Shown: one piece after another, positions 1 to 64,000 of the stretch
Position numbering within the stretch: position 1 is the first letter of the stretch
Layout of the letters: every line of letters starts with the position of its first letter
Assembly (NCBI GenBank): GCA_964291675.2
Contig: OZ219865.1
Location: 128,001-192,000, forward strand
Direction of reading: 5' to 3'
DNA length: 64,000 nucleotides
Source of the DNA: Alphaproteobacteria bacterium
Lineage (GTDB): Bacteria; Pseudomonadota; Alphaproteobacteria; MPNO01
Notes under the pieces: model-generated
Told to the model about the DNA's origin: nothing
Databases searched by the model: none
Seen by the model: the letters and a program-made list of their open reading frames with translations, nothing else
Translations under genes and position numbers: made by a program

Positions 1-981
1 AACCTGGTCTGCATCGAGGAGACCGGCAACGCCGAGCGGCTGACCTGCGTCTACCACAACTGGACCTACGATCTCGAGGGCAGGCTCGCGAGCATCGCCT
101 TCGAGCGCGGCATCCGCGGCAAGGGCGGCATGGCGGCGGATTTCGACCGCGCGAGCCACGGCCTCCAGCGCCTCCGCGTGGAGACCCGCAACGGGCTCGT
201 ATTCGGCACGTTCTCCGCGACCGCGCCCGCGCTCGCCGACTATCTGGGCCCGGAGATGCGCGCCAATCTCGACCGCGTGCTGGGCCGCGAGATGGAGATC
301 CTGGGCCGCTTCCGGCACCGGCTCGACGGCAACTGGAAGCTCTATGTCGAGAACGTGCGCGACACCTATCACGCGACGCTGCTGCACGCCTTCTTCCCGA
401 CCTTCGGGCTGGTGCGCCTGTCGATGAAGGGCGGGATCGAGCTCAGCGAGGGCGGGCTGCACCATTTGACCTATTCGATCGGCGCCTCGGACCGGCCGGA
501 GTCGCAGTACAACGCCCGCGACCTGCGCGCGGTGAAGGAGGGGTTTTCGCTCGACGCGCCGGAACTCCTCGACTCGTGGCCGGAATACGAATGCGGCACC
601 ACGCTCGCGATCCAGAGCATCTTTCCCAACTTCTCCGTGCAGCAGCTCTCCAACGTCATCACCGTGCGGCTGATCGTCCCGCGCGGGCCCGACGAGAGCC
701 TGCTCACCTGGTGGGTTCTCGGCGCCGTGGACGATACCCCGGAACAGCGCGCGATGCGGCTCCGCCAGTCCAACCTGGTCGGGCCCGGCGGCTATATCGC
801 GATGGAGGACGGCGCCGTGGTCGGCTGGGTGCGCCGCGGCATCGCCGGCGCCGGCGACCGGAGCTCGGTGCTGGCGATGGGCGGCCGCGATGTCGCACGC
901 GGCTCCGACAGCCGCTGCAACGAGCTTTCCGTGCGCGGCTTCTGGCAGGGCTGGCACGGGCTGATGCGGGGCCCTCGCTAA
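1..981 (+). CDS. Rieske aromatic ring-hydroxylating oxygenase alpha subunit (5' partial)
   Basis: Frame open from base 1 with Rieske half-motif TCVYHNWTY. Mononuclear Fe motif NWKLYVENVRDTYHATLLH and C-terminal EDG. Resembles the salicylate-5-hydroxylase/terephthalate dioxygenase class. Confidence 0.9.
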   Translation, partial: NLVCIEETGNAERLTCVYHNWTYDLEGRLASIAFERGIRGKGGMAADFDRASHGLQRLRVETRNGLVFGTFSATAPALADYLGPEMRANLDRVLGREMEILGRFRHRLDGNWKLYVENVRDTYHATLLHAFFPTFGLVRLSMKGGIELSEGGLHHLTYSIGASDRPESQYNARDLRAVKEGFSLDAPELLDSWPEYECGTTLAIQSIFPNFSVQQLSNVITVRLIVPRGPDESLLTWWVLGAVDDTPEQRAMRLRQSNLVGPGGYIAMEDGAVVGWVRRGIAGAGDRSSVLAMGGRDVARGSDSRCNELSVRGFWQGWHGLMRGPR

Positions 982-1399
982 CCCGGCAGGTCGACCGGCC
1001 AGCGGGGCGCGACCTCGGTCCACTCGTCGTCGGCTTCGGCGGGCCAGGGCGGCATGGTGACCGCGAAGGCGGCGAGCGGCGCGTCCCCGGTCGCGCGGAA
1101 CTGGAACGACGTCCCCACCGGGATCGTCAGGCAGATCCCGGGCGTGAGTGCCGCAGTCCCCGGTCGCGCGGAATTTCTTCCCGCTCGCCGTCGCGCCGCC
1201 ACATCTCGCCCTGCCCGGCGACGATGTACCAGATCTCCTCGACCGTGCGGTGGCGCCCGGCGCGCGAGACCGCGCCCGGGGCGAGGCGGAAATGCGCCGC
1301 GCTGCCGCCGCCGAGCCCGGCCAGCACCCGCACCTCCGAGCCGTCGGGCGCGATGGCGTCCGGCTCGGCGGGGAGCGGCCGGGTGGCGAAGCCGGGCAT
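978..1399 (-). pseudogene. Cupin-domain protein, frameshifted
   Basis: N-half MPGFATRPLPAEPDAIAPDGSEVRVL...HRTVEEIWYIVAGQGEMWRR is in one frame and C-half LTPGICLTIPVGTSFQFRATGDAPLAAFAVTMPPWP in another. The break is near 1156-1173. Confidence 0.75.
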
Positions 1400-1410
1400 C
1401 GGGCCGGCGC

Positions 1411-2103
1411 TCAGCGCTTGCGGTACTGCTCGGCGCCGAACAGGTTGGACCAGTCCTCGGCGCTCCAGCTCCGCCGGTCGGCGGTGTCGGTGAGCCGCTC
1501 CATGTCGCGCGCGACGGCGGGCCGGGCGGAGATCGTCCCGAACCAGCGCAGCACGTTGGGGTGGTCCTCCAGCGCCTGCCCCTGGCGGCCGTGCAGCCGG
1601 CACCAGGGGAAGATCGCCATGTCGGCGATGGTGTACTCGCCGGCGACGAACTCGGCCTCGCCCAGCCGCCGGTCGAGCACCTGGTAGAGCCGGCGCGCCT
1701 CGTTGGTGTAGCGGTCGAAGGCGTAGTCGATCTTCTCCGGCGCATAGGCGCGGAAGTGATGCGCCTGGCCCAGCATCGGGCCGAAGCTCGCCATCTGCCA
1801 CATCAGCCACTGCATCGTCTCCAGGCGCGCGCGGGGCTCTTCGGGCAGGAACCGGCCGGTCTTCTCGGCGAGGTAGAGCAGGATCGCCCCCGATTCGAAG
1901 ACCGCGATCGGCTTCCCGTCCGGCCCGTCGTCGTCGGCGAGCGCCGGGATCTTGTTGTTCGGGCTGATGGCGAGGAACTTTGGGTCGAACTGGTCGCCCT
2001 TCTCCAGGTCGATCCAGTGCTCGTCATAGGCAAGCCCGGTCTCTTCCAGCATGATGTGGATCTTCTGGCCGTTGGGCGTGGCCGAGGTGTAGAGGTCGAT
2101 CAC
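1411..2103 (-). CDS. Glutathione S-transferase (YfcG/YghU-like GSH-dependent disulfide oxidoreductase)
   Basis: IDLYTSATPNGQKIHIMLEE, SPNNKIPAL, FESGAILLYLAEK; probable GTG start at 2103. Confidence 0.9.
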   Translation of the reverse strand: MIDLYTSATPNGQKIHIMLEETGLAYDEHWIDLEKGDQFDPKFLAISPNNKIPALADDDGPDGKPIAVFESGAILLYLAEKTGRFLPEEPRARLETMQWLMWQMASFGPMLGQAHHFRAYAPEKIDYAFDRYTNEARRLYQVLDRRLGEAEFVAGEYTIADMAIFPWCRLHGRQGQALEDHPNVLRWFGTISARPAVARDMERLTDTADRRSWSAEDWSNLFGAEQYRKR

Positions 2104-2185
2104 GTCGCGCTCCCCGCGGTTGTTCGGGACGGCGCAGAAAACCACAGTTCATCCGCGGCGGGAACAGGCGCGGGGGCGCAGGGTC

Positions 2186-2716
2186 TTGAGTGCGTGGATC
2201 TTCGGTTACGGCTCGCTGGTCTGGCGGCCCGATTTCCCCTATCTCGAACGCCGCACGGCGGCGATCGACGGCTGGGCGCGGCGCTTCTGGCAGGGCTCCA
2301 CCGACCACCGGGGCGTGCCGGGCGACCCCGGGCGGGTGGTCACGCTGGTGCGCGAGGCGGGGGCGCGGTGCTGGGGCCGGGCCTATCGCATCGGGGGAAG
2401 GGACGGCGAGGCGATCCTGGAGGGGCTCGCGTTTCGCGAGAAGGGCGGCTACGACCGGATCGTGCTCGACCTCCATTTCGCCGCCCCCGAGGCGCCGGCC
2501 CCGGGCTTCGTCTATTTCGCCAACCCGCAGAACCCCAACTGGCTCGGCCCGGCGCCGCTCGCCGATATCGCCCGCCAGGTGCGCCGCAGCCACGGGCCGA
2601 GCGGGGCCAATGTCGAGTACGTCCTGGAGCTGGCCGGCGCGCTGCGCGAGATGGAGGTCGAGGACGCCCACGTGTTCGCCCTCGCCGACCTCGTCAAAGG
2701 GGAGGGGGCACCCTAG
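2186..2716 (+). CDS. chaC: ChaC-family glutathione-specific gamma-glutamylcyclotransferase
   Basis: [44 protein letters not shown]. Confidence 0.88.
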
Positions 2717-2747
2717 ATTAGGACCGGGACCGAAAGGGAGGATTGCG

Positions 2748-3221
2748 ATGGCGAAGGCGATATTCGGCGCCGGCTGCTTCTGGGGCGTCGAGGAGGCCTA
2801 CCGGCAGGTCGAGGGCGTGACCGCGACCGCGGTCGGCTATGCCGGGGGCAGCGTCGACAACCCGACCTACGAGATGGTGTGCTCCGGCCGCACCGGCCAC
2901 GCCGAGGCGGTGCAGGTCGAGTTCGACCCCGGCAAGGTGAGCTACGAGGCGCTGCTAACACTGTTCTGGCAGGTGCACGACCCGACCCAGATCGACCGCC
3001 AGGGCCCCGATATCGGCACCCAGTACCGCAGCGTCATCTTCGCCTTGGACGCGGAGCAGGAGGAGGCCGCGCGGCGCTCGCTCGACGACGAGCAGGCGAG
3101 CGGCCGCCACCGCCGCGACATCGCGACGCGGATCGAGCCTGCCGCGACCTTCTGGATCGCCGAGGACTACCACCAGCAATACTTCGCCAAGCGCGGCCAC
3201 CGCCGCTTCGGCCTGTTCTAG
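2748..3221 (+). CDS. msrA: Peptide-methionine (S)-S-oxide reductase
   Basis: GAGCFWGVE motif, [27 protein letters not shown]; RBS GGAGG upstream. Confidence 0.97.
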
Positions 3222-3418
3222 CGCTTCGCCCTTCGATAGGGGCTTATACCGAATACTTGACGGGCGGGGGCCGGGCGCCACGGGGACGGCGCGGCCGCGC
3301 GGCGCGATCTGCGGCGTGCCCGCCGGCGATCCCCGGCGTCGTGCCCGAGCGCCCGAACGCTCCCCATGCTTCCATGCTGCCCCACCTCGTGATGCTCCCC
3401 CCGTCATGCACCCCCCTC

Positions 3419-3552
3419 GTCATGCCCGGACTTGATCCGGGCACCCATGCAGCCTCTCGGCGCGCACAACGACCCGTGGGGGGGGGGGGTGGCGCCGGTG
3501 GGTGGCCGGATCAAGTCCGGCCATGGGTGCCCGGATCAAGTCCGGGCATGAC
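3419..3552. repeat. REP-like palindromic repeat cluster (GTCATGCCCGGACTTGATCCGGGCA family)
   Basis: gtcatgcccggacttgatccgggcaccca plus two inverted copies ending ggatcaagtccgggcatgac. Confidence 0.85.
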
Positions 3553-3705
3553 GGGTGGGGGAGTAGCGGGAGTGTCGGTGGAGTAACGGGGAGAAGGAGC
3601 GGGGGCCGGCCATGACGGTGAGAGTGGCGGCGCCGCGAGCGCCCTCCGGCGACGACTCGCGCGGCCGGTTCCTCTAGTATCCGCCCTCCACCGGGGAGGG
3701 CGCGC

Positions 3706-4893
3706 ATGGCGACCATGGCGAAGGACGTCGATATCGGCGCGGCGCTGATCGAGCGCGCGGATGCGCTGGCGCCCGCCCTGGCGGCGCGCGCCGAGAAGAC
3801 CGCCGCGCTCCGGCGCCTGCCGGACGAGACCTTCCATGCGCTCCGCGACTCCGACCTCCTCAAGGCGGCGCGCGCCGAACGTTTCGGCGGCTACGCGCTC
3901 GGCCTCGACGAGGTGCTCGAAATCGTCGTCCGGCTGGGCCGCGGCTGCGGCTCGACCGCCTGGGTCTACGGCATCTATTGCGACCACGCGATCACCGTCG
4001 GCATGTTCGAGCCCGATGCCCAGGACGAGGTCTGGGGCGACGACCCGGAAGCGGTGATCTCCTCCGGCCTGGCGCCGTCCGGCAAGGTCGAGCGCGTCCC
4101 CGGCGGCTACCGGGTCTGCGGGCGCTGGCAGTTCTCCAGCGGCTGCGATCATGCCGGCTGGGTGTTCGTCCAGAGCATGATCCCGCCGGCCGGAGACGGC
4201 GCGGGGCCGACGCCCGCCTATCTGCTGGTGCCGAGGAGCGACTGGGAGATCGACGACACCTGGTTCGTCACCGGGCTCGCCGGCACCGGCAGCAAGGACA
4301 TCGTGATCGGGAACGCCTTCGTGCCGCCGCACCGGGTGCAGCCGATCGCCCCGCTGAACGCCGGCGAGGGGCCGGGCGCGCGGGTCAACAAGGCGCCGAT
4401 CTACCGCCTGCCGCGCATCGCGACGGTGCCGTTCTCCCTGGTTGCGCCGGCCCTCGGCGTGGCGGACGCGATGATCGATGCCTTCGTCGAGCGGACTTCG
4501 GCGCGGGCGACCCGCGGGGTGCGCCATGCCGAGCTCACCACGGTGCAGCTCCGCCTCGCCGAGGCCGCCGCCGAGCGCGACTGCGCCCGGCTGCTGCTTT
4601 CGCGCGCGACCGCCGAGACCATGGCGGCGATGCGGAGCGCGGGCCGGCTCGGCCTCGAACAGCGCGCGCGCAACCGGCGCGACATGGCCTATATCGCGAC
4701 GCTGCTCACCCGCGCCGCCGAGCGCATCTACGGCGTCACCGGCGCGAGCGGGCTGTTCGACGGCAACCCGATGAAGCGCATGTTCCACGACATCCGCGCG
4801 GTCGCCGCCCACCACATCACCGCCTGGGACATCGCCGGCCCGACCTACGGCCAGGTCGCGCTCGGGCTGGAGCCGACCAACCCGCTGGTCTAG
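3706..4893 (+). CDS. Flavin-dependent monooxygenase, acyl-CoA dehydrogenase fold (HsaA-like)
   Basis: GCGSTAW, GRWQFSSGCDHAGW, DDTWFVTGLAGTGSKD. Confidence 0.88.
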   Translation: MATMAKDVDIGAALIERADALAPALAARAEKTAALRRLPDETFHALRDSDLLKAARAERFGGYALGLDEVLEIVVRLGRGCGSTAWVYGIYCDHAITVGMFEPDAQDEVWGDDPEAVISSGLAPSGKVERVPGGYRVCGRWQFSSGCDHAGWVFVQSMIPPAGDGAGPTPAYLLVPRSDWEIDDTWFVTGLAGTGSKDIVIGNAFVPPHRVQPIAPLNAGEGPGARVNKAPIYRLPRIATVPFSLVAPALGVADAMIDAFVERTSARATRGVRHAELTTVQLRLAEAAAERDCARLLLSRATAETMAAMRSAGRLGLEQRARNRRDMAYIATLLTRAAERIYGVTGASGLFDGNPMKRMFHDIRAVAAHHITAWDIAGPTYGQVALGLEPTNPLV

Positions 4894-5486
4894 CCTGACC
4901 GCCCCTTCTCCAGCAGCGCGGCCTCGATCGGCACGCCGAGGCTCTCGTGGACGGTGTTGTACATCTTCCAGAAGCCGACCACGCAGGCGAGCTCGACGAC
5001 CTCTGGCGGGGTCAGCGCCGCGGCCAGGCGCTCAAGGATTTCCGGCGGCATGTTTGCCGCATCCAGCGTCGCCGCGCGGGCATAGGCGAAGCAGGCGCGC
5101 TCCACCGGGTCTTCCGGCTCGTAGCCCGGGTCGAGCAGGGCGTCGATGTCGCCTTCCGCGCAGCCCCAGCCCTCGCTCCCCCCGCCCCCGGCGGCGGCGA
5201 GCGTGTTGGCGTTATGCGCGACGCAATAGGCCGAGCGGTTGAGGGCGCTGCAGAACGCGGCGATGCGCCGCTTGAGCCCGCGGTCGAGATGGCTCGAGGG
5301 ATCGCGCATCACGGTGTCGTTGAGCCGGATCAGGCATTGCAGCAATTCCGGCCGGTGCATGTAGAGCTTGAGCGCGTTGGGCAGGAATCCCATGCGCGTC
5401 TCGTAGGCCGCGACGGCGGCGGCGAGGTCGCCCGGCAGGGCGGCGCGGTCGGCATAGGGGATCGGCGGGCGGGCTTCGTCGGTCAT
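4890..5486 (-). CDS. Carboxymuconolactone decarboxylase/AhpD-like protein
   Basis: MGFLPNALKLYMHRPE, SALNRSAYCVAH, LTPPEVVELACVVGF. Confidence 0.75.
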   Translation of the reverse strand: MTDEARPPIPYADRAALPGDLAAAVAAYETRMGFLPNALKLYMHRPELLQCLIRLNDTVMRDPSSHLDRGLKRRIAAFCSALNRSAYCVAHNANTLAAAGGGGSEGWGCAEGDIDALLDPGYEPEDPVERACFAYARAATLDAANMPPEILERLAAALTPPEVVELACVVGFWKMYNTVHESLGVPIEAALLEKGRSG

Positions 5487-5494
5487 GGCGCGCC

Positions 5495-6904
5495 TCACCC
5501 GAGATAGTCTTCGAGCTTCACCTTGCCCCAGTTGAGCGGGAAGGCCTCGCGGAAATCGTCGCCGCCGCGATGCGGCTTCGCGGTCGCGTCGATGCCGATC
5601 TTGCCGACCAGGCGGAACGGCTCGTGGCCGGCGAGCGGCGCGGCCGAGGGGTCGTAGGGCGAGCCCCGGGTGCCCGGCACCACGACGATGTCGCGCGCGG
5701 GGTCCACCCGCGTCGCCATCGCGCGGTAGACCGCGCCCGGGCTCTCGATGTCGGTGTCGGGGCTGATCGCCACCACCATCTTGGTGTTGAGCCAGGGCGC
5801 CCCCATGGCCTGCATCAGCGCGTCGTTGACGAAGCCCTCGCGCGGGTAGCTCACCTGCAGGATGCAGGAGACCGCCGCCCCCCAGCTCGGGAAGCGCACC
5901 TCGTGCACGGTGAGCCCGATCTCCGAGATCCGGTTGTACAGCACCGCCTCGTGGCAGAGCCTGGGCAGCGGCTGGTGGTCGGTCTCCGGCACCGTCTGGT
6001 GGTTGCGGTAGATCGGCCGGTCGCCGCGCATGGCGATCGCGGTCACGTCGATGCGCGGGATGTTCTGCTGCTGCGGCAGGAAATACATGGTGGGCGCGTT
6101 GACCCCGCCGGCCTCCTGCGTGCCCGTGAGGTCGACCAGCCCCTCGACGACGATCTCGGCATGGGCCGGCACGCGGAGCTCGACGGTCTCGCAGGGCACC
6201 ATGTCCACGTCCCGGCCCATGACCGTGCCCACCATCTCCAGCTCGCCCCAGAGATCCATGTGCATGCCGGAGAAATTGGCCATGATCTCGTAGGCCGGGT
6301 GGACCCCGAAGACCAGCGCGATCGGCATCTCGGTCCGGCCCATGGCGCGGTACTTGTCCATGATGATGTGGGTGTGCGGGGTGGCGAAGCTGATCCATCC
6401 GTGGCGCGGCCCGACCGGCGTGGTGCCGGCATGGGACGAGTTGTAGAACCCGGTCTCCGGGTCGCGCACGATGTTCATCGCCGAGATGTAGCGCTGGCCT
6501 TCCTCGGCCGAGTGGACCGGCACCGGCAGCTTCAGCCAGTCGACCTCCTCGCCGGTGCGCACGACCTCCTTGACCGGGCCGGTGGCGACGTCGACGAAGC
6601 CGCGCGGCGGCTCGCGCAGGCGCCGCGCCAGCGTCGGCAAGAAGTCCGCCTCGGCCACGCCGAGCGCGCGGCATTGCGACCAGCGGTGCTTGACCAGGAT
6701 GTCGCAGAGCCGGAAGCCGGGGTATTCGGCGATGTCCTCGAACAGGATCGGCCCCTCGGACTGGGCCGACAGCGCGCCGATATCGTCGATCGAGACCGGC
6801 TTTTCGATCACCGTCAGTATGTCGGCGTTGGTCTCCAGATAGCCGCGCAGATCGCAATCCAGCGCGCGGTTGGCGAGCTTGTGGGGGGACGCGGCGCCGG
6901 CCAT
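5495..6904 (-). CDS. UbiD-family (prFMN-dependent) decarboxylase
   Basis: PILFEDI, TGPVKEVV, LPVP-H, RDPETG, VPAHAEIVVEG, MATRVDPARDI, GKIGIDAT. Confidence 0.88.
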   Translation of the reverse strand: MAGAASPHKLANRALDCDLRGYLETNADILTVIEKPVSIDDIGALSAQSEGPILFEDIAEYPGFRLCDILVKHRWSQCRALGVAEADFLPTLARRLREPPRGFVDVATGPVKEVVRTGEEVDWLKLPVPVHSAEEGQRYISAMNIVRDPETGFYNSSHAGTTPVGPRHGWISFATPHTHIIMDKYRAMGRTEMPIALVFGVHPAYEIMANFSGMHMDLWGELEMVGTVMGRDVDMVPCETVELRVPAHAEIVVEGLVDLTGTQEAGGVNAPTMYFLPQQQNIPRIDVTAIAMRGDRPIYRNHQTVPETDHQPLPRLCHEAVLYNRISEIGLTVHEVRFPSWGAAVSCILQVSYPREGFVNDALMQAMGAPWLNTKMVVAISPDTDIESPGAVYRAMATRVDPARDIVVVPGTRGSPYDPSAAPLAGHEPFRLVGKIGIDATAKPHRGGDDFREAFPLNWGKVKLEDYLG

Positions 6905-6968
6905 GGTCGCCTCCTGGGAGTTGCGGCGGCAGGATAGGCCGACGCGCCCGCCCGACCAACCGGGCCGG

Positions 6969-7076
6969 TCCTGCGATACGCCGCCCTTCGGGCGGCTACT
7001 CAGGATGAGGGGAAGGGTGAACGGCCAGCGAGAGATTCCCTCATCCTGAGTAGCGGCGAAGCCGCGTATCGAAGGA
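6969..7076. repeat. Second REP-like family (CTACTCAGGATGAGGG / CCCTCATCCTGAGTAG inverted pair)
   Basis: Inverted pair; a related copy lies at 33023-33113. Confidence 0.75.
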
Positions 7077-7099
7077 CGGCCCCGCCTCGGCCCCAAGCC

Positions 7100-7208
7100 G
7101 TCATGCCCGGACTTGATCCGGGCACCCACTGGCGCCGCCACTTCTCCCTGCCGGGCGCGTCCCGGGCGGCGGGGCCGCATGGATGCCCGGAACAAGCCCG
7201 GCCATGAC
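7100..7208. repeat. REP-like palindromic inverted pair
   Basis: gtcatgcccggacttgatccgggcaccca ... tggatgcccggaacaagcccggccatgac. Confidence 0.85.
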
Positions 7209-7269
7209 GGGTGAAGTGACGCGGGGCGGGCTTTCCCGCCCGGGCGGGATTGGGCTAGCGTGCACGGCC

Positions 7270-8571
7270 ATGAAGCTCGGCATGTTCTACTGGCCCTGCG
7301 GCCACCACATGGCGGCCTGGCGGCATCCCGACGGGGTGGCCGATTCGGGCGCCAATATCGGCCACATCGTCGAGCTCGCGAAGCTCGCCGAGCGCGGCCT
7401 GTTCGACCTGTTCTTCATGGCCGATTCGGTGTCGTTCTGGCGCGGCGACCTCGAATCCATGACCCGCGATTCCTTCGGCGCCTGGATCGAGCCGTTCACC
7501 GTGATGTGCTCGCTCGCCCAGCACACCAGCCGGATCGGTCTGGTCTGCACCTCCACCACCACCTACGACCAGCCATACGCGCTCGCCCGGCGCTTCGCCT
7601 CGCTCGATGTCGCGAGCGGCGGGCGGGCGGGGTGGAACCTGATCACCTCGGCCAACAAGCTGGAGGCCGCGAGCTTCGGCCTCGACCGGCACCTGGAGAA
7701 GACCGAGCGCTACCGCCGCGCCCGCGAGTTCGCCCATGTGGTGCGCGGGTTGTGGAACTCCTGGGGCGAGGGGGTGTTCGTCCGCGACAAGGATTCGGGC
7801 CGCTATTTCGACGCGACCAGGCTGAACGTGCTGGAGCACGAGGGCGAGCATTTCCGGGTGCGCGGGCCGATCAACGTGCCGCCCTCGCCGCAGGGCGAGC
7901 CGGTGATGGTGCAGGCCGGCGCCTCCGACGACGGGCGACAGCTCGCCGCCGAGACCGCCGAGGTGATCTTTGGCGCGCAGCAGACCATCGAGGGGGCGCA
8001 AGCGTTTTATGCCGACGTGAAGGGCCGCATGGTTGCCTGCGGCCGCGACCCGGATTCGCTCAAAATCCTGCCCGGGCTCGCGGTCTGCGTGGCGCCGACG
8101 CAGGACGAGGCCGAGGACAGGTACGAGGCGCTGCAGGCGCTGATCGACCCGCTGGCCGGGATGCAGCTCTTGTCGCGGCGCATCGATTTCGACCTCACCG
8201 GCTACGACGTCGACGGCCCGCTGCCGGAGCTCCCGCCCAACAAGACGGTCTCGACAAGGGCGCAGCTCTTCGCCGAGATCGGGCGCCGCGAGAAGCTCAC
8301 CATCCGCGACCTCTACCGCCGCATCGCCGGCGCGCGCGGCCATTGCGAGATCGTCGGCACGCCCGAGCGCGTCGCCGACATGATGGAGCAGTGGGTGAGC
8401 GAGCGCGCCTGCGACGGCTTCAACATCATGCCGCCGGTCTTCCCCGCGAGCCTGGAGGACTTCGTCGACCTGGTAATCCCCGAGCTCCAGCGCCGCGGCC
8501 TCTACCGCACCGAGTACGAGGGCACGACGCTCCGCGAAAACCTCGGACTCACCCGCCCGCCCTGGCCGTAG
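7270..8571 (+). CDS. NtaA/DszA/SnaA-family LLM FMN-dependent monooxygenase
   Basis: GHHMAAWRHP, AERGLFDLFFMAD, PYALARRFASLD, GRAGWN, QAGASDDG, DGFNIMP, EYEGTTLRENLGL. Confidence 0.92.
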   Translation: MKLGMFYWPCGHHMAAWRHPDGVADSGANIGHIVELAKLAERGLFDLFFMADSVSFWRGDLESMTRDSFGAWIEPFTVMCSLAQHTSRIGLVCTSTTTYDQPYALARRFASLDVASGGRAGWNLITSANKLEAASFGLDRHLEKTERYRRAREFAHVVRGLWNSWGEGVFVRDKDSGRYFDATRLNVLEHEGEHFRVRGPINVPPSPQGEPVMVQAGASDDGRQLAAETAEVIFGAQQTIEGAQAFYADVKGRMVACGRDPDSLKILPGLAVCVAPTQDEAEDRYEALQALIDPLAGMQLLSRRIDFDLTGYDVDGPLPELPPNKTVSTRAQLFAEIGRREKLTIRDLYRRIAGARGHCEIVGTPERVADMMEQWVSERACDGFNIMPPVFPASLEDFVDLVIPELQRRGLYRTEYEGTTLRENLGLTRPPWP

Positions 8572-8641
8572 GGGGGCTTGCGCGGACCCGACCGGTCCGC
8601 GGTCGCGGCCCTCGCGTCCTTCCTCAACGTTCCCTCCCCCC

Positions 8642-8670
8642 GTCATGGCCGGACTTGTTCCGGCCATCCA
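8642..8670. repeat. Single REP-like palindrome
   Basis: gtcatggccggacttgttccggccatcca. Confidence 0.8.
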
Positions 8671-8680
8671 TGCCGCGCGC

Positions 8681-8728
8681 TTGACAACCACTATTTCCCA
8701 ACAATATTGTTGCCAACAATTTCGTTGG
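8681..8728 (+). promoter_or_regulatory. Putative sigma70 promoter with tandem operator-like palindromes
   Basis: TTGACA at 8681 and TATTGT at 8705. Perfect palindrome CAACAATATTGTTG (8699-8712) followed by imperfect CCAACAATTTCGTTGG. Confidence 0.55.
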
Positions 8729-8738
8729 GGAATCGGCC

Positions 8739-10007
8739 ATGCTCAGAAAGGGCGGCGGCAACTGGGTCGAGGGAGACCGGTTCTTCGACCGGGAGTTCGA
8801 GCTCCAAGCGCTGGAAGAGCGGGTCCGGGAGGGCATCCACACCCTGCTGACGGCGCAGCGGCGCATGGGCAAGACCAGCCTCGTGCGCGAGCTTCTGCGG
8901 CGGCTGGGCGACACGGGCGGGTTCGAGACGGTCTTTGCCGACCTTGAGGCCGCCACGGACCCGGCCGATGCCATCGCCGAGATCGGCGTCCAGGCGCGGC
9001 CGCTGCGCGGCGCGTGGGGCCGGATCGAGTCCGGTTTCGTCAACGTCCTGAGAGCGGCCGGCGACCGGATCGAGGAGCTTTCGCTGTCCGACCTCAAGGT
9101 GAGACTGCGCGCGGGGATCGATGCCGGCAACTGGCCGCAGCGAGGCGATGCGGTGTTCGCGGCCCTGGCGGCGAGCGACCGGCCCGTCGTTCTCGCGCTC
9201 GACGAGCTGCCGATCCTCGTCAACCGGCTGCTCAAGGACGAGACGGGCGTCGTCACCCCGGAGGGGAGGGGGCGGGCGGACTCGTTCCTGAGCTGGCTGC
9301 GCCGGAACGGGCAGACCCATCGCGGCCGGGTCACGATGATCCTGTCGGGCAGCGTCGGGCTCGAACCGCTGCTGGAGCAGGCCGGGCTCAGCGCCCATGC
9401 CAACATTTTTTCCGCCTACGATCTCGAACCCTGGAGCGAGGAGACCGCCGCGTCCTGCCTGGCGGCGCTCGCCGGGACCTACGGCATCGGGCTCCCGCCG
9501 GAGGTCGGCGCGGACATGTGCCGGCGCCTGCGCTGCTGCATCCCGCACCACGTGCAGATGTTCTTCGACAAGCTTCACGACCGGCTCCGGCGTGACGGCC
9601 GGCGGGACGCAGCGCTGGAGGACTCGGCGTGGGTCTACGGGCAGGAGATGCTGAGCGTGCGCGGTCAGGTCGATCTGCAGCACTACGAGGGCCGGCTGGA
9701 GACCGTCTTGGGGCGGGCGGGATATCCTGTCGCGCTTGAGCTGCTGACCGCGGCCGCGGTCGAAGGACTCCTGGACGACGATGCGCTCGACCGCTACGGC
9801 GCGCATTTCGCGGACCGGGCCGAGGACGGCGCGCCCTCGGTCGAGCATGTGCTGCACGTGCTGGAACATGACGGCTACCTGGAGCGGCGGGAGGGCGGCT
9901 ACCGGTTCGTCTCGGGGCTGCTGGAGGACTGGTGGCGCGGGCGTTACGGCCGGGGCTTCGTCGCTGCCGTCGAGCCTGCCGGACGACCGCCGGGAGCGGA
10001 CCGATGA
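8739..10007 (+). CDS. P-loop ATPase (STAND/archaeal-ATPase-like)
   Basis: FFDRE-EL pre-motif, Walker A AQRRMGKTS, Walker B VVLALDELP, C-terminal LEHDGYL (wHTH-like). Confidence 0.8.
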   Translation: MLRKGGGNWVEGDRFFDREFELQALEERVREGIHTLLTAQRRMGKTSLVRELLRRLGDTGGFETVFADLEAATDPADAIAEIGVQARPLRGAWGRIESGFVNVLRAAGDRIEELSLSDLKVRLRAGIDAGNWPQRGDAVFAALAASDRPVVLALDELPILVNRLLKDETGVVTPEGRGRADSFLSWLRRNGQTHRGRVTMILSGSVGLEPLLEQAGLSAHANIFSAYDLEPWSEETAASCLAALAGTYGIGLPPEVGADMCRRLRCCIPHHVQMFFDKLHDRLRRDGRRDAALEDSAWVYGQEMLSVRGQVDLQHYEGRLETVLGRAGYPVALELLTAAAVEGLLDDDALDRYGAHFADRAEDGAPSVEHVLHVLEHDGYLERREGGYRFVSGLLEDWWRGRYGRGFVAAVEPAGRPPGADR

Positions 10008-12466
10008 CCGTGACGGCGAGAAAGTACAACCCGGGCTTCCTCACCGACGACGAGCTGGTGGCGTCCTTCTGCGTGCGAACCGACGAGTTCGAGTCGATGA
10101 TGGAAGCCCTGCGCGAGCCTTCGGGCGATTCGAACGCACATCAGATCGTCATCGGCCCGCGCGGCAGCGGCAAGACGAGCCTTCTGCTGCGGGTCGCGGT
10201 GGAGATCCGGCGGGACGCGCAGCTCTCCACCCGTTTCTTCCCCGTCGTCTTCGCGGAAGAAAGCTACGAGGTCTCCACCGCCGGCGAGTTCTGGCTCGAA
10301 GCCCTGTCCCGCCTCGCCGACCGGGCGCCGAACGGCGAAGACGGCCCCGACCTGCGCCGCACGTTCGAGGAGCTGCGCCAAATCCGGGACGACCGGACGC
10401 TGGGGGATCGTTGCCTCGGCGCGCTCCAGGATTTCGCCGACCGCGAAGACCGGCGCCTCGTGCTGATGGTCGAGAACCTCAACATGCTGTTCCGGGACAT
10501 GGCGGACCGGGAAACGGCGGGGTGGCGGCTGCGCCAGACGCTCCAGACCGAGCCCCGCATCCTCCTGCTGGCGAGCGCGACCAGCCGGTTCGACGAGATG
10601 GAGGACCCCAAGCGCGCGCTCTACGACCTGTTCCGGACGGTCGCGCTGCGTCCCCTCGACGCGGAGGATTGCGCGACCCTCTGGCAAACCGTCACCGGCC
10701 AGGAACGGGCGCCGGGCACGATCCGGGCCTTGCGTATCCTTACCGGCGGCAGCCCGCGATTGCTCACCATCGTCGCCCGCTTCGGCGCGGAGCTGTCGTT
10801 TCGCGAGCTGATGGCCGACCTGCTCGACCTGGTCGACGACCACACCGAGTATTTCAAGAGCCACCTCGACGCCCTGCCGGCGCAGGAGCGCCGCGTCTAT
10901 CTCGCGCTTGCCGAGCTCTGGAAGCCGGCCACCGCGCGCGAGATCGCCGACCGGGCGCGGTTGGAGACCAACAAATGCAGCGCGCAGCTCGCCCGCTTGA
11001 CCGAGCGCGGCGCGGTCGAGGTGACCGGCGGCACGGCGCGGCGCAGGCTCTACTACCTCTCCGAACGGCTCTACAACATCTACTACCTGATGCGCCGCAC
11101 CCGCGGCCCGGCGCCCATGATCGAAGCTTTGGTTCGCTTCATGGAGGGGTGGTACTCGGTCGACGAGTTGAAAGAATTCGGCGCCCGGATGGCGCGGGAA
11201 GCGCCGGGTCTCGACGACGGGACGCTGGGGCTTTACCGGATTGCGTTTCAGCAACTCCTCCGACTGCCGTCGCTGGCGCCGCACCGCGAGGAATTGCTTT
11301 CGCTTGCGTCATGGATCGGTGACATCGGTCCCGATGATGACCCTCACGCCCCGGCTGCCAACTTGACTGCTAGGGCCGTCTTCGACAGGGCGATCGAACT
11401 CGCGACCGACGGGCGCCTTGAGGAGGCGGTAAATGCTTGGGATGAGGTCATTTGGCGTCTACGGGACAAAGGGGCTCCAACAGATCTTGAGGGGGTCGCG
11501 ACAGCGCTCCTGAACAAGGGTGTGGCGCTAGGCAAGATGGACCGGCCAATCGACGCACTCGCGACGTGGGATGAGGTCGTTCAACGTTTCGGTGAGACCG
11601 ATGATCGACCTCTGGTTCTCGCGGTCGCGGAGGCTCTTTTGAGCAGGGGTAACCTGCTACTGGAGTTGAACAGGCCGGGGGAGGGGATTGAGGCGTGGGA
11701 TGAGGTCGTCCGGCGAAATGTGTCGAGCGAATGGCCGTCCCTTCGCGTTAAGGTGTCAACAGCACTACTTGGCAAGTGTGCTGCCCTGTCGGGGTTGAAT
11801 CGGCCTGAAGAAGCCTTGGCCGTCTGCGACGAGATCGTACAACGCGATGCGAAGAACGATGACCCGCAGGCCATTGGGATACTCGCCTGGGCACTCCTAC
11901 ATAGAGGCAATGTGTTTCTCCGTCAGAGACGGCTCGACGAAGCGTTGGCGGCATGGGAAGAGATCGTACGACGTTTCGAGGCCTCTGATCTGCCGACGCT
12001 TGGGGACTCAGTCGTGATGGCGCTAGTGGGAAAAGCAGCGCTCGATTTGATAAATGGCCGAGCACAGGCTGCCATTGTTGCTATCGACCAGATGCTGCAC
12101 CGGCAGGACGTAGGATCACCGGAGGTAAGATTGCAGGGACACACGATCCGCGCTTGGGCGTACTTGGCGGATGGCGAAATCGAGGCGTGTACGAACGATG
12201 TGGCATCGATACTTGCGATCTTGCCGGACTTCGGTTCCATCCCCAAGGAAGTGCTCGATGGATTGTCCGCGTTCTCCATGGACCTGGGTTCGCAGAATAT
12301 GCTCGATCTGATCCAGGCGTCGCCGGCGGTCGACCTGCTGCTGCCGCTGACGACGGCGCTGGAAATGGAACTCGGGCTGGAACCACGCGTGGCGAAGGAG
12401 GTGGAGGAGGTCGCCGAGGACATCCGTCGCGACTTGGCGGAGCGGCGAAAGGCGCGGCGCGGGTGA
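10004..12466 (+). CDS. STAND-like ATPase with winged-helix and TPR repeats
   Basis: ATGA overlap with the upstream gene. Walker A GPRGSGKTS, Walker B LVLMVENL, GGSPR motif, wHTH-like ATAREIADRARL, and about 6 TPR-like repeats (ALLNKGVAL...ALATWDEVVQRF). Confidence 0.82.
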   Translation: MTVTARKYNPGFLTDDELVASFCVRTDEFESMMEALREPSGDSNAHQIVIGPRGSGKTSLLLRVAVEIRRDAQLSTRFFPVVFAEESYEVSTAGEFWLEALSRLADRAPNGEDGPDLRRTFEELRQIRDDRTLGDRCLGALQDFADREDRRLVLMVENLNMLFRDMADRETAGWRLRQTLQTEPRILLLASATSRFDEMEDPKRALYDLFRTVALRPLDAEDCATLWQTVTGQERAPGTIRALRILTGGSPRLLTIVARFGAELSFRELMADLLDLVDDHTEYFKSHLDALPAQERRVYLALAELWKPATAREIADRARLETNKCSAQLARLTERGAVEVTGGTARRRLYYLSERLYNIYYLMRRTRGPAPMIEALVRFMEGWYSVDELKEFGARMAREAPGLDDGTLGLYRIAFQQLLRLPSLAPHREELLSLASWIGDIGPDDDPHAPAANLTARAVFDRAIELATDGRLEEAVNAWDEVIWRLRDKGAPTDLEGVATALLNKGVALGKMDRPIDALATWDEVVQRFGETDDRPLVLAVAEALLSRGNLLLELNRPGEGIEAWDEVVRRNVSSEWPSLRVKVSTALLGKCAALSGLNRPEEALAVCDEIVQRDAKNDDPQAIGILAWALLHRGNVFLRQRRLDEALAAWEEIVRRFEASDLPTLGDSVVMALVGKAALDLINGRAQAAIVAIDQMLHRQDVGSPEVRLQGHTIRAWAYLADGEIEACTNDVASILAILPDFGSIPKEVLDGLSAFSMDLGSQNMLDLIQASPAVDLLLPLTTALEMELGLEPRVAKEVEEVAEDIRRDLAERRKARRG

Positions 12467-12520
12467 CCCCTGGGCACCCTCCGCAGGGTGCCAGCCGCGC
12501 CCCGACTGAACACGCCGTCC

Positions 12521-12757
12521 GTCATTCCGACCGGAGCTGAGAAATCTCGCGCCCGGCGTCCCACCCCGTCATGGCCGGCCCCCGGATCGAGTCCGGGGGT
12601 GATCCGGCCATTCATGCCGCGCCTCCGCCCGCGAGGCGGCCGGTCGGAAGAGGTGGCAGCGCCCGTGGGTGCCCGGATCAAGTCCGGGCATGACGTGGGG
12701 GGTGGCAAAGAGATTTCTCCGCTCCGCCTCGCTCCGTCCGGGTCCGGTCGAGATGAC
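12521..12757. repeat. Composite REP cluster (GTCATTCCGACCGGAG...GAGAAATCTC family enclosing a GTCATGGCCGG pair)
   Basis: Outer inverted pair gtcattccgaccggag..gagaaatctc / gagatttctc..ccggtcgagatgac; inner REP pair at about 12568-12695. Confidence 0.7.
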
Positions 12758-12826
12758 GACGGGGGGAGGGCCCTCCCCCATTTACCATTTGCCGCGCCGC
12801 TCCGTTTCGCCCCATAAACTCCGGCC

Positions 12827-14476
12827 ATGCTGAGCGCGCTCTCCGTCCTCCGACGCGGACCGCCGGCCGACCCGGTGTCGGGCTGGTCGGTGGCGACGCT
12901 CGCGCTCGGGCTCGTCCTGATCGGGCCGTTCGTCGCGCTGCTCTACGCGATGACCGGGGATTCGGGCGGGCTCTGGCTGCATCTGATGGAGACCGTCTTT
13001 CCGCGCTATGTCGGCAACACGGTGGCACTGATGGCGGGCGTCGGGTCGGTCAGCCTCGCCTTCGGGCTGAGCACGGCGTGGCTGGTCACGCGCTACGAGT
13101 TCCCGTTCTCGCGGCTGCTCGACTGGGCGCTGCTGCTGCCGGCGACGGTGCCGGCCTATATCATCGCCTACGCCTATACCGACCTGCTGGAATATGCCGG
13201 GCCGGTGCAGGGGCTGCTGCGCGAGGCCTTCGGCTGGTCGTCGGCGCGCGACTACTGGTTCCCCGAGATCCGCTCGCTCGGCGGCGCCGTCCTGGTGATG
13301 GGCTCGGTGCTCTACCCCTATGTCTATCTGATGGCGCGCACCGCGTTCCGCCTCACCCCCGCCTCCTACTACGAGGTCGCGCTGCTGCACGACCGCAATG
13401 TCGCCTTCTCGGTCGGCATCCCGCTGGCGCGCCCGGCGATCGTCGCCGGGCTGGCGCTGGTGCTGATGGAGGTGGTGTCGGATTTCGGCACGGTCGAGTA
13501 TTTCGCGGTCGAGACGCTGACCCTCGGCATCTTCAATGTCTGGCTCGGCATGAACAACTTGACCGCCGCGGCGCAGATCGCGGGTGTCGCCTTCGTGTTC
13601 ATCCTCGGCCTCTTGTTCATCGAGCGGCGCGCGCGCGGGCAGCAGCGCTTCTTCGATCCGTCGACGCCGCGCGAGGGGCTGCGCCCGATGCGCGTCGGCG
13701 GTGCGAAGGCGGCGCTCTGCATCCTGGTCTGCCTGGTGCCGCTGACCGCGGGCTTCGCGGTGCCGGTGGGGGTGCTGCTCTGGTTCGTCGCCGCCGGGCT
13801 GTCGTCGACCGATTACGGCGCGCTCGTCGCCACCGCCGTCAACTCGCTCTCGGTCGCCTTCGCGGCGGCGGCGATCGTCATGGCGGTGGCGCTGGTCACC
13901 GTGATGGTGGTCTCCTACAAGCGCCACCCTGCGCTCGGCGCGCTGACCGCGGTCTCGGCGATGGGCTATGCGTTCCCCGGCACCGTGCTCGCCATCGGCG
14001 TGGTGGTGTTCGCCGGTGCGCTCGATTCCGCGGTCGAGGCCGTCGTCGAGCGCGTGCTCGGCGCCGGGTTCGACGGGCTCCTGATCGGCGGCGTCGCGCT
14101 GCTGGTGGCGGGCTACGTGGTGCGCTTCCAGGCGATCGGCTACGGCGCCATGGTGGCCGGGGTGAAGCGGCTGCCGCCCAACATCATGAACGCGAGCTAC
14201 GTGCTCGGGCGCGGCTTCTCGCGCAGCCTGGTGACGCTGGCGCCGCCGCTGTTGCGCAAGTCGATCCTCGCCGGCGGGCTGCTGGTCTTCGTCGACGTGA
14301 TGAAGGAGCTGCCGATGACCCTGCTGCTCCGCCCGTTCGATTTCGAGACCCTGGCCACCTATGTCTACCAGTTCGCCACCGACGAGCTGCTGGAGCACTC
14401 GGCGCTCGCCGCGCTCGCCATCGTCGCCGCCGGCCTCGGCCCGGTGATCTGGATGAACGCCTCGCAGCGGCGGTGA
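12827..14476 (+). CDS. Fe(III) ABC transporter permease (FbpB/SfuB-like)
   Basis: Duplicated permease architecture with PAYIIAYAYTD, LYPYVYL-AR, SDFGTVEYF, KELP-TLLLRPF-FETLAT. Confidence 0.92.
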   Translation: MLSALSVLRRGPPADPVSGWSVATLALGLVLIGPFVALLYAMTGDSGGLWLHLMETVFPRYVGNTVALMAGVGSVSLAFGLSTAWLVTRYEFPFSRLLDWALLLPATVPAYIIAYAYTDLLEYAGPVQGLLREAFGWSSARDYWFPEIRSLGGAVLVMGSVLYPYVYLMARTAFRLTPASYYEVALLHDRNVAFSVGIPLARPAIVAGLALVLMEVVSDFGTVEYFAVETLTLGIFNVWLGMNNLTAAAQIAGVAFVFILGLLFIERRARGQQRFFDPSTPREGLRPMRVGGAKAALCILVCLVPLTAGFAVPVGVLLWFVAAGLSSTDYGALVATAVNSLSVAFAAAAIVMAVALVTVMVVSYKRHPALGALTAVSAMGYAFPGTVLAIGVVVFAGALDSAVEAVVERVLGAGFDGLLIGGVALLVAGYVVRFQAIGYGAMVAGVKRLPPNIMNASYVLGRGFSRSLVTLAPPLLRKSILAGGLLVFVDVMKELPMTLLLRPFDFETLATYVYQFATDELLEHSALAALAIVAAGLGPVIWMNASQRR

Positions 14477-14612
14477 GCGCTATCCAATCGGGTTGGATCA
14501 TATTCTGGGGCAGCGAATTGGTTTCTGCATTCTTGGGGTAGGCAACTTTCGAGAATGCGGGCGATGGCGTTCCACAGTCCCTCCACCGTGCGATCGGCGG
14601 CACGAGCGAACC
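14477..14612 (-). mobile_element. IS630-family transposase 3' remnant
   Basis: Minus strand reads RAADRTVEGLWNAIARILESCLPQECRNQFAAPEYD, resembling the IS630 C-terminus (RKAAERTVEGLW-AIG...PQEC-NYFAAAGYD) from memory. Confidence 0.6.
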
Positions 14613-14753
14613 GGGATCGGACACCCGCCTCACCGGGATTGCCGCCCACCTCCCAAGCCAGCCCGGCGACGCCGACTGAGCCGCGTTCCCGCGCACATCA
14701 CCTTGCTTGACGGCGCATGGTCGTGTCGCGAGGACGGCGCGACTCAGGTGACC

Positions 14754-16162
14754 CTATCGGGACGCTCCGAATGCACCGGTGAGATCATTGCGCTCCAGCG
14801 TCCCGGCGGCGCCCTCGTGGTTGCGGCCGACGAAGATGCCGGTCAGCCTGCCGGCATCGCCGCCGGTCTCCCGGAAGGTGTTGCCGCTGACCGCGATGGT
14901 GTAAACGAGATCCCCGTCCCGCCATTGCGCGCCGGACCCCGCGGGGCCGGGCCCGGCGTCAGCCGACCACGACTCCAGGTCAGTGAAGCCGGCGGTGCCG
15001 GTCATGGTAGCGAGGTCCACGTTGATTGCGGCGTCGCCAATGACGGGGGCCGCGCTCGGGGTGAAGCCAACGAGCGACCCCTCCCAGGTCACCGTGCCGG
15101 AGAGCGCCGGGTTGTCCGCCAGCGGCTGGTAAGGCCAAAATCCGTAGGCCCACGGCTCGGCGTAGCCGTTGACGAACCGCACGCCAAACGCGGCGTGCTC
15201 GCCGTCGCCGACGATGTGCGTCGACATGCTTTCCCAAGGCCCGAAAGTCGAAGGCGACGCGCCGTCCAGCAGCCCACTATAGAGCGCGCGCATCGCCTCG
15301 CGATCCACAGGGTAGAGCAGCGAGGTTGGCTGCGGGATACCCTGCTGCGGGCTGTAGATGTCCGGTCCGGCTTCCATGATGGAGTCGAACGCTGCCGAAA
15401 CATGACCGGCGTGCAGGCCCATCGCGTGCAGCAACTCATCCGCGAGCAGGATCGTCGCTTCACGGTCGCCGCGACTCGTATAGGCCCTGTCGACGCTGAC
15501 CATGGCGAATTCGAGAGCGCCGTCAGGCCCCGGTATGGGGGTTGTGCTGCCCCAACCGCGGCCTTCGAGCGACGGCAAGAAGCCGATATAGATGCCCGTG
15601 GCGCTGCCCCCGAGCCAGGGAGGGAGGGATGGCGCATCCGAGGCGACCGTCATCCTGTAACCTTCCGGCAGCGCGGCGTTCACCAGCCGGACCGCGCGAA
15701 TGACGCGCTGGTAGTCCGACTCGTCGCCTTCGAGCCCGAAGCGAACGACCGGCGGTGTCTCCCATCGAAACCCGGGATCGGCGACGGCTTGCGACAGGTA
15801 TCGCCGGAGCGTGCTCAGGCCCACGCCGTCATTCAGCCGGCCGTAGCGTATGCCGATCCCGTCGCGCTCGCCTGCGGTTGGCAGGGCGCTGAGATGGCGC
15901 CCCCGCTGATCGGCGCCGACCAGGAACAGCTCGTGCCCCTGATAGATTGGCATGTGCCGCGCATCGGCCCTCGTAGGTGGTTCCACGCCGGAGAACAAAT
16001 AGCTGCCGATGGCGGTATAGGGGAACGGCAATTCTGCCACGACGGGCTGCGATGGCGGGTCGGTCGGGGAGGAACCGGCCGGATCGTGTCGCCGCCTCCG
16101 TCCCCGCCGCAAGCTGATAGCAGCAGAATCGCACCTGACGAAATCAGGGTGTGCTTGTTCAT
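14754..16162 (-). CDS. Putative lipoprotein with metzincin-like motif and C-terminal beta-barrel (frameshift at about 16066-16069)
   Basis: Signal peptide and lipobox MNKHTLISSGAILLLSAC are in one frame. The body is in the next frame, with DELLHAMGLHAGH and a terminal G-F-G...AAGTLERNDLTGAFGASR. Confidence 0.65.
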
Positions 16163-16608
16163 GGGTCATCTCCTGCCCTCGAACCCGGCGAGCAACTCCA
16201 CGCCGGGCGTCCTTTCGCCGAGCGTGCCGCCGACTTCTCGTGCGCGGGCCTGACGAAAGCCCCCGCACACGCCCAACGGCGTCGGCGAAGCAGTTGCCGT
16301 AGACGCTGATTTCTTGGTTCAGGCTGGCGCACCGGAAAGGGTCGGTGGCGTCGCCCGTCGGGTCGGAGGACTACTCCTGTCTTCGACAACCGGTCGGACA
16401 CGGTGATCAGATATCTATCACAGTACGAATCGAACAACAGTATACTCAACCCAGGGCTGATAACCACCTCACGCGCGCTGACCCGAGCCAGGTTTGGATT
16501 GAGGCACTTGGTGAGGGAGCTGACCGACAGTGCCGGTAAGGTCCTGTTTCCGAAGTTCGATGCATGGCAATGCCCTGCCACATAACTCGTCACGGCCGGA
16601 CTCTTTCC

Positions 16609-16910
16609 ACTGCTGTCCGGTTCAGGTGAGTTGGACGGGGTGCAAGCCCTTGGTATGGGAGCATTTTCGGTGCATCGGTTGGATCGAGACACCGATTTCG
16701 GCACACTCGCACCTGCCGTCCTTGTCCCCCCGCTGTCACCCCGGACCTGTTCCGGGGCCCAGGGTCACAGGCACCGCCCTCGCGCGGCTTTCCCCGGAAC
16801 GGGTCCGGGGCAGGCCTGGACCCCGGAACAAGCCGGGGGTGACAGCGGGGGCGGAGATGTTGTTGCTCATGGTCGCGGAGCCCGAGTTGAAGGCTAAACC
16901 GGACAGCAGG
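16609..16910 (+). mobile_element. MITE-like element with ACTGCTGTCCGG terminal inverted repeats, inside a degenerate REP
   Basis: actgctgtccggtt ... aaaccggacagcagg; ends homologous to the copies at 22230 and 27368-27975; degenerate flanks ggactctttcc/ggacttgtttc. Confidence 0.7.
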
Positions 16911-17221
16911 GGACTTGTTTCGGGCATCCCTCTCCACCGGCCGCTCTGCGGGCGGCGGGCTCTGGTGATGGCTGGAACAGGTCCGGCCATGACTCGGCGG
17001 GGACAGGGAGCCAAAACGCACGAGCTTTGGAACCGGGCACACCAAACCGTATCCGGTTTGGACTGAAGTGCATCGCACTTCCCGGCAGTACGCCGGTATT
17101 TCGCTTCGCCAATCGTGACGGTGGGCGGGCAGGCCGAACGGTTCCATCCGGGACGGAGAGGTCGTAACATCGCTGCCCCAGCGGGAGTGCCTCCGATCCG
17201 AACCCCGGGAACGCGGCAACC

Positions 17222-17860
17222 ATGACCGACGGCGCCAACGCGGTCGCGCGCGCGGCGCCGATCGACCGGGCGCGGGCGCTGCTGCCGGGGATCGTCTCGC
17301 GGGCGGCGGAGGCGGACCGGATCGGGCGGCTGCCCGCGGCGACCCAGGCCGAGCCGATGGAGGCCGGGCTCTAGCGGATCCATTTGCCCCGGCGCTACGG
17401 CGGCGACGAGTCGGACTACGCGCTACAGGTCGACCTCGCCGCCGAGCTCGGCACCGCCTGCGGCTCGACCGCCTGGGCGCATTCGGCGGTCGCCGGCCAC
17501 AGCCGGATGCACGGCATGTTCGATGCCCGCGCCCAGGACGCGGTCCGGGGCGAGCACCCGGACGCGCCGATCCCGGGCGCGACGCCGAGCGCCGATTCGC
17601 GCATCGGGCCGGTCGACGACTGGCATGCCACCGGGCTGCGCGGCACCGGGTCGCGGTCGACGGTCTGCCGCGACCGGTTCGTCGCCGAGGGCTGGACGAT
17701 CCGCTCCGAGGCGTGCCGCGGCGGGCCCGCGCAAGGCAGCGCCGTCGACCCGGGCGCGCTCCACCGGATGCCGCCGTTCGCGCCGTTCGGCAAGGGATCG
17801 TGGCGCCGGCCGTGGGGATCGCGCGCGGCGCGCTGGCGCTGCCCGGGATGGAGGTCGGGA
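17222..17860 (+). pseudogene. Degraded HsaA-like flavin monooxygenase
   Basis: MTDGANAV...GRLPAATQAEPMEAGL*RIHLPRRYGG...ACGSTAW...DDWHATGLRGTGS. It has an in-frame stop and large internal deletions relative to the paralog at 3706. Confidence 0.8.
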
Positions 17861-17866
17861 TCGGGG

Positions 17867-18931
17867 TTACCGCGCGGATCGGGAGCGCCGGCCGCCGAAC
17901 ACGAAGCTCTGGTTCGGGTCGATGGCGATCCGCACCTTCTCGCCGACGCGGTGGCGGACCAGCCCGGGCAGGCGGGCGTGGAAGTGGTCGTGGCCCGGGT
18001 CGCCGAAGCGCTCGCTGAGCCGGATCACGCTGGAGGCGCCGGCGAAGTGGACGCTGCAGACATGCAGCTCGGCGCCGGCGCGGCCGCCGCCCGGCGCGAG
18101 CCGCAGCCCGTCCGGGCGGATCAGCACCTCGACCGGCTCGCCGTCGCCGAAGCCGGGATTGGCCAGCGCGCCGATGCGGGTCCGGATCTCGGCGCCCACG
18201 ACCGTGCCGGGGACCCGGTTGACGGCGCCGAAGAAGGCGGCGGTGAACGCGTCGACCGGGGCGGCGTAGAGCTCGTCCGGGGTGCCGGCCTGGACCATCG
18301 CGCCGTCGCGCATCAGCACGATCCGGTCGGCCGATATCAGCGCCTCCTCGGGGTCGTGGGTGACCATCAGCACCGTGACCCCGGCATCCTTGAGGATGCG
18401 CACCGTCTCCTCCCGCAGCCCGGCGCGGAGCGAGGCGTCGAGGCTGGAGAACGGCTCGTCCAGCAGCACCACCCGCGGCCGCGGCGCCAGCGCGCGGACC
18501 AGCGCCGCCCGCTGCTGCTCGCCGCCCGACAGCATATGCGGGTAGCTGTGCGCGAGATGGCGCATATGGACCCGCTCCAGCAGCGCCACCACGCGGCCGG
18601 CATCGCCCGCCTTCTGCGCCCGCGTCATGCCGTAGGCGATGTTCTGCGCCACCGTCAGATGCGGGAACAGGGCGATGTCCTGGAACAGGAACCCGATGCC
18701 GCGCTCGGGCGGCGGCACCATCCTCGCGGCGTCCGACAGCACCCGCCCGGCGATGCCGACCCGGCCGGCGGCCGGCCGCTCCAGCCCGGCGATGGCGCGC
18801 AGCGTCGTCGTCTTGCCGCAGCCCGACGGGCCGAGCAGGCAGACCAGCTCGCCCTCCGCGATCTCCAGAGAGAGGTCGCGCACCGCCCGTTTCGCCCCGA
18901 AGCTGACGCTCAGCCCATCGAGTCTCAGCAC
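17867..18931 (-). CDS. Fe(III)-type ABC transporter ATP-binding protein (FbpC/SfuC-like)
   Basis: GPSGCGKTT, FQDIALFPHLTV, LSGGEQQR, LLDEPFS, VTHD. Confidence 0.92.
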   Translation of the reverse strand: MLRLDGLSVSFGAKRAVRDLSLEIAEGELVCLLGPSGCGKTTTLRAIAGLERPAAGRVGIAGRVLSDAARMVPPPERGIGFLFQDIALFPHLTVAQNIAYGMTRAQKAGDAGRVVALLERVHMRHLAHSYPHMLSGGEQQRAALVRALAPRPRVVLLDEPFSSLDASLRAGLREETVRILKDAGVTVLMVTHDPEEALISADRIVLMRDGAMVQAGTPDELYAAPVDAFTAAFFGAVNRVPGTVVGAEIRTRIGALANPGFGDGEPVEVLIRPDGLRLAPGGGRAGAELHVCSVHFAGASSVIRLSERFGDPGHDHFHARLPGLVRHRVGEKVRIAIDPNQSFVFGGRRSRSAR

Positions 18932-18987
18932 CGCGCCATACCCGTCGATCCACCCCCGCCGACGCCGAACACACCCGTCCCCATGGT

Positions 18988-19006
18988 GTTATTGATAATC
19001 AATATC
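18988..19006. promoter_or_regulatory. Fur box
   Basis: GTTATTGATAATCAATATC matches GATAATGATAATCATTATC at 16 of 19 positions and lies upstream of the iron ABC ATPase. Confidence 0.75.
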
Positions 19007-19072
19007 ACCGTGGGGACGGGTGGGGAAGGGGTGAAGGGCTTCTTTTTTTCGCCGGGAGAGAGCGATACGGGG

Positions 19073-20191
19073 TCAGGCGGCGGGGCCGCCCCAGACCGCC
19101 TCGGCGATCCGGAGGACGAGCTCGAGCTTGCGCCTGGTGTCGTCGGGGCCGACCGGCTGGCCGCCGCCGCCGGCGGACGAGAAGCCGCATTGCGGGGAGA
19201 TGGCGAGGCGCTCCAGCGGCGCGTGGGCCGCCGCCCGGTCGATGCGGCGCCTGACCGCGTCCCGGTCCTCCAGCGCCGGCGTCTTGGTGCCGATCAGCCC
19301 GAGCGCGGCGGTCTTGCCGGCCGGCAGGAAGCGGAGCGGCGCGAAATCGCCGGCGCGCGGGGTGTCGTATTCGAGCAGCAGGAGGTCGACGTCGAGCCCC
19401 CCGAAGACGCGCTCGGCGATCGGCTCGTAGCCGCCCTCGGCCATCCAGCGCCCCTTGAAATTGCCGCGGCACATGTGGAGCCCGACGAACATCCCCGCCG
19501 GCCGCTCGGCCAGGACGGCGTTGATCAGCGCGACATAGGCGTCGGTCAGCGCGTCCGGATCCTCGCCGCGCGCGCGCACGCCCTCCCGCGCCGCCGCGTC
19601 GCAGATGCAGGCCAGCGCCGTGTCGTCGAGCTGCACGTATCGGCAGCCGGCGGCGGCGAGCTCGGCGATCTCGGCGCGGTAGATCCGCACCAGATCCGCG
19701 AAATAGGCGTCCCGGTCGGCATAGGCGGCGGGCGCGAAGCTGCGCGGCCCGAGGAAGAAGTGGAGCACCGGCGGCGAGGCGATGGTCGCCTTGGGCAGGC
19801 CGCGCGGCGCGAGCCCGGCGAGGAAGCGGTAATCGCCGGCGACGATGGGGCGCGCGCGTTCCAGCCGGCGCGCCGCGTATGGCGAGGCGGCGACGCCGGC
19901 GCTGCCCGATTCGGAGCGGAAGCCGAGCACCCCCTCGCGGCGCAGCCCGAACCCGTCGAGCGCGTCGATCACCCCGGCCGACCAGGAGCGGCGGCGGAAC
20001 TCGCCGTCGGTCACCGCGGGCAGGCCGAGCCCGTCCTGGAAGGCGACGATGCCCCGGATCGCCGCGTCCTCGGCGGCGCGCAGCCCGTCGGCGTCGAGCC
20101 GGCCTGCGCGATGCGCCCGCACCGCCTCCAGCAGCGCGTCGGGGCGGACGAAGCTCCCGACATGCTCGGCGCGGAAGGGGGGTCGCGTCAT
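19073..20191 (-). CDS. Cobalamin-independent methionine synthase catalytic-domain family protein (MetE-like)
   Basis: PFRAEHVGS, TDGEFRR, QLDD, HMCRGN, LEYD, SPQCGF. Confidence 0.88.
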   Translation of the reverse strand: MTRPPFRAEHVGSFVRPDALLEAVRAHRAGRLDADGLRAAEDAAIRGIVAFQDGLGLPAVTDGEFRRRSWSAGVIDALDGFGLRREGVLGFRSESGSAGVAASPYAARRLERARPIVAGDYRFLAGLAPRGLPKATIASPPVLHFFLGPRSFAPAAYADRDAYFADLVRIYRAEIAELAAAGCRYVQLDDTALACICDAAAREGVRARGEDPDALTDAYVALINAVLAERPAGMFVGLHMCRGNFKGRWMAEGGYEPIAERVFGGLDVDLLLLEYDTPRAGDFAPLRFLPAGKTAALGLIGTKTPALEDRDAVRRRIDRAAAHAPLERLAISPQCGFSSAGGGGQPVGPDDTRRKLELVLRIAEAVWGGPAA

Positions 20192-20266
20192 ATGGAGGCC
20201 TCCGGTGGCGGCGCTCCCAGGCTATAGTCGCGCGCGCATGGGCGGGCAAATGCGGCGGAGGAGAGC

Positions 20267-21148
20267 ATGCGGCTCGGCGGCACGGTGGGCGGGATCGGCT
20301 GGCAACGGATCGTCGAATCGGAGGGGCCCGATTTCGACGTGTTCTTCCTGCTGCCCGACGCGGACGAACGCAGCCTCGCGCCGCACCGCGCCTGGCTGGA
20401 GCCCCGCTTCCTCGATCCGGTATCGAACCGGCTGGTGATGGCGATGCAGTCCTATCTGCTAAAGACCCGCCACCACGCGATCCTGGTCGATGCCTGCGTC
20501 GGCAACGACAAGGAGCGCCGCTTCCACCCGCCCTGGGCGCGGCGCACATCGACCCGCTTCCTCGACAACCTCGCCGCCGCCGGTCTTGCGCCGGAAGACG
20601 TCGACTTCGTGATGTGCACCCATCTGCATGCCGACCACGTGGGCTGGAACACGCGGCTTGCGGGCGGGCGCTGGGTGCCCACCTTCCCCAACGCGCGCTA
20701 CGTCTTCGCGCGCACCGAGTACGACCACTGGATCGCGCTCAACAAGGGCGGCAAGAAGTATTCCGACGGCTGCATCGACGACAGCGTGCTCCCCGTCGTC
20801 GAGGCCGGGCAGGCCGAGATCGTCGACGATCGCTGGGCCTTCGACGACGAGATCCGCTTCGCCCCCACCCCCGGCCACACCCCGGGCCATGTCGCGATCG
20901 AGCTTTGCTCGCAAGGCGCCCGCGCGGTGCTGTCGGGCGATGTCTGCCACACCCCGCTGCAATGCCGCGAGCCCGGCTGGAGCGCCGTGGGCTGCGCCGA
21001 CCGGGCGCTCTCGGCGGCGACCCGGCGGGCGTTCCTCGAGGCGCATTGCGATACCGACACCCTGGTCATGACCGCCCACTTCCCCGCGCCCTCGGTCGGC
21101 TTCGTGCGGACGCGCGGCGATGCGTTCGACTTCGCCTATGACGAGTAG
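20267..21148 (+). CDS. MBL-fold metallo-hydrolase
   Basis: THLHADHVGWN, TPGHTPGH, GD, AHF. Confidence 0.9.
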   Translation: MRLGGTVGGIGWQRIVESEGPDFDVFFLLPDADERSLAPHRAWLEPRFLDPVSNRLVMAMQSYLLKTRHHAILVDACVGNDKERRFHPPWARRTSTRFLDNLAAAGLAPEDVDFVMCTHLHADHVGWNTRLAGGRWVPTFPNARYVFARTEYDHWIALNKGGKKYSDGCIDDSVLPVVEAGQAEIVDDRWAFDDEIRFAPTPGHTPGHVAIELCSQGARAVLSGDVCHTPLQCREPGWSAVGCADRALSAATRRAFLEAHCDTDTLVMTAHFPAPSVGFVRTRGDAFDFAYDE

Positions 21149-21223
21149 GGTCGGGGCGAGTATTCGCTTGAAAAGAGGTCGAGGGAAGGGCAGACTCGGC
21201 CACGCCACCGGCAAGGGTGTGCC

Positions 21224-21454
21224 GTGACCCCCGAGTTGATCGCAATTCTGGCAGTCGGTGTAGCGCTGGCCGGCTTGGTCCTGCAGGGCCAGCGCGGCCT
21301 CGGTGCGCGCATGGACCGTCTCGACGGGCGCATGGACCGGCTGGAAGCGGAGATGAAGGAAGTCCGCGACCGCCTCGGTCGTCTCGAAGGCAAGGTGGAT
21401 TTCCTGGAGAGCTATATCGTCCGCCGCGACGAGGCGGGCGCGCCGGCGGAGTAG
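21224..21454 (+). CDS. Small membrane-anchored coiled-coil protein
   Basis: Hydrophobic N-terminus ELIAILAVGVALAGLVL followed by MDRLDGR/LEAEMKEVRDR coiled coil. Confidence 0.7.
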   Translation: MTPELIAILAVGVALAGLVLQGQRGLGARMDRLDGRMDRLEAEMKEVRDRLGRLEGKVDFLESYIVRRDEAGAPAE

Positions 21455-21659
21455 CCGGCGGGGCCGCTGCGGCGGCACCGGTCCCCGGTCGTGACGGCGC
21501 ATTTGCCGGCGCCCCCGGTCGGCTTCGTGCGGGCGCGCGGCGAAGCCGTCGACCTCGCCTGTGACGGGTAGGGCGGGGCAGGTATTCGCTTGATGGTAGG
21601 CCGCGAGTGCGGCAGAGTGTTCCGCGCGGGTGTCCCCACGCCGTCGCGGAGCAGATCGA

Positions 21660-22031
21660 GTGACCCCGGAACTGATCGCGATCCTGGCAGTCGGCGTAGC
21701 GTTGGGCGGTGTGATGCTGCGCAACCACCACGGGCTCAGCACGCGCATCGACGGCCTCGACGCCCGCATGGACCGCCTCGACGGGCGCATGGACCGTCTC
21801 GACGGGCGCATGGACCGGCTGGAAGCGGAGATCAAGGAAGTCCGCGAGCGGCTTGAAGCGGAGATGAAGGAGCTTCGCGAGCGGCTGGGGGCGGAGATCA
21901 AGGAAGTCCGCGAGCGGCTGGAAGCCGAGATGAAGGAGGTCCGCGACCGCCTGAGCCGTCTCGAAGGCAAGATGGATTTCCTGGAGAGCCATATCGTCCG
22001 CCGCGACGACGCGGGCGCGCCGGCGGAGTAG
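21660..22031 (+). CDS. Paralogous membrane-anchored coiled-coil protein with expanded 7-aa and 11-aa repeats
   Basis: Same N- and C-termini as 21224-21454, with tandem 21-bp and 33-bp DNA repeats. Confidence 0.72.
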   Translation: MTPELIAILAVGVALGGVMLRNHHGLSTRIDGLDARMDRLDGRMDRLDGRMDRLEAEIKEVRERLEAEMKELRERLGAEIKEVRERLEAEMKEVRDRLSRLEGKMDFLESHIVRRDDAGAPAE

Positions 22032-22229
22032 CCGGCCCAAGCGCCGCCGTTCGTCGTTGCGACCGCAGCGCCGTCAGGCAAGGGGCGGAGAAATCTCGTC
22101 CCCACCGCCCCCTGCGTCATGGCTGGCCCCCGGGGCAAGCCCGGGGGCGTTCCGGCCCTCCACGCGGCCGCTCCGCCCGCAGGTCGGACGGGACGGGTGG
22201 CGACGCCCATGGTTGCCCGGATCAAGCCC

Positions 22230-22558
22230 ACTGCTGTCCGGTTTGGATGAGCTGGACCGGGCGCAAAGCCTCGGTACGCGCGGATTTCCGGCCCATCCGC
22301 CGGATCGGGACACGGATCGCGACACGCGCGACGCGTCGTCGCATGCCGCCGTCGCCCCCGGCCCTCCCTCGTCATGCCCGGACTTGATCCGGGCATCCAA
22401 GGGCGCCGCCGCCCGTCTCGTCGGACCGTCGTGCGGGCGGAGAGGCCGCGTGGATGGCCGGATCAAGTCCGGCCATGACGTAGGGGTGACAGCGGGAGCG
22501 GAGATGCAGATGTTCACGGGCGCGGAGCCCGCGCCGAAAATCTAAACCGGACAGCAGT
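22230..22558 (+). mobile_element. MITE-like element with 11-bp target duplication inside a REP palindrome
   Basis: TIRs actgctgtccggttt / aaaccggacagcagt; perfect direct flank GGATCAAGCCC at 22219-22229 and 22559-22569; internal REP pair. Confidence 0.8.
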
Positions 22559-22724
22559 GGATCAAGCCCGGGCATGACGAAGAGGGAGCGCAGGGCGACG
22601 GCGGAACGCGACCACGCGACGGGCCGGGTCGACATGACGGGAGAGGACGGCCGGCCGGCGGCGATGCGAACAAAGCTAGAACATCTTGGCCGGCCCGGGC
22701 GACATGTGCTACAGCAGGGTCGCC

Positions 22725-23564
22725 ATGGCCGACAACTCCGGCATCGAATGGACGGATGCTACGTGGAACCCGGTGACGGGCTGCACCAGGATCGCGCGCG
22801 GCTGCGACAACTGTTACGCGGAACGCTTCGCCGAGCGCTGGCGGGGCGTTCCGGGCCACCCCTACGAGCAGGGCTTCGACCTCCGCCTCTGGCCGTCCCG
22901 GCTCGACCGGCCGGAGCGCTGGCGCAAGCCGCGCATGATCTTCGTCAACTCGATGAGCGATTTGTTCCACAAGCGGGTGCCGCGCGGGTTCGTCGACGAC
23001 GTGTTCGACCGGATGGAGACGACCGACCGCCACACCTACCAGGTGCTGACCAAGCGGAGCTCGCGCATGCGGGACTACCTGCGCCGGAGGTATCCCGGAG
23101 GCGCGGCGCCGGCGCATATCTGGTGCGGCGTGTCGGTCGAGGATCGCCTGGGCCGGGCCAGAATCGACCATCTGCGAGCGGCGCCGGCCGCGATCCGCTT
23201 CCTGTCGATCGAGCCGCTGCTGGGTCCGCTGGGCGACATCGACCTGGACGGCATATCCTGGGTCATCGTCGGCGGCGAGAGCGGGCCGAAGGCGCGCCCG
23301 ATGGAAGACGGCTGGGTTTGCGACATACGCGACCGCTGCGCGGCTGCGGACGTGCCGTTCTTCTTCAAGCAATGGGGCGGACCGACGCCGAAGGCCCGAG
23401 GCCGGGAGCTTGAAGGCGTGCAGCACAACGCCATGCCGGGCCGTGCGCGGAAGGAGGACTGCCATGCCCTTCCGATGGCATCCCGGCCTCCGCCGGAGAT
23501 CGAAGAGCGCGGCAAGGCAAGGCTTCGCGTCTTGCCCCGCGTCGGTCCGGGCTTTTGGGGATAG
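22725..23564 (+). CDS. DUF5131 / phage Gp37-Gp68 family protein
   Basis: [62 protein letters not shown]. Confidence 0.92.
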   Translation: [279 protein letters not shown]

Positions 23565-23623
23565 GTTGACGGGCGGCCGGCTGGCGCGGATCGGCGACGG
23601 GAATGCCGCCCCGCCCCCTTCCG

Positions 23624-23755
23624 GCATGCCCGGACTTGCCCCGGATCACAGTCCGGGGCTTGATCCGGGCATCCATGGGCGCCGCCACCGCTACCGACCG
23701 GCGGCCGTGCGGGCGGATCGGCTGCATGGATGGCCGGATCGAGTCCGGCCATGAC
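23624..23755. repeat. REP-like palindromic cluster
   Basis: gcatgcccggactt..ggcttgatccgggcatcca ... tggatggccggatcgagtccggccatgac. Confidence 0.75.
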
Positions 23756-23886
23756 GGATGAGGTTCGTTTCGCCTCCCGTTCGTTAACCTATCTTTGTAA
23801 GCCCCCTACAGTCGAACTGACGGCGGGGAGAAACGCACGGGATTTCCCCACTCGCGCTCCCCAAAGGGGGCAAGTGGAGTCTTCGT

Positions 23887-26800
23887 TCACGCGCCTGTCC
23901 TCGCCCCCGTCATCCCCAATATCGCCGCGATCCGCCGCGCGGTGTCGGTGAAGTGCTGCACCTCCTCCGGCCGGAGCGGGCGGGCGAGGATGTCGCGCTC
24001 GCGGTAGGACAGCCATTTCTTCAACACCTGGTAGCCGCCGAGGCGGTAGGTCCAGACGGCCGCCGGGACGTTGCGCCAGAACGCCTCGGCGTTGAGGTAG
24101 ATGTCGAACGTCCTCCCGCCGAGCGCGGGGAGGGTGTCGCCCAGCGCCGCGCGCTCGTCGGGCGAATAGGCGCGCTGGGCGGCGCGGCCCTGGCCCGGCA
24201 TCACCGCGTCGCCCTGGCCGTAATGGCCCCAGCCGGCGGTGACCGCGAAGTCCCCGCCCGCCATGTTGCGCCCGCCGGTCGTGGCGGGGACGGCGATGGC
24301 GGCGATCTCCGGCCGCAGCGGCGCCTGCGTGACGCCCGGGACGGGGGTGTCGGGATCGAGCAGCGCCGCAAGCTCGCGCCCGCGCGCCGCCGAGTCCGCG
24401 AGCGCCTCGGCCGCGCCATCGTCTCCGCCGTCCGGCCAGCCCGGCAGCGGGATGCGCGGCCACTCCATCCTGAGCCCCCGGCATTGGCCTCGCGATAGGC
24501 GGGATCGTGCAGGGTGGCGAGGACGTGGTGGAACAGGTCTTCGACGTCCAGGCCGAGGCGGTCGAGATAGCGTTGCGCGGTGCGAGACAGGTTGGGGCGG
24601 CGTTCTCCGTCACCGTCGCTTCCGATTCCTTCTTCATGGAACCAGGCGGGGAAATAGCTGGAAAGCCCATTGCCGAAGTTGTCGGCCATATGTCGGACCA
24701 AGGTCCCGCGTGAAAAATCTTCCTTCGCTTCCCGCTCGCGCGCTTCGATCCAGACATTCTCTTCGAACACTTGAAGTCGGTAATCGGCGCGCTTTTCGTC
24801 GAGCAGCTTTGTGTCCTTCTCCCAATAGAGCCACCTGTTGTCGAAGGGCCGATAGGCGAAGGGGGCAAAGCCAGCCTCGTCCGGCCCACCGCGTTTCAAC
24901 AAGGCTTCGCGCACCCCGCGGGCGTCGAACCGGGCGCTGGTCTTCATGACCGAGGGATAGCGTGCAGCGATATCGCTGTGGCTCAGGCGTTCGTCGAAAT
25001 AATCGGCAACCCGCGACCGGAGCCGGTTGGCGTCGATATCGACGAGAAACCCGTCGCGGCTGGTCTTGACACCGGGAAACGACACCGGAAACAGCTCGGG
25101 CAGCGCCGGCCAGTCGAACCAGTCCGCGCTCACCGCCGTCCGCACGAAGGGGAGGCCGAGAGGCAGGAGAGGCTCGACGTCCGCGTAAAGCACATCCGGC
25201 TCCGCCTCCGCCGTGGCGATGAGGTCCGCCGGCTTTGACTGCCCCCACAGGTGCCGGAATTCGACAGTGTCGGCCGCCTCGTGCGCCGCCTTGCGCAGCA
25301 GCGTCGCGATGGCGGTGCCGACCTGGATGCCGACCGGATCGCCCTCGGTCGAGAAGATGCTGGGGTCGGGCGTGCCGTCCGGTGCGACCTTGCCGGTCTT
25401 GTACTTGTCGCCGTTCAGGCAGTCGATGCGGATCGCGTCGAACGCCTCCAGGTAGCGTTCCCGCATCCCCGTGAAGGAGAGTCCGTCGAGCCACGAGTAG
25501 TTGGAGATGAAGCAGACCACCCCTTGGCCGGTCTTCTCCGCGATGCGCCGTTCGGCCATGCGGAAGAAGCGCACATAGAGGTCGTTCAGGCCCTGCCCGT
25601 CGGGCCGGCGCACCCGCTTCGTCGTGCGGTAGGCTTCGGAGAGCTCGCGCTCCTCGTCCACCGCCATTCCGGCGAAGCCGTTGTAAGGCGGGTTCCCCAA
25701 GATCACGAGAATGGGACGATTCCGTTTCACACGATTGGCCCGCTCGCGCTCGGCCGCCATTTCCGGGAACGCGACCATCTGTTTTTCTACGTCCGTCGGC
25801 TCCCATCCGGTGAGCGCGTTGGTGAGGAACACGCCGGCGCGTTCGGTGTCGTCGTCGGCGAACGGGGCGTCGAGCTCCTGCATGGTGAGCCCGACCTGGA
25901 GATGGGCGACGACGAAGGGGGCGGGCATGATCTCGAAGCCGAACACGCGTGTCGTGGCCGCCTGCTTCACCCGCGCGCCGGCGAGCGCGCCGAGGCCCTG
26001 GCCTTCGACGTTGGCGGCGATGCGGCGCAGCACCTCGGCCAGGTAGGCGCCGGTGCCGCAGCACGGGTCGAGCACGTAGACGTTGTCCGCCGCCAGCCCC
26101 TCCGGGATGGCGAGGTCGTCCTTCAAGGCCTTGTCCACCCGGGCGACCATGTAGCGGACCACCTCGCGCGGCGTGTACCAGACGCCGAGCTGCTTCCTGA
26201 GCGCCGGGTCGAATTCCTGGAGGAAGGGCTCGTAGAAATAGGGCACCGCCTCGCCCTCGTCGAAGCGGGCGAAGAAGGCGCCGCGGTCCACCCGGTCGAG
26301 CGCGGCGGCGGTCCAGTCCAGCACCTCGACGAGGCCGAGCGGCTGCAGCCGGCCGGGGTCGGAAAGCTGCTGGAACAGCGCCCGCAGCACCGGCGCGCGC
26401 AGGTGCCAGACCGCCTCGTGCCAGTTGAATTTTTCCGTCGGCCGCGGCGTCTGGCGCGCCCACAGCACCCAGGCCGAGAACACGCCGTAGAACAGGGTTT
26501 GCACCAGCGTCGAATGGAAGAAGCGTTCGCCCTTCTCCGCTTCGAAGCGGACGCCGAGCGCCTCCTCCAGCGCCGCGCGCACCGCCCGCAGCGCCGGCGC
26601 GTCGCCCGCCGCCTCGACCCGGGCGAGGCCGTCGCGGGCGTAGGAGGCGAGCAGCCAGGCGAGGTCCTTCGGTTCCGCGAGCGCGGCGCTGTGCGACAGC
26701 GCGCGGGCGAGGTACTCGCCGAGCCCCGCGCCGACCTCGTGGGCGAAGGCGCGCGGCTTCTCGACCCGCTGCCAGAATTCCTCCGCGCTCCCGGCGAGCC

Positions 26801-27239
26801 GAAGGGTTTCCAGCTTCGCCGGCCTGCCCGCCGCGTCGTCGGCGACCAGCACGAAGTCGCGCAGATTGGTCGCCAGCACCAGCCGGTAGCGGCCCCAATA
26901 GCGGCTGACCTGGCGACCCTCCGCCGTCCGCCAGGCGTCGTCGTCCGCCGCCTTGACCTCGACCGCGCCGCGCTCCGGCAACTGCCCCTCGCGCGGGCGG
27001 CCCTTCTGCACCTGCCGGGCCGCGAAAAGGCCGAAATCGGGACGGCCCGCGCCCTGGTCGGCGAGCTCGGCGACGCAGAACACCTTGGGCTTCAGCGCCG
27101 CGCCGACCGCGTTCAACAGGTTGCGGAGCGCGGGATGGTACGAAAGCTCCCCCGTCGCCCCGCCGCTGCCGCGGATGCGTCCGAGATCGGCGAAATACGC
27201 CTCGACCGCCGCCGTCAGCTTCGCGCTGGTCCCCGCCAT
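23887..27239 (-). CDS. Single-polypeptide restriction-modification enzyme (Type IIG/ISP-like N6-adenine MTase), frameshifted near the 3' end
   Basis: N-terminal PD...EVK nuclease-like motif, GVWYTPREVV, motif I VLDPCCGTG and motif IV GNPPY. The ISP-like C-terminus (WPRIP, GGYQVLKKWLSYRE) is in another frame after the C5 run at 24475-24479. Confidence 0.85.
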
Positions 27240-27367
27240 GGCGCCGTTGTGGCCGAGCGCGGCGCGACTCGCAAGGGCGGTCCCTTGCCTCCCGTCATTT
27301 CAACCCGAGCCGCGAGGAGGGCGACGGCTCTCTCCCCGCCCCGCCCATGGATGCCCGGATCAAGTCC

Positions 27368-27975
27368 GCTGCTGTCTGGTTTAGATTTTCGGCGCGGGCT
27401 CCGCGCCCGTGAACATCTGCATCTCCGCTCCCGCTGTTACCCCTACGTCATGGCCGGCCCCCGGATCAAGTCCGGGGGTGATCCGGCCATCCACGCGGCC
27501 TCTCCGCCCGCACGACGGTCCGACGAGAGGGGCGGCGGCGCCCATGGATGCCCGGATCAAGTCCACTGCTGTCCGGTTTAGCCTTCGACGCGGGTCGCGC
27601 CCGGCGTTCCCCGCCCAGCGCTATGCCTCCCCCATCGTCATGCTCGGACTTGATCCGGGCATCCACTGGCGCCGCCGCCTCTCCCGACGGGGCGTTGTAC
27701 CGGTGGCGCCAGTGGTTGCGCGGATCAAGTCCGCGCATGGGTGGCCGGATCAAGTCCGGCCATGACGGGGTGGGGGTGGCGGTGGAGGAGCACGGGAGCC
27801 GGGTGCGGCCCGCCCCGCCCGTGGGTGCCCGGAACGAGGCCGGGGTGACAACGGAGGGGCAGGGACGGCAAGTGCGGGCGTGCGGCGATCCGTGTCCCGA
27901 TCCGGCGGCTGGTCCGGAAATCCGCGCGTACCGAGGCTTTGCGCCCGGTCCAGCTCATCCAAACCGGACAGCAGT
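27368..27975 (-). mobile_element. Composite/nested MITE-like element(s) within REPs
   Basis: TIR-like starts at 27368 (gctgctgtctggttt) and 27565 (actgctgtccggttt), one end at 27975 (aaaccggacagcagt). Flanks ggatcaagtcc/ggatcgagtcc; ends are the reverse complement of the 22230 element ends. Confidence 0.72.
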
Positions 27976-28129
27976 GGATCGAGTCCGGGCATGACGGGGC
28001 GGGAGGCATGGTGCTGGGAGCGGGCCGCACCCGGTTCGCCATGCACCGCCCATGCGCGCCACCCCGCTTCAACCCGCCGCCCCCCGATGGCATGATCCGG
28101 CGGCACGCATTCGAGCGGGAGAGGCGGCG

Positions 28130-29665
28130 ATGCCGGTGAGCACGATCGGGGAGATTCCGCGCCAGGCGGCGGCGCGGTTCGGCGACAAGACGGCGCTGAT
28201 CTTCGAGGGGCGGGAGGTCTCGTTCGCGGAGATCGACCTTCTCGCGTCGCGCGTGGCGGGCGGGCTGCGCGCGCTCGGCGTCGAGGCGGGCGACCGGGTG
28301 ACGCTCTATGCCCAGAACAGCGTCGAGTGGATCGCGAGCTACTACGCGATCGCCCGGGTGGGCGCCGTGGTCAACCCGATCAACGTCATGCTGACGCCGG
28401 ACGAGGTGGCCTATGTGGTGAAGGATTGCGGCGCCAGGGTGCTGTTCACCACCGCGGAGCGGGCCGCGCCGATCCTGCCGCTCAAGGCGGACGGCGACCT
28501 CGCCGAGATCGTCGTGTTCGGCGAGGCCGACGGCGCCGCCTCGTTCGACGAGATCGCGGACTCGGGCGCAAACGAGTTCGAGCCCGAGGCGGTCGATCCC
28601 GAATCGCTGTCCACCATCTGCTACACCTCGGGCACGACGGGGTTTCCCAAGGGGGCGATGCTGAGCCACCGCTCGGTGGTGCTGAACGCGGCGGTGACCG
28701 CGGCGATGAACATGCGCACCGAGCACGACGTGCAGCTCACGGCGCTCCCCTGCGCGCATGTCTATGGCGGCACGCTGATGAACCTCAACTTCCTGTTCGG
28801 CTCGACGCTGGTGCTCTACGAGAAGTTCGACGCGGGCGATGCGCTGCGAGGCATCCATGATTTCGGCGCCACCATCACCGACGGCGTGCCGACGATGTAT
28901 CTCTACATGCTGGCGCATCCCGAATTCGAGAGCTTCGACCTGTCCTCGCTCACCCGCTCGGTGACCGGCGGGCAGACCATGCCGGTCGCCAAGGCGGAGG
29001 AGTGGCGCGAGCGCGCCGGCTGCGAGGTCTACGAGCTGTGGGGCATGACCGAGCTTGCCGGGCCCGGGCTGATGCAGCACTGCTACGGCGAGAACCGGCT
29101 GGGCTCGGTCGGCATCGAGATGTTCTACCACCGAGCCCGCATCGTCGACCCGGAGGACGCGTCGAGGGAGCTGCCGACCGGCGAGGTGGGCGAGCTGATG
29201 TTCCGGGGCCCGTTCGTGATGATGGGCTATTACGGCAACGAGACGGCGACGCGCGAAGCGATCGAGCCCGACGGCTGGCTGCACTCCGGCGATCTCGGCA
29301 AGGTGGACGAGGACGGCTACTTCTATATCGTCGACCGCAAGAAGGACATGATCCTGACCGCCGGGTTCAACATCTACCCGGCCGAGATCGAGCGGGTGAT
29401 CTCCGCCCACCCGGCGGTCGCCATGGTCGGCGTCGGCGCCAAGCGGGACGAGGCCAAGGGCGAGGTCGCCAAGGCCTATGTGGTGCTGAAACCCGACCGC
29501 GAGGCGGGCCCGGACGAGCTGATCGGCTTCTGCCGCGAGCGCCTCGCCGCCTACAAGGTGCCGCGCGAGATCCAGATCGTCCCCGACCTGCCGACCACCT
29601 CGACCGGCAAGATTTTGAGGCGCGAGCTGCACACGCTGGAACAGGGCGGAGCGACGCTCCCATGA
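28130..29665 (+). CDS. AMP-binding acyl-CoA ligase (class I adenylate-forming enzyme)
   Basis: YTSGTTGFPKG, WGMTE, GWLHSGDLG, DRKKDMI, LPTTSTGKI. Confidence 0.93.
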   Translation: MPVSTIGEIPRQAAARFGDKTALIFEGREVSFAEIDLLASRVAGGLRALGVEAGDRVTLYAQNSVEWIASYYAIARVGAVVNPINVMLTPDEVAYVVKDCGARVLFTTAERAAPILPLKADGDLAEIVVFGEADGAASFDEIADSGANEFEPEAVDPESLSTICYTSGTTGFPKGAMLSHRSVVLNAAVTAAMNMRTEHDVQLTALPCAHVYGGTLMNLNFLFGSTLVLYEKFDAGDALRGIHDFGATITDGVPTMYLYMLAHPEFESFDLSSLTRSVTGGQTMPVAKAEEWRERAGCEVYELWGMTELAGPGLMQHCYGENRLGSVGIEMFYHRARIVDPEDASRELPTGEVGELMFRGPFVMMGYYGNETATREAIEPDGWLHSGDLGKVDEDGYFYIVDRKKDMILTAGFNIYPAEIERVISAHPAVAMVGVGAKRDEAKGEVAKAYVVLKPDREAGPDELIGFCRERLAAYKVPREIQIVPDLPTTSTGKILRRELHTLEQGGATLP

Positions 29666-30264
29666 AGCTCTACGTCACCCCGACCTCGCCCTATGCCCGG
29701 CTCGCGATGATCGTCCGGCTGGAGAAGGGGCTGGACGGCATCGAGCTGGTGTGGACGCGCACCCGCGACCCGGACGACCCGATGCTCGCCGTCAACCCGT
29801 CCGGGCGCATCCCCTATCTCGGGCTCGACGGCGGCGCGGGCTTCGAGGACAGCGACGCGATCGTCGACTACATGGACACGCTCGCGCCCCCCTGCCGCTT
29901 CGCCCCGCCCTGGGGCGCGGCCTACTGGCCGTATCGCCGCCGCCTGGCGACCGCGCGCAGCATGCTCGACGGGGTGGCGGTGTGGGCGCGCGAGATCATG
30001 CGGCCCGCGGGCGAGCGCTCGCCCGCCATAATCGAGCACGAACGCCGCCGCGCCGCCCGCCTCGCCGACGCCTTCGAGGCCGGGATCGGGGCGGTCGAAG
30101 CCCCGCCCGACCTGCCGCAGCTCCTGCTGTTCTGCGCCCTCGACGTGGAACGCCGCCTGCCCGAATTCGACTGGCGCACGGGAAGGCCCGGCCTCGCCGC
30201 ATGGCACGCAAGCGTGGCCGCGCTGCCGTCGGTGAAGGGCTCGCTGCCGCCCGAAGGGCTGTAG
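29662..30264 (+). CDS. Glutathione S-transferase family protein
   Basis: MKLYVTPTSPYAR, NPSGRIPYL, EDSDAIVDY; ATGA overlap with the upstream gene. Confidence 0.82.
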   Translation: MKLYVTPTSPYARLAMIVRLEKGLDGIELVWTRTRDPDDPMLAVNPSGRIPYLGLDGGAGFEDSDAIVDYMDTLAPPCRFAPPWGAAYWPYRRRLATARSMLDGVAVWAREIMRPAGERSPAIIEHERRRAARLADAFEAGIGAVEAPPDLPQLLLFCALDVERRLPEFDWRTGRPGLAAWHASVAALPSVKGSLPPEGL

Positions 30265-30280
30265 CTCCGGACGGTCCGGA

Positions 30281-30541
30281 TCACGCCCCCGCGGGCGGGC
30301 CGGGGCGGTTCTGCATCTCCGCGTGCATCGCGCGCACGGCGTCGCTGGCGGCGGTCTGGAACAGCGCCGGGAGGACTGCGTGGACGATGGCGGCGCAACC
30401 CGCGCCGAGCAGGCGGGCGCCGAAGGAGAGGGCGATCCCCATGTGTTCGCCATAGGTCTCGCCGACGCTCGCCGGGTGGTCGGTGAAGGCGCCGAGTATG
30501 GGCCGTGCCCGGGTGGCCGCCCGCTGCCGTCCCATCCGCAT
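30281..30541 (-). CDS. DUF6356-like small protein
   Basis: FTDHPASVGETYGEHM...HAVLPALFQTAAS; divergent from the Lrp regulator. Confidence 0.75.
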   Translation of the reverse strand: MRMGRQRAATRARPILGAFTDHPASVGETYGEHMGIALSFGARLLGAGCAAIVHAVLPALFQTAASDAVRAMHAEMQNRPGPPAGA

Positions 30542-30643
30542 CGCTCCCTCCGCCGCCGGGTATTCCCCAGCATAGCGCCGAAATCCGGGGTAGATATCCC
30601 AAACGGTTTGCAAATCGACTCGATTTTGGGACATCATCCCACG

Positions 30644-31105
30644 ATGAGCGAGAAACTGGACGAAATCGACCGCCGGCTCCTGCGTTGCCTGCAGCAAGAC
30701 GCGTCGATCAGCATGGACGAGCTCGCGACCCGGGCGAATCTCTCGCGCAACGCCTGCTGGCGCCGCGTCAAGCGCATGGAGGAGCGGCGCATCATCCGCC
30801 GCCGGGTCGCGCTGGTCGATCCCGAAGCGCTCGGTCTCGGGCTGTCGGTGTTCGTGATCGTGCGCACCAACGCGCACGACAAGGACTGGCTCGACAAGTT
30901 CGAGGAGGCGGTGCACACCCTGCCCGAGATCCAGGGCGCGCACCGGACCAGCGGCGACATCGACTACGTGCTGCGGCTCCGGGTGGCGAGCGTCCGGGAC
31001 TACGACCGGTTCTACCAGCGCCTGATCGCCAGGGTCCCGATCGCCGACATCTCGGCGAGCTTCGTGATGGAGGACATCAAGGACACCACGGCGCTGCCCG
31101 TCTGA
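30644..31105 (+). CDS. Lrp/AsnC-family transcriptional regulator
   Basis: LDEIDRRLLRCLQQDA, CWRRVKRME, SGDIDYVL. Confidence 0.93.
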   Translation: MSEKLDEIDRRLLRCLQQDASISMDELATRANLSRNACWRRVKRMEERRIIRRRVALVDPEALGLGLSVFVIVRTNAHDKDWLDKFEEAVHTLPEIQGAHRTSGDIDYVLRLRVASVRDYDRFYQRLIARVPIADISASFVMEDIKDTTALPV

Positions 31106-31207
31106 CGCCGGCCCGGCTGGCGGTTCGCGTGCTACAATCGCGGCGGGTGCCGGGCGGGACAGGGAAGCCGCCGGCCCCGCTGTCCACGCGAACCGGGCGT
31201 TTCGGCC

Positions 31208-31519
31208 ATGACCGCGCGCATCGCCATACCCGCCGAGCCGATCGCCGCCTTCTGCGAGCGCTGGCAGGTGACCGAGCTGGCGCTGTTCGGCTCCGTGCTG
31301 CGGGAAGATTTCGGCCCGGCGAGCGATATCGACGTGCTGGTCGCCTTCGCCGAGGATGCGCGCCACAGCCTGTTCGACATGGTCCGGATGGAAGCGGAGC
31401 TCAAGGATATCTTTGGCCGCGAGGTCGATCTGGTCAGCCGGCGCGGCATCGAACGGAGCCGCAACTACCTGCGCCGCAAAGCCATCCTGGGTTCGGCGGA
31501 AACCATCCATGAACGGTGA
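31208..31519 (+). CDS. Minimal nucleotidyltransferase (MNT) antitoxin
   Basis: LFGSVLREDFGPASDIDVLV, REVDLV. Confidence 0.9.
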   Translation: MTARIAIPAEPIAAFCERWQVTELALFGSVLREDFGPASDIDVLVAFAEDARHSLFDMVRMEAELKDIFGREVDLVSRRGIERSRNYLRRKAILGSAETIHER

Positions 31520-31850
31520 CGCGGCGCATCTTCTCGACATCGTCTCGTCGGCGCGGCTGGCGCGAAGCTATGTCGAGGGCGTCGCCCGCGATGCCTTCAT
31601 GCGGGACACGAAGCTTCAGGACTCGGTCATCCGTCGACTGGAAATCGTCGGTGAGGCGGCCGGGCGGCTCTCGCCGGAGTTTCGCGCAGGTAACCCTGGC
31701 GTTCCCTGGGCCGAAATCCGCGGAATGAGAAACCGGATGATCCATCGCTACGACGATATCGACCTGGATATCGTATGGGAAACGGTGGAACGCGACATTC
31801 CCCGGCTTATCCGGCAACTCGAGAGTTTGCTTCCGCCGGAGGAGACGTAG
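31509..31850 (+). CDS. HEPN/DUF86 ribonuclease toxin
   Basis: RRLEIVGEAA, PWAEIRGMRNRMIH (RX4H), DIVWETV. Confidence 0.9.
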   Translation: MNGDAAHLLDIVSSARLARSYVEGVARDAFMRDTKLQDSVIRRLEIVGEAAGRLSPEFRAGNPGVPWAEIRGMRNRMIHRYDDIDLDIVWETVERDIPRLIRQLESLLPPEET

Positions 31851-31897
31851 AGGCAAGCTGGACCACAATCGCCGCCGCGACCCTCCGGGAGAGAGCC

Positions 31898-33010
31898 ATG
31901 ACCTACCGCGATCCGTCCAGGCCGCCGTTCCGGGCCGACCATGTGGGGAGCCTGCTGCGCCCGCGCGAGATCCACGCGGCGCGGGCGAAGGTGGCGGCGG
32001 GCGGGATGGCGCCGGCCGAGCTCGCGGAGATCGAGGACCGCTGCATCCGCGACGCCGTGCGCAAGCAGGAGGCGGTGGGGATGAGCGCGGTCACCGACGG
32101 GGAGTTCCGGCGCGAGGCCTGGCATTACGACTTTCTCTGCGGCCTCGACGGCATCGCGCAGTCGGCGCCGCACCAGGGCCCGACCTTCCGGGGCGGGCAG
32201 GGCGTCGCCTCGCTGGAGGTCAGGGGCAGGGTCCGCAACCCGGGCGGGGTGATGCTCGACCATTTCCGCTTCCTGAAGGAGACTGCGGGCGTCACGCCAA
32301 AGTTCTCCATCCCCTCGCCGAGCCTCGCCTATCACCGCAGCGGCCGCGCGCTGATCGACCGCGAGATCTATCCCGACCTCGACGGCTTCCGCGAAGACCT
32401 CTACGCCGCCTATCGCGACGAGGTCAGGATGCTGTACGAGGCGGGCTGCCGCTATCTCCAGCTCGACGACACGACCTTCGCCATGCTGTGCGACCCCAGG
32501 GTGCGCGGCCAGATGGCCGAGCGGGGCGACGATCCGGCGGCGCTGATCCGCATCTACGCAAGCGGCATCGCCGAGGCGATCCGCGACCGGCCGGACGACA
32601 TGACGGTCACCGTCCACATGTGCCGGGGCAATTTCAAGAGCTCGTGGATCGCCGAGGGCGGCTACGAGCCGGTGGCCGACGACATGTTTGCCGGCGTCCC
32701 CGTCGACGGGTTCTTCATGGAATGGGACACCGACCGGGCCGGCGGGTTCGAGCCGCTCCGCTTCGCGCCGCGCGAGGGCATGGTGGTGCTGGGGCTGGTC
32801 AGCTCCAAGTTCCCCGAGCTCGAGGCGAAAGACGACCTCAAGCGCCGGGTCGACGAGGCGTCGCGCTTCCTGCCGCTCGAAAACCTCTGCCTCAGCCCGC
32901 AATGCGGCTTCGCCAGCATGGCCGTCGGCAACGAGGTGAGCGAGCAGGCCCAGTGGGACAAGCTCGCCTTGGTGGCGGAAACCGCCGCGGAGATCTGGGG
33001 CAACGCCTGA
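31898..33010 (+). CDS. Second MetE-like catalytic-domain protein
   Basis: PFRADHVGSLLRP, TDGEFRR, HMCRGN, MEWD, SPQCGF. Confidence 0.88.
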   Translation: MTYRDPSRPPFRADHVGSLLRPREIHAARAKVAAGGMAPAELAEIEDRCIRDAVRKQEAVGMSAVTDGEFRREAWHYDFLCGLDGIAQSAPHQGPTFRGGQGVASLEVRGRVRNPGGVMLDHFRFLKETAGVTPKFSIPSPSLAYHRSGRALIDREIYPDLDGFREDLYAAYRDEVRMLYEAGCRYLQLDDTTFAMLCDPRVRGQMAERGDDPAALIRIYASGIAEAIRDRPDDMTVTVHMCRGNFKSSWIAEGGYEPVADDMFAGVPVDGFFMEWDTDRAGGFEPLRFAPREGMVVLGLVSSKFPELEAKDDLKRRVDEASRFLPLENLCLSPQCGFASMAVGNEVSEQAQWDKLALVAETAAEIWGNA

Positions 33011-33022
33011 CGGGGGCGGCGG

Positions 33023-33113
33023 CCCTTCGATACGCCGCTTCGCGGCTACTCAGGGTGAGGGCGCTTTCCTATATCCTCATCCCGAGTAGGCGCGCCAGCG
33101 CCGTATCGAGGGA
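33023..33113. repeat. Second-family REP inverted pair
   Basis: cccttcgatacg..ggctactcagggtgagg / cctcatcccgagtag..cgtatcgaggg. Confidence 0.72.
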
Positions 33114-33122
33114 CCGGCCGGG

Positions 33123-33161
33123 GTCGAGATCGTCGACTATCATCGGAGGGGCCCGAGATGA
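33123..33161 (+). pseudogene. HigB/RelE toxin 3' remnant
   Basis: VEIVDYHRRGPR*, with the stop overlapping the higA ATG. Confidence 0.65.
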
Positions 33162-33445
33162 CGCTGAAAAACCCTTCTCACCCGGGCGACGTGCTGGCGG
33201 AACTCTATCTCGGACCGCTCGGCATGAGTCCGATTGGTCTCGCGAAGCGCCTGAACGTGCCGCGGACGCGGATCGAGCGACTCGTCAAGGGCGAGACGTC
33301 CCTGTCGGTCGATACGGCGATGCGGCTCGCCAGGTTTTTCGGCAACACCCCGGAGTTCTGGATCAACCTACAGCGGGCCCATGACCTCGCCCGGGCCCGG
33401 GAAACCATCGACCTTTCGGACATCGTCCCCCTGGCCGTTGCCTGA
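33158..33445 (+). CDS. higA: HigA-family antitoxin (HTH)
   Basis: HPGDVLAELYLGPLGMS, DTAMRLARFFGNTPEFWINLQ. Confidence 0.9.
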   Translation: MTLKNPSHPGDVLAELYLGPLGMSPIGLAKRLNVPRTRIERLVKGETSLSVDTAMRLARFFGNTPEFWINLQRAHDLARARETIDLSDIVPLAVA

Positions 33446-33526
33446 CGCGCTCGCGTCGCGACGGGGAAGTCCTCTCAGCCGATCTCTCCGGGCACCCCGT
33501 AGAGCCCGGCCCGGCGCCTGCGCGTC

Positions 33527-34708
33527 TCAGAACTGGCGCGAGGTTTCGAGCAGCACCTCCTCGCCCGATTCGGTGCGGCCGTGGCGGCTGTAGAAGTGCA
33601 GCGCCTTGAGCGCCGGCTCGTCGGACGAGACGAAGAAGACCGCATCCTCGGCCTCTCCTTCGTTGGCGTGCTCCACCCATTCGCCGCCGGGCACGCAGAA
33701 CGTGTCGAACGGCTCCCAGTCGAACCGCCTGCCGCCGACGATGGAGCGGCCGCGCCCCTCGAACACGGTGTAGATCAGGCTCGCATTCTGGCGCGAGGCC
33801 AGGGTGGCTTCGCCGGGCCGCAGCATCTGGGCGAAGAAGGTCATGGTGGCGTAGGGCGCCCTTCCGGTGGTGGGATCGACGTATTCGACCGCCACGCCGT
33901 CGTAACGGCTCCCCTCCAGGTCGCGCAGGTTCTCCAGCAGCGTGCGCGTCGCCTCCCAGCGATAGACATACATCGGCGAGGCGTTGCCGGTGCCGCGGTC
34001 GTGCGACACGCTGCGCGGCATCAGCCCGCCCTGGCCGTAGGTGCGCCGCGAATAGTCGGGATGGAAGCGGTCCTGCTGGGTCTCCTTGCGGATCCTGCGG
34101 CCGCGCTCGTCTTCCTCGTAATAGTCGCTCTCGAAATAGGTGGCGTTGAGCACGTTCACCAGCGGCATGTCGAGGACGCTGAGATTGACCGCCCCGCCGT
34201 CGCCCTCGTTGCCGTGGTTGTGCCAGGTGTCGTGCGGCGTCAGCACCAGATCGCCCGGGCCGAAGGTGATGGGCTCGCCCTCGACCCCGGTAAAGTTGGT
34301 GCGGCCGGTCAGCCCGAAGCGGATCGCGTTGGGCGAGTGGCGATGGGCCGGCGCGATCTCGTTGGGGTTGTTGATGCGATAGGCCGCGAACATGGTGGTC
34401 ACGGTCGCGATTAGCCCGCTCAGCGCCGGGTTGCACATGATCAGCGAGCGCCGCTCGCTCTCGTTCATGTCGATCAGCTCGCCGGCCTTCTCCAGGCAGG
34501 GCAGGATGTCGCGGTACTTCCAGATATGCGGCGCCGCCTTGTCGAAGCGGGCGAGATCGCGCACCGCCTCGTGCTCCCCGGCCTTGCCCACCGACCAGAA
34601 CTCGTACAGGTCGAGGGCCTGGGTGCGTTCGTGCAGCGCCGCCATCTCCTCTTGCCAGACGAATTCGTCGCTCCGGCGCTTCAGCTCGCCGCGCAGGGTG
34701 GTCGCCAT
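33527..34708 (-). CDS. Bicupin ring-cleavage dioxygenase (gentisate 1,2-dioxygenase-like)
   Basis: ERRSLIMCNP, APAHRHSPNAIRF, GDLVLTP--TWHNH, LDMP. Confidence 0.8.
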   Translation of the reverse strand: MATTLRGELKRRSDEFVWQEEMAALHERTQALDLYEFWSVGKAGEHEAVRDLARFDKAAPHIWKYRDILPCLEKAGELIDMNESERRSLIMCNPALSGLIATVTTMFAAYRINNPNEIAPAHRHSPNAIRFGLTGRTNFTGVEGEPITFGPGDLVLTPHDTWHNHGNEGDGGAVNLSVLDMPLVNVLNATYFESDYYEEDERGRRIRKETQQDRFHPDYSRRTYGQGGLMPRSVSHDRGTGNASPMYVYRWEATRTLLENLRDLEGSRYDGVAVEYVDPTTGRAPYATMTFFAQMLRPGEATLASRQNASLIYTVFEGRGRSIVGGRRFDWEPFDTFCVPGGEWVEHANEGEAEDAVFFVSSDEPALKALHFYSRHGRTESGEEVLLETSRQF

Positions 34709-34722
34709 CGTCGGTTCCTCCT

Positions 34723-35664
34723 TCAGCCGATCGCGCCGCGAAGCCCGGCGAGCTCCGCCATCTGGCGCGCGTCGTCTGAGCCGGTCACGCGGACGCAGAG
34801 ATGGGTGCAGCCGGAAGCGACGAAGCCGGCGAGCCAGCCCGCCACCGCCGCCCTGTCGCCGGCGAAGGCGTATTGCTCGGCGCGGATGCGCTCGGCCGGC
34901 AGGTTGTAGTAGCGCGCGAGATAGGAATCGAGCTCCGCCTCGGCCGCTTTCGGGTCTTCGTCGATCGCCACCGTAACATAGGCGGCGCCCGCGACCTCCG
35001 CCGGGTCGCGGCCGGCTTCCACGGCATCTTCTTGCAACGCCCGCCAGCTCGCGCCCCATTCGGCGCCGCCGCCCGGCCCGGAAGGAAACCAGCCGTCGAA
35101 ATTGCGCGCGCAGCGCCGGAGCGCCGCCTTCACCCCGCCGCCGCCCCAGATCTCCGGCCCGCCCGGGGTGAAGGGCTCGGGCGCGAGCGTCGCGCGGTCC
35201 AGCTTCCACCGCCCGTCCCAGTCGACCGGCGCGCCCGACCACAGCGCGCGGCACAGGCGGAGCCCCTCCAGCATCCGCCCGATGCGCTTCTCGAAGGGGA
35301 CCCCCGCGGCCTCGAACTCGGCGCGGATCGCCGGGGTGTCGCGCGCCGTGCCGACGCCGAGCACGAAGCGGCCGCGCGAGATGCGGTCGAGCGTCGCGAG
35401 CTGGTGGGCGAGCAGGACCGGGTTTCTGAGCATCGGCAGCAGCACCGCCGTCCCGAGCGCGATCCGCTCGGTCCGCGCGGCGATGGCGGCGAGCAGGGTG
35501 ATCGGGTCGTGGCGCGGCTTGGCGATCAGCGAATCGCCGATCCACACCGAATCGAGCCCGGCCTCCTCGGCCACGTCGCCGAGCTCCAGGATGCGGTCGG
35601 TGTCGTGCACCCCCACCATCACGCGCTCGCGGGTGGGGAGGAGATAGCCGAGCTTCAGCGTCAT
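34723..35664 (-). CDS. LLM-class flavin-dependent oxidoreductase
   Basis: DSVWIGDS, DPITLLAAIAARTERIALGTAV, ATLDRISRGR. Confidence 0.88.
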   Translation of the reverse strand: MTLKLGYLLPTRERVMVGVHDTDRILELGDVAEEAGLDSVWIGDSLIAKPRHDPITLLAAIAARTERIALGTAVLLPMLRNPVLLAHQLATLDRISRGRFVLGVGTARDTPAIRAEFEAAGVPFEKRIGRMLEGLRLCRALWSGAPVDWDGRWKLDRATLAPEPFTPGGPEIWGGGGVKAALRRCARNFDGWFPSGPGGGAEWGASWRALQEDAVEAGRDPAEVAGAAYVTVAIDEDPKAAEAELDSYLARYYNLPAERIRAEQYAFAGDRAAVAGWLAGFVASGCTHLCVRVTGSDDARQMAELAGLRGAIG

Positions 35665-35731
35665 GACGCGTCCTCGCCGGGAAGTGTGCAACTTGCCGCA
35701 ACGCGCCGGCGGCGGCAAACGGCGGTGACGC

Positions 35732-36676
35732 TCAGACGATCCGCTCGCGAAGCCCGGCGAGCTGTTCCATCCGGCGCGCGCCGTCGGCGCCGATGGCACG
35801 CACGCAGAGATGGCCGCAGCCGGCCTCGACGAAGCCGGCGAGCCAGCCCGCCACCGCCGCCCGGTCGCCGGCGAAGACGTATTCCTCGGTCCGGATGCGC
35901 CCGGCGGGGAGGTTGTAGTAGCGCGCGAGATAGGCTTCGAGCGCGGCTTCGGCCGCTCTCGGGTCGTCGTCGATCGCCACCGTGACATAGGCGGCGCCGA
36001 CGATCTCCGCCGGGTCGCGGCCGGCCTCCTCGGCCAGCGCGCGCAGCGTCCGCCAGTCCGCGCCCCAGTCGGCGCCGCCCTCGCCGCGGCCCGACGGGAA
36101 CCAGCCGTCGAAATGCGCGGCACAGCGCCTGAGCGCCGCCTTCACCCCGCCGCCGCCCCAGATCTTCGGCCCGCCGGGCGTGAAGGGCTCGGGCGCGAGC
36201 CTCGCCCGCTCCAGCCTCCAGCGCCCGTCCCAGTCCACCGGCGCGCCCGACCACAGCGCGCGGCACAGCCGCAGCCCCTCCAGCATGCGCCCGACGCGCC
36301 GCTCGAAGGGCACGCCCAGGGCCGCGAACTCGGCATGGATCGCCGGCACGTCGCGCGCCATGCCGACGCCGAAGACGAAGCGGCCGTGCGAGATGCGGTC
36401 GAGCGTCGCAAGCTGGTGGGCGAGCAGCACCGGGTTCCTGAGCATCGGCACCAGCACCGCCGTCCCCAGCGCGATCCGCGTCGTCCGCGCGGCGATGGCG
36501 GCGAGCAGGACGATCGGGTCGTGGCGCGGCTTGGCGATCACCGAATCGCCGACCCACACCGAATCGAGCCCGATGTCCTCGGCCAGACCGGCGAGTTCGA
36601 GGATGCGGTCGGTGTCGTGCAGCCCCGCCATCGCGCGCTCGCGGGTGGGCAGGAGATAGCCGAGCTTGAGGGTCAT
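35732..36676 (-). CDS. LLM-class flavin-dependent oxidoreductase (tandem paralog)
   Basis: Highly similar to 34723-35664 over its full length. Confidence 0.88.
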   Translation of the reverse strand: MTLKLGYLLPTRERAMAGLHDTDRILELAGLAEDIGLDSVWVGDSVIAKPRHDPIVLLAAIAARTTRIALGTAVLVPMLRNPVLLAHQLATLDRISHGRFVFGVGMARDVPAIHAEFAALGVPFERRVGRMLEGLRLCRALWSGAPVDWDGRWRLERARLAPEPFTPGGPKIWGGGGVKAALRRCAAHFDGWFPSGRGEGGADWGADWRTLRALAEEAGRDPAEIVGAAYVTVAIDDDPRAAEAALEAYLARYYNLPAGRIRTEEYVFAGDRAAVAGWLAGFVEAGCGHLCVRAIGADGARRMEQLAGLRERIV

Positions 36677-36762
36677 GGCGCGCCCGCCGCCTCGGCGTGT
36701 TCCCGAAAGGCGTCCCTGTTCGCCGTGGCCACCGCGGCGCCGAACCCGTCGACATGGGTCAT
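36673..36762 (-). pseudogene. DUF1428 (YbaA-like) N-terminal remnant
   Basis: MTHVDGFGAAVATANRDAFREHAEAA resembles the DUF1428 start (YVDGFV-AVP-AN---Y--HA); only 29 aa long. Confidence 0.55.
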
Positions 36763-39148
36763 GCCCCGCTCCCTGCGGCGCGGCGATGCGCCGCTTCCTC
36801 CACCAGACGGTGAATCCGCGCCGGCGTCAGCGGCACCTCGCGCACCTCCACGCCGAGCGGGGCAAGCGCGTCGGCGACCGCGTTGGCGACCGCGGCGAGC
36901 GCGCCGATGGTGCCGCCCTCGCCGAGCCCGCGGAACCCGCCCAGCGTCTCCGGCGGCTCGGCTTCGAGATGGGTGACCGCCATCTCCGGCACGTCGCAGG
37001 AGCCCGGAACCACGTAGTCGGCGAGGGTGGCGGTCAGGAGCTGGCCGCCCGGATCGTAGACCATCTCCTCCATCAGCGCCGCGCCGATCCCCTGCGCGAT
37101 CCCGCCATGCGCCTGGCCGTCGGCGATCATCGGGTTGATCACCCGGCCGCAATCCTCCGCCGCGACGTAGCGCGTCACCGTGACGCCGAAGGTCTCGCGG
37201 TCGACCTCCACCGCGGCGATATGGGTGGCCGAGGTCGCCGTCGCGGTAAACGGGTCGTAGACCCCGGTCGCTTCGAGATTGCCGATCTCGTCGCGGATCG
37301 GCTTCGGCACCCTTCCCATGTCGGAATAGACCGCGCGGGCGAGCTCGGCCAGGCTCATCGACCGGTCGGTGCCGGCGACCCGGATTTCGCCGGCGATCTC
37401 GATGTCGACCTCGGCGGCTTCCAGCAGATGCGCGGCGCAGCGCACGATCTTCTCCCGCACGCCGCGCGCGGCGAGGATCGCGGCCCCGCCGCCGAGCACC
37501 GCGCCGCGGCTCGCATAGGTGCCCGTCATGTGGCCGAGCGCGGCGGAGTCGCCGATCCTGACCTCGATGTCGTCGAGACCGACGCCGAGCTCGTCGGCCA
37601 CCACCTGGCTCAGCGCGGTCTCAATCCCCTGGCCCTGCGAGGGGACGCCGAAGGTAGCGGTCACCGCGCCGGTCGCGTCGACCGCCACCGCGGCGCTCTC
37701 GGTGCCGGTGTTGACCGGCATGCCGGGCGCGGCGGAGATGCGCGAGCCGAGCCCGGTGAGCTCGGCGTAGGAGGCGATTCCGACGCCGACCAGCCTTCCC
37801 GCCGCCCTGGCTTCCGCCTGCGCCGCGCGCAAGGCCTGGTAGCCGATCTCGCGGCAGGCGGTCTCCAGGCAGTCGAGGAAGGCGGAGCGGTCCCAGACGA
37901 TGCCGGACGCGGTGCGGTAGGGGAACTCGTCCTCGGCGACCATGTTGCGGCGGCGGATCTCGACCGGGTCGAGGACGAGCGCGCGCGCCGCCATGTCCAT
38001 CATGCGCTCCATGACGAAGGTCGAGATCGGCCGCCCGACGCCGCGATAGGGGCCGCCCGCCGGCTTCGGCGTCGCCACCGCCCGGGCCCGCGCCCGGTAG
38101 TTGCCCACCCGGTAGGGCCCGGGCAGGAAGCTCACCACCTGGACCGGCTCGATGCAGGCGGTCCAGGGATAGACCGAGTAGGAGCCCGTGTCGCACAGCG
38201 CATCGCCTCCAGCGCGACGATCCTTCCGTCTCCGTCGATGCCCAGCGCGGTCTCCAGGATCTCGTCGAAGGCCTGGGTGGTGGCGCGCAGGTCCTCGCGG
38301 CGGTCGCCGAACCACTTGACCGGACGGCCGAGGCGAAGCGCGATCGCGGCGAGGCACACGTCCTCGGCGTAGACCGCGGTCTTGGCGCCGAACCCGCCGC
38401 CCACGTCCGGCGTCGACACCCGGATGCGGCTGCCCGGCAGCGACAGGATCTCGGCCAGCGCGTCGCGCAGGATGCCCGGCACCTGGGTGGTGGCGCACAG
38501 ATCGAGCACGCGGGTCCGCCGGTCGTAGCTGGCGACCGCGCCCCTTGGCTCCAGCGCCATCGGGGTCTTGCGATGCACCCGGAACCTTCCGCCCACGCGG
38601 ACCGCCGCGCCGGCCATCGCGCCGTCCACCTCGCCGCGCCCGAAGGAACGGGCGGCGATCACGTTGCCGCCCGCCTCCTCGTGGATCGCCGGCGCCGCCG
38701 GCTCGGCCCCGCGTTCCGGATCGCCAATGCCCTCCAGCGGGTCGATGTCGAGCGCGATGGCGTCGGCCGCGTCCTCGGCCAGGTAGCGGCTTTCGGCGAC
38801 CACCGCGGCGACCGGCTCGCCGGCGTAGCGCACGATGTCGGGGACCAGCGGGTAGAGCGGGGTGGGGTAGTAGTCCCGCATCCGCGAGGTCGCGCGGATC
38901 GGCCGCGCGATACCGGCGAGATCGTCCGCCGTAAGGACGGCGATCACACCTTGCATGGCCCGCGCCGCCGCCGCGTCGATCCCGTTCAGCCGGCCATGCG
39001 CCACGTCGGAGCGCCGGAAGGCGACATGGGCCAGCCCGTGGAGTCGGCGGTCGTCGACGAAGTCGCCAAGCCCGCGCAAGAGCCGCCGGTCCTCGCGCCG
39101 CGTGACGCGCGCGCCCACCAGGCGCGGGGTCGTGGCGGTCCCGCTCAC
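36759..39148 (-). CDS. Xanthine dehydrogenase/CoxL-family molybdopterin-binding large subunit (frameshift at about 38205)
   Basis: VGARVTRREDRRLLRG, DVGGGFGAK, PYRGVGR, QGQGIET, GTYASR, DCGRVINP, GLGEGG; split over two frames. Confidence 0.88.
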
Positions 39149-39252
39149 GGCGCGGTCCCGCCGGGGCACGCGGAAGCGCCACTCGATACGCCGTCACAAT
39201 CGGCGCGGGCCGACCATGACGGCGAGGAGGCGAGCGGGGCTCCGGCCGCGGC

Positions 39253-39441
39253 CATGCCGGACTTGTTCCGGGGGCCAGCCACGCCGATGGGGATGGCGGC
39301 GTGCGGGACTTGCTTCAACGGCCCTGCTTTCGTCATGGCCGGACTTGTTCCGGCCATCCATGCAGCCTCTCCGTCCGCGAGGCGGCGGGCAGGGAGAGGC
39401 GGCGGTGCCAGTGGGTGCCCGGAATACGTCCAGGCATGACG
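39253..39441. repeat. REP-like cluster
   Basis: gtcatggccggacttgttccggccatcca ... tgggtgcccggaatacgtccaggcatgac. Confidence 0.75.
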
Positions 39442-39498
39442 GCTCTGGGGGAAAGGCCGGGGCCGGGGAAACGGCAGGCGATCTCGCAAGAGACGGCA

Positions 39499-40911
39499 CT
39501 AGCGCAGCAGCGCGCGGAAGCGCGACGAGGAGGGGATCTCGCCGGCGCCGGTATAGGCTTCGTGGTTGGCCGGGATATGGTCGGCGTCGTAGAGGTAGTT
39601 CACCATCAGCCCGGCCGACTGGGCGAGGCCCTTGGAGGAGGTGTCGGCGAGCCAGTTGACGCGCTCCATACGGGCGCCGTTCGACAGGTGGAAATGGGCG
39701 ACCGGGTCGAGCGCGCGGCCCGACTTGCGCTTCTCGCGCGCGAGGTAGCGCGCGCAGAGCCGGGCCAGGGGGGCGGCGAGGGCCTTGGCGAGCGCCGCTT
39801 CGGCGTGCCAGTCCGCACGCGCCAGCAGGGCAGCGAGGCGTTCGGCGTCGCTCCCGCCGTTGCCGTGCAAGGCGGCCAGCGCGCGCCGTTCGCCGCGGGT
39901 CAGCAGCTCGTCCGGCGCCTCGGCCAAATAGCGGTCCAGCCAGGCCCGGAAACCCGGGACCGGCGACAGCGTGGCGAAGGTCTCCAGCCGCTTCATCTCG
40001 GCGGCGAGCTGATCGACCACGCGCTTGATCAGGAAGCCGCCGAAGCCGATCCCGTCGAGCCCGCGCTGGCAGTTCGAGATCGAGTAGAAGATCGCCGTGT
40101 CGGCGTCGTCCGGCACGTCCCGCGCCCCGCGCGGCGCGAGCAGGGTCTGGATGTTGTCGGCGATGCCGGCGGTCAGCGCGACCTCGACGAAGATCAGCGG
40201 CTCGTCCGGCATGCGCGGGTGGAAATAGGCATAGCAGCGCCGGTCGACGCCGAGCCGGGACTTCATCTCTTCCCAGTCGGAGATCTCGTGCACCGCCTCG
40301 TATTCGATCAGCTTCTCGATGATCGCCGCCGGGGTGTCCCAGGTGATCTGGCGGAGCTCAAGGAAACCCACGTCGAACCAGCTCGCCAGCAACGATTTCA
40401 AATCCGCTTCGAGATCGGCGAACACCTCGTCCCCGGCCGCGAGCCCGAGCAGGGTGGCGCGCATTTCGACCAGGAACTTCACGCCGTCGGGCAGCGCGTT
40501 GAACTGGGTCAGCAGCCGGAGCCTCGGCGGCTCCAGCGCGGCGCGGAGCTGGCGCTCGCGGCGCTTGCGCCCGCCCCAGTCGTCGAGCTCGTCGAGCCCG
40601 ACCGCGGCGGCGGCGATGGCCTGGCGGTCGGTGTCGAACTCGGTGCCGAGGATGCGGAGGAAGCGCGCGCGCCCCTCCGCGGTGAGCGACATGTAGGCGC
40701 GGCCGAGCGCGGCGGCGCGGGCCCGCGCCGAGACCTCGCCGCCGCGGCCTTCGAGGCAGGCACGCATCTGCTGGCGCACCCGGTCGGCGTCGCGCCCGGC
40801 GAGATCGGGGCCGAGCGGCGCCGAATCGTCGGACGTGCCCCCGGTGATGTCCCGCCACTGGCCGAGGACCCGCTGGAAGGTCCGCTGCAGCAGGTTTTCG
40901 TTTCCGTTCAC
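39499..40911 (-). CDS. Malonyl-CoA decarboxylase
   Basis: YEAVHEI, PLIFVEVAL, FYSISNCQRGL-GI-FG-FLIKRVV, TLSPVPGF, DPVAHFHLSNGA. Confidence 0.93.
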   Translation of the reverse strand: MNGNENLLQRTFQRVLGQWRDITGGTSDDSAPLGPDLAGRDADRVRQQMRACLEGRGGEVSARARAAALGRAYMSLTAEGRARFLRILGTEFDTDRQAIAAAAVGLDELDDWGGRKRRERQLRAALEPPRLRLLTQFNALPDGVKFLVEMRATLLGLAAGDEVFADLEADLKSLLASWFDVGFLELRQITWDTPAAIIEKLIEYEAVHEISDWEEMKSRLGVDRRCYAYFHPRMPDEPLIFVEVALTAGIADNIQTLLAPRGARDVPDDADTAIFYSISNCQRGLDGIGFGGFLIKRVVDQLAAEMKRLETFATLSPVPGFRAWLDRYLAEAPDELLTRGERRALAALHGNGGSDAERLAALLARADWHAEAALAKALAAPLARLCARYLAREKRKSGRALDPVAHFHLSNGARMERVNWLADTSSKGLAQSAGLMVNYLYDADHIPANHEAYTGAGEIPSSSRFRALLR

Positions 40912-42206
40912 CGCGCCATTCCCTCGTCGCGCAGCCGCGCTGCGGCGCGCAACAGATACCCGTCCCTGCCCGGCGCCGCCACAAGCTGGACGCCGAGCGG
41001 GAACGGCTCGCCCGGCACCGGGACCGAGAGCGCCGGGTAGCCGAGGAAGGAGAACGGCGCGGTGTAGCGCCCGAGCGTGCCGCGCACCGGCACCGTCTCG
41101 CCGTCGATCTCGATCTGCGACTGTCCGATCCGGGTCGGCGGGAACGGCGTCGTCGGGGTCGCCAATATGTCGATCTCGTCGAAAATCGCCCGCATGGTCT
41201 CGCCGTAGCGCCGGCGGAATTGCTGCGCCCGCGCCACCCAGACATGCGGAATCGCCGCCGCCGCGATCCAGCGCGCGCGGGTGAAGCGGTCGAACTCGCC
41301 GATCCGGTCCCCGATCTCCTCGAAATGGAGCGTCGCCGCCTCCGCCGAGGTGATCAGCAGCGACGCCGCGACCGCCCGGTCGCTGTCGGCGATCTCGACG
41401 CTCCGTTCCGCGTCCAGGCAGTGGGCGGCGCGGCGGACCGCGGCGAAGACCTCCGGCACCCCGCCGCTCGCGAAATGGCCGTCCGCGACGGCGATGCGGA
41501 GGCCGTCGAGCGGGGCGCCGAGCTGCGGCGCGAGCGGCTCGGTCCGTTCCGTGCCCGCCGCCGGGTCGCGCGAATCGGGCCCCTGGATCGCATCGAGCGC
41601 CGCGGCGGCGTCTTCCGGCGATTCCGCGAGCACGCCGACATGGTCGAAGCTCCAGGCTAGCGGGGCCGTGCCGGCGCGCGAGACCCGTCCGAAGGTGGGC
41701 TTGAAGCCCCAGACCCCGCAAAGCGCCGCCGGCACCCGCACCGAGCCGTTGGTGTCCGAGCCGAGCGCGAACGGCACCATGCCGGCCGCGACCGCGGCGG
41801 CCGAGCCGCCCGACGAGCCGCCGGCGATGAAACCGGGGTCGCGCGGGTTCCCGACCGCGCCGTAATGCGCGTTCTCGCCGGTAAAGCCGTAGGCGAACTC
41901 GTCCATGTGGGTGGTGCCCACGAGGATCGCCCCGGCCTCCTTCAGCCGGGCGACCGCCGTCGCGTCCTCCGCGGCCGGCGGAGCGTCGGCGCGGACCTTC
42001 GAGCCCGCGCGGGTCGGCCGCCCGGCGATGTCGAACAGCTCCTTGGCCGCGAACACGCGACCGGCGAGCGGGCCGTCCCGCCCCGGCCGGCGGGCGGCGG
42101 CGATCGCCTCCTCGCCGAGGATTTCGGCGAAGGCGTTGATCCGCGGATTCTCCCGCCCGATCCGTTCCAGCGCCCGGGCGACGGCGCTCTCGGCCGCGCC
42201 CGTCAA
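40908..42206 (-). CDS. AtzE-family amidase (amidase signature)
   Basis: K(E)LFDIAG, MDEFAYGFTGENAHYG, GGSSGGS, GSDTNGSVRVPA; probable TTG start. Confidence 0.88.
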   Translation of the reverse strand: MTGAAESAVARALERIGRENPRINAFAEILGEEAIAAARRPGRDGPLAGRVFAAKELFDIAGRPTRAGSKVRADAPPAAEDATAVARLKEAGAILVGTTHMDEFAYGFTGENAHYGAVGNPRDPGFIAGGSSGGSAAAVAAGMVPFALGSDTNGSVRVPAALCGVWGFKPTFGRVSRAGTAPLAWSFDHVGVLAESPEDAAAALDAIQGPDSRDPAAGTERTEPLAPQLGAPLDGLRIAVADGHFASGGVPEVFAAVRRAAHCLDAERSVEIADSDRAVAASLLITSAEAATLHFEEIGDRIGEFDRFTRARWIAAAAIPHVWVARAQQFRRRYGETMRAIFDEIDILATPTTPFPPTRIGQSQIEIDGETVPVRGTLGRYTAPFSFLGYPALSVPVPGEPFPLGVQLVAAPGRDGYLLRAAARLRDEGMAR

Positions 42207-42382
42207 GGCCGGTAGACCGCCGGCGGGTCGGGGGATTCGGGCGGCTCGAACCCGTCGATGCGCTCGTACAGCGCCATGAACTGGGCGAAGTTCGCGGCGA
42301 CGCCAGGGCGCAGCGCGGGGTCGATCGCGATCCCCAGCACCGCGGCCGCCCGGTCGACGAAGGCTTCGGCGTCCTTCTCCAT
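42203..42382 (-). CDS. AtzG/HpxX-like small amidase partner (DUF4089)
   Basis: AAAVLGIAIDPALRPGVAANF...PAVYRP; coupled to the amidase start. Confidence 0.75.
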   Translation of the reverse strand: MEKDAEAFVDRAAAVLGIAIDPALRPGVAANFAQFMALYERIDGFEPPESPDPPAVYRP

Positions 42383-42541
42383 GGCTTGCCTTTCCGGTGA
42401 TTGCAGGCAACCTACACGAGCCCCGTTCGGCATGACAACGCACCGCGACCTCCTGCGTCAGTTCCCCGCTCCGCCGAGCTCCGCACGACCCCGCCCGCGT
42501 TTCGGTATTGATTTGGTATGGATTCGGCGCCATTTAAGGTC

Positions 42542-42805
42542 ATGGAATTCGAGTTCGATCCGGAGAAGAGCGCGACGAATAAGGACAAGCACGGAATCGA
42601 CTTCGATGACGCGCAGCCCCTTTGGGACGATCCGTGGCTGCTCGAAGTGCCGGCGCGCACGGTGGACGAGCCCCGCTTCATCGTCATCGGAAGGATCGGG
42701 AGCCGGCACTGGTCGGCGATTTGCACCCGCCGCGGCGAACGCATTCGGATCATCTCGGTCCGCCGCGCCCGCAAGGAGGAGGTTGAGCGCTATGAAGGGA
42801 CATGA
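42542..42805 (+). CDS. BrnT-family toxin
   Basis: MEFEFDPEKSATNKDKHGIDF, RIRIISVRRARKEE. Confidence 0.9.
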   Translation: MEFEFDPEKSATNKDKHGIDFDDAQPLWDDPWLLEVPARTVDEPRFIVIGRIGSRHWSAICTRRGERIRIISVRRARKEEVERYEGT

Positions 42806-43016
42806 GTTGGACCGGGCCTTCGACGGCGGGGAAGACGTGAGCCGGCACGTCGACTGGTCGCGGGCGCGGCGGGTCAACCTTGAGGCCAGGCGCGTCAACG
42901 TGGATTTCCCGGCCTGGGTTGTCGCCGCCCTGGACCGGCAGGCCAGAATTCACGGCGTCCCGCGGCAATCGCTCATCAAGCTCTGGATCGCCGAACGGCT
43001 GAAGCAGATGGACTGA
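42792..43016 (+). CDS. BrnA/CopG-family antitoxin
   Basis: FDGGEDV, RRVNVDFPAWVVAALDRQA--GVPRQSLIKLWIAERL. Confidence 0.85.
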   Translation: MKGHELDRAFDGGEDVSRHVDWSRARRVNLEARRVNVDFPAWVVAALDRQARIHGVPRQSLIKLWIAERLKQMD

Positions 43017-43080
43017 CGGGCGGCACGATTGCCCGGTTCGGCGGTTTCTTGCAGACTCGCGCCGACCGTCGGAGGACGCC

Positions 43081-44421
43081 ATGCCGGTACCGCAATCGGT
43101 CGCGACCAGCCGACTGCCGCTCGATCCCGCACGCCGCGATGCCGTGGAGCGCGCCGCCGCCGCGCTGGATGCGCGCTGGATGCAGGATCTGCTGGTGCGG
43201 CTGGTCGAGACCCCGAGCCCGTTCGGCGAGGAGCGCGCGATCGCCGAGCTGCTGGCGGGCGAGATGGACGGGATCGGGCTGGAGGCGGAGGTGCAGGCGC
43301 TCGATGCGCGCTCGGCCAACGCGATCGGCCGCCGCCGCGGCGCGCAAGACGGGCCCGAGCTGCTCCTGTTCGCGCCGCTCGACAGCCCGTTCACCGGCCG
43401 GGCGGAGGACGAAACCCCCTGGGTCGGCGACACCCTGCCCGACCACATGGTCGCGCGCGCGATCATGGGCGACGGCATTGTGACCGGGCTCGGCGCCGAC
43501 AACCCGAAGGCCCATATTGTATCCATTATCGGCGCGATCAGGGCCGTTCTTGCGGCTGGAATCGAGCTGTCAGGCGAGATCGTGGCCGCGTTCGGCGCGG
43601 GCGGCGCGCCGGCCAATCCGCGCCCCGGCGACGACCGGCCCGTGGTCGGGCACGGGCGCGGCTGCCGGCACATGCTGGCGCACGGCCTCGACCCCGATTT
43701 CGCCGTCGTCGCCAAGCCGGGCTACGCGGTCGCCTGGGAGGAGGTCGGGCTCTGCTGGTTCCGCATCCGGGTGCGCGGCGTGCAGACCTATGTCGGGCGC
43801 AAGCACGTGCTGGCCTATCGCAACCCGATCGCCGATGCGGCGAAGATCGTCGCCGGGCTCGAAGCCTGGTTCGACGACTACGCGAGGCGCCACACCGACG
43901 GGCTGGTCGCGCCGCAGGGCGCGGTGGGCGCGATCCAGGGCGGCTGGACCTACAAGCCGTCGATGGTGCCGGCCGCCTGCGACCTCTATGTCGACATGCG
44001 GATCGGCCCGCGCACGACGCCCGGCGAGGCGAGGCGGGAGCTCGAAGCGGCGCTCGCCGGCATCGCCGCCCGGCATGACGGGCTGGAGGCCGAATGCGAG
44101 GCGATCCTCGCCATTCCCGGCGCGGGCACCGATCCGCGAAGCTGGATCATCCAGTCGGCGATCCGCGGCTACGAGGACACCGAGGCAGAGCCCCACGCGC
44201 CGTTCCTCGAGACCAGCGGCCAGACCGAGGCGGTGATATTGCGCGCCGCCGGGATACCCACCGCGCGGTTCGGCCTGCCCGCCGCGATGACCGCCGCCGC
44301 CGGCCGGCCGCGTCATTCGATGGGGCGGGTCGAGATCGCGGGAATGCTGCGCTATGCGCGCTGCCTGGTCTATGCCATCGTCGACACCTGCACGCGGTCG
44401 AGGGCGGAGGTCGGGCTGTGA
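43081..44421 (+). CDS. M20-family peptidase/deacylase-like protein
   Basis: VETPSPFGEE, GLGADNPK, CDLYVDMR; canonical metal ligands appear partly substituted. Confidence 0.7.
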   Translation: MPVPQSVATSRLPLDPARRDAVERAAAALDARWMQDLLVRLVETPSPFGEERAIAELLAGEMDGIGLEAEVQALDARSANAIGRRRGAQDGPELLLFAPLDSPFTGRAEDETPWVGDTLPDHMVARAIMGDGIVTGLGADNPKAHIVSIIGAIRAVLAAGIELSGEIVAAFGAGGAPANPRPGDDRPVVGHGRGCRHMLAHGLDPDFAVVAKPGYAVAWEEVGLCWFRIRVRGVQTYVGRKHVLAYRNPIADAAKIVAGLEAWFDDYARRHTDGLVAPQGAVGAIQGGWTYKPSMVPAACDLYVDMRIGPRTTPGEARRELEAALAGIAARHDGLEAECEAILAIPGAGTDPRSWIIQSAIRGYEDTEAEPHAPFLETSGQTEAVILRAAGIPTARFGLPAAMTAAAGRPRHSMGRVEIAGMLRYARCLVYAIVDTCTRSRAEVGL

Positions 44422-45521
44422 GCGCCGCCATGGAGGGCAACGGGCGCTGGGTGCGCTACGCGGCGGCGGCCGAAGGGCTGCCGGAATACTGGCACCCGGC
44501 GATGCCGTCGTCGAAGCTCGGGAACCGGCCGAAGGCGTGGCGGCTGCTCGGGCGCGACCTCGTCCTGCTGCGCCACGCCGGCAGGGCCTACGCGCTTGAG
44601 GACCGCTGCCCGCACCGCCACATCCCGTTGTCCAGGGGGCGCTGCGAGTTCCCCGGCACGATCACCTGCGTCTATCACGGCTGGACCTTCGACCTGGCGG
44701 ACGGGCGGCTGGTCGCCGCGCTCACCGACGGGCCCGACTCGCCGGTGCGCGGCAAGGCCCGGGTGCGGCGCTACCCCGTCGAGGAGCGCTGCGGCATGGT
44801 GTGGGTGTGGATGGGGGAGGGGTCGCCGGTGCCGGTCGAGGACGACATCCCCGACGAGCTGTTGCGCCCGGACGCCCGAATCTACGCGCTCTACCGCCAG
44901 GCCCGGGGCGACTGGCGCCACGCCGCCGAGAACGGCTTCGACGAGGCGCATGGCAAGATGCTGCACCGCAGCTCCTGGTGGGTGGCGTTCCGCCGCATGG
45001 CGGGGTGGAACGAGACCGAGATCGTGCGCGGCGAGAACGACCGCTGGCTCAGCCGCTACCAGCATTCGGTGCACGAGGACGACGACTACCCCGGGCTCGG
45101 CCGCTGGCCGCGCTTCAATTTCTGGCAGCGCCGGCGCAAGACCGTGGCGCAGGGCTCGAACGAGCACGCGGTGTCGATCCGCCTGCCGGCCAATCTCCGG
45201 GTGCGCCAGCCCGGCCGGTCCAACTGGACCCACTACGAGTGGTACACGCCGATCGAGCGCGGCCGCTATCACTATCTCGTGTTCGCGGTGGCCTGGGCGA
45301 AGGGCTGGCGCCGGGCGCTCTGGTGGCTGCGCTACTGGAGCTACATCCTCTGGGTCCACCACTACGACTTCAACAACCAGGACCTGTCGGTGGTGCCGCA
45401 TATGGGCGACAGCCACCCCGCGGCGTCCTTCCGCCCCGACGTCTCGATCGAGGCCTGGCGCAGGATGGTGGAGGAGGAGGCGCGAACCCCGGTCGCGGGA
45501 GGCAGCGCGGCCGCCGAATAG
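44418..45521 (+). CDS. Rieske oxygenase (CarAa/OxoO-like, alpha-only type)
   Basis: DRCPHR...TCVYHGWTF, AENGFDEAH, FNNQD. Confidence 0.85.
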   Translation: MSAAMEGNGRWVRYAAAAEGLPEYWHPAMPSSKLGNRPKAWRLLGRDLVLLRHAGRAYALEDRCPHRHIPLSRGRCEFPGTITCVYHGWTFDLADGRLVAALTDGPDSPVRGKARVRRYPVEERCGMVWVWMGEGSPVPVEDDIPDELLRPDARIYALYRQARGDWRHAAENGFDEAHGKMLHRSSWWVAFRRMAGWNETEIVRGENDRWLSRYQHSVHEDDDYPGLGRWPRFNFWQRRRKTVAQGSNEHAVSIRLPANLRVRQPGRSNWTHYEWYTPIERGRYHYLVFAVAWAKGWRRALWWLRYWSYILWVHHYDFNNQDLSVVPHMGDSHPAASFRPDVSIEAWRRMVEEEARTPVAGGSAAAE

Positions 45522-45543
45522 GCGGACACCCGACCACCGGCGT

Positions 45544-45966
45544 TCACGTCCCGGTCCACGGGTCGATTGCCGCGACGCCCGTGGTTTCGAAGTCGGACAG
45601 GTTGCCGGTGACGACCGTCATCCCGTGCACCAGGGCGGTGGCGGCGATCAGCGCATCGCGCTCCGACCGTGGATCGGGCACGTGCAGCCGGGCGCATTGG
45701 AGGGCCACGGCGGCATCGACAGGCAGCGTGCGTTGCAGAAACTCGGGCAGGACGTGGCGGTCCATCCAGCGCCGCAGCCGCTCCCCCTGCGCCGTGTCGC
45801 GCCGTTCGACGCGCAAGATACCGATTTCGAGCTCCATCAGCGTCAGCGCGGAAATGTAGTAGCTCTCGGCATCCTGCCCGGATATCCACGCGGCGACGCG
45901 GGTATCCGCCTTTCCGTCGCCGAGCTTTCGCAACTCCGAGACGACGTTCGTGTCGAGCAGGAACAT
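45544..45966 (-). CDS. vapC: VapC PIN-domain toxin
   Basis: MFLLDTNVVSELRK, DALIAATALVHGMTVVT. Confidence 0.92.
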   Translation of the reverse strand: MFLLDTNVVSELRKLGDGKADTRVAAWISGQDAESYYISALTLMELEIGILRVERRDTAQGERLRRWMDRHVLPEFLQRTLPVDAAVALQCARLHVPDPRSERDALIAATALVHGMTVVTGNLSDFETTGVAAIDPWTGT

Positions 45967-46220
45967 CAGGAGAGATCGGCCCGGGGACTCTGGATGCGAA
46001 GGCGCGCCGGCTCGAAATCGATATCGGCCAGCCCCGCCATGGAGAGCGACTCGGCGAGGTTGCGGCTCTTTCCCGCCAGCCGCCGGTAGTCTTCGATGCT
46101 GAGCAGCACATGCGCGGGCCTGCCCCGGTCGGTGATGATCACCGGTCCCGATTTCGCCGCCCGCTTCGCCCGCGCGAGATCCTGGTTGAGTTCGCGGCTG
46201 GTGAACGTCGTGACGGTCAT
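45966..46220 (-). CDS. Phd/YefM-family antitoxin
   Basis: SRELNQD---AKRAA--GPVIITDRGRPAHVLLSIEDY. Confidence 0.9.
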   Translation of the reverse strand: MTVTTFTSRELNQDLARAKRAAKSGPVIITDRGRPAHVLLSIEDYRRLAGKSRNLAESLSMAGLADIDFEPARLRIQSPRADLS

Positions 46221-46386
46221 GGCAAGTCCGGGCGATTCATGTAGTCACGATACTACAATCAGGCGCGGCGCGGTAGGAAACCGGAGCACATGCACCGCCG
46301 CCGCGCCGACAACGGGTTTGACAATTGCGGCCCGACGGTGGAACTTGCCGGTTCACCAAAAATCGTTGACCAGACAGGGGGACGAA

Positions 46387-47559
46387 ATGAGGTTTCGAAT
46401 TGCGCTGATCGCGCCGGCGCTGGCGCTGGCGGCGACGCCGGCCCTGGTCCAGGGCGCGGAGATCAGGATCGGCTACATCAACACCTTCTCGGGCGGCGCC
46501 GCGGTCTACGGCAAGCACCAGAAGGACGGTCTCGAACTCGCCCTCGACCACCTCGGCTGGAAGATGGGCGGTCTCGACGTGAAGATGATCTACGGCGACG
46601 ACCAGCGGAAGCCCGACGTGGGCCGCCAGCAGGCCGACAAGCTGCTCAAGAAGGACAAGGTGCATGTCGTCGCCGGCATCACCTGGTCGAACGTGCTGGC
46701 CGCGGTTCAGAAGCGGGTGATCCGGGCGAAGAAGATCCTGATCTCGACCAATGCCGGCTGGTCGGCGATGGCCGGCAAGAACTGCAGCCCGTATTTCTTC
46801 ACCACCTCGTGGAACAACGACCAGACGCCCGAGGCGATGGGCGAGCTGATGAACCAGGAGAAGCTCGACAACGTGTTCCTGATCTCGGCCAACTACCAGG
46901 CCGGCAAGGACATGCTGACCGGGTTCGAGCGGACCTACAAGGGCAAGGTCGCCAAGCGCATCCTCTACCGCCTCGGCCAGCGCGACTACCAGGCCGAGAT
47001 CTCGCAGATCCGCGCCGCCAAGCCGGCGGCGCTGTTCGGCTTCGTGCCCGGGCCCATGGGGATCGCCTTCGTCAAGCAGTACCGGGCGGCCGGGCTGCAC
47101 GAGAAGATCCCGTTCTACTCGGTGTTCACGGTCGATTACCTCACGCTCGGCGGCCACGGCAAGGCGGCGATCGGCACCTATCACACGTCATACTGGAACA
47201 ACAATTCCGACGATCCGGTGAACAAGCGGTTCATCGCCGACTTCAAGAAGAAATACGGCTATCACCCGTCGATGTTCTCCGCCCAGGCCTATGACATGCC
47301 GATGCTGGTCGACAGCGGTGTCAGGGGCGCCAAGGGGAATCCCGACGACGTGCGGGCCATGGTCGCCGAAATGGAGAAGGCGGACTTCCCGTCGACGCGC
47401 GGGAAATTCGCCTACAACACCAACCATATTCCGATCCAGAACTTCTACCGGCGCGAGGTTCGCGCGGATGCCGACGGCAATCCGGTGATCGTGACCACCG
47501 GCGTGGTCAAGGAGAACCACAAGGATTCCTACTACAAGCAGTGCAAGTTCAAGTGGTAG
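46387..47559 (+). CDS. Liv-type ABC transporter substrate-binding protein
   Basis: Signal peptide, IGYINTFSG, DDQRKPDVG, NYQAGKD. Confidence 0.9.
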   Translation: MRFRIALIAPALALAATPALVQGAEIRIGYINTFSGGAAVYGKHQKDGLELALDHLGWKMGGLDVKMIYGDDQRKPDVGRQQADKLLKKDKVHVVAGITWSNVLAAVQKRVIRAKKILISTNAGWSAMAGKNCSPYFFTTSWNNDQTPEAMGELMNQEKLDNVFLISANYQAGKDMLTGFERTYKGKVAKRILYRLGQRDYQAEISQIRAAKPAALFGFVPGPMGIAFVKQYRAAGLHEKIPFYSVFTVDYLTLGGHGKAAIGTYHTSYWNNNSDDPVNKRFIADFKKKYGYHPSMFSAQAYDMPMLVDSGVRGAKGNPDDVRAMVAEMEKADFPSTRGKFAYNTNHIPIQNFYRREVRADADGNPVIVTTGVVKENHKDSYYKQCKFKW

Positions 47560-47571
47560 GCACCGGGATCG

Positions 47572-47594
47572 CGGGCGGGGCCTGACCCCGCCCG
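47572..47594 (+). terminator. Intergenic GC stem-loop after the substrate-binding protein gene
   Basis: cgggcgggg-cctga-ccccgcccg; no long U tract. Confidence 0.45.
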
Positions 47595-47646
47595 TTCCCC
47601 CGCGCACTCGGACACGCTCTCCTATCCGGCCGATCCAGCTTTTCGC

Positions 47647-48570
47647 ATGACTTGGCTCCTGCTCATCGAGCAGACGTTGAACGGCGCTCAGTTCGGCGTC
47701 TTCCTGTTCCTGGTATCCGCCGGGCTGACGCTGGTGCTCGGCATCATGAACGTCGTCAACCTGGCGCACGGCTCGCTGTTCATGCTGGGCGCCTACTACG
47801 CGGCGACCTTTTTCGGCCTGACCGGCAGCTTCCTGCTGGCGCTGGTCATCATGGTGCCGCTGGCGCTGATCAGCGGCATCGTCATCGAGGTGGTGGCGCT
47901 CCGGACCATGTACGACCGCGACCACATGGACCAGGTGCTGGCGACCTTCGGGCTGATCCTGTTCTTCAACGAGTCGGTCCGCCTGGTGTGGGGGCCCGAG
48001 AGCCAGCCGATGCCGGTGCCGGGCTTCCTCGACGGCAGCGTCGAAATCTTGCCGGAGACGCCCTATCCGGTGTTCCGGATCGTGATAATCCTGGTCGGGC
48101 TGGCGATCGGCGCCGCGCTCTACTTCCTGATCTCCCGGACCAAGATGGGCATGCTGATCCGCGCCGGCGCGAGCAACCGGGCGATGGTGGGCGCGCTCGG
48201 CGTCAATATCCGCCTGCTCTACACGCTCGTCTTCGGCCTCGGCGCGATCCTCGCCGGGATCGCCGGAATGATGGCCGGGCCGATCCAGTCGGTCGAGCCC
48301 GGCATGGGCGAGGACATGCTGATCCTCGCCTTCGTGGTGATCGTGATCGGCGGCATCGGCTCGATCCGGGGCGCCGTCATCGCCTCGGTGCTGATCGGCA
48401 TCGTCGAGGTGGTGGGGCGCTCCATCCTGCCGTTTGCGATGTCCAACTTCATGGGCGAGGACGCCGCCCAGACCGCGGGCCCCGCGGTCGCCTCGATGCT
48501 GATCTACGTGCTGATGGCCGCCGTGCTGTTCTTCAAGCCGGCCGGGCTGTTCCCGGCGCAATCGGGATGA
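47647..48570 (+). CDS. Liv-type ABC permease (LivH-like)
   Basis: GLTLVLGIMNVVNLAHGS, GGIGSIRGA. Confidence 0.92.
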   Translation: MTWLLLIEQTLNGAQFGVFLFLVSAGLTLVLGIMNVVNLAHGSLFMLGAYYAATFFGLTGSFLLALVIMVPLALISGIVIEVVALRTMYDRDHMDQVLATFGLILFFNESVRLVWGPESQPMPVPGFLDGSVEILPETPYPVFRIVIILVGLAIGAALYFLISRTKMGMLIRAGASNRAMVGALGVNIRLLYTLVFGLGAILAGIAGMMAGPIQSVEPGMGEDMLILAFVVIVIGGIGSIRGAVIASVLIGIVEVVGRSILPFAMSNFMGEDAAQTAGPAVASMLIYVLMAAVLFFKPAGLFPAQSG

Positions 48571-48574
48571 GCCG

Positions 48575-49543
48575 ATGATCGACCGCATCAAGCTCGCCTT
48601 CCTGATCGCCGGCATCGTCGTCTGCGCCCTGGTGCCGCCCGTCGCCGGCGCGACCGGGGACGATTTCTATGTCTCGCTGTTCGCCCGCATCATGATCTTT
48701 GCCATCGCAGCGGTGAGCCTCGACCTGATCCTCGGCTTCGGCGGGATGATCAGCTTCGGCCACGCCGCCTATCTCGGGCTCGGCGCCTACGCGGTCGGCA
48801 TCTTCTCGTATTACGGCATCAATAACGGCTTCCTCCAGTTCTTCGTCGCCATCGTGGGCTCCGCCCTGGTCGCGCTGGTCATCGGGGCGATCTGCCTGAG
48901 GACGCGCGGGATCTATTTCATCATGATCACGCTCGCGCTTACCCAGATGCTGTACTTCCTCGGCATCAGCCTGGAGGAGTATGGCGGCGACGACGGGCTG
49001 AACACCGACCGCAGCGAGTTCTTCGCCTGGTTCGACCTCTACGAGGAGGTCAATCTCTACTACCTGATCCTCGGCTTCCTGATCCTCTGCGTGTTCGTCA
49101 TGCACCGGGTGATCAACTCGCGCTTCGGCATGGTGGTGCGCGGCTGCCACGCCAACGAGGACCGGATGCAGGCGATCGGCTTCCCGACCTTCCGCTACAA
49201 GCTCGCCGCCTTCGTGATCTCGGGCACGATGTGCGGCATCGCCGGCGCCCTGCTCGCCAACCTCACCGAGTTCGTGACGCCCGAGTTCATGCACTGGTTC
49301 CGCTCGGGCGAGATCATGATCATGGTGCTGGTGGGCGGCATGGGCTCGCTGTTCGGCCCCGCCTTCGGGGCGGCGGCCTATCTCCTGTTCGAGGAATGGG
49401 TGCCCGATCTGATGGAGGCCGTGGCCACCGGCACCGGCCAGAACTGGCACTTCATCTTCGGCCCGCTGCTGGTGATCCTGGTGCTGTTCGCCAAGCAGGG
49501 GCTGTGGGGGCTGATCCCCGACCGCAGCCGGCGCGATGGCTGA
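48575..49543 (+). CDS. Liv-type ABC permease (LivM-like)
   Basis: SLDLILGFGGMISFGHAAY, YFIMITLA, GGMGSLFGP. Confidence 0.92.
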   Translation: MIDRIKLAFLIAGIVVCALVPPVAGATGDDFYVSLFARIMIFAIAAVSLDLILGFGGMISFGHAAYLGLGAYAVGIFSYYGINNGFLQFFVAIVGSALVALVIGAICLRTRGIYFIMITLALTQMLYFLGISLEEYGGDDGLNTDRSEFFAWFDLYEEVNLYYLILGFLILCVFVMHRVINSRFGMVVRGCHANEDRMQAIGFPTFRYKLAAFVISGTMCGIAGALLANLTEFVTPEFMHWFRSGEIMIMVLVGGMGSLFGPAFGAAAYLLFEEWVPDLMEAVATGTGQNWHFIFGPLLVILVLFAKQGLWGLIPDRSRRDG

Positions 49544-50289
49544 TCCCATCCTCAGGGTCGAGGGGCTCAACAAGAGCTTCGGCGGCGTCGTCGCCACGCA
49601 CAATCTCGACTTCGAGGTCGAGCCGGGCGAGATCCACGCGGTGATCGGCCCCAACGGCGCCGGCAAGACGACCCTCGTCGCCCAGCTCTCCGGCATGCTC
49701 AAGCCGGATAGCGGGCGTATCGTGTTCGACGGCAACGACGTGACCGAGCTGTCGGCGCCGGCGCGCTCGCATGCCGGGCTCGCCCGGTCGTTCCAGATCA
49801 CCAGCGTGTTCCGCAGCTTCACCGCGCTGCAGAACGTGGCGCTGTCGATCCAGGCGCATTCCGGGCACAGCTTCCGCATGTGGAAGCCGGCCGCCACCGA
49901 TGCGGCGCTCAACGACCCGGCGCGGGACATCCTGGAACAGGTCGGGCTCGGCGCGCGCGCCGACATCCTCGCCGCCAACCTCGCCCATGGCGAGCAGCGC
50001 CAGCTCGAGATCGCCATGGCGCTCGCCACCCGCCCCAAGCTGCTGCTGCTCGACGAGCCGACGGCCGGCATGGGGCCGGAGGACACCCAGCGCATCACCG
50101 AATTCCTCGCCGGGCTCAAGGGCACCTATTCGATGCTGCTGATCGAGCACGACATGGATACCGTGTTCGCCCTCGCCGACCGCATCACCGTGCTGGTCTA
50201 CGGCCGGGCGATCGCCACCGGCACGCCGCAGGCGATCCGCGCCAATGACGAGGTCAGGGCCGCCTATCTCGGCGAGGAGGAGGCGGAAA

Positions 50290-50297
<8 letters not shown>
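49536..50297 (+). CDS. Liv-type ABC ATPase (LivG-like)
   Basis: GPNGAGKTT, ARSFQ, LLDEPTAG, IEHD. Confidence 0.93.
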
Positions 50298-50991
<694 letters not shown>

Positions 50992-50995
50992 GCCC

Positions 50996-51490
50996 TCAGG
51001 CCGCGCGGCAGTTCGGGCAGAGCCCGCTGATCTCCACCGTATGGTCGCGGCAGACGAAGCCCTCGGCCGCCGCGCCGCGCTCGATCGCGCGCTCGATGTC
51101 GGGGTCGTTGAGCTCGGCCGCCGTGCCGCAGGCGGTGCACAGCAGGAACTGCCCGGCACCCCGATGGCCGGGGCGGGAGCAGCCGACGAAGGCGTTCAGC
51201 GACGACAGCCGGTGCACCAGCCCCTGGGTGAGCAGGAACTCCAGCGCGCGATAGACCGTGGGCGGGGCGGGAGAATGCCCCTCGCCGGAAAGCACTTCCA
51301 GAATGGCGTAGGCGCCGAGCGGACGGTGGCCCTGCCAGATGATTTCCAGCACCCGCCGGCGCACCGGCGTGAGCCGCACCCCGCGCTCGCTGCACACCGC
51401 GATCGCATCCTCCAGCGCGGTCGCCACGCAATCGCCGTGGTCGTGCTGGTCGGGAAGGAACCCGCCATTCCGCTCGTGCAGGCTGTTCAT
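50996..51490 (-). CDS. zur: Zinc uptake regulator (Fur family)
   Basis: HDH-DC N-terminus, RLTPVRRRVLE, PPTVYRALEFL, LLCTACG and GLCPNC. Confidence 0.85.
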   Translation of the reverse strand: MNSLHERNGGFLPDQHDHGDCVATALEDAIAVCSERGVRLTPVRRRVLEIIWQGHRPLGAYAILEVLSGEGHSPAPPTVYRALEFLLTQGLVHRLSSLNAFVGCSRPGHRGAGQFLLCTACGTAAELNDPDIERAIERGAAAEGFVCRDHTVEISGLCPNCRAA

Positions 51491-51623
51491 GACACTCGGT
51501 CTCCGGTGTCGACCGGTCCGGCGGCGCGCCCGGGCGGCTAGCCTACACCACCGCGCTGCCCCGGGCGAGCCGGCTGGCGCTCCGATGCGTCCGCCCGCCC
51601 GGGTTGCGGTTGCCGACTGGTTC

Positions 51624-51662
51624 GTATTGTTATAATATATCTGTAAGGTTATCATATTGCTA
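51624..51662. promoter_or_regulatory. Tandem putative Zur boxes
   Basis: TGTTATAATATATC and GGTTATCATATTGC resemble TGTTATA-TATAACA and lie in an AT-rich patch between zur and the uptake genes. Confidence 0.65.
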
Positions 51663-51730
51663 TTCGACACGCTGGCGCTGCTGCGCACGGGCAGGCCCGC
51701 AACGGGAAATTTGGCTTGGAGGAGAGTGCA

Positions 51731-53266
51731 ATGCGCAACAGCATCCGGATCGCCCGCCTTGCCGCGGTCGCGCTGCCAGCCCTGTTGATCGCCACCCAGA
51801 GCGGCGCGCAATCGCCGCCGAGCGCCGAGGCGCTGGCGACAGAGATCGAGACTCTCAAGCGGGACTACGAAGCGCGCCTCGATGCCCTCGAGTCGCAGCT
51901 CTCGGCACTCAAGGCGCGGTCCGAGAGCGCCGAAGCAAGGCCCGCCGCGCCCGCCGCGTCCGCCAAGCCGCCGCCCGACCGCGCGTTCAACCCGGCGATC
52001 GGCGTCGTCTTCGACGGCCGGTATGCGAGCTTCTCGGCCGAGGAGTCGGCGATTCCGGGGTATCCGACCGGCCACGAGTCGGAGCGCGCTCCGGAAGGCC
52101 TCTCGCTCGGCCACAGCGAGGTGACGCTTTCCGGCAATATCGACGACAAGTTTCGCGGCGGCCTCACGCTCGGTCTCGGCGCCCACCCGGGCGAGCCGAC
52201 GGAGGTCGAGCTCGAGGAGGCCTATGTCCAGACCCTGCCGGGCGCCGGGCTGCTGGAAGGCATGCGGGTCAAGGCGGGACGGGCGCTCTGGACCTTCGGC
52301 TATCTCAACGAGCAGCACGCCCATGGCGACGATTTCGCGGACCGGCCGCTGCCCTACCGGGCGTTTCTCGACAACGCGTTCAACGATGACGGCGTCGAGG
52401 TCTCCCTTGTCCTGCCCGCCGAGGTCTACGCCGAATTCGGCGGCGGCCTGTTCCGCGGCGACGACAGGCCGCTATTCGGCGGCTCGGACAACGGACTCAG
52501 GGCGCGGTCGCTCTACGCGCGGGTCGGCTGGGATATGGGGCGCGACGCGGCGGTGCGCGTCGGCGCGTATCTGCTCGACGGCAAGTCGCGGAACCGGGCC
52601 GGTGGAGGTCACGGCCATGCCCACGAAGACGAGGACGCGCACGAGGACGAACACGCCCACGAGGACGAGGACGCCCACGAGGACGAGCACGCCCACGAGG
52701 ACGAGCACGGGGACGAGGACGAGCACGCCCACGAGGACGCGCACGAGGACGAGGACGAGCACGCGCATGAAGACGAGCACGCGGACGAGGACGAACACGC
52801 CCACCATGACCATGCCGAGTTCTTCACCGATGGCATGTTCACCGGCACTTCGCGGCTCTACGGCATCGACGTCCGCTTCACGCTGGCCCCGACCGGCAAC
52901 GCGCGGGAGAGCGAGGTGATCCTCCAGGGCGAGTATTTCTGGCGCCGGGAAGACGGAACCTATGCGTTGGAGGACGAGAGCGAAGACTTCGACTCCATCG
53001 CGCAAGGCTGGTACGTCCAGGGGGTCTACAAGCCCGCGCCGAGCTGGCGGATCGGCGCCCGCTATGCCAGGCTGTCCCCGCCCGGCGGCTCCGATCTCGA
53101 CCACGATTCCCAAGCCTTCGGTGCGATGGTCGACTGGACCAACAGCGAGTTCGGACGGATCCGGCTGCAATACAATCACGAAGATCTCAACGGCCGGGAG
53201 CAGGACAACCAGATCATCCTGCAATACGTGATGAGCCTCGGCGCCCACGCCGCGCATAGTTTCTGA
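51731..53266 (+). CDS. Zinc-regulated outer-membrane beta-barrel protein with His/Asp/Glu repeat insert
   Basis: Signal peptide, coiled coil, FNPAIGVV, LEEAY, HAHGDDFADRP, terminal SLGAHAAHSF. Confidence 0.78.
   Translation: MRNSIRIARLAAVALPALLIATQSGAQSPPSAEALATEIETLKRDYEARLDALESQLSALKARSESAEARPAAPAASAKPPPDRAFNPAIGVVFDGRYASFSAEESAIPGYPTGHESERAPEGLSLGHSEVTLSGNIDDKFRGGLTLGLGAHPGEPTEVELEEAYVQTLPGAGLLEGMRVKAGRALWTFGYLNEQHAHGDDFADRPLPYRAFLDNAFNDDGVEVSLVLPAEVYAEFGGGLFRGDDRPLFGGSDNGLRARSLYARVGWDMGRDAAVRVGAYLLDGKSRNRAGGGHGHAHEDEDAHEDEHAHEDEDAHEDEHAHEDEHGDEDEHAHEDAHEDEDEHAHEDEHADEDEHAHHDHAEFFTDGMFTGTSRLYGIDVRFTLAPTGNARESEVILQGEYFWRREDGTYALEDESEDFDSIAQGWYVQGVYKPAPSWRIGARYARLSPPGGSDLDHDSQAFGAMVDWTNSEFGRIRLQYNHEDLNGREQDNQIILQYVMSLGAHAAHSF
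52610..52815 (+). repeat. Intragenic imperfect 18-bp tandem repeat (HEDE[H/D]A)
   Basis: About 10 units of cacgaggacgag(c/g)acgc(c/g). Confidence 0.85.
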
Positions 53267-53269
53267 GCC

Positions 53270-54193
53270 ATGGCCGCGATACCGAAGCGGCTGGCGCCGG
53301 TCCTGGTCGCCGGCCTCGCGGCGCTCGCACCCTCCGGGGCGGCGGCCGATGTCCGGGTGTTCGCCTGCGAGCCGGAATGGGCGGCGCTGGCAGGCGAGAT
53401 CGGCGGCGACAGCGTGACGGTCTACTCGGCAACCCACGGACGCCAGGATGCCCATTTCATCCGCGCGCGGCCCAGCCTGATCGCGCAGGTGCGACGCGCC
53501 GACATCGTGTTCTGCTCTGGCGCGGAGCTCGAAATCGGCTGGCTTCCGGTACTGATGGAGCGCGGCGCCCGGCTCGGGGTGCAGCCCGGGCAGCCCGGAC
53601 ATCTCATGGCGGCCGACCACGTCGAAGTCATGGAACGGCCCGAGAGGATCGATCGCAGCCTCGGCGACATCCATCCGAGCGGCAACCCGCATGTCCACCT
53701 CGACCCGGGCAATATCGCTCGCCTCGCGGTCGAGCTGGCCGGACGGCTGGTGCGCGTCGATCCGGCCAACGAGGCAGCGTATCGGTCCCGGCTGGCGGAT
53801 TTCCAGGCGCGATGGGGCGCGGCGGCGAAGCGCTGGCGCGCACGCGCCGAAGGGCTTCGCGGCATGAAGGTCGTCGTCCACCATGCCGCATGGGTCTATC
53901 TGATCCGCTGGACCGGTCTGGATCGGGTCGCCAGGCTGGAGCGGATCTCCGGGGTCCCGCCGACGGCATCCCATTTGGGGAGTCTCGTCAAGAGGGTGCG
54001 GACGACCGGTGCCGCCGCCATTCTGCTCGCGCCGCACGATCCGGGCGACGCGGCGGACTGGTTGTCGCAACGGACCGGCGTGCCCGTCGTCGAGCTTCCC
54101 TTCACCGTCGGCGGTCAGGACGAGGCACGCGATCTCTTCGCCCTGTTCGACGTGACGCTCGCGCTGCTGGAGCAAGCCCGCGATCGATCCTGA
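53270..54193 (+). CDS. Zn/Mn ABC substrate-binding protein (ZnuA/TroA family)
   Basis: QDAHFI-ARPS, GAELEIGWLP, GNPHVHLDP. Confidence 0.88.
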   Translation: MAAIPKRLAPVLVAGLAALAPSGAAADVRVFACEPEWAALAGEIGGDSVTVYSATHGRQDAHFIRARPSLIAQVRRADIVFCSGAELEIGWLPVLMERGARLGVQPGQPGHLMAADHVEVMERPERIDRSLGDIHPSGNPHVHLDPGNIARLAVELAGRLVRVDPANEAAYRSRLADFQARWGAAAKRWRARAEGLRGMKVVVHHAAWVYLIRWTGLDRVARLERISGVPPTASHLGSLVKRVRTTGAAAILLAPHDPGDAADWLSQRTGVPVVELPFTVGGQDEARDLFALFDVTLALLEQARDRS

Positions 54194-54944
54194 CCTGCTC
54201 CTGATCGTCGCCCCGGCCTTCGTGGTCGGGCTGGTCGTCTCGGCGGTTCACGCCCCGCTCGGGATCGAGGTGCTGCGGCGGGGCATCGTGTTCATCGACC
54301 TGGCGACGGCGCAGATCATCGGCCTGGCGATCGTCCTGCTCGGCCTGTTCTTCCACGAACCGTCCTGGCTGCTGCGCCAATCCGCGGCGTTCGGCACCGG
54401 GATCGGCGTCGCCCTGTTCTTCCGCTGGATCGAGCGCAAGACCCCGGAGGAGCAGGAGGCGGTGATCGGCAGCTCCTTCATTCTCGCCGCCTCGGTGGCC
54501 CTGCTGGCGCTGGCCGACGACCCGCATGGCGGCGAGGCCCTGCGGCATTTGCTGTCGGGCCAGATCCTGTTCGTCTCCTGGGGCGACATCGCCGTCTTCC
54601 TGCCGGTATACGCCCTGGTCGCGCTGGTTTGGGCCGCGGTTCCGCGGGCGCGAAGCGGCGCCGGCTTCTTCGTGCTGTTCGCGCTGGCGATCACCGCGTC
54701 GGTCCAGCTCGTCGGCGTCTACGTGGTGTTCGCGAGCCTCATCCTGCCCGCTCTCGCGGCGCGCTCGGGCGGCGGGTGGGACCTCAGGCGGGCATTCGCC
54801 AGCGGCGCCGCCGCGGTGGTGGCGGGGGTGCTGATCTCGACCGCGGCCGACCTGCCCGCGGGACCGTTCCTCGTCGCCTGCTTCGCCGTCTCGGCGGTGG
54901 CGACGCGGCTGCTGTTGCGCCCCGGCCCTAGCGGCGGCGGGTGA
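54183..54944 (+). CDS. Metal ABC permease (ZnuB-like); start uncertain
   Basis: HAPLGIEVLRRGIVFIDLA-AQ, QEAVIG, GVYVVFASLILPA. Confidence 0.8.
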   Translation: MDPDLLLIVAPAFVVGLVVSAVHAPLGIEVLRRGIVFIDLATAQIIGLAIVLLGLFFHEPSWLLRQSAAFGTGIGVALFFRWIERKTPEEQEAVIGSSFILAASVALLALADDPHGGEALRHLLSGQILFVSWGDIAVFLPVYALVALVWAAVPRARSGAGFFVLFALAITASVQLVGVYVVFASLILPALAARSGGGWDLRRAFASGAAAVVAGVLISTAADLPAGPFLVACFAVSAVATRLLLRPGPSGGG

Positions 54945-55590
54945 GGATGGTCGAGCCGTCGCGCGCCTTGCGCGAGATCTGCAGCAGCCCGCCCTTCTCG
55001 TCATACCAGAAGTCGCGCGTGGCCTTGCCCGTCACCCGGTAGCGCAGCGCCGGGATCGTCCGGCCGCCGAGCTTGAGCGCCGTCTTCTCCGGCGGGCTGA
55101 CGGCGATCGCGTCGACCGCGCCGGTGACCGTGTTGATCACCGATTTCTCGGCCAGCACGTCGACGTTCCAGAACTCCGAGGTCTTGAGCTTCCGGTCCAC
55201 GATGCGCGATCCGGCGGTGCCCGCGATCGCCAGCCCGTCCGTGCGCGCGCTCACGTTGAGGCGGGATTTTTCGCCGTTGTTGTCCGTTGTGGCGGTGTAG
55301 CTCTGCACCATCCCGCCCCGCCACACCGAACGCGCGCTGCGCTCGAAGCGGTGAACCGTGACGAAGAACTTCTTCACCTTGATCTCGACCCTGGTGTCGA
55401 CCACCAGCCGCTCGCCCTCGCGCGCGAAGGTGAGCACCTGGCGGCCGATCTCGTCGCCGTCCCGGGTGATGGTGAATTCGAGCCGCTTGCCGGGCGGAAC
55501 CCAGGGCTCCGCCAAGGCCGGGAAGATCGGGAGAGTCGCCGCCAGCGTGGCGGCGAGGAGAATGGCCGTACCCGCGATCTTCATGGTCAT
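54928..55590 (-). CDS. DUF6134-like exported protein
   Basis: Signal peptide, F-ITRDGDEIG, FWYDEKG-L. Confidence 0.65.
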   Translation of the reverse strand: MTMKIAGTAILLAATLAATLPIFPALAEPWVPPGKRLEFTITRDGDEIGRQVLTFAREGERLVVDTRVEIKVKKFFVTVHRFERSARSVWRGGMVQSYTATTDNNGEKSRLNVSARTDGLAIAGTAGSRIVDRKLKTSEFWNVDVLAEKSVINTVTGAVDAIAVSPPEKTALKLGGRTIPALRYRVTGKATRDFWYDEKGGLLQISRKARDGSTILTRRR

Positions 55591-56726
55591 GTCCTGAAAT
55601 GCTTGGAGAGTTGCAGCCGCTGGCCCTGATAGGCCGAGCCGATGCCGCGGCCGTAGATCCGGTCCGAAATGTCGGTCAGCCGGAGATAGCGCAGCCCGCC
55701 GATCACCTGCTCGTGCTCGAGCAGGAAGGGCACGTCGTGGCTGCGCACTTCGAGCACCGCGCGGCTGCCCGCGCCGCCGGCCCCGTCCCAGCCGAACCCG
55801 GGGTCGAAGAAGCCGGCGTAGTGGACGCGGAACTCGCCGACCTCGGTGTCGTAGGCGATCATCTCGGCGGCATGATCGGGCGGCACGGCGATCGCCTCGC
55901 GGGTCGCGAGGATGTAGAAGTCATCCGGGTTCAGGATGATCCCGCGCCCGGGGCAGGCATGGATGGGCTCCCAGAAATCGTTCGCGTCGTAGCCGCCGAC
56001 AAGGTCGAAATCGACGATCCCGGTATGCTGCTTGGCGCGGAAGCCGATCAGCGAGCCGCTGCCGTCCCCTTCGAGGTCGAGGCGGAGCGGCAGCCCGCCG
56101 TCGCGGCGCCCGGAACCCTCCATCTCGGGATCGACGAGTCCGACATCCTGCTGCAATTGCCGCAGCCTCGTGGCCGGGATGACGGGCGTGCCGCGGTGCA
56201 GGCGGAGCTGGTTCAGCCGGCTTCCCTTGCGGACCAGGATGGAGAATGTGCGCGGCGAGACTTCGGCGTAGAGGCGGCCGTGATAGCCGCGCGCGACGGC
56301 ATCGAAGCGGCTCGACCGGTCGGTGATCAGCCGGGTGAAGACGTCGAGCCGGCCGGTCGAGCTGCGCGGATTGGCGAAGGCCGCGATCGGGCTGTCGAGC
56401 GCCAGGTGTTCGAGCAGGGGGACGATATAGACGCAGCCGCGCTCCAGCACCGCGCCGCCCTCCAGGTCGATCTCGTGCATCCCCAACGCCTCGACCTTCT
56501 CATCCACCGTGGCCTCCGGCCCCGGCAGGAAGCTCGCCTGCACCCGGTAGGCCACCGGGCCGAGGCGCAGATCGAGGCTGGCCGGCTGGATCATGTCCCG
56601 GGCGAACTCGCTGGTCGCGGCGATCGTCCGGTCGCGGATCAGCGCCGCGATGGTCTGCGCGGGGAAAATACCGGTGCCCGACGGCGAGGACGGGCCGCCG
56701 GACGGGAACAGCGAGTCGGAAGTCAC
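55587..56726 (-). CDS. dcd: dCTP deaminase (long alphaproteobacterial form)
   Basis: [54 protein letters not shown]. Confidence 0.92.
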
Positions 56727-56899
56727 CGGCGGGCGGCCTCGGAATGGAGTGCGCGACGGCGCCGCGACAGGCGCGTCGGGAAAGGGTAGCGATTCCGCGC
56801 CGGCGATCAACGGCGCCGGCCGCCGCCGGGCATTGCCGTTTGATCTCGGTTGCGAAGGCGGCTAGATTCGCAATGGCTGCGCGTATCGACGGGGTACCG

Positions 56900-57091
56900 A
56901 TGAGATTTTTCGGCCGGCGCGCGCTCGGGAACCTTCTCCGCTGCTCGTTCTGCGGCAAGAGCGAGCATGACGTCCGCAAGCTGATCGCCGGCGGGGGTAA
57001 CACGGTGCTCATCTGCGACGAGTGCGTCGAAATCTGCGTGGACATCATCCGCGACTCCAACGGGACCGAGCAGCCCCGTCATCCCGGGTAG
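56900..57091 (+). CDS. Stand-alone ClpX C4-type zinc-finger protein
   Basis: [30 protein letters not shown] followed by a stop; no AAA domain. Confidence 0.75.
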
Positions 57092-57246
57092 TCCCGAAAG
57101 GCCCCTGTGAGGCGCCGACGCGAGCCGCGCCGCCGAGGAAGGGTAGCGATTCCACCCCAGCGATCGATGATGTCGGCATCCGCCGTCATTTCGACCGACC
57201 CCGGACTCGTTCGGGGGAAACGGAGAAATCTCCCTGACTCCCTACA

Positions 57247-57267
57247 TCATGCCCGGACTTGATCCGG
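57247..57267. repeat. Truncated REP palindrome at the island boundary
   Basis: tcatgcccggacttgatccgg is followed by unrelated lower-GC sequence instead of the usual gcaccca/gcatcca tail. Confidence 0.65.
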
Positions 57268-57472
57268 AGACACAAAGAACCCCAGACTGGTAACGACGCG
57301 CTCCGACGCGTAACGACCGATTTTCTACTAACTTGTTGTCGTACATCGTGTTTTTTGCCCTGCATCAGCCTCCCGCCCCTTGCATTTCGACACTCAAGTC
57401 CCTAGATTCGACGCTGACTTGACGTCCAGAACTCACGATTTGATGACTGGTTTTCGGGTCGGGGGAAACGGG

Positions 57473-58657
57473 ATGCCGAAGCGAAGCACCCTCAGACTGA
57501 CCAAGCGGATTGTGGAGCGGCTGAAGACCGAGGGCAAGGACGCGATCTTCTGGGACCGCGACCTGGCCGGCTTCGGTGTGCGGGTCCACACCACCGGGCG
57601 CAAGCTCTACATCGTCCAGTCGCGCGGGCCGGCCGGCCTGAAACGGGTCACCCTCGGCCGGGTCGGCACCGAGACGGTCGACGTGCGCCGGCGCGAGGCC
57701 GCAGCCGTCATCGACCGCATCAAGCGGGGCGAGGATCCGATCCCTTCGGAACCGCCGCCTGAACCCACCGTTGCCGATCTGGCCGAGCGCTGCCTTGAGA
57801 AGTTCGTAGCCGTGCGGTGCAAGCCGAGCACGGCCAGGAACTACCGGCTGGCCATCCAGCACCACATCCTCCCCGCCCTGGGAGAGAAGGCCCTGAAGGA
57901 TGTCGGGCCGGAGGACGTGACGGCGCTGCACCACGCGCTGCGGGACAGGCCCGCGGCGGCCAATCAGGCGACGTGGGTGCTTTCCAGGATGTTTGCGCTC
58001 GCCGAGAACTGGGGGATGGTGCCGCCCGGCCGCAAGCCGACCCGCCATGTCCGCCAATACCGCGCGACATCCCGCGAGCGGTTCCTGACACCCGAGGAGT
58101 ACCGGCTTCTCGGCGCGACGCTGACCAGGCTGGAAACCGAGGGCTCGATGATGCCCTCCGCTGTCGCGGCGATCCGCCTGCTGATGCTGACCGGCTGCCG
58201 GTCGGACGAGATCCTCACCCTGAAATGGGACGACATCGACCGTACGGCGCGGGTGCTGCGGTTGCGCGATTCGAAGACGGGTCCCCGCATGGTGCCGCTG
58301 ACCGGGCCGGTGCTGAAGGTGCTCGACGGCATCGAGCGGGAAGACGGCGTTCCCTGGGTCCTCCGGGGCGCCAAGCGGGGTTCCCGGCTGGCCTGCCTCT
58401 CTCACCACTGGCGGTGGATCAAGCGGGAGACCGGGCTCCGCGACGTGCGGGTCCACGACCTCAGACATTCCTACGCCTCCCGCGCGCTCGCCCTGGGCGA
58501 GGGCCTGCCGGCGATCGGCCGGCTGCTCGGCCATGTCCGGGTCTCCACCACCGCCAAGTACGCTCACCTGGTGCGCAACGCGGAGAAGACAGCCGCCGCC
58601 CGCACCGGCGACAGCATCGGCGCCCAGATCGTTCCGGGCCGCGCCGAGGCGGCGTAA
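57473..58657 (+). CDS. Tyrosine recombinase/integrase with N-terminal arm-binding domain
   Basis: WDRDLAGFGVRV, TGCRSDE, SKTG, HDLRH, LLGH, TAKYAH. Confidence 0.95.
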   Translation: MPKRSTLRLTKRIVERLKTEGKDAIFWDRDLAGFGVRVHTTGRKLYIVQSRGPAGLKRVTLGRVGTETVDVRRREAAAVIDRIKRGEDPIPSEPPPEPTVADLAERCLEKFVAVRCKPSTARNYRLAIQHHILPALGEKALKDVGPEDVTALHHALRDRPAAANQATWVLSRMFALAENWGMVPPGRKPTRHVRQYRATSRERFLTPEEYRLLGATLTRLETEGSMMPSAVAAIRLLMLTGCRSDEILTLKWDDIDRTARVLRLRDSKTGPRMVPLTGPVLKVLDGIEREDGVPWVLRGAKRGSRLACLSHHWRWIKRETGLRDVRVHDLRHSYASRALALGEGLPAIGRLLGHVRVSTTAKYAHLVRNAEKTAAARTGDSIGAQIVPGRAEAA

Positions 58658-58669
58658 GGAGACCGCGCG

Positions 58670-59848
58670 ATGGCAGTGCACAAGAGGAGCCTCACCAACC
58701 GCGCTGTAGCGGCGCTCAAAGTCGAGCGCGACACGGTCTACTGGGACCGCGACCTCCCCGGCTTCGGGGTCCGGGTCTATCCCGGCGGCGGCAAGGTCTT
58801 CATCGCCCAGGCGCGGGAGCCCGACAAGACAACCAAGCGGGTGACGGTCGGACGGCACGACGTGCTCAATGCCGACCAGGCCCGCCAGCGGGCGGCGTTC
58901 ATCATCACGCGCATCAGGGCGGGCGAGGATCCGGTGCCCCTGCCGCTCGCGGCCAGGCTCAACGGCGGTCCGACCGTGGCCGACCTCGCCGAGCGCTATC
59001 TCGAAGAGCATGCCGCGGTGCGGATCAAGCCGAGGACACGGCTGCGCGTCCGCGGCATGCTCCGCAATCACATCCTGCCGGCTCTCGGCAGGCTGCCGCT
59101 CGAGGCGGTGGAGCCGAGCCATGTCGTCGAGCTGCACCAGACGCTGTCCGACCGGCCGATCACCGCGAACAAGTGCGTCAAGGTCCTGTCGCACATGTAC
59201 CGGCTTGGCGCGGGATGGGGCCTGGTGCCGGAGGGCTTCAATCCCTGCAGGTCGGTCGAGAAATACCCCGAGCGGTCCCGCGAGCGTTTCCTCACCGATG
59301 CCGAGTTCGCCCGGCTGGGGCGGGTGCTGGACGAGGCGGTCGACAGCGGCGGCGCTCCGCTGAAGGCCGTGACGGCGATCCGCCTGCTGATACTGACCGG
59401 CTGCCGCAAGAGCGAGATCCTGACCCTGCGCTGGTCCGACGTCGATCTCGACACCGGCGAGCTCCATCTCGGCGAAGCCAAGACCGGTCCCCGTGCGGTC
59501 CAGCTGGCGCCGACGGCGGTGGCGCTATTGGAAGCGCTGCCGCGACGGAAGGACAGCCCCTGGGTGTTCCCCGGCAACGACCGCAACGGGCGCTACAGCG
59601 GCGGCGGTCTCGACCATGCCTGGCGGACCGTGCGGGCTGCGGCCGGGCTGCAAGACGTCAGGCTTCACGACCTCAGACACAGCTTTGCGTCCCGTGCGCT
59701 GGCGCTCGGCGAGACCCTGCCGGTGATCGGCAAGCTGCTCGGCCACAGCGACATCGAGACGACGGCGCGCTACGCCCATCTGGCGCAGGATTCGATCCAA
59801 GAGACGGCGGAGCGGATCGCCGAGAGCATTGCAGCCGACATACTGTAG
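58670..59848 (+). CDS. Second tyrosine recombinase/integrase (tandem paralog)
   Basis: WDRDLPGFGVRV, TGCRKSE, AKTG, HDLRH, LLGH, TARYAH. Confidence 0.95.
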   Translation: MAVHKRSLTNRAVAALKVERDTVYWDRDLPGFGVRVYPGGGKVFIAQAREPDKTTKRVTVGRHDVLNADQARQRAAFIITRIRAGEDPVPLPLAARLNGGPTVADLAERYLEEHAAVRIKPRTRLRVRGMLRNHILPALGRLPLEAVEPSHVVELHQTLSDRPITANKCVKVLSHMYRLGAGWGLVPEGFNPCRSVEKYPERSRERFLTDAEFARLGRVLDEAVDSGGAPLKAVTAIRLLILTGCRKSEILTLRWSDVDLDTGELHLGEAKTGPRAVQLAPTAVALLEALPRRKDSPWVFPGNDRNGRYSGGGLDHAWRTVRAAAGLQDVRLHDLRHSFASRALALGETLPVIGKLLGHSDIETTARYAHLAQDSIQETAERIAESIAADIL

Positions 59849-59878
59849 GGACTCTGCTTGGGTTCCCGCAGCGACCCT

Positions 59879-59917
59879 GTGCGGCTGCACGACTTACGCC
59901 ACTCTTGTGCGGCATAG
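59879..59917 (+). pseudogene. Integrase box-II remnant
   Basis: Translates as VRLHDLRHSCAA*. Confidence 0.55.
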
Positions 59918-60405
59918 CCTCCTAACACACTGTTATCATTGATATAATTTTTCTGATACAAAATCCGTAACCGAATAGTCACCGGATTCGATCATATCCT
60001 AGGCGACGCATGAGTAAACGTTTCGACGGGCCGTCCTGATCGGCTGAAATGCGCCGTTTTCGCGCGCCGGACGCAGTGGCGGGCGGTGGGCTCCACGGCC
60101 GGATGGAACGTTTACGCGCGTGGCGCATCCCGCGCCTGCTGAGCCCCACCTATCCGGAATCGCCCATCCCACAGCAACAGCCTTGGCCGCCACGTCGGTA
60201 CATGGTCCAGCCGCCTTTGACAGTGGAGCGAGGTTCCAAGGCCGCGCCATGGCGGTGCGCGTCATAGTTGATCCACACGGTTCAAAGTCCAAAAAGTATT
60301 GCTTTTCACCTGAGAGCAGTTATGTTATTGGTTTTCGTGACCAGTTATCGTTTTGCACGAAATGGCGGCGAGTTCGCACCGCTACGGGAGCGTAACAATT
60401 TAGTC

Positions 60406-61956
60406 ATGAACACCCCCGCTCAGAACTGTTTTTCGGGTCCTGTTACCGTCTTTCAGGAACGGCGTATTCCCGTGCCAGCGACACCAGCGGGATACGCTGC
60501 GCTGGTCGGGGCATACAATCTGCGAGTGCCGCTTCCCCGGAACCTCAGCGCCATTGGTGAACGGCACAGGTTCATCGAGCAAGACGGCTGGCGCATCTAT
60601 TCACCGCGCTACACGCCGGACGCAAGCCTGGAAGGTCATCTCACCTTCGCTCTCAAATATGAAGGGCTGGACCTGGCCGTCCTCAAGAGGCTGTTTGTCG
60701 CGACCGGCCCGTCCCCTTTGGCCGACCTGGTCAAGGCCCAGCCAACAGGCGCCTACGCCCGGCGCATCTGGTTCCTCTATGAGTGGCTGACCGGAGCGCA
60801 GCTCGATCTCCCGAACGCCAGCAGGGGGGTCTACCCGCTAGTCGTCGATCCGAACCAGCAATATGCCGTCCCCGCGGAAACGTCCCCGCGGCACCGGGTC
60901 AAGAACAATCTGCCCGGCACGCCGGCTTTTTGTCCTTTGGTGTTCCGCACCGAAGCACTGGAGGGTTTCATCGCCACAGACCTGCAAGCACGCGCGCAGC
61001 AGGCCATTGCCGCCGTGCCGCGTGATCTGCTCGCGCGCACGGCTGCCTTTCTGCTTCTCAAGGACTCGAAGTCGAGCTTCGCCATTGAGGGCGAGCATCC
61101 TCCGCAGGACCGCATCCAGCGTTGGGCCCGCGCCATTGGCCAGGCCGGGCAGCAATCGATTGATCATGACGAACTCCTGCGTTTGCAACGCATCGTGATC
61201 GGAGACGACCGTTTCGTTCATCTCGGTCTCCGGGCCGAAGGCGGCTTTGTCGGTCAACACGACCGCGAATCGCGTATGCCGATCCCCGACCACATCAGCG
61301 CCCGATCGGATGATCTGCCGCAGCTGGTGGAAGGATTGGTCGCTTTCGACCGAGAATCCGCCCAACAGCTCGATCCGGTAGTTGCTGCATCGGTTCTGGC
61401 CTTCGGATTTGTCTACATCCATCCCTTTGACGACGGGAACGGCCGGCTGCACCGTTACCTGATTCACCACGTCCTGGCCCAGCGCGGTTTCAACCCGCCG
61501 GGACTCGCATTTCCGGTATCGGCGGCGATTCTGGACCGGATCGACGACTACCGTGCTGCGCTCGAAGATTACTCGCAACGCTTGCTGCCGTTCGTGCGGT
61601 GGGAACCGACGGAACACGGCAATGTTCGGGTGTTGAACGATACCGGCGACTATTACCGGTATTTCGATGCCACGCCGCAAACCGAGTTCCTGTTCAGCAG
61701 CGTGCAGCGGACTATCGAACTGGACTTGCCACAAGAAGCAGAATTTCTGAGGCGGTACGACGCGTTTCGGAACGACCTCAACCTGATCGTCGATATGCCA
61801 GATCGCCTGTCGGATCTACTCTTCCGATTCCTGCACCAAAATGCCGGTACGCTTTCTCGCCGCCGGCGGGAAAGGGAATTCGCTGCGCTGACAGACGACG
61901 AGGTCGCGCATATCGAAGCCATTTACCGGGAAGCATTCGCCGGCGACCAATGTTGA
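60406..61956 (+). CDS. Fic-domain protein
   Basis: HPFDDGNGRLHR motif; SSFAIEGE resembles the inhibitory helix. Confidence 0.92.
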   Translation: MNTPAQNCFSGPVTVFQERRIPVPATPAGYAALVGAYNLRVPLPRNLSAIGERHRFIEQDGWRIYSPRYTPDASLEGHLTFALKYEGLDLAVLKRLFVATGPSPLADLVKAQPTGAYARRIWFLYEWLTGAQLDLPNASRGVYPLVVDPNQQYAVPAETSPRHRVKNNLPGTPAFCPLVFRTEALEGFIATDLQARAQQAIAAVPRDLLARTAAFLLLKDSKSSFAIEGEHPPQDRIQRWARAIGQAGQQSIDHDELLRLQRIVIGDDRFVHLGLRAEGGFVGQHDRESRMPIPDHISARSDDLPQLVEGLVAFDRESAQQLDPVVAASVLAFGFVYIHPFDDGNGRLHRYLIHHVLAQRGFNPPGLAFPVSAAILDRIDDYRAALEDYSQRLLPFVRWEPTEHGNVRVLNDTGDYYRYFDATPQTEFLFSSVQRTIELDLPQEAEFLRRYDAFRNDLNLIVDMPDRLSDLLFRFLHQNAGTLSRRRREREFAALTDDEVAHIEAIYREAFAGDQC

Positions 61957-61998
61957 ACGCGAACAGAATCCAAATAACACCGGGATCGCCGTCAGGCG

Positions 61999-62619
61999 TT
62001 GCCTTCGTTCAATCCCTACCAAGCGCCCCGGAGTCTGCACGCCGTGTTAGATCATATCGTAGCAATCATTAACGATCTCGACGCAACCGATTGGATCGCA
62101 ATTGCCTCGATGCTGACGGCGGTCCTTGCCACGAGTGAAGCCTTCCGAAGCCGCCGCATCTCGTCCCGAATGTACGATATCGCCGTTCGTGAAAAACTCC
62201 GAACCGAAACACCTCTCGACGTCTATCTGGCGGACTCGCGCATCCTCCACGTCCCCAGGGAACAGCGCCGAGTCTATGTGTTCGAACTCTTGATCACGAA
62301 CAAGTCGGCGGCGCCCAATTCCATCAAGCAGTTATCGCTCTCCCTTGACTACGACCAACAGAATCGACCTGCATCGAATCTTGCGATTCAGCACGACCCA
62401 AAAGCTCTCGATACCTCTCCTACCGGCCAAGTGGGCAACGCTCTATCCGTACCCAGACTTATCGCTCCCGGCGAGGCCATCTCGGGAACCGCTCTCTTTC
62501 CCGTCGCCGATGTCATTTTGGAGCATGGGCCAGTCGAAATGTACACGGTACAGCTATTCGATGCTCACGACAGGGCTGCCGAATGCCAGGCAATCCTTCT
62601 GAAGGAAACCGAGTTGTGA
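61999..62619 (+). CDS. Hypothetical protein with N-terminal transmembrane segment (start uncertain)
   Basis: 206-aa ORF with hydrophobic WIAIASMLTAVLA; GTGA coupling to the next ORF. Confidence 0.55.
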   Translation: MPSFNPYQAPRSLHAVLDHIVAIINDLDATDWIAIASMLTAVLATSEAFRSRRISSRMYDIAVREKLRTETPLDVYLADSRILHVPREQRRVYVFELLITNKSAAPNSIKQLSLSLDYDQQNRPASNLAIQHDPKALDTSPTGQVGNALSVPRLIAPGEAISGTALFPVADVILEHGPVEMYTVQLFDAHDRAAECQAILLKETEL

Positions 62620-63275
62620 AACCAAAGCGCAATATCGTCAAGATCCCCCTCCGAGACGCCACCGAGGCCGATCCGGTTCCGATCGTCGCCGACGGAGCCA
62701 TGGCCACGGCTCTTTGGGGCGAGGGCCGCATGATCCCGGTCTTGATAATCGACACGTCGACCCGGCCAGACGTCGAGAACTTCATCACCTCGCAGTATTG
62801 GGCGGAAATCGTCGGAGATACCGAATCCAGCTGGTCTTTCAAGAAACGCCCGAGAAGCCTTCCACGGCCGATCTTGCTACTGAACTTCATCAAACCAAGC
62901 CAGTGTCTCTTGATGATCGAGTTCGACCTTCCCCGCCAAGGCGTGCTGGTCGATCAAATCCTCTGGTCTCACGGCGTCTACTTGCAGCCGGGCCGGCCAG
63001 GCGACCGGCTGGCTACCACTCTCAAGAACCCGAGGATCACCGTCGAGGTGCCACCCAACGAGATATTCCGTGGAGAGTTCGAGAATGTTTACAAGAAAGC
63101 CGTATTTCGCCACTTGCGTAGCGAGGGGATGTCTCGCGCCCATGCGAAGCAGGCGGTCAACGCTTACCTCCGAATACAACGAGATGTCTTTCATCAGCGT
63201 GTTCCCTTCCGCCGCCCAAGCGACGACGCCGTGTCGGAGTTTCCAGATGAGACCACCGACTCCCGTTCGTCATAG
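62616..63275 (+). CDS. Hypothetical protein
   Basis: Open frame with protein-like composition, coupled to the upstream stop. Confidence 0.55.
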   Translation: MKPKRNIVKIPLRDATEADPVPIVADGAMATALWGEGRMIPVLIIDTSTRPDVENFITSQYWAEIVGDTESSWSFKKRPRSLPRPILLLNFIKPSQCLLMIEFDLPRQGVLVDQILWSHGVYLQPGRPGDRLATTLKNPRITVEVPPNEIFRGEFENVYKKAVFRHLRSEGMSRAHAKQAVNAYLRIQRDVFHQRVPFRRPSDDAVSEFPDETTDSRSS

Positions 63276-63694
63276 AGATTAACCACGGCGCCGGGCTGCC
63301 GCGCCACCAATGCGACCGAAATCGCCTGATTCGCCTCCATCTTGTTGTGTTCCGGGAGTCTCTGACTTTCGACGTTCCGCGCTACCCGAAGGATGGTCCT
63401 GGAAGCGACAGCGACGATGAGGTCACCTCCATGGTGCCCACTCCCGATCGCACAGCCTCAAACGATCACTCTAGTTCGGGTAGGCGGCCCACGGCGGAGG
63501 GTTACGTCAAGCTGCCCGCCGTGGCAGCCTGAGCGTCCCGGCCCAACCCGCCGGTTACCGGGACCGACGCCAGGCTCTTACGCCCAGTGACAAGACACAA
63601 TCCACGCTCAGCGTGTAAGGGCAACGACACCCGATTCGCTATCATCACGACAGGCTGCGGCGGTACCGGTCGGAGCCGAGCGCCATTACGGCAT

Positions 63695-63857
63695 CTGTGG
63701 ATATGATGGACAAGCCGCTGCGCGCCTTGCCCACATTCCCACAGGCGCCACAGCAGCAACAGGAAGATCGATCCAAGGGGATTCTGGCGGCCTGAACTTC
63801 AACCGGAATACACCTTAGCTCGGCCGTCAGGCTGTCCGAAAAGGCGAGGCCACCTCA
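63695..63857 (+). mobile_element. IS3-like element right-end remnant
   Basis: gtggatatgatggacaagccgctgcgcgccttgcccacattcccacag, tail ...DRSKGILAA*, and terminal ctgtccgaaaaggcgaggccacctCA resembling IS3-family IRs. Confidence 0.5.
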
Positions 63858-64000
63858 GCAGATAGAGAGCCGGAGAGCGCTGTTTGGGCCTCAATTGACC
63901 TCTGCCAACTGGTCCACGTTTTATGATTCGGAGCTTGATCCGATGATGGGCCATGCCTTGCCCGATGCTATGTTTGGGTGGCGCGGCTCAGACAGGGGGA

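Follow-up and report, generated by a model that had tools for sequence, protein, structure and literature searches.

The window analysed here, a stretch of 64,000 nucleotides from an Alphaproteobacteria bacterium (GCA_964291675.2 OZ219865.1:128001-192000), contains two overlapping genes that, together with their own promoter, make up a module of 3.8 kb. The features of the module and its flanks are as follows (positions in the window).

8680..8733, plus strand: predicted promoter within an operator-like array of four 9-bp GTTGNCAAC-type sites with 6-bp spacers (period of ~15 bp)
8681-8686, plus strand: -35 box TTGACA, from the sequence
8703-8708, plus strand: -10 box AATATT, from the sequence
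8739..10007, plus strand: gene 1, 422 aa, predicted ORC/Cdc6-like AAA+ ATPase with C-terminal winged helix
8853-8879, plus strand: gene 1 Walker A, AQRRMGKTS, residues 39-47
9186-9206, plus strand: gene 1 Walker B, VVLALDE, residues 150-156
10004..12466, plus strand: gene 2, 820 aa, predicted STAND-type NTPase with NOD, wHTH, arm, five repeats and C-terminal domain
10154..10477, plus strand: gene 2 nucleotide-binding motifs, present in 25/25 aligned sequences
10154-10177, plus strand: gene 2 Walker A, GPRGSGKT, residues 51-58 (G51, G54, G56, K57 and T58 invariant in 25/25)
10457-10477, plus strand: gene 2 Walker B, LVLMVEN, non-canonical (V156-E157-N158 invariant in 25 sequences)
10880..11098, plus strand: gene 2 TrmB-like winged helix-turn-helix, residues 293-365 (Pfam TrmB; helices and wing in the model)
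11300..12250, plus strand: segment of foreign composition inside gene 2 (GC3 0.58-0.70, 0.82-0.98 elsewhere in the operon)
11411..12055, plus strand: gene 2 TPR-like repeats, five tandem 43-residue (129-nt) units, residues 470-684, putative variable sensor
12101..12463, plus strand: gene 2 C-terminal helical domain, residues 700-820, conserved
12540..12760, no strand: REP-like dispersed repeat, flanking and outside the module (related copy at 8636-8680)

An initial annotation had described this unit as a coupled pair of STAND-like ATPases lacking a visible effector and as a candidate sensing or defence system. The reading frames, the motifs and the overlap of the gene 2 ATG at 10004 with the TGA of gene 1 (ATGA) were all as described there, and the coordinates and motifs were recovered. 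As 24 of 25 aligned homologues of gene 2 start at MTVTARKYNPGF or a near variant, ATG 10004 is the start conserved in the family. The ORF listing also contains an alternative upstream GTG for gene 2 at 9932. The initial annotation had staked its proposal in part on co-conservation of the two genes, and gene 2 did follow gene 1 directly in 80/80 related loci; all these loci were collected through gene 1 only, and the count is conditional on gene 1. The junction measured -10 to +23 nt in 69 of the 80 loci, 28 of which had the exact ATGA overlap, and the same gene order was found in three out of three distant paralogous pairs (42-45% identity). The pairing is far above chance, and the two genes are coupled in translation. 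No third conserved gene was detected in the 80 loci, the largest cluster besides the pair covering 10/80. A search for fused forms yielded none, which is weak evidence.

In its AF2 model (pLDDT 79), gene 2 has the domain order of a STAND protein, i.e. NBD, GxP helical domain, winged helix, arm and repeat sensor. Foldseek returned 6mfv as the best match (E 5.2e-9) and Avs3 8dgc as the second, and ORC/Cdc6, NLRP9, Apaf-1 and NRC resistosomes were also among the matches. The sequence LVLMVENL (residues 152-159) did not match the canonical Walker B pattern hhhhD[DE]; the acidic residue is shifted and followed by Asn, which makes the motif a variant. The GxP motif TGGSPR (residues 247-252) was invariant in the 25 sequences. 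A TrmB-type wHTH was matched by Pfam at residues 294-350 (27.1 bits, cut-off 25.6), AAA_16 exceeded its cut-off in the search with the gene pair (33.5 versus 32.6 bits), and TPR_1, TPR_2, TPR_16, TPR_12 and TPR_6 were likewise above theirs. LuxR-type, SARP or ArsR-like output domains fused to gene 2 were not found, the internal TrmB-like wHTH of the NOD being the only domain of this kind. The C-terminal domain is characterized by the motif ASPAxDLLLPLTTALExELGxEPRVAxEVEEVAEDIRR and by block-mean pLDDT values of 74-94, mostly above 80. It had neither a family match nor an atlas match at or above 0.9. This conserved domain, the 43-residue repeat period and the array over the promoter were absent from the initial annotation.

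The TPR array that had been proposed for gene 2 was confirmed by the Pfam TPR matches and by the 43-residue units, which were also visible as DNA repeats at 129-nt spacing (families D1 and D3). Tabulation of the units revealed a conserved framework plus variable positions. Counted with HMMs, the units number five in this protein and 2-16 (mode 14) in relatives that share the repeat type. Among the 39 nearest loci by NOD score, the NOD was 78-89% identical to that of the window and the repeat array only 33-46%. The GC content dips at the sensor, where ~1 kb has a foreign codon composition, and the segment 11300..12250 does not align with the orthologue at the same site, relative to which GC3 and identity both break at one place. 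The foreign codon composition and the mismatch to the same-site orthologue indicate that the sensor cassette was replaced between near-identical backbones.

Gene 1 was likewise modeled (pLDDT 85, pTM 0.82). A winged helix closes the model, as foreseen in the initial annotation, and no alpha/beta nuclease fold is present in it. The best Foldseek matches were 2qen (E 3.9e-11; TM 0.59/0.69) and 2fna (E 1.8e-9; TM 0.55/0.65), followed by ORC/Cdc6. On the basis of this model, gene 1 is an AAA+ protein of the 'archaeal ATPase' type (COG1672/PF01637-like) with an ORC/Cdc6-like fold. PAB2304 (PDB 2qen) and SSO1545 (PDB 2fna) share with it the AAA+ base, the lid and the C-terminal winged helix. Profile scores stayed below the family thresholds: the Pfam model ATPase_2 (PF01637) reached 23.1 bits at a cut-off of 33.2 and covered residues 15-68 only, and the 25 bits obtained in a whole-genome family search were also under the PF01637 cut-off. 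Gene 1 had no NCBIfam family at E ≤ 0.1 and thus did not match the orc1/cdc6 model TIGR02928, to which gene 2 scored 16.8 bits (cut-off 181.3). The modeled likeness to ORC/Cdc6 is therefore one of fold only. Fold and profile results support the structural part of the initial annotation, in the form of a coupled STAND-like/ORC-like NTPase pair with wHTH domains and a repeat sensor. DUF234 (PF03008), classed as PD-(D/E)XK in PMC3424549, is present in many COG1672/PF01637 proteins, but it gave no match in gene 1 at E ≤ 0.1. Gene 1 differs from these proteins also in always having a STAND-TPR gene downstream. Its motif CCIPHHVQ (residues 266-273) was invariant. ORC-like proteins possess a GGxPR motif; at the equivalent motif gene 1 carries CCxPH and gene 2 GGxPR.

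The array upstream of gene 1 consists of the sites CTTGACAAC, TTTCCCAAC, GTTGCCAAC and GTTGGGGAA and ends 5 nt short of the gene 1 ATG. The promoter scan gave 10/12 matches versus 0.3 expected. Of 81 regions upstream of gene 1, 79 contained the composite site; in related loci totalling 1.37 Mb, 120 matches to it fell within such upstream regions and a single one outside. In the organism's own genome (4.8 Mb), the composite site, read on both strands, occurred once, with none in the control, so that the repeated boxes, which are predicted sites, were found only at the promoter of the pair itself. The half-site grammar of the array is kept in the distant paralogues. Because this non-coding array travels with the module across phyla, its putative binder is probably encoded by the module. 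We consider the GTTGNCAAC array a putative operator of the pair's own promoter, bound by one of the two proteins, we infer.

Pfam, NCBIfam, PADLOC and fold searches found no effector domain in gene 1 or gene 2, in agreement with the initial annotation, which had seen no recognizable nuclease or TIR effector. Nine long relatives likewise contained neither an effector domain nor a real PADLOC hit. In nearly all of the 150 best NOD relatives, the NOD match begins within 30 residues of the N-terminus. A characterized housekeeping family, proposed at the outset as a counter-explanation, was not matched in Pfam, PADLOC or NCBIfam. The PADLOC comparison that had also been proposed gave no real hit in either protein: Avs and bNACHT models did not match, and the best model, mad8 (E 2.6e-4), is not a real hit. 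The NCBIfam model DS41_1_antiphage reached 17.3 bits at a cut-off of 370. Enrichment near defence genes, likewise suggested, was assessed on one ORF per side of each of the mutually related loci, and plausible PADLOC matches were seen in 8 of these 141 nearest-neighbour ORFs, three of which share one context and most of which are 'PDC' candidates. A named defence system (NsnB-like, SoFic) adjoins 2 of the 80 loci, close to the background frequency of 0.0153 (1.5%) given in PMC13581612. The neighbourhoods consist mostly of housekeeping genes. A transposase, integrase or TraG gene is the nearest neighbour in 10 of the 80 loci.

Of 11 genus relatives, four had the pair, as did 4 of 300 genomes of the class. 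Its copies carry seven phylum labels, which change 10 times along the gene 1 tree. Gene 1 was 64-77% identical in chromosome-level records of Nitrospirales, Binatia and Bryobacterales. Four assemblies have two copies each, and the own genome has a single chromosomal one. A word-indexed search recovered 1,953 relatives of gene 1 and 3,801 of gene 2, and the NOD is common to 4,397 representative clusters. All 80 related loci come from assemblies of uncultured organisms, one record naming Spongia. With the patterns used, IMG/VR viral contigs yielded no copy, nor did PLSDB plasmids above 25% identity. From these comparisons, the pair is patchy, accessory and spread horizontally between distant bacteria. 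The REP clusters said to bracket the unit are real (8636-8680 and 12564-12700), but they are not specific to it: the downstream one matches 112 places in the own genome, and dozens of copies of the repeat were also present in each genus relative searched. Defence is thus a candidate role: the hypervariable sensor, the cassette replacement, the patchiness and the transfer fit a conflict system, whereas PADLOC, the neighbours and the viral and plasmid searches gave no clear support.

Animals, plants and bacteria all have receptors of the STAND/NLR type at the centre of their immunity, and to our knowledge the characterized bacterial ones carry a killing or signalling domain of their own. The closest structural relative of gene 2, PH0952 from Pyrococcus horikoshii (6mfv; MalT clade), has the same order of NBD, GxP helical domain, winged helix, arm and TPR sensor, but the 'VEN' Walker B, the 43-aa units, the conserved C-terminal cap and the obligatory upstream AAA+ gene are features of gene 2. 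According to PMC6468293, PH0952 is a monomer at rest that oligomerizes upon binding of inducer, and the authors call it a predicted transcription factor with an N-terminal DNA-binding domain. Avs proteins share with gene 2 the STAND core and a long, mostly TPR-like and highly variable C-terminal sensor. They are single genes with effector domains, whereas the pair described here is obligate and effector-free. PMC13581612 reports extensive horizontal transfer of Avs, sensors shared or swapped among clades, degenerate ATPase motifs also in KpAvs8, and abolition of cell death upon deletion of the effector domain. A term search of the accessible part of its supplement, the survey comprising 589 clades, gave no match for the family of this pair. 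Plant sensor/helper NLR pairs (NRC network) resemble it in being two NTPases of one superfamily in a linked unit, one with a variable sensor. This is no more than an analogy, as gene 1 is predicted to be an ORC-like AAA+ protein rather than a second STAND protein, and the pair has no pore-forming or other executioner domain.

With a probability of about 0.5, we read the module as an autoregulated NLR-like sensor with a DNA-binding ATPase partner, probably serving in conflict or defence. Gene 2 would be the sensor, composed of the NOD, the variable array of 43-residue TPR-like units and the conserved helical cap. It would bind a ligand, most likely a foreign protein from a phage or mobile element, and, by analogy with solved STAND-TPR proteins, switch to an ATP-bound oligomer. 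The 'VEN' Walker B suggests slow or absent hydrolysis and hence a switch rather than a motor. Gene 1, whose Walker A and B motifs are canonical, may be the DNA-binding partner and output of the module. At rest, gene 1 or the TrmB-like wHTH of gene 2 would occupy the GTTGNCAAC array, which encloses the operon's own promoter with its -35 box, -10 box and start region, and expression would be low. Activation of gene 2 would release or re-deploy gene 1, resulting in de-repression and/or ATP-dependent assembly on DNA. The ligand, the oligomerization, the binder of the array, the contact between the two proteins and the role in defence or conflict are conditional elements of this model. Besides the missing effector and the results for PADLOC, neighbours, viral contigs and plasmids, two points count against this reading: for a gene in an arms race, gene 1 and the NOD show unusually strong conservation, and PH0952, the closest solved fold, is a predicted transcription factor.

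A more specific version, which we regard as tentative, makes the module an immune pair of sensor and helper that lacks an enzymatic effector and is traded, together with its private operator, across at least seven phyla in communities of uncultured microbes. In it a STAND-TPR receptor for pattern recognition, its sensor cassettes being exchangeable, would signal to the ORC/Cdc6-like AAA+ protein, and ATP-driven assembly of the latter on DNA would itself be the output. Such an output could consist in de-repression of the operon that amplifies itself and/or in a block to replication or transcription in either the invader or the host. The departures of the two proteins from the canonical motifs are complementary, gene 1 combining a DE Walker B with CCxPH and gene 2 GGxPR with an EN Walker B, and may reflect a hetero-oligomer with divided labour.

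It is possible, though we doubt it, that the pair is a ligand-responsive transcription regulator of the MalT/PH0952 type in a split design and has no immune role. The TPR array of gene 2 would then sense a metabolite or a host-derived signal, and the wHTH and/or gene 1 would bind DNA at the own promoter and perhaps at unlinked genes. MalT and AfsR are STAND-TPR regulators, and the structure that gene 2 matches best, 6mfv, is that of a protein predicted to be a transcription factor (PMC6468293). Also consistent with regulation are the wHTH above the Pfam TrmB cut-off, the operator-like array conserved over the promoter, the absence of an enzymatic effector and the mostly housekeeping neighbours. 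However, a target operon travelling with the pair was not seen in the 80 loci, and the own genome has the composite site at the pair's own promoter only. Nor would a sensor of a fixed ligand be expected to vary between 2 and 16 units, to show ~40% identity against ~80% in the core, or to undergo cassette replacement. The patchy, cross-phylum spread and the several copies in some genomes also argue against a regulator.

A cryptic maintenance or replication module of a mobile element, modeled on archaeal orc1-adjacent origins or plasmid iterons, is unlikely. In that case gene 1 would act as initiator or loader, like ORC/Cdc6, on the iteron-like array in front of it and gene 2 would be a regulator, which would suit the ORC/Cdc6-like fold with its winged helix, the directly repeated sites of 15-bp period adjoining gene 1, the horizontal spread and the 10/80 loci with a transposase, integrase or TraG gene nearest. 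The array, however, is only ~55 bp long and lies exactly over a sigma-70-type promoter, the 80 loci contain no other conserved element gene, the own genome has a single chromosomal copy, viral contigs and plasmids gave no matches, and TIGR02928 was matched neither by gene 1 nor, at 16.8 versus 181.3 bits, by gene 2. It is very improbable that gene 2 is a symbiont's eukaryote-like TPR protein that manipulates an animal host and that the ATPases serve it as chaperone or regulator: the TPR-like array, the uncultured origin of all 80 loci with one naming Spongia, and a cross-phylum sharing as expected for genes exchanged in one community would fit, but both proteins begin with 50 hydrophilic residues that lead straight into the P-loop fold, so that inspection by eye shows no sign of a signal peptide or secretion-associated domain, and in architecture gene 2 corresponds to a STAND switch of the cytoplasm.

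Being compact and equipped with its own promoter, the module lends itself to direct tests in a laboratory host. As a regulator, it would be a signal-transduction unit that is mobile and self-contained and has no evident regulon, which would in turn call for an explanation. A receptor without an effector, locked to an ORC-like ATPase and a private predicted operator, departs from the characterized bacterial cases. If it is immune, its output mechanism would be an undescribed one based on DNA binding or ATPase assembly, and it would provide an example of natural modular sensor swapping.

The stretch at 8739-12466 is filled by two open reading frames of the plus strand that carry the nucleotide-binding motifs and the ATGA overlap described in the initial annotation. 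These genes and their surroundings are as follows.

8739-10007, + strand: gene 1, 422 aa, ORC/Cdc6-like AAA+ ATPase with the motifs AQRRMGKTS and VVLALDE
10004-12466, + strand: gene 2, 820 aa, STAND-TPR protein with the motifs GPRGSGKT and LVLMVENL, ATG start
5495-8571 and 12827-14476: genes flanking the pair (UbiD-like, LLM-oxidoreductase-like, ABC permease)
12540-12760, 6963-7229, 8636-8680 and 14475-14601: REP-like intergenic repeat family

The ATG of gene 2 at 10004 overlaps the stop codon of gene 1 as ATGA. An alternative GTG start at 9932 was unsupported and was dropped because 24 of 25 aligned homologues start at MTVTARKYNPGF or a near variant of it.

Comparison of gene 1 with Pfam returned AAA_16 and ATPase_2, both below threshold, and no other family; its matches in the protein atlas were exclusively clusters named 'ATP-binding/archaeal ATPase'. 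A model built from the gene 1 alignment A1 (40 sequences; pLDDT 85, pTM 0.82) placed a winged helix after an AAA+ base and lid, and the C-terminal winged helix that had been proposed for this protein is thus present in the predicted structure. The closest solved folds were the archaeal ATPases 2qen and 2fna, followed by ORC/Cdc6 and RuvB. A sequence search of solved structures gave nothing useful for gene 1, with 2qen as best match at an E value of 0.28. Residues Lys45/Ser47 and Asp155/Glu156 and a CCIPHHVQ motif were invariant in the alignment. COG1672 proteins often carry DUF234 at their end, whereas this nuclease domain is absent from gene 1 as judged by Pfam; DUF234 is classed as PD-(D/E)XK in PMC3424549. 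A search for extended or fused variants of gene 1 came up empty, which is weak evidence.

For gene 2, AAA_16, a TrmB-type winged helix-turn-helix and several TPR families exceeded the Pfam cut-off, in agreement with the domains originally assigned by eye. The model calculated from the gene 2 alignment A2 (25 sequences; pLDDT 79, pTM 0.46) matched best with 6mfv, the STAND-TPR protein PH0952, and next with Avs3, ORC/Cdc6, NLRP9, Apaf-1 and the plant NRC resistosomes, which bears out the proposed STAND-like nature of the protein. A sequence search of solved structures found no match for gene 2. The P-loop, a TGGSPR motif and Val156-Glu157-Asn158, which replaces the DE of Walker B, were invariant in A2. 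In the models, CCxPH of gene 1 and GGxPR of gene 2 each lie after the second and before the third lid helix, and because of this matching topology the two motifs are probably equivalent. Profile-profile alignment of the two proteins with hhalign covered the P-loop region alone (43 columns, probability 82%). Complex prediction for gene 1 with residues 1-450 of gene 2 yielded a score of 0.01 against a mark of 0.32, a result that is neutral on binding.

A scan with gene 1 over one genome per species returned 154 relatives, from which 80 loci were kept. A gene 2 homologue directly followed gene 1 in 80/80 loci, a count that is conditional on gene 1, and the pairing of the two genes thus extends to every locus located in this way. 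Of the 80 junctions, 69 measured -10 to +23 nt and 28 were an exact ATGA. Clustering of all flanking ORFs revealed no third conserved gene, the largest cluster outside the pair covering 10 of 80 loci. Gene order and gene 2 domains were unchanged even in three distant paralogous pairs of relatives (42-45% identity). Counted from the aligned start, the gene 2 ORF was cut to 277-544 aa in four of the 75 loci untouched by a contig end (L043, L048, L059 and L079). In L043, L059 and L079 the frames end at 277, 505 and 544 aa, respectively, and these are decayed copies; L048 (11261-13744) holds a decayed gene 2 with an interruption of ~2.4 kb between alignment residues 333 and 331.

The 60 nt upstream of gene 1 are conserved among the loci. 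They contain an array of 9-mers of the GTTGNCAAC type separated by 6-bp spacers, in which the -35 box TTGACA falls inside the first 9-mer and the -10 box (consensus ATATT) forms the spacer after the second. In 55 of 77 regions the last half-site ends 10-11 nt short of the start codon. In the window, the promoter TTGACA-16-AATATT scored 10/12 in a scan that found three promoter-like sites against 0.3 expected; transcription is predicted to start ~7 nt past position 8708. A composite site, CAAC-N6-GTTGNCAAC-N6-GTTG with at most one mismatch, was found in 79 of 81 regions upstream of gene 1. The 80 loci together span 1.37 Mb and contain it 120 times in gene 1 upstream regions and once elsewhere, ~250 nt ahead of the gene 1 match in L048. 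In the organism's own genome (4.8 Mb) it occurred once, at the pair, and the reversed-pattern control gave 0. This non-coding array accompanies the module from one phylum to the next, implying that it would be bound by one of the module's own proteins, and its position over the promoter implies that the pair is probably autorepressed via the predicted operator. Rfam detected no RNA family within 8300-13000 at E ≤ 0.1.

The CAAC-N6-GTTG grammar around TTGACA is kept in distant paralogues. A second, distant lineage of the two-gene architecture (gene 1 identity 42-45%) is found at L095, L096 and L097 in the relatives G007, G019 and G040, respectively. Its half-sites are related yet distinct, GTTGACAAC-N6-GTTGAA ... 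CAAC-N6-GTTGAA, which suggests paralogous modules with putative operator dialects of their own.

The sensor of gene 2 is built from units of 43 residues (129 nt), five of which are present in the window. Such units numbered 2-16 (mode 14) in 68 of 71 full-length relatives; the three most distant ones (L064, L076 and L077) have ordinary 34-aa TPRs instead. Over 243 units, the framework positions were conserved and positions 19, 22, 24-28, 31, 38 and 41-42 were the most variable. A helical C-terminal domain of ~120 aa was conserved in all relatives aligned; for this domain no match in the protein atlas reached 0.9. The 39 loci ranking nearest by score of the N-terminal nucleotide-binding oligomerisation module (NOD) were 78-89% identical to the window in the NOD, 33-46% in the repeat array and 52-69% in the C-terminal domain. 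The same-site orthologue in the genus relative G010 was ~90% identical at the DNA level across gene 1 and the NOD; it fell to 11-64% per 100 nt between 11300 and 12300 before returning to 84-91%. Across 11204-12253 of the window GC3 was 0.58-0.70, down from 0.86-0.98 before it, and rose again to 0.82 afterwards. The coincidence of the two breaks indicates that the sensor segment was replaced through recombination. The idea that the repeat array is always GC-poor was rejected: its GC content is lower in the window but in just 41 of 68 loci.

Gene 1 was detected in four of 11 other genus genomes at 45-91% identity, with one copy being syntenic, and in four out of 300 genomes drawn evenly from the class. 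A simple insertion of the pair between conserved neighbours was rejected by gene order in genus relatives. In four relatives without the pair, its left-hand neighbours, UbiD-like and LLM-oxidoreductase-like, remain adjacent; its right-hand neighbour, the ABC permease gene, is 240-770 kb off in two of the four and on a separate contig in the rest. Synteny is thus broken where the pair lies. All 80 loci stem from assemblies of uncultured organisms, four of which hold two copies each. Seven phylum labels are found among rows with full-length gene 1. On the gene 1 tree these require 10 changes of label (minimum six), and rows of Nitrospirota, Binatota and Acidobacteriota fall within those of Alphaproteobacteria. 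Several cross-phylum copies are on chromosome-scale records. L063 and L066 share one sequence (identical upstream region, same broken gene 1, 890-aa gene 2), which has been assigned both to a Dehalococcoidia MAG and to a Candidatus Binatia MAG, so phylum labels of short contigs call for caution because of mis-binning. Two peptide patterns retrieved no gene 1 relatives from IMG/VR, and a plasmid search with gene 1 gave matches of 22-25% identity only.

The REP clusters said to bracket the unit do exist but belong to a dispersed family: with a 221-nt query, at least 112 matches came up in the organism's genome when 40 of 307 candidates were scored, and every genus relative searched carries dozens of copies. 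Six-frame translations of the repeat gave recurrent pseudo-peptides of the 'MAGLVPAIH/SGHDG' type.

The genes nearest the pair are mostly varied housekeeping genes; 11 nearest-neighbour ORFs in 10 loci encode a transposase, integrase or TraG. PADLOC at E ≤ 1e-10 matched 12 of 141 neighbour ORFs, of which four were discounted as generic-domain cross-hits, leaving eight. Over the 1.5% background given in PMC13581612, enrichment of defence genes beside the pair is weak at best. DruA-domain proteins (Druantia; PF14236, E 1e-37 to 1e-38) adjoin the pair in two unrelated loci (L009, 6703-8472; L056, 13925-14881) and had no PADLOC match at E ≤ 1e-10. In L019 the pair adjoins a 983-aa protein (5676-8627) that has several WD40 propellers and may be another repeat-sensor protein. 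Neither window protein gave a real match in PADLOC or NCBIfam, and no effector domain was found in nine long relatives, one of which is extended at its N-terminus by 174 aa, so that the original statement of no visible effector stands. At E ≤ 0.001 the NOD family comprises 4,397 representative clusters, and the NOD is N-terminal in essentially all of the best 150 of these.

No published description of the pair was found in the open-access literature and bioRxiv preprints, supplementary STAND-clade tables being outside the scope of the search; term searches of PMC7159879 and PMC13581612 did not return it. A role in conflict or defence, to which we assign a probability of about one half, is favoured because the sensor is diversified, its cassettes are exchanged, the distribution is patchy and no target genes travel with the pair. 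The missing effector and the weak neighbourhood signal count against it. For these reasons, and because PH0952, the closest solved fold to gene 2, is transcription factor-like in nature according to PMC6468293, a function of the pair as transcription regulator is kept as a tentative alternative. A replication or maintenance module is doubtful, and a host-interaction factor is highly improbable. The pair fits a mobile, autoregulated NLR-like sensor that would be coupled to a DNA-binding AAA+ partner.

Follow-up and report, generated by a model that had tools for sequence, protein, structure and literature searches.

Repeated elements in the window

The stretch of DNA analysed here (the window, 64 kb in length) holds three loci at which a short element, putatively a MITE, is embedded in a REP palindrome. 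The elements and their flanking duplications are listed below, with the strand where one applies.

16598..16608, left target duplication of copy A, degenerate, with 3 mismatches to 16911-16921
16609..16910, plus strand, putative MITE copy A, 302 bp, diverged and old, with its left (transposase-5'-type) end at 16609; placed by its terminal repeats (TIRs) and by alignment of the left arm to IS ends
16911..16921, right target duplication of copy A, compared with 16598-16608
22219..22229, left target duplication of copy B (GGATCAAGCCC), identical to 22559-22569
22230..22558, plus strand, putative MITE copy B, 329 bp, 'L..Ra' type: left arm, two REP hairpins (22374-22396 and 22454-22476) and Ra right arm; placed by TIRs, hairpins and arm alignments
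22559..22569, right target duplication of copy B, identical to 22219-22229
27357..27367, outer left duplication of a composite element, with 1 mismatch to 27976-27986
27368..27564, minus strand, Ra-type end module of 197 bp (TIR with 1 mismatch, Ra arm, REP, spacer, half REP), the outer part of a composite putative MITE; the architecture recurs elsewhere in the genome
27565..27975, minus strand, complete putative MITE, 'L..Rb' type, 411 bp, left end at 27975, REP hairpins at 27717-27737 and 27742-27762; placed by TIRs, flanks and hairpins
27976..27986, right duplication (GGATCGAGTCC) of the 27368-27975 element; the same 11-mer occurs once in an unoccupied REP of genome G009

A search with the terminal-repeat 13-mer CTGCTGTCCGGTT, allowing up to 2 mismatches, gave seven matches in the window, at 16610, 16897 (minus), 22231, 22545 (minus), 27369 (1 mismatch), 27566 and 27962 (minus), against a mean of 1.25 in shuffled sequence, where 0 of 100 shuffles reached seven. 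At each locus the left and right flanks together restore a single REP hairpin (..ATGCCCGGA-N5-TCCGGGCAT..). The 11-mers flanking copy B are identical, 27976-27986 differs by one base from either 27554-27564 or 27357-27367, and the flanks of copy A differ at three positions. REP-type hairpins of differing sequence also lie inside the elements, two in copy A, two in copy B and at least three in 27368-27975. The first-pass annotation of this DNA had reported shared TIRs at three loci, a position at REP centres, flank matches graded from perfect through one mismatch to degenerate, and differing REP hairpins in the interiors, and all four observations held when recomputed. An Rfam search of positions 16000-28500 gave no match. 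Plasmid hits to one stretch of the window were limited to ABC-transporter genes of about 69% identity.

Copies A and B share 62% identity. The copy A insertion is also found, with the same flanks, in the related genome G010 (L004 501-2153; compared by eye), and there its duplication pair is perfect. The 'L..Ra' type has four copies in the genome with pairwise identities of 92-98.5%, and the 'L..Rb' type has 12 copies with a median pairwise identity of 95%.

The family in the genome and the genus

Genome-wide, about 100 TIR ends were found, belonging to simple forms of 302-413 bp and composites of about 610 bp. The search and flank table that had been proposed as a check on the initial reading came out in its favour: a loose half-REP motif adjoins 86 of 101 ends, and a strict version, whose genome-wide frequency is 6.7e-5 per position, adjoins 65 of 101. 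Among 22 adjacent plus/minus TIR pairs, the flanks showed 0 mismatches in five, 1 in six, 3 in three and 5 in eight. In four of the eight pairs with five mismatches both flanks represent the same side of a REP, so that the two TIRs are not partners, and 5 of the 11 pairs with three or five mismatches are explained by composite or nested structures. A fitting partner was absent for four TIR pairs (C2 1203322, 1898317, 1931892 and 3170557). These were left out of a re-pairing test of 14 simple pairs and 5 outer composite pairs, in which 8 of the 19 were perfect and 7 had one mismatch. Re-pairing of the flanks gave on average 3.31 perfect pairs against the 8 observed (P 0.005) and 28.3 total mismatches against 19 (P 0.001), P values that are indicative only because the pairs were chosen after inspection.

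Of 11 other genomes of the genus, 10 contain the exact TIR; outside the genus 29 genomes were searched, and 4 of them contain it, none more than once. The elements would be classed as MITEs on sequence features: they are short, carry no transposase gene, occur in many copies, and have the TIRs and the target duplication of an IS. As in a REP-targeting IS, insertion is at one fixed position of the REP hairpin, with REP fragments on both sides.

Autonomous relatives with the same ends

The ends and the landing site of the window elements are shared by intact elements of 1.26-1.27 kb from the sister species G002, from Rhizobium plasmids and from many other Alphaproteobacteria. The G002 element, from the same genus as the window, is 1257 bp long, contains a 389-codon open frame with a 375-residue transposase match, and is flanked by a perfect duplication inside a REP. 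Its counterpart on a plasmid of Rhizobium sp. CIAT894 (1272 bp, annotated 'IS4 family transposase') has a perfect duplication in a Rhizobium palindrome, and the R. etli copies carry the NCBI annotation 'IS4-like element ISRel1 family transposase'. Over about 48 nt, the left arm of the MITE can be aligned with the transposase-5' ends of these IS; for the right arms the alignment covers about 25 nt. G002 holds the nearest intact relative in the genus, and its transposase and that of Rhizobium share only 49-50% protein identity.

The transposase of the autonomous partner belongs to the IS4 family by domain, profile and motif. The G002 protein matches NF033592 at 245.8 bits (cut-off 115), PF01609 DDE_Tnp_1 at 113.2 bits (cut-off 23) and PF14294 DUF4372 at 70 bits. 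The complete YREK motif, Y-(2)-R-(3)-E-(6)-K, is a criterion of the family in the available text of PMC2266710; the corresponding residues Y282, R285, E289 and K296 do not vary between the proteins of G002 and Rhizobium. The same source (PMC2266710, Table 1, as available) gives ends of 5'-CA------T and direct repeats of 8-10 bp for the IS4Sa-like subgroup, and the ends C-A...T-G, the T at the ninth base and a 9-bp duplication in 3 of 3 informative cases suggest membership of that subgroup here.

In the window's own genome, none of 13 candidates scored in a protein search passed as a cognate transposase, and the best local tblastn match (E 0.03) lay on a different IS. This bears on the present mobility of the MITEs and not on their identity. 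The assembly consists of 2 contigs and has a completeness of 93.7%, so that it may lack a replicon. In the closest relative, G009, an IS present in several copies ends like the MITEs and is unassembled, its ends breaking off at contig edges; pattern searches returned no interior contig for it, and the PF01609 matches of G009 are located elsewhere.

Target site and length of the duplication

The target, probably 9 bp long, has its centre at the dyad axis of the REP hairpin and comprises the loop and, to either side of it, two base pairs of the stem. Since this site is symmetric, the element is found in both orientations. The duplication had first been read as 11 bp. However, 65 of 66 full-length relatives have C as the left and G as the right adjoining base, and C adjoins 100 of 102 ends among those listed for the window's genome. 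The inner nine bases are identical in 40 of the 66 relatives, with C and G adjoining in 40 of 40. In three cases where the target has outer bases other than G or C, the outer positions differ between the two copies while the inner nine are duplicated. Based on these three informative insertions only, the duplication probably measures 9 bp and not 11. It looks like 11 bp because REP targets have G and C outside the nine bases and the element itself ends in C...G.

Across other Alphaproteobacteria 79 loci were collected, 64 of them scorable, and a perfect apparent 11-mer was found in 35. In 31 of these 35 the hexamers just outside the two copies are complementary to each other at five or all six positions, which marks a palindrome centre; two lie in non-palindromic DNA.

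Nesting, composites and empty sites

At C1 316817-317850 one MITE lies inside the internal REP of another. Removal of the 610-bp inner element and one duplicate restores a 413-bp MITE without gaps, identical to a canonical copy at 395 of 413 bases. The composite architecture seen in the window (Ra, 165-183 bp, then Rb..L) is found again at C1 740039-740629 and C2 1927348-1927845, in both cases with perfect outer duplications. Self-targeting is thus real, with the internal REPs of the MITEs serving as landing sites, and composite forms move as units. That the elements carry REPs and so make their own target sites had been proposed from the window alone, and the nested insertion and the composites bear it out.

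Empty REP alleles in relatives, which had been named as a further check, were found for one site and not for another. Where the window has the 27368-27975 element, G009 has one intact REP with GGATCGAGTCC, together with an extra REP-spacer unit of about 85 bp; given that unit, the 197-bp outer module may have come with the inner element or separately. For copy B, G009 offers no clean empty allele, as it lacks the whole REP and about 90 more bases. No orthologue of the copy A left flank was found in five other genomes of the genus.

An IS110-family element in the left TIR

Outside the window, all 8 copies of an IS110-family element occupy one and the same point in the left TIR of the MITE. Its transposase matches PF01548 DEDD_Tnp_IS110 (78.5 bits), PF02371 Transposase_20 (82.1 bits) and NF033542 'IS110 family RNA-guided transposase' (265.8 bits, cut-off 140); the presence of both domains and site-specific insertion without a long duplication assign it to that family. 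A search for its guide RNA gave only isolated, chance-level 7-mer matches to the target and the junction and no Rfam match, and the Rfam search of loci L001 and L039 returned only a chance-level miRNA match (E 0.056, far below the gathering score).

The closest analogues are IS4321 and IS5075 of the IS1111 group, whose targets are the terminal repeats of Tn21-family transposons; they too are IS with a DEDD transposase that enter another transposon's terminal repeat at a single fixed point. The present case differs in that the host is the end of a MITE or IS4-family element and in that the IS scores as NF033542.

Two other larger structures associated with the TIR were considered and rejected. 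A TIR variant (..CCGGTC + TCGACTTTCG..) was considered as a possible terminus of a larger IS, but only REP-rich repeats lie beyond it. A 2271-bp TIR-bounded unit of G006 with a 511-aa transposase (DUF772 and DDE_Tnp_1, nearest IS1182) is a different 1963-bp IS inserted in the right arm of a MITE.

Origin of the elements

The window elements are very probably MITEs of an ISRel1-like IS4-family IS (a family of about 50) that targets the REP dyad, carries REPs and targets itself. They would be short, putatively non-coding derivatives that retain the 15-bp TIRs (CACTGCTGTCCGGTT...) and, beyond them, roughly 30 bases on the transposase-5' side and roughly 10 on the 3' side, with a middle consisting of a REP-spacer-REP unit captured from the host genome. 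A DDE transposase acting in trans would bind both ends, excise the element and join it to a target whose strands are cut 9 bp apart, a model of binding, excision and staggered joining established for the IS4-family transposases of Tn5 and Tn10. Because the MITE carries REPs, it provides new landing sites for its own family; nested copies would arise first, and composites would follow when the transposase uses one outer and one inner end. Activity would span the time from before the split from G010 (copy A) to after the split from G009 (the 27368-27975 copy). In the absence of a cognate transposase from the assembled genome, the copies there are at present immobile relics, or orphans.

Alternatively, the MITEs could have been cross-mobilised by IS-X, the other REP-seeking IS4-family element of this genome (C2:3561619-3562964, with an interrupted copy at C1:341852-347611). 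Among the IS4-family transposases found in the window's genome, that of IS-X alone shares the landing site of the MITEs. IS-X is flanked by an apparent 11-bp duplication, GGACTTGATCC, at the REP centre, and in G010 and G008 it is inserted in REPs inside MITEs. However, its TIR (CATAAGCGCTAACTTGT) is unlike the MITE ends (CACTGCTGTCCGG), its transposase matches the MITE-type transposase over only 52 residues (29% identity, E 0.03), and genuine partners with identical ends are known from other genomes, all of which makes mobilisation by IS-X highly unlikely. Still more improbable is that the IS110-family (DEDD) transposase belongs to the autonomous form, with the MITEs as its deletion derivatives. 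Eight units of 2.1-2.3 kb, bounded by the TIRs, do contain that gene, and several have both TIRs and a flanking duplication. Yet the 1761-bp DEDD element always starts at one fixed point in the left TIR, which indicates insertion into a MITE, and it stops just before the normal left arm; moreover, its eight copies are 99.5-100% identical while the arms of the host MITEs differ, and the MITE ends are already accounted for by the IS4-type partners. DEDD transposases are not known to make duplications of 9-11 bp.

It is just as hard to credit that the loci are mosaic, BIME-like REP clusters formed by recombination or by a REP-associated tyrosine transposase, with the flank repeats representing halves of neighbouring REPs. 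The interiors are indeed generic REP-spacer-REP units, and 96 of 211 alignments spanning at least 80% of the copy B interior lie more than 450 bp from any TIR (both strands counted, overlapping alignments unmerged). Such clusters would nevertheless leave unexplained the covariation of the flanking repeats with the local REP variant, the empty REP in G009, the gap-free reconstruction of a nested insertion, and the occurrence of the same ends around IS4 transposase genes in many genomes, including two perfect duplications outside palindromes.

The initial observation is confirmed, and the interpretation given by the first-pass annotation is partly supported. The elements were rightly called non-autonomous, and the suggested IS4-type DDE transposase is found between the same ends in G002 and Rhizobium; an autonomous copy, named by that annotation as a thing to look for, exists there and was not found in the assembled genome of the window. 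The impression of an undescribed element did not survive, as the parent is annotated by NCBI as 'IS4-like element ISRel1 family' and the REP targeting of ISRm22 is in print (PMC1525189, PMC2266710, as far as their available text goes).

Relation to known REP-targeting elements

The ISRel1-family elements of R. etli and its relatives share with the window elements the terminal repeat ACTGCTGTCCGGTTTAA... and the duplication at the centre of a host palindrome. They are 1.26-1.27 kb long and encode a transposase with DUF4372 and DDE_Tnp_1, whereas the window elements have no transposase gene and contain host REP units instead. A search of the paper library by name matched only ISRel10 and ISRel26 and gave no published account of ISRel1 target choice.

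ISRm22 of Sinorhizobium meliloti (IS4 family, IS4Sa subgroup) is, according to the available parts of Tobes and Pareja 2006 (PMC1525189) and De Palmenaer et al. 2008 (PMC2266710), inserted in all its copies at the palindromy axis of REPs, and its hybrid, non-matching repeats are attributed there to recombination between copies. Compared by description only, it resembles the window family in being an IS4-family element with the REP axis as its target; it differs in its 6-bp direct repeats, and the available text of PMC1525189 describes no MITEs. REP targeting by an IS4-family element was already published in 2006 (PMC1525189, available part), and no new kind of mobility is involved here. On Sinorhizobium plasmids, the closest hits of the transposase of G002 bear the annotation ISRm16 family, at 41-43% identity.

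Other REP-targeting elements are IS1397 and ISKpn1 (IS3 family) and IS621, ISPpu9, ISPpu10 and ISPa11 (IS110 family), a list given in part by the available text of PMC1525189 and otherwise general background. They share with the window family a fixed insertion point in the REP hairpin but use other transposase families and chemistry, with duplications of 0-4 bp, and no REP-carrying MITE derivative of them is described in that part of PMC1525189. A literature search found no paper treating MITEs, REPs and the IS4 family together, and a search on intergenic mosaic elements in Rhizobium gave nothing relevant.

Implications

The MITE family supplies names and a mechanism for a large share of the intergenic repeats of the genus. 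Its parent belongs to an Alphaproteobacteria-wide clade of IS4-family elements united by a conserved end and a common landing site, the REP dyad, and this clade is a natural system for the recognition of a symmetric, hairpin-prone target by a DDE transposase. "11-bp" duplications at REPs can be 9-bp duplications extended by the element termini. In the IS110-family element there is also a natural case of a recombinase, RNA-guided by its family, that is aimed at a transposon end. Perhaps, and we put this forward tentatively as the less secure part of the picture, the MITE acts as a vehicle for REP hairpins that multiplies landing sites for its own family and for at least one other IS4-family element, while its left end serves as a dedicated IS110 target, giving a chain of parasites at three levels (REP, then IS4/MITE, then IS110). 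If true, this chain shapes the repeat landscape of the genus.

MITE ends and their REP context

The first-pass annotation described a transposase-less miniature element (MITE) that targets and carries REPs, the common hairpin repeat of this genome. The three window stretches it named match their description when the sequence is read, and its anatomy proved right within the window: ends, REP-centred sites and REP-bearing interiors were all confirmed. The 13-mer CTGCTGTCCGGTT has 7 matches in the window when up to 2 mismatches are allowed, against a mean of 1.25 in the shuffled window, and none of 100 shuffles gave 7.

The proposed genome-wide search for the terminal repeat and tabulation of its flanks extended this picture. 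The genome holding the window (G000; 4.8 Mb, 69% G+C, two contigs, C1 and C2; window at C1:128001-192000) contains about 100 genuine MITE ends (107 raw hits when 1 mismatch is allowed, 101 retained following inspection). A strict half-REP motif, with a background frequency elsewhere of 6.7e-5 per position, adjoins 65 of the 101 ends, and a looser version adjoins 86. Outward flanks fall into two classes, ..(G/T)GGATGSCC plus the 11-mer (42 ends) and ..GTCATGSCC plus the 11-mer (38 ends), with 21 ends unclassified; the two classes are opposite sides of one REP hairpin. Ten of the 11 other genomes in the genus contain exact copies of the terminal repeat, 3 to 55 each; of 29 genomes searched outside the genus, 4 contain it, with no more than one copy each.

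Element anatomy

In G000 the terminal repeat is adjoined either by one conserved left arm (L) or by several types of right arm (Ra, Rb, Rc).

Element forms and their examples in the window
22230-22558 (copy B): simple L..Ra element, ~329 bp
27565-27975: simple L..Rb element, 411-413 bp
16609-16910 (copy A): diverged relative, 302 bp, 62% identity to copy B

Pairwise identity among the L..Rb copies (n = 12) has a median of 95% (range 83-99.3%), and the four L..Ra copies share 92-98.5%. Every window copy contains REP hairpins with the layout NNNCCGGA-N5-TCCGGNNN and differing stems. Copy B has a REP-spacer-REP interior that is generic in G000; of its 211 alignments (at least 80% coverage, both strands, overlapping ones unmerged), 96 are over 450 bp away from the nearest terminal repeat. 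The unit found inside the MITEs (e.g. window 27441-27564) also occurs by itself in ordinary intergenic DNA, including the orthologous site in G009, the closest relative (G009:C85, about 19140-19272), so MITE interiors resemble fragments captured from REP clusters.

The autonomous partner

A protein search of G000 for a cognate transposase yielded no candidate that passed, and the best local tblastn match (E 0.03) lay on a different IS. Eight 2.1-2.3 kb units with the same ends encode an IS110-family transposase (PF01548 + PF02371; NF033542, 265.8 bits) and were rejected as the partner, all being insertions into MITEs: the eight copies are one 1761-bp element (99.5-100% identity) inserted at one fixed position in the left terminal repeat, and the arms of the host MITEs differ among themselves. 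A 2271-bp unit in the genome G006 was also rejected, being a MITE that carries a separate IS1182-like IS.

In G009, many contigs terminate 16-50 bases within a repeated element that starts with the MITE terminal repeat. Across loci L006, L007 and L009-L012, at least 11 contig starts and 4 contig ends lie within 16-50 bases of the terminal repeat, and these repeats continue into two IS-type ends of a multi-copy, autonomous-looking element, the interior of which is absent from the G009 assembly. One G009 end aligned along its full 50 bases to Rhizobium plasmids, at 82-86% identity. In Rhizobium sp. CIAT894 the matched end belongs to a 1272-bp element with terminal repeats ACTGCTGTCCGGTTTAAAT that encodes a 381-aa 'IS4 family transposase' and lies inside a Rhizobium palindrome with the same 11-mer on both flanks; NCBI annotates the R. 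etli and Rhizobium sp. K102 protein as 'IS4-like element ISRel1 family transposase'. Searching the genus with the Rhizobium protein recovered an intact 1257-bp element in G002, which has ends ATTGCTGTCCGGTTTAA and lies within a REP, where GGAACAAGTCC is perfectly duplicated. Its transposase shares 50% identity with that of Rhizobium, retains the residue spacing of the YREK motif (Y282, R285, E289, K296), contains DUF4372 and DDE_Tnp_1, and scores 245.8 bits against NF033592 (cut-off 115). The left arm of the MITE can be aligned over ~48 nt with the transposase-5' end of each of the three IS elements (G002, Rhizobium, G009); for the right arms the alignment covers ~25 nt. The initial guess of an IS4-type element was therefore correct, since the G002 protein passes NF033592 and the same ends flank IS4 transposases, and the autonomous copy it called for exists intact in G002 and CIAT894, not in the G000 assembly.

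Target duplication in G000

Among 22 adjacent +/- end pairs in G000, the flanking 11-mers are identical in 5, differ by one base in 6, by three in 3 and by five in 8. Four of the last eight have the same REP side on both flanks, so these ends are not partners. They lie internally in composite or nested structures, the outer ends of which do match.

Outer end pairs of composite or nested structures
C1 740039/740629: duplication perfect
C2 1927348/1927845: duplication perfect
C1 316817/317850: duplication perfect

Taking 14 simple and 5 outer pairs together, the duplication is perfect in 8/19 and has one mismatch in 7/19. Random re-pairing of the same flanks gave 3.31 perfect duplications on average versus the 8 observed (P 0.005) and 28.3 total mismatches versus 19 (P 0.001), P values that are indicative only because the pairs were picked post hoc and four without partner fit (C2 1203322, 1898317, 1931892, 3170557) were left out. 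Duplicated flanks follow the local REP variant and orientation, with GGATCAAGCCC on both sides of copy B and GGACTTGGTCC on both sides of C1 879057-879469; one duplicate copy must therefore lie outside the element. Five of the seven one-mismatch duplications differ at position 6, the centre of the 11-mer, by A/G (C/T on the other strand), which is also the commonest REP-loop polymorphism.

Relatives across the Alphaproteobacteria and the length of the duplication

A scan of species-representative genomes found relatives at 79 loci (49-80% identity to the G002 protein) in Rhizobium, Agrobacterium, Rhodopseudomonas, Bradyrhizobium, Caulobacter, Hyphomicrobium, Roseibium and many uncultured Alphaproteobacteria. 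Thirteen had no terminal-repeat pair in the retrieved stretch and 64 were scored, with element sizes of 1242-1455 bp. The flanking 11-mer is perfect in 35 of these, has one mismatch in 5 and two to ten in 24. In the 35 perfect cases the six outer bases are complementary at 6/6 positions in 24 and at 5/6 in 7, which places the element at a palindrome centre; L076 and L080 have perfect duplications in non-palindromic DNA. This scoring indicates that REP-centre insertion is conserved throughout the clade and is not particular to G000.

The 11-bp length first assigned to the duplication needs correction. Among 66 full-length relatives, C precedes 'ACTG' on the left in 65, and G follows 'CAGT' in 65; in G000 the adjacent base is C at 100 of the 102 ends listed. 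The inner nine bases of the duplication are identical in 40 of the 66. In three of these 40 (L069, L072, L079) the outer bases of the target are not G or C, and there the outer positions mismatch between copies and the bases touching the element remain C and G. Based on these three cases, the simplest reading, and very probably the right one, is that the element has the termini 5'-CA...TG-3' and a target duplication of 9 bp. An apparent length of 11 bp arises because REP targets (..CCCG/GATCAAGTC/CGGG..) supply G and C just outside. Such ends and length would agree with what De Palmenaer et al. 2008 (PMC2266710, Table 1) give for the IS4Sa type, 'CA------T, direct repeats 8-10'.

Self-targeting, age and empty sites

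At C1 316817-317850, a 610-bp composite occupies the REP within an L..Rb element; once it and one duplicate copy are subtracted, the remaining 413 bp show a gap-free alignment to a canonical copy (395/413 identical). C1 545889-546960 has three successive 330-bp left parts, each stopping at a half REP, and then one complete element. The window composite at 27368-27975 reads Ra end, REP-spacer-half REP and complete Rb..L element, an architecture repeated at two further loci with perfect outer duplications. Such forms are expected from insertion into a REP within a MITE followed by use of an outer and an inner end. The nested copies show the first step, insertion of an element into the REP of another element; in the second, the transposase may later pair one outer with one inner end to give a composite.

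In by-eye comparison, copy A shares its flanks with a MITE in G010 (L004 501-2153), where the duplication GGACTTGTTCC is perfect; the two copies in the window have diverged since. The insertion thus predates the split of the two species. Of the empty REP alleles anticipated in relatives, one was found, at the site of the 27368-27975 composite, where G009 has one intact REP with GGATCGAGTCC, identical to the right-hand 11-mer of the window, in flanks of 92-93% identity. G009 also carries an extra REP-spacer unit there, so the 197-bp outer module may have arrived either with the inner element or separately. At copy B the expectation failed, as G009 lacks the REP altogether at that site and offers no clean empty allele.

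Other insertion sequences at MITEs and REPs

The 1761-bp IS110-family element (C2:899365-901125, L001, and 7 further G000 copies; also L019 and L020 in G008) has an ORF of 461 codons that matches NF033542, 'RNA-guided transposase'. Its junction in the MITE left terminal repeat is ..CTGTCCGGTT/TGCCGTG...GACGG/TTTAT.. in 8/8 copies, and none of the eight lies in a MITE right end. The element is presumably RNA-guided; a guide RNA was looked for in it and none identified. Its closest analogue is IS4321/IS5075 in the ends of Tn21. With the MITE left end as fixed target, this element, outside the window, is the most interesting by-product of the analysis.

A second IS4-family element with unrelated ends (TIR CATAAGCGCTAACTTGT; NF033592, 142.5 bits) occurs at C2:3561619-3562964, C1:341852-347611 (with an interruption of ~4.4 kb) and G010 L004 651-1983. 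It is inserted at REP centres with an apparent 11-bp duplication GGACTTGATCC, and REPs inside MITEs are also used. The 1963-bp IS of G006 encodes a 511-aa transposase (DUF772 + DDE_Tnp_1; best match IS1182, sub-threshold) and is present at 100% protein identity in at least 72 places (e.g. L021 125-2087, L023, L033, L034), some copies forming head-to-tail arrays spaced 1965-1967 bp.

Mechanism and standing against known systems

Ends, duplication, landing site, both orientations, nesting and autonomous relatives can be read directly. The mechanism we infer from what is established for the IS4-family transposases of Tn5 and Tn10. A transposase dimer would bind both element ends, the element would be excised via hairpin intermediates, and the strands of a symmetric, deformable target would be attacked 9 bp apart; a symmetric site of this sort is provided by the REP dyad. 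The copies in G000, whose assembly lacks the enzyme, may currently be immobile.

The MITE family is real and well defined, and the kind of element is already known. The claim that it was undescribed needs correction, as the parent is annotated 'IS4-like element ISRel1 family' and REP targeting by ISRm22 is published. In the text of Tobes and Pareja 2006 (PMC1525189), all copies of ISRm22 (IS4 family) lie at the axis of palindromy of S. meliloti REPs, and REP-seeking families include IS3, IS110, IS4, IS256 and IS5. The text of De Palmenaer et al. 2008 notes a 'spectacular apparent insertion specificity' of some IS4-subgroup elements and ISRm22. Our literature search, covering one library of papers, found no account of the ISRel1 target or of REP-carrying MITEs of this clade. 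A more distant relative, of the ISRm16 family (L130; S. meliloti pSymB, CP130047.1 183654-185575), shares 42% identity with the transposase of G002. Its ends are CAGGGCTGTCCGGGG, and it sits in the middle of a different palindrome, where 9 bp (CGCAAGCGG) are duplicated. Based on this element, palindrome-centre targeting may extend beyond the ISRel1-like clade.

Follow-up and report, generated by a model that had tools for sequence, protein, structure and literature searches.

Introduction

XerC and XerD, two tyrosine recombinases that are paralogs of each other, lack arm-binding domains; they work together as a heterotetramer, and their site is short and close to a palindrome. REP palindromes serve as insertion sites for IS1397/ISKpn1 and for the IS110-family elements ISPpu9/ISPpu10, which are IS-sized and encode DDE or DEDD transposases. 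Several families of genomic islands carry more than one recombinase. GInt islands have the ginABCD genes, that is, three integrase-like genes and one for a small helix-loop-helix protein (Bardaji et al. 2017, PMC5385486). SE elements (intA-tfp-intB-srap) and Tn554 (tnpA/tnpB/tnpC) encode an ordinary and a large recombinase together with the accessories Tfp, Srap and TnpC, and end in imperfect inverted repeats of 13–19 bp; SEs were found only in Gammaproteobacteria (Idola et al. 2023, PMC10214605).

Here we describe the left part of an island in which two paralogous arm-domain integrases lie next to a truncated REP. The window, the whole stretch of DNA analyzed, is 64,000 nucleotides long. The features discussed are listed below.

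57198..57217, + strand: imperfect REP-like hairpin of the second REP type in the chromosomal flank (3-mismatch match at 57200-57215)
57248..57267, + strand: truncated REP, read as the chromosomal (B) side of attL, with an identical cut position in relatives
57268..57472, + strand: non-coding left end of the element (P' arm), conserved in 5 loci
57473..58657, + strand: intA, P4-type (arm-domain) tyrosine integrase of 394 aa, first of the pair
58670..59848, + strand: intB, tyrosine integrase of 392 aa and paralog of IntA, separated from intA by 12 nt
59849..60267, no strand: low-GC spacer after intB, where similarity to relatives stops
60268..61956, + strand: cargo, Fic-domain protein of a defence-candidate family (Pfam Fic, E 1.4e-12)
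61999..63275, + strand: cargo, two overlapping ORFs (61999-62619 and 62583-63275)
63276..64000, no strand: low-GC island DNA, continuing; the right end is outside the window

Results

The truncated REP and the left junction

The sequence CCCGGACTTGATCCGG (≤3 mismatches) has 32 matches in the window, compared with 1.59 expected from shuffles. The target REP has 9-bp inverted arms flanking a 5-nt loop, and intact copies fold as single-stranded DNA into stems of 8–9 bp at about -12 kcal/mol. Plus-strand copies at 3425, 7106, 22377 and 23653 form REPIN-like doublets, each with an inverted partner 81 nt downstream. The target thus shows the features of a REP/REPIN family: an abundant short palindrome, inverted doublets and fixed spacing.

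An earlier note on this DNA had claimed that one REP is cut after ...GATCCGG at 57267 and is followed by lower-GC DNA; the sequence bears this out, the lower-GC stretch being 205 nt long. What remains of the truncated REP (57248..57267) is its left arm, its loop and 5 nt at the start of the right arm; the GCAYCCA tail is missing, as is the inverted partner of the REPIN. After the cut, the junction copy (57252-57267) continues with AGACACA, which follows none of the 11 other copies with ≤1 mismatch; in 9 of these the next letters are [G/C]CAYCCA, and in the other 2, which are of the second REP type, they are GGGCCGG. The copy at 57252 lacks the inverted partner seen in the doublets, and as single-stranded DNA it retains a 5-bp stem of -4.9 kcal/mol. 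The GC content falls from ∼0.70 to 0.58–0.60 at the junction, returns to ∼0.70 across the integrase genes and is 0.56–0.63 from 59900 to 64000.

The genes upstream of the junction are housekeeping genes, namely dcd and a small ClpX-zinc-finger ORF. The hairpin at 57198..57217 is part of the composite repeat of the target REP, and its context is like that of composite units elsewhere in the window. ARAGORN found 0 tRNA or tmRNA genes in the window, so the absence of a tRNA from the junction, also claimed earlier, is upheld. With Rfam, the whole window had 0 matches at the gathering score, and 56400-57600 had 0 at E≤1. No small RNA or tRNA was found as the target.

The non-coding left end starts with (G/A)GACACAA in the five loci, and their alignment (A1) has a mean column identity of 77%. 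It contains two GTAACGAC repeats (57290-57297 and 57310-57317), which may be arm-type sites. The motif GYAACGAC was counted 7 times against 3.14 expected. A promoter scan gave no site within 57268-57472.

The integrase pair

IntA and IntB are 48% identical (E 6e-110). Both match the Pfam families Arm-DNA-bind_3, Phage_int_SAM_3 and Phage_integrase. The Arm-DNA-bind_3 matches, both above the cut-off, have E values of 8.5e-11 (IntB) and 9.3e-8 (IntA); the Phage_integrase E values for the two proteins are 5e-26 and 9.6e-18. The catalytic residues are R243/K268/H328/R331/H354/Y363 in IntA and R246/K271/H333/R336/H359/Y368 in IntB. Each protein therefore joins an R-K-H-R-H-Y catalytic domain to an N-terminal Arm-DNA-bind_3 domain, as expected of an arm-domain (P4-type) integrase, and the earlier description of two co-oriented, closely spaced paralogs with arm domains and full catalytic sets was correct. 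The interval given for them, 57247..59917, holds the feature, although its end at 59917 is arbitrary: intB stops at 59848 and the island runs past 64000.

Among intA, intB and the three cargo ORFs, the window ORFs compared with Pfam, none has a transposase domain. Prediction of an IntA + IntB complex (alignments A4 and A5), run without controls, scored 0.30 against a mark of 0.32. The nearest plasmid-borne relatives of the integrases are ≤47% identical. In the annotated neighbourhood of the relative on the Ruegeria sp. TM1040 megaplasmid, no full-length second integrase adjoins; a 156-aa recombinase ORF lies on the opposite strand, ∼1.7 kb upstream.

The pair is an unusual recombination module that is also found in many other uncultured bacteria. 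At all 21 related loci readable that far, full-length IntA is followed by an IntB gene or its start. Of 19 loci in which the gap between the two genes was measured, 18 have one of -13 to +69 nt, and the genes overlap by 4 nt in L004 and L006. In 28 loci, the 4 kb upstream of IntA are free of tRNA genes. One branch of the tree (support 93/97) parts 20 first-position from 19 second-position genes, with mirrored subclades on the two sides; two further integrases sit outside both groups. The full catalytic set is present in 20/20 A proteins and 18/19 B proteins. In 9/9 pairs dN/dS is 0.15–0.36 for both genes and dS is similar, which shows purifying selection on intA as well as intB. Conserved pairing, co-divergence, retained catalytic residues and purifying selection support IntA and IntB as a stable unit.

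Between the A and B clades, 1 position is fixed-different at ≥90% versus 88 fixed-identical. The clades therefore show no clear sign that DNA specificity is divided between them, and the fixed differences are too few for mapping onto domains. Nested or tandem integrase remnants are common among the related loci. For example, L020 has a duplicated IntB C-terminal fragment directly after intB, and in L001 another insert that carries an integrase interrupts IntB at residue 355.

Insertion sites in related loci

Subclade 1 comprises seven loci, of which five have a readable left end (the window, L001, L002, L017 and L026; IntA 85–91% identical). A REP cut at the same base adjoins 5/5 of these left ends. 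Their flanks are non-homologous, with no blastn match at E<1e-8 and tblastx scores of ≤38 bits. REP targeting is supported, if unproven, because these left ends in unrelated flanks share the cut REP; this comparison strengthens the integration into a REP that had been proposed from the window. The REP of L026 carries its loop the other way round, evidence that it is the stem that is recognized.

REP targeting is confined to part of the family, and the other subclades use other targets. The earlier note had taken REPs to be the target of tandem-integrase copies, which is supported for subclade 1 and fails for the other subclades, found at other sequences. It had also foreseen many insertion sites. 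The sites are indeed diverse across genomes; a single scan, however, gave one copy per subclade-1 genome, so that site diversity is seen across genomes only.

Cargo and the search for the right end

The Fic ORF is listed from a TTG at 60268, and its profile match begins at residue 71. With PADLOC, it matched PDC-S24 (E 3.3e-205) and SoFic (E 3.5e-17). The two overlapping ORFs downstream (61999-62619 and 62583-63275) have no Pfam, PADLOC or NCBIfam match. Every locus examined has its low-GC cargo, with defence-type genes, on the IntB side. The cargo varies between loci and is rich in defence candidates; that of L004 also holds HTH_17, TraK_N and TrbI. No excisionase-type ORF was recognized when the three window cargo ORFs (60268-63275) were compared with Pfam, and none is evident after intB in the listed translations of the window (including 59849-60300), L002 and L005. 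An HTH_17 ORF follows intB in L004 only.

Similarity to the window ends at 59841-59848 in the comparisons with L002 and L005 and at 60012 in that with L003. Between copies generally it usually ends right after intB; L009 and L022, for example, share no more than 2743 bp, at 99.7% identity. The pair could therefore move or recombine separately from the cargo.

No REP, REP tail, REPIN partner or left-end-like sequence was found in the window from 57268 to 64000. At 63929-63942 there is a weak REP-like string, which was rejected because shuffled sequences reach its score. Over ∼9–10 kb downstream in L001, L002, L003, L005, L017 and L026, the search for REP copies or tails and left-end-like sequence gave nothing significant. 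None of the REP-targeting loci extends to the right junction, and the truncated loci L017, L026, L027 and L028 yielded nothing on the right end. The L009 element, the only one with a candidate right boundary, has no terminal inverted repeats above the shuffle range.

Discussion

Taken as a whole, the locus is probably the left part of an island with paired arm-domain integrases that entered through the right arm of a REP. The DNA from 57268 onward would be the left portion of the integrated island, with the IntA + IntB pair beside the left junction as its recombination module and a variable cargo, which here would consist of the Fic/PDC-S24 defence candidate and unknown genes. Entry would have been by site-specific recombination inside the right arm of the palindrome. 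The target would have been the first REP of a REPIN-type doublet, downstream of the housekeeping block (dcd and the ClpX-zinc-finger ORF). The shape of the REP suggests a double-stranded core site for tyrosine recombinases. Its TCCGGG arm resembles the element terminus CCGG(G/A)GACA, and the crossover may lie in or beside the shared CCGG(G). The REP can also be read as a hairpin; an ordinary double-stranded palindromic core site fits the data equally well. We infer that IntA and IntB act as a heteromer, jointly in one synapse, which would parallel XerC/XerD, GInt, SE and Tn554. The island may still be mobile today.

An island could also sit in a REP without a heteromer, if one integrase integrates and excises it while its partner does something else, for instance by serving a second att site, capturing or exchanging cargo just downstream of intB, resolving multimers or controlling directionality. 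Tripartite ICEs offer a precedent, with several integrases that each act on separate sites. The loss of similarity between copies, which sets in from a few to 165 nt away from the intB stop, would suit such a division, as would the cut intB of L001, the duplicated intB fragment of L020 and the near absence of fixed differences between the A and B clades. Against it stands the tight, conserved adjacency, including the 4-nt overlaps in two loci. Strict co-divergence and the retention of both catalytic sets are expected of an obligate pair, yet they are compatible with separate tasks too. We consider a division of tasks unlikely, though a serious contender.

Another reading shrinks the mobile unit to ∼2.6–2.75 kb (left end, intA and intB), a small tyrosine-recombinase transposon with unrelated low-GC DNA to its right. 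The shared tract is often just that segment, as in L009/L022 (above) and L004/L007 (2577 bp), similarity between the window and L002 or L005 ends at the intB stop, and the integrase genes are host-like in GC where the DNA to the right is not. In the window, L001 and L002, however, intB is followed by no remainder of a REP, and on that ground we reject a 2.7-kb transposon for these three loci. The idea also fits poorly with low-GC, defence-type DNA on the intB side of every locus examined, and with the 4.9 kb shared by L009/L010 and the >11.5 kb shared by L012/L013, cargo included; gene conversion between resident copies might also yield short near-identical tracts. We regard it as improbable. 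The pair might even be an accident, two related single-integrase islands in tandem whose REP adjacency is coincidental or due to later spread of REPs. The frequency of nested and tandem integrase remnants speaks for this. However, one old duplication with mirrored subclades, kept in 19–20 loci of different lineages under purifying selection, speaks against it, as does the identical REP cut position at 5/5 unrelated sites; later REP spread would not yield a cut REP without tail and partner. Accidental accretion is strongly disfavoured, and we give it very little chance.

The wider reading built on the paired island is more tentative, and we put it somewhat below an even chance. The loci would belong to an undescribed island family of uncultured bacteria, with an obligate heteromeric pair of arm-domain integrases that reads short palindromic repeats, in this case REP stems, as duplex core sites and so has hundreds of potential landing sites per genome. 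Its subclades would have been retargeted to other short motifs, including catalytic-lysine (KTG) codons in the integrase genes of other elements, and it would act as a broad carrier of defence genes and, at least once, of an ICE-like element. If REP palindromes do serve as attB, this would be the first tyrosine-integrase island to use them, so far as the literature searched shows, and would join REP/REPIN biology with the placement of genomic and defence islands, topics usually kept apart. If the pair works as proposed, two close arm-domain paralogs would add an architecture to the multi-recombinase islands (GInt, SE, Tn554 and RIT). Because subclades whose integrases are 50–60% identical use different short targets, they offer a natural series for the study of specificity change in paired recombinases.

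Among known systems, P4-type (Arm-DNA-bind_3/DUF4102) islands share the arm-binding, SAM-like and catalytic domains, an integrase by one end and variable cargo. They differ in having a single integrase beside a tRNA/tmRNA attB, where this island has two paralogs at a REP stem and the window has 0 tRNA/tmRNA genes. Classical islands of this type also carry the att core as a direct repeat at either end; the present island reaches past 64000, so that the window shows its left end only. REP-targeting IS likewise use abundant REP palindromes as insertion sites, in contrast to the tyrosine integrases and multi-kb island seen here. RIT elements have three adjacent recombinases of distinct subfamilies; here there are two paralogs only. 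Integron integrase models score 41–51 bits against a cut-off of 265. BIM modules are ruled out for this pair because a BIM consists of one recombinase and an unrelated protein (Van Houdt et al. 2012, PMC3414803).

GInt islands resemble ours in a left-end multi-recombinase operon followed by variable cargo, in site specificity without a tRNA and in the lack of transfer genes from most copies (PMC5385486). Unlike ginABCD, this locus has only two integrase genes, both close arm-domain paralogs, and no fourth gene; the next ORF is that for the Fic protein, 420 nt downstream. SE and Tn554 also have two catalytic tyrosine recombinases at the left end that are required together, and a selective target (PMC10214605). 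In place of their ordinary and large recombinases with tfp and srap, or tnpC, IntA and IntB are of nearly equal length (394 and 392 aa), 48% identical and 12 nt apart with no gene between them. Terminal repeats of the SE/Tn554 type did not score above the shuffle range in L009, and the right end of the island in the window lies beyond 64000. XerC/XerD offer the best mechanistic analogy to IntA/IntB; unlike them, the present pair is island-borne and has arm domains, and its NCBIfam scores for those families are 54–65 bits against cut-offs of 329–335. The island is a variation on the known multi-recombinase islands GInt, SE and Tn554.

Results

Position 57267 of the window very probably marks the left boundary of an island that has inserted into a REP. 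The window has a GC content of about 70%, and the palindromic repeat core CCCGGACTTGATCCGG occurs in it 32 times at ≤3 mismatches versus 1.59 expected. In register, the main REP type reads cgtcATGCCCGGActtgaTCCGGGCAycca, which has two inverted 9-bp arms round a short asymmetric centre. With an inverted partner 81 nt from each of four plus-strand copies, the repeat is organised in REPIN-like doublets. The 81-nt inverted doublets, and clusters of up to 8 copies, lie at window 3425-3546, 7106-7202, 22130-22572, 23629-23749 and 27355-27989, embedded in longer composite units with the borders gagaaatctc and gagatttctc.

The REP copy at 57252-57267 begins with the usual lead-in (catcatg) and continues with AGACACAAAG instead of the normal tail. 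Eleven other copies have ≤1 mismatch; nine run on as [G/C]CAYCCA and two are of a second type (GGGCCGG). The single-stranded stem, 8-9 bp and about -12 kcal/mol in REP copies, is reduced here to 5 bp and -4.9 kcal/mol. GC drops to 0.58-0.60 where the REP is cut and is 0.56-0.63 downstream of intB. Neither a partner REP nor any other REP follows up to position 64000, and ARAGORN and Rfam found no RNA gene either at the junction or elsewhere in the window.

Features around the junction

55587-56810, minus strand: dCTP deaminase
56903-57091: ClpX-zinc-finger ORF, 62 aa
57473-58657, plus strand: IntA, ORF of 394 aa
58670-59848, plus strand: IntB, ORF of 392 aa
60268-61956: Fic-domain cargo protein, near full-length match to PDC-S24, a defence-candidate family in PADLOC (E 3.3e-205)

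The upstream side carries housekeeping genes (branched-chain amino-acid ABC transporter, Fur-family regulator, ZnuA, DUF6134 protein). A 55-nt direct repeat (76% identity, window 56774-56828 and 57131-57185) flanks the small ClpX-zinc-finger ORF, and its first copy overlaps the dCTP deaminase gene start.

IntA and IntB are 48% identical, and their genes are 12 nt apart. Both proteins have Arm-DNA-bind_3, SAM-like and catalytic domains and a complete R-K-H-R-H-Y set. The junction, GC drop, ORFs, domains and RNA scans therefore confirm with high confidence, and in every particular, what the earlier note had observed: a cut REP, paired integrases and no tRNA.

A genome_contigs scan with IntA as query gave 30 relative loci (L001-L030), mostly MAG records titled Alphaproteobacteria; other titles were Gammaproteobacteria, Rhodospirillales, Rhodobacterales, Candidatus Poriferihabitaceae and Gemmatimonadetes. 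We surveyed all 30 by tblastn with IntA and IntB. Every one of the 21 loci readable past full-length IntA has an IntB-type gene, or the start of one, next; the remaining nine (L016-L018, L021, L026-L030) comprise fragments of A, contig ends and two single recombinases that are only distantly related. Between A and B the gap measures -13 to +69 nt in 18 of the 19 loci measured and 1453 nt in L008. In a maximum-likelihood tree of 41 sequences, one branch (support 93/97) splits 20 first-position from 19 second-position proteins, with matching subclades on both sides; a third integrase of L001 and an upstream integrase of L007 belong to neither group. All catalytic residues are present in 20/20 A and 18/19 B proteins, the exception being L001 IntB, interrupted at residue 355 by another insert. 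For both genes dN/dS is 0.15-0.36 in 9/9 close pairs, and dS is alike for A and B. Judged from sequence, the conserved pairing, the A/B split, the catalytic residues and dN/dS thus mark the pair as the product of an old duplication that has been inherited, and kept under selection, as a unit. An accretion accident as its origin is ruled out by the conserved adjacency, mirrored subclades, retained catalytic residues and dN/dS.

The insert truncating L001 IntB (12262-13582) bears the third arm-domain integrase. In L020, a duplicate IntB C-terminal fragment (12398-12580, residues 332-392) lies directly after intB and resembles the window's IntB more closely than L020's own IntB does; by eye, a unit of roughly 47 nt occurs three times in tandem (9600-9790), no more than about 400 nt upstream of intA. 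The nearest relatives in the plasmid collection are ≤47% identical. The annotation of the Ruegeria sp. TM1040 match has no full-length second integrase adjoining; all it shows is a recombinase ORF of 156 aa, about 1.7 kb upstream and in the opposite orientation. A Paracoccus record has no annotation at the match.

The window's own subclade (subclade 1, IntA 85-91% identical) has seven loci: the window, L001, L002, L003, L005, L017 and L026. Left ends are readable in five, those of L003 and L005 being replaced or truncated. An IS66-family insert in L017 (6300-10001) splits the intA 5' end, entering at about codon 3, and the left end is preserved 3.7 kb upstream. In L005, the same insert end of roughly 170 nt (about 2340-2512) abuts intA at the same place, and L003 1-142, upstream of intA, has short stretches similar to L017's by eye.

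All five readable left ends run from REP lead-in, left arm and loop to (T)CCG(G/T) and then the conserved element end (G/A)GACACAA, diverged to GAATACAT in L002. The L026 REP is of the second type (GGGCCGG) with the loop reversed, cut at the identical stem position. The upstream flanks had no blastn match at E<1e-8 among them, and tblastx gave low-complexity matches only (≤38 bits); the flanks are therefore unrelated and the five sites independent. REPs occur about once per 2 kb, and the same REP base at five boundaries would be far beyond chance. For this subclade, the earlier note's own test, REP adjacency of other copies, was thus borne out. A REP tail or partner was absent from the window after 57267 and from the downstream 9-10 kb of L001, L002, L003, L005 and L017. 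None of 28 loci has a tRNA within 4 kb upstream of IntA.

Outside subclade 1, left ends were set by comparing same-genome copies. The L004, L006 and L007 elements, of a sister subclade, lie inside three different P4-type integrase genes (9700-9820, 30-150 and 9699-9820, respectively), starting directly after the AAG ACA GG(G/A) codons of the KTG motif with the catalytic lysine (about residue 270). Integrase fragments accumulate upstream, so these islands disrupt other elements' integrases. OZ243972.1 also has a 2.67-kb repeat in three copies (99.9% identity; L004 1546-4216, L007 4467-7134 and 14718-17388) encoding a distant tyrosine-recombinase homologue, 26% identical to IntB.

L009, L010 and L022 (one genome) and L015 share the element start (G)ACAAAACAAAGC. 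The 19-nt stretch GAYCWTGACRARTMATRRC precedes it in the first three, and the preceding sequence differs in L015. This stretch, tentatively target-derived, has 5 differences between two copies otherwise 99.7% identical, and L010 has a free copy of the motif 216 nt away. L014, L011, L016 and L018 (one MAG) and L025 start with (A)CCGGGGATTATA and have unrelated flanks. Because CCGGGGA is common to this terminus and the subclade-1 junction CCGG|GGACACAA, the comparison suggests that the CCGG of the REP arm may lie in or beside the recombination core.

Similarity between copies mostly ends at the intB stop: at 59841-59848 for the window versus L002 and L005, and at 60012 versus L003. L009 and L022 are 99.7% identical over 2743 bp and then diverge abruptly; the tract shared by L004 and L007 ends after 2577 bp. 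L009 and L010 have 4.9 kb in common, with a PNP_UDP_1 protein in that tract, and L012 and L013 share >11.5 kb. Subclade-1 downstream regions are unrelated, save about 280 nt just after intB common to L002 (12440-12720) and L005 (4990-5260), for which neither an Rfam match nor a convincing ORF was seen.

Cargo by locus

Window: Fic/PDC-S24
L005: HamB-like PDC-M23B helicase
L003: RES with Xre-type antitoxin domain
L001: subtilase with Trypco2
L022: SNase with DUF4238
L004: HNH protein, HTH_17 ORF, TraK_N, TrbI

The HPFDDGNGR motif of the window's Fic protein is intact, and two further cargo ORFs there had no family match.

Discussion

We conclude that the IntA-IntB pair is the putative integration module, conserved across islands whose cargo is exchangeable. 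The sharp breaks after intB would be compatible with recombination or gene conversion restricted to the module. However, a model in which the 2.7-kb segment alone is the mobile unit does not hold for the window, L001 and L002, where intB is not followed by any REP remainder.

In the simplest reading of the island model, an attP core ending CCGG(G/A)GACA would recombine with the REP, which is shaped like a tyrosine-recombinase core site. The conserved 205-nt left end would serve as P' arm, and its two GTAACGAC repeats are possible arm sites. The data can be explained without recognition of a single-stranded hairpin, implied by the earlier note, and speak neither for it nor against it. Conservation points to IntA and IntB acting jointly, as XerC/XerD do. 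An island in a REP together with joint action of the pair is somewhat favoured; an obligate heteromer is a possibility we hold slightly short of even. Further precedents for joint action are the multiple recombinases that GInts (PMC5385486) and SEs (PMC10214605) require in experiments.

Two integrases and the lack of a tRNA target set the element apart from a classical P4 island, and by membership tests it fits none of Xer, GInt, SE, Tn554, RIT or integron. In open-access papers and preprints, searched in full text for REP-targeting tyrosine recombinases and tandem or paired integrases, no such system turned up. Multi-recombinase islands are most similar to it in working, but their composition differs: the window element has two close arm-domain paralogs without an accessory gene.
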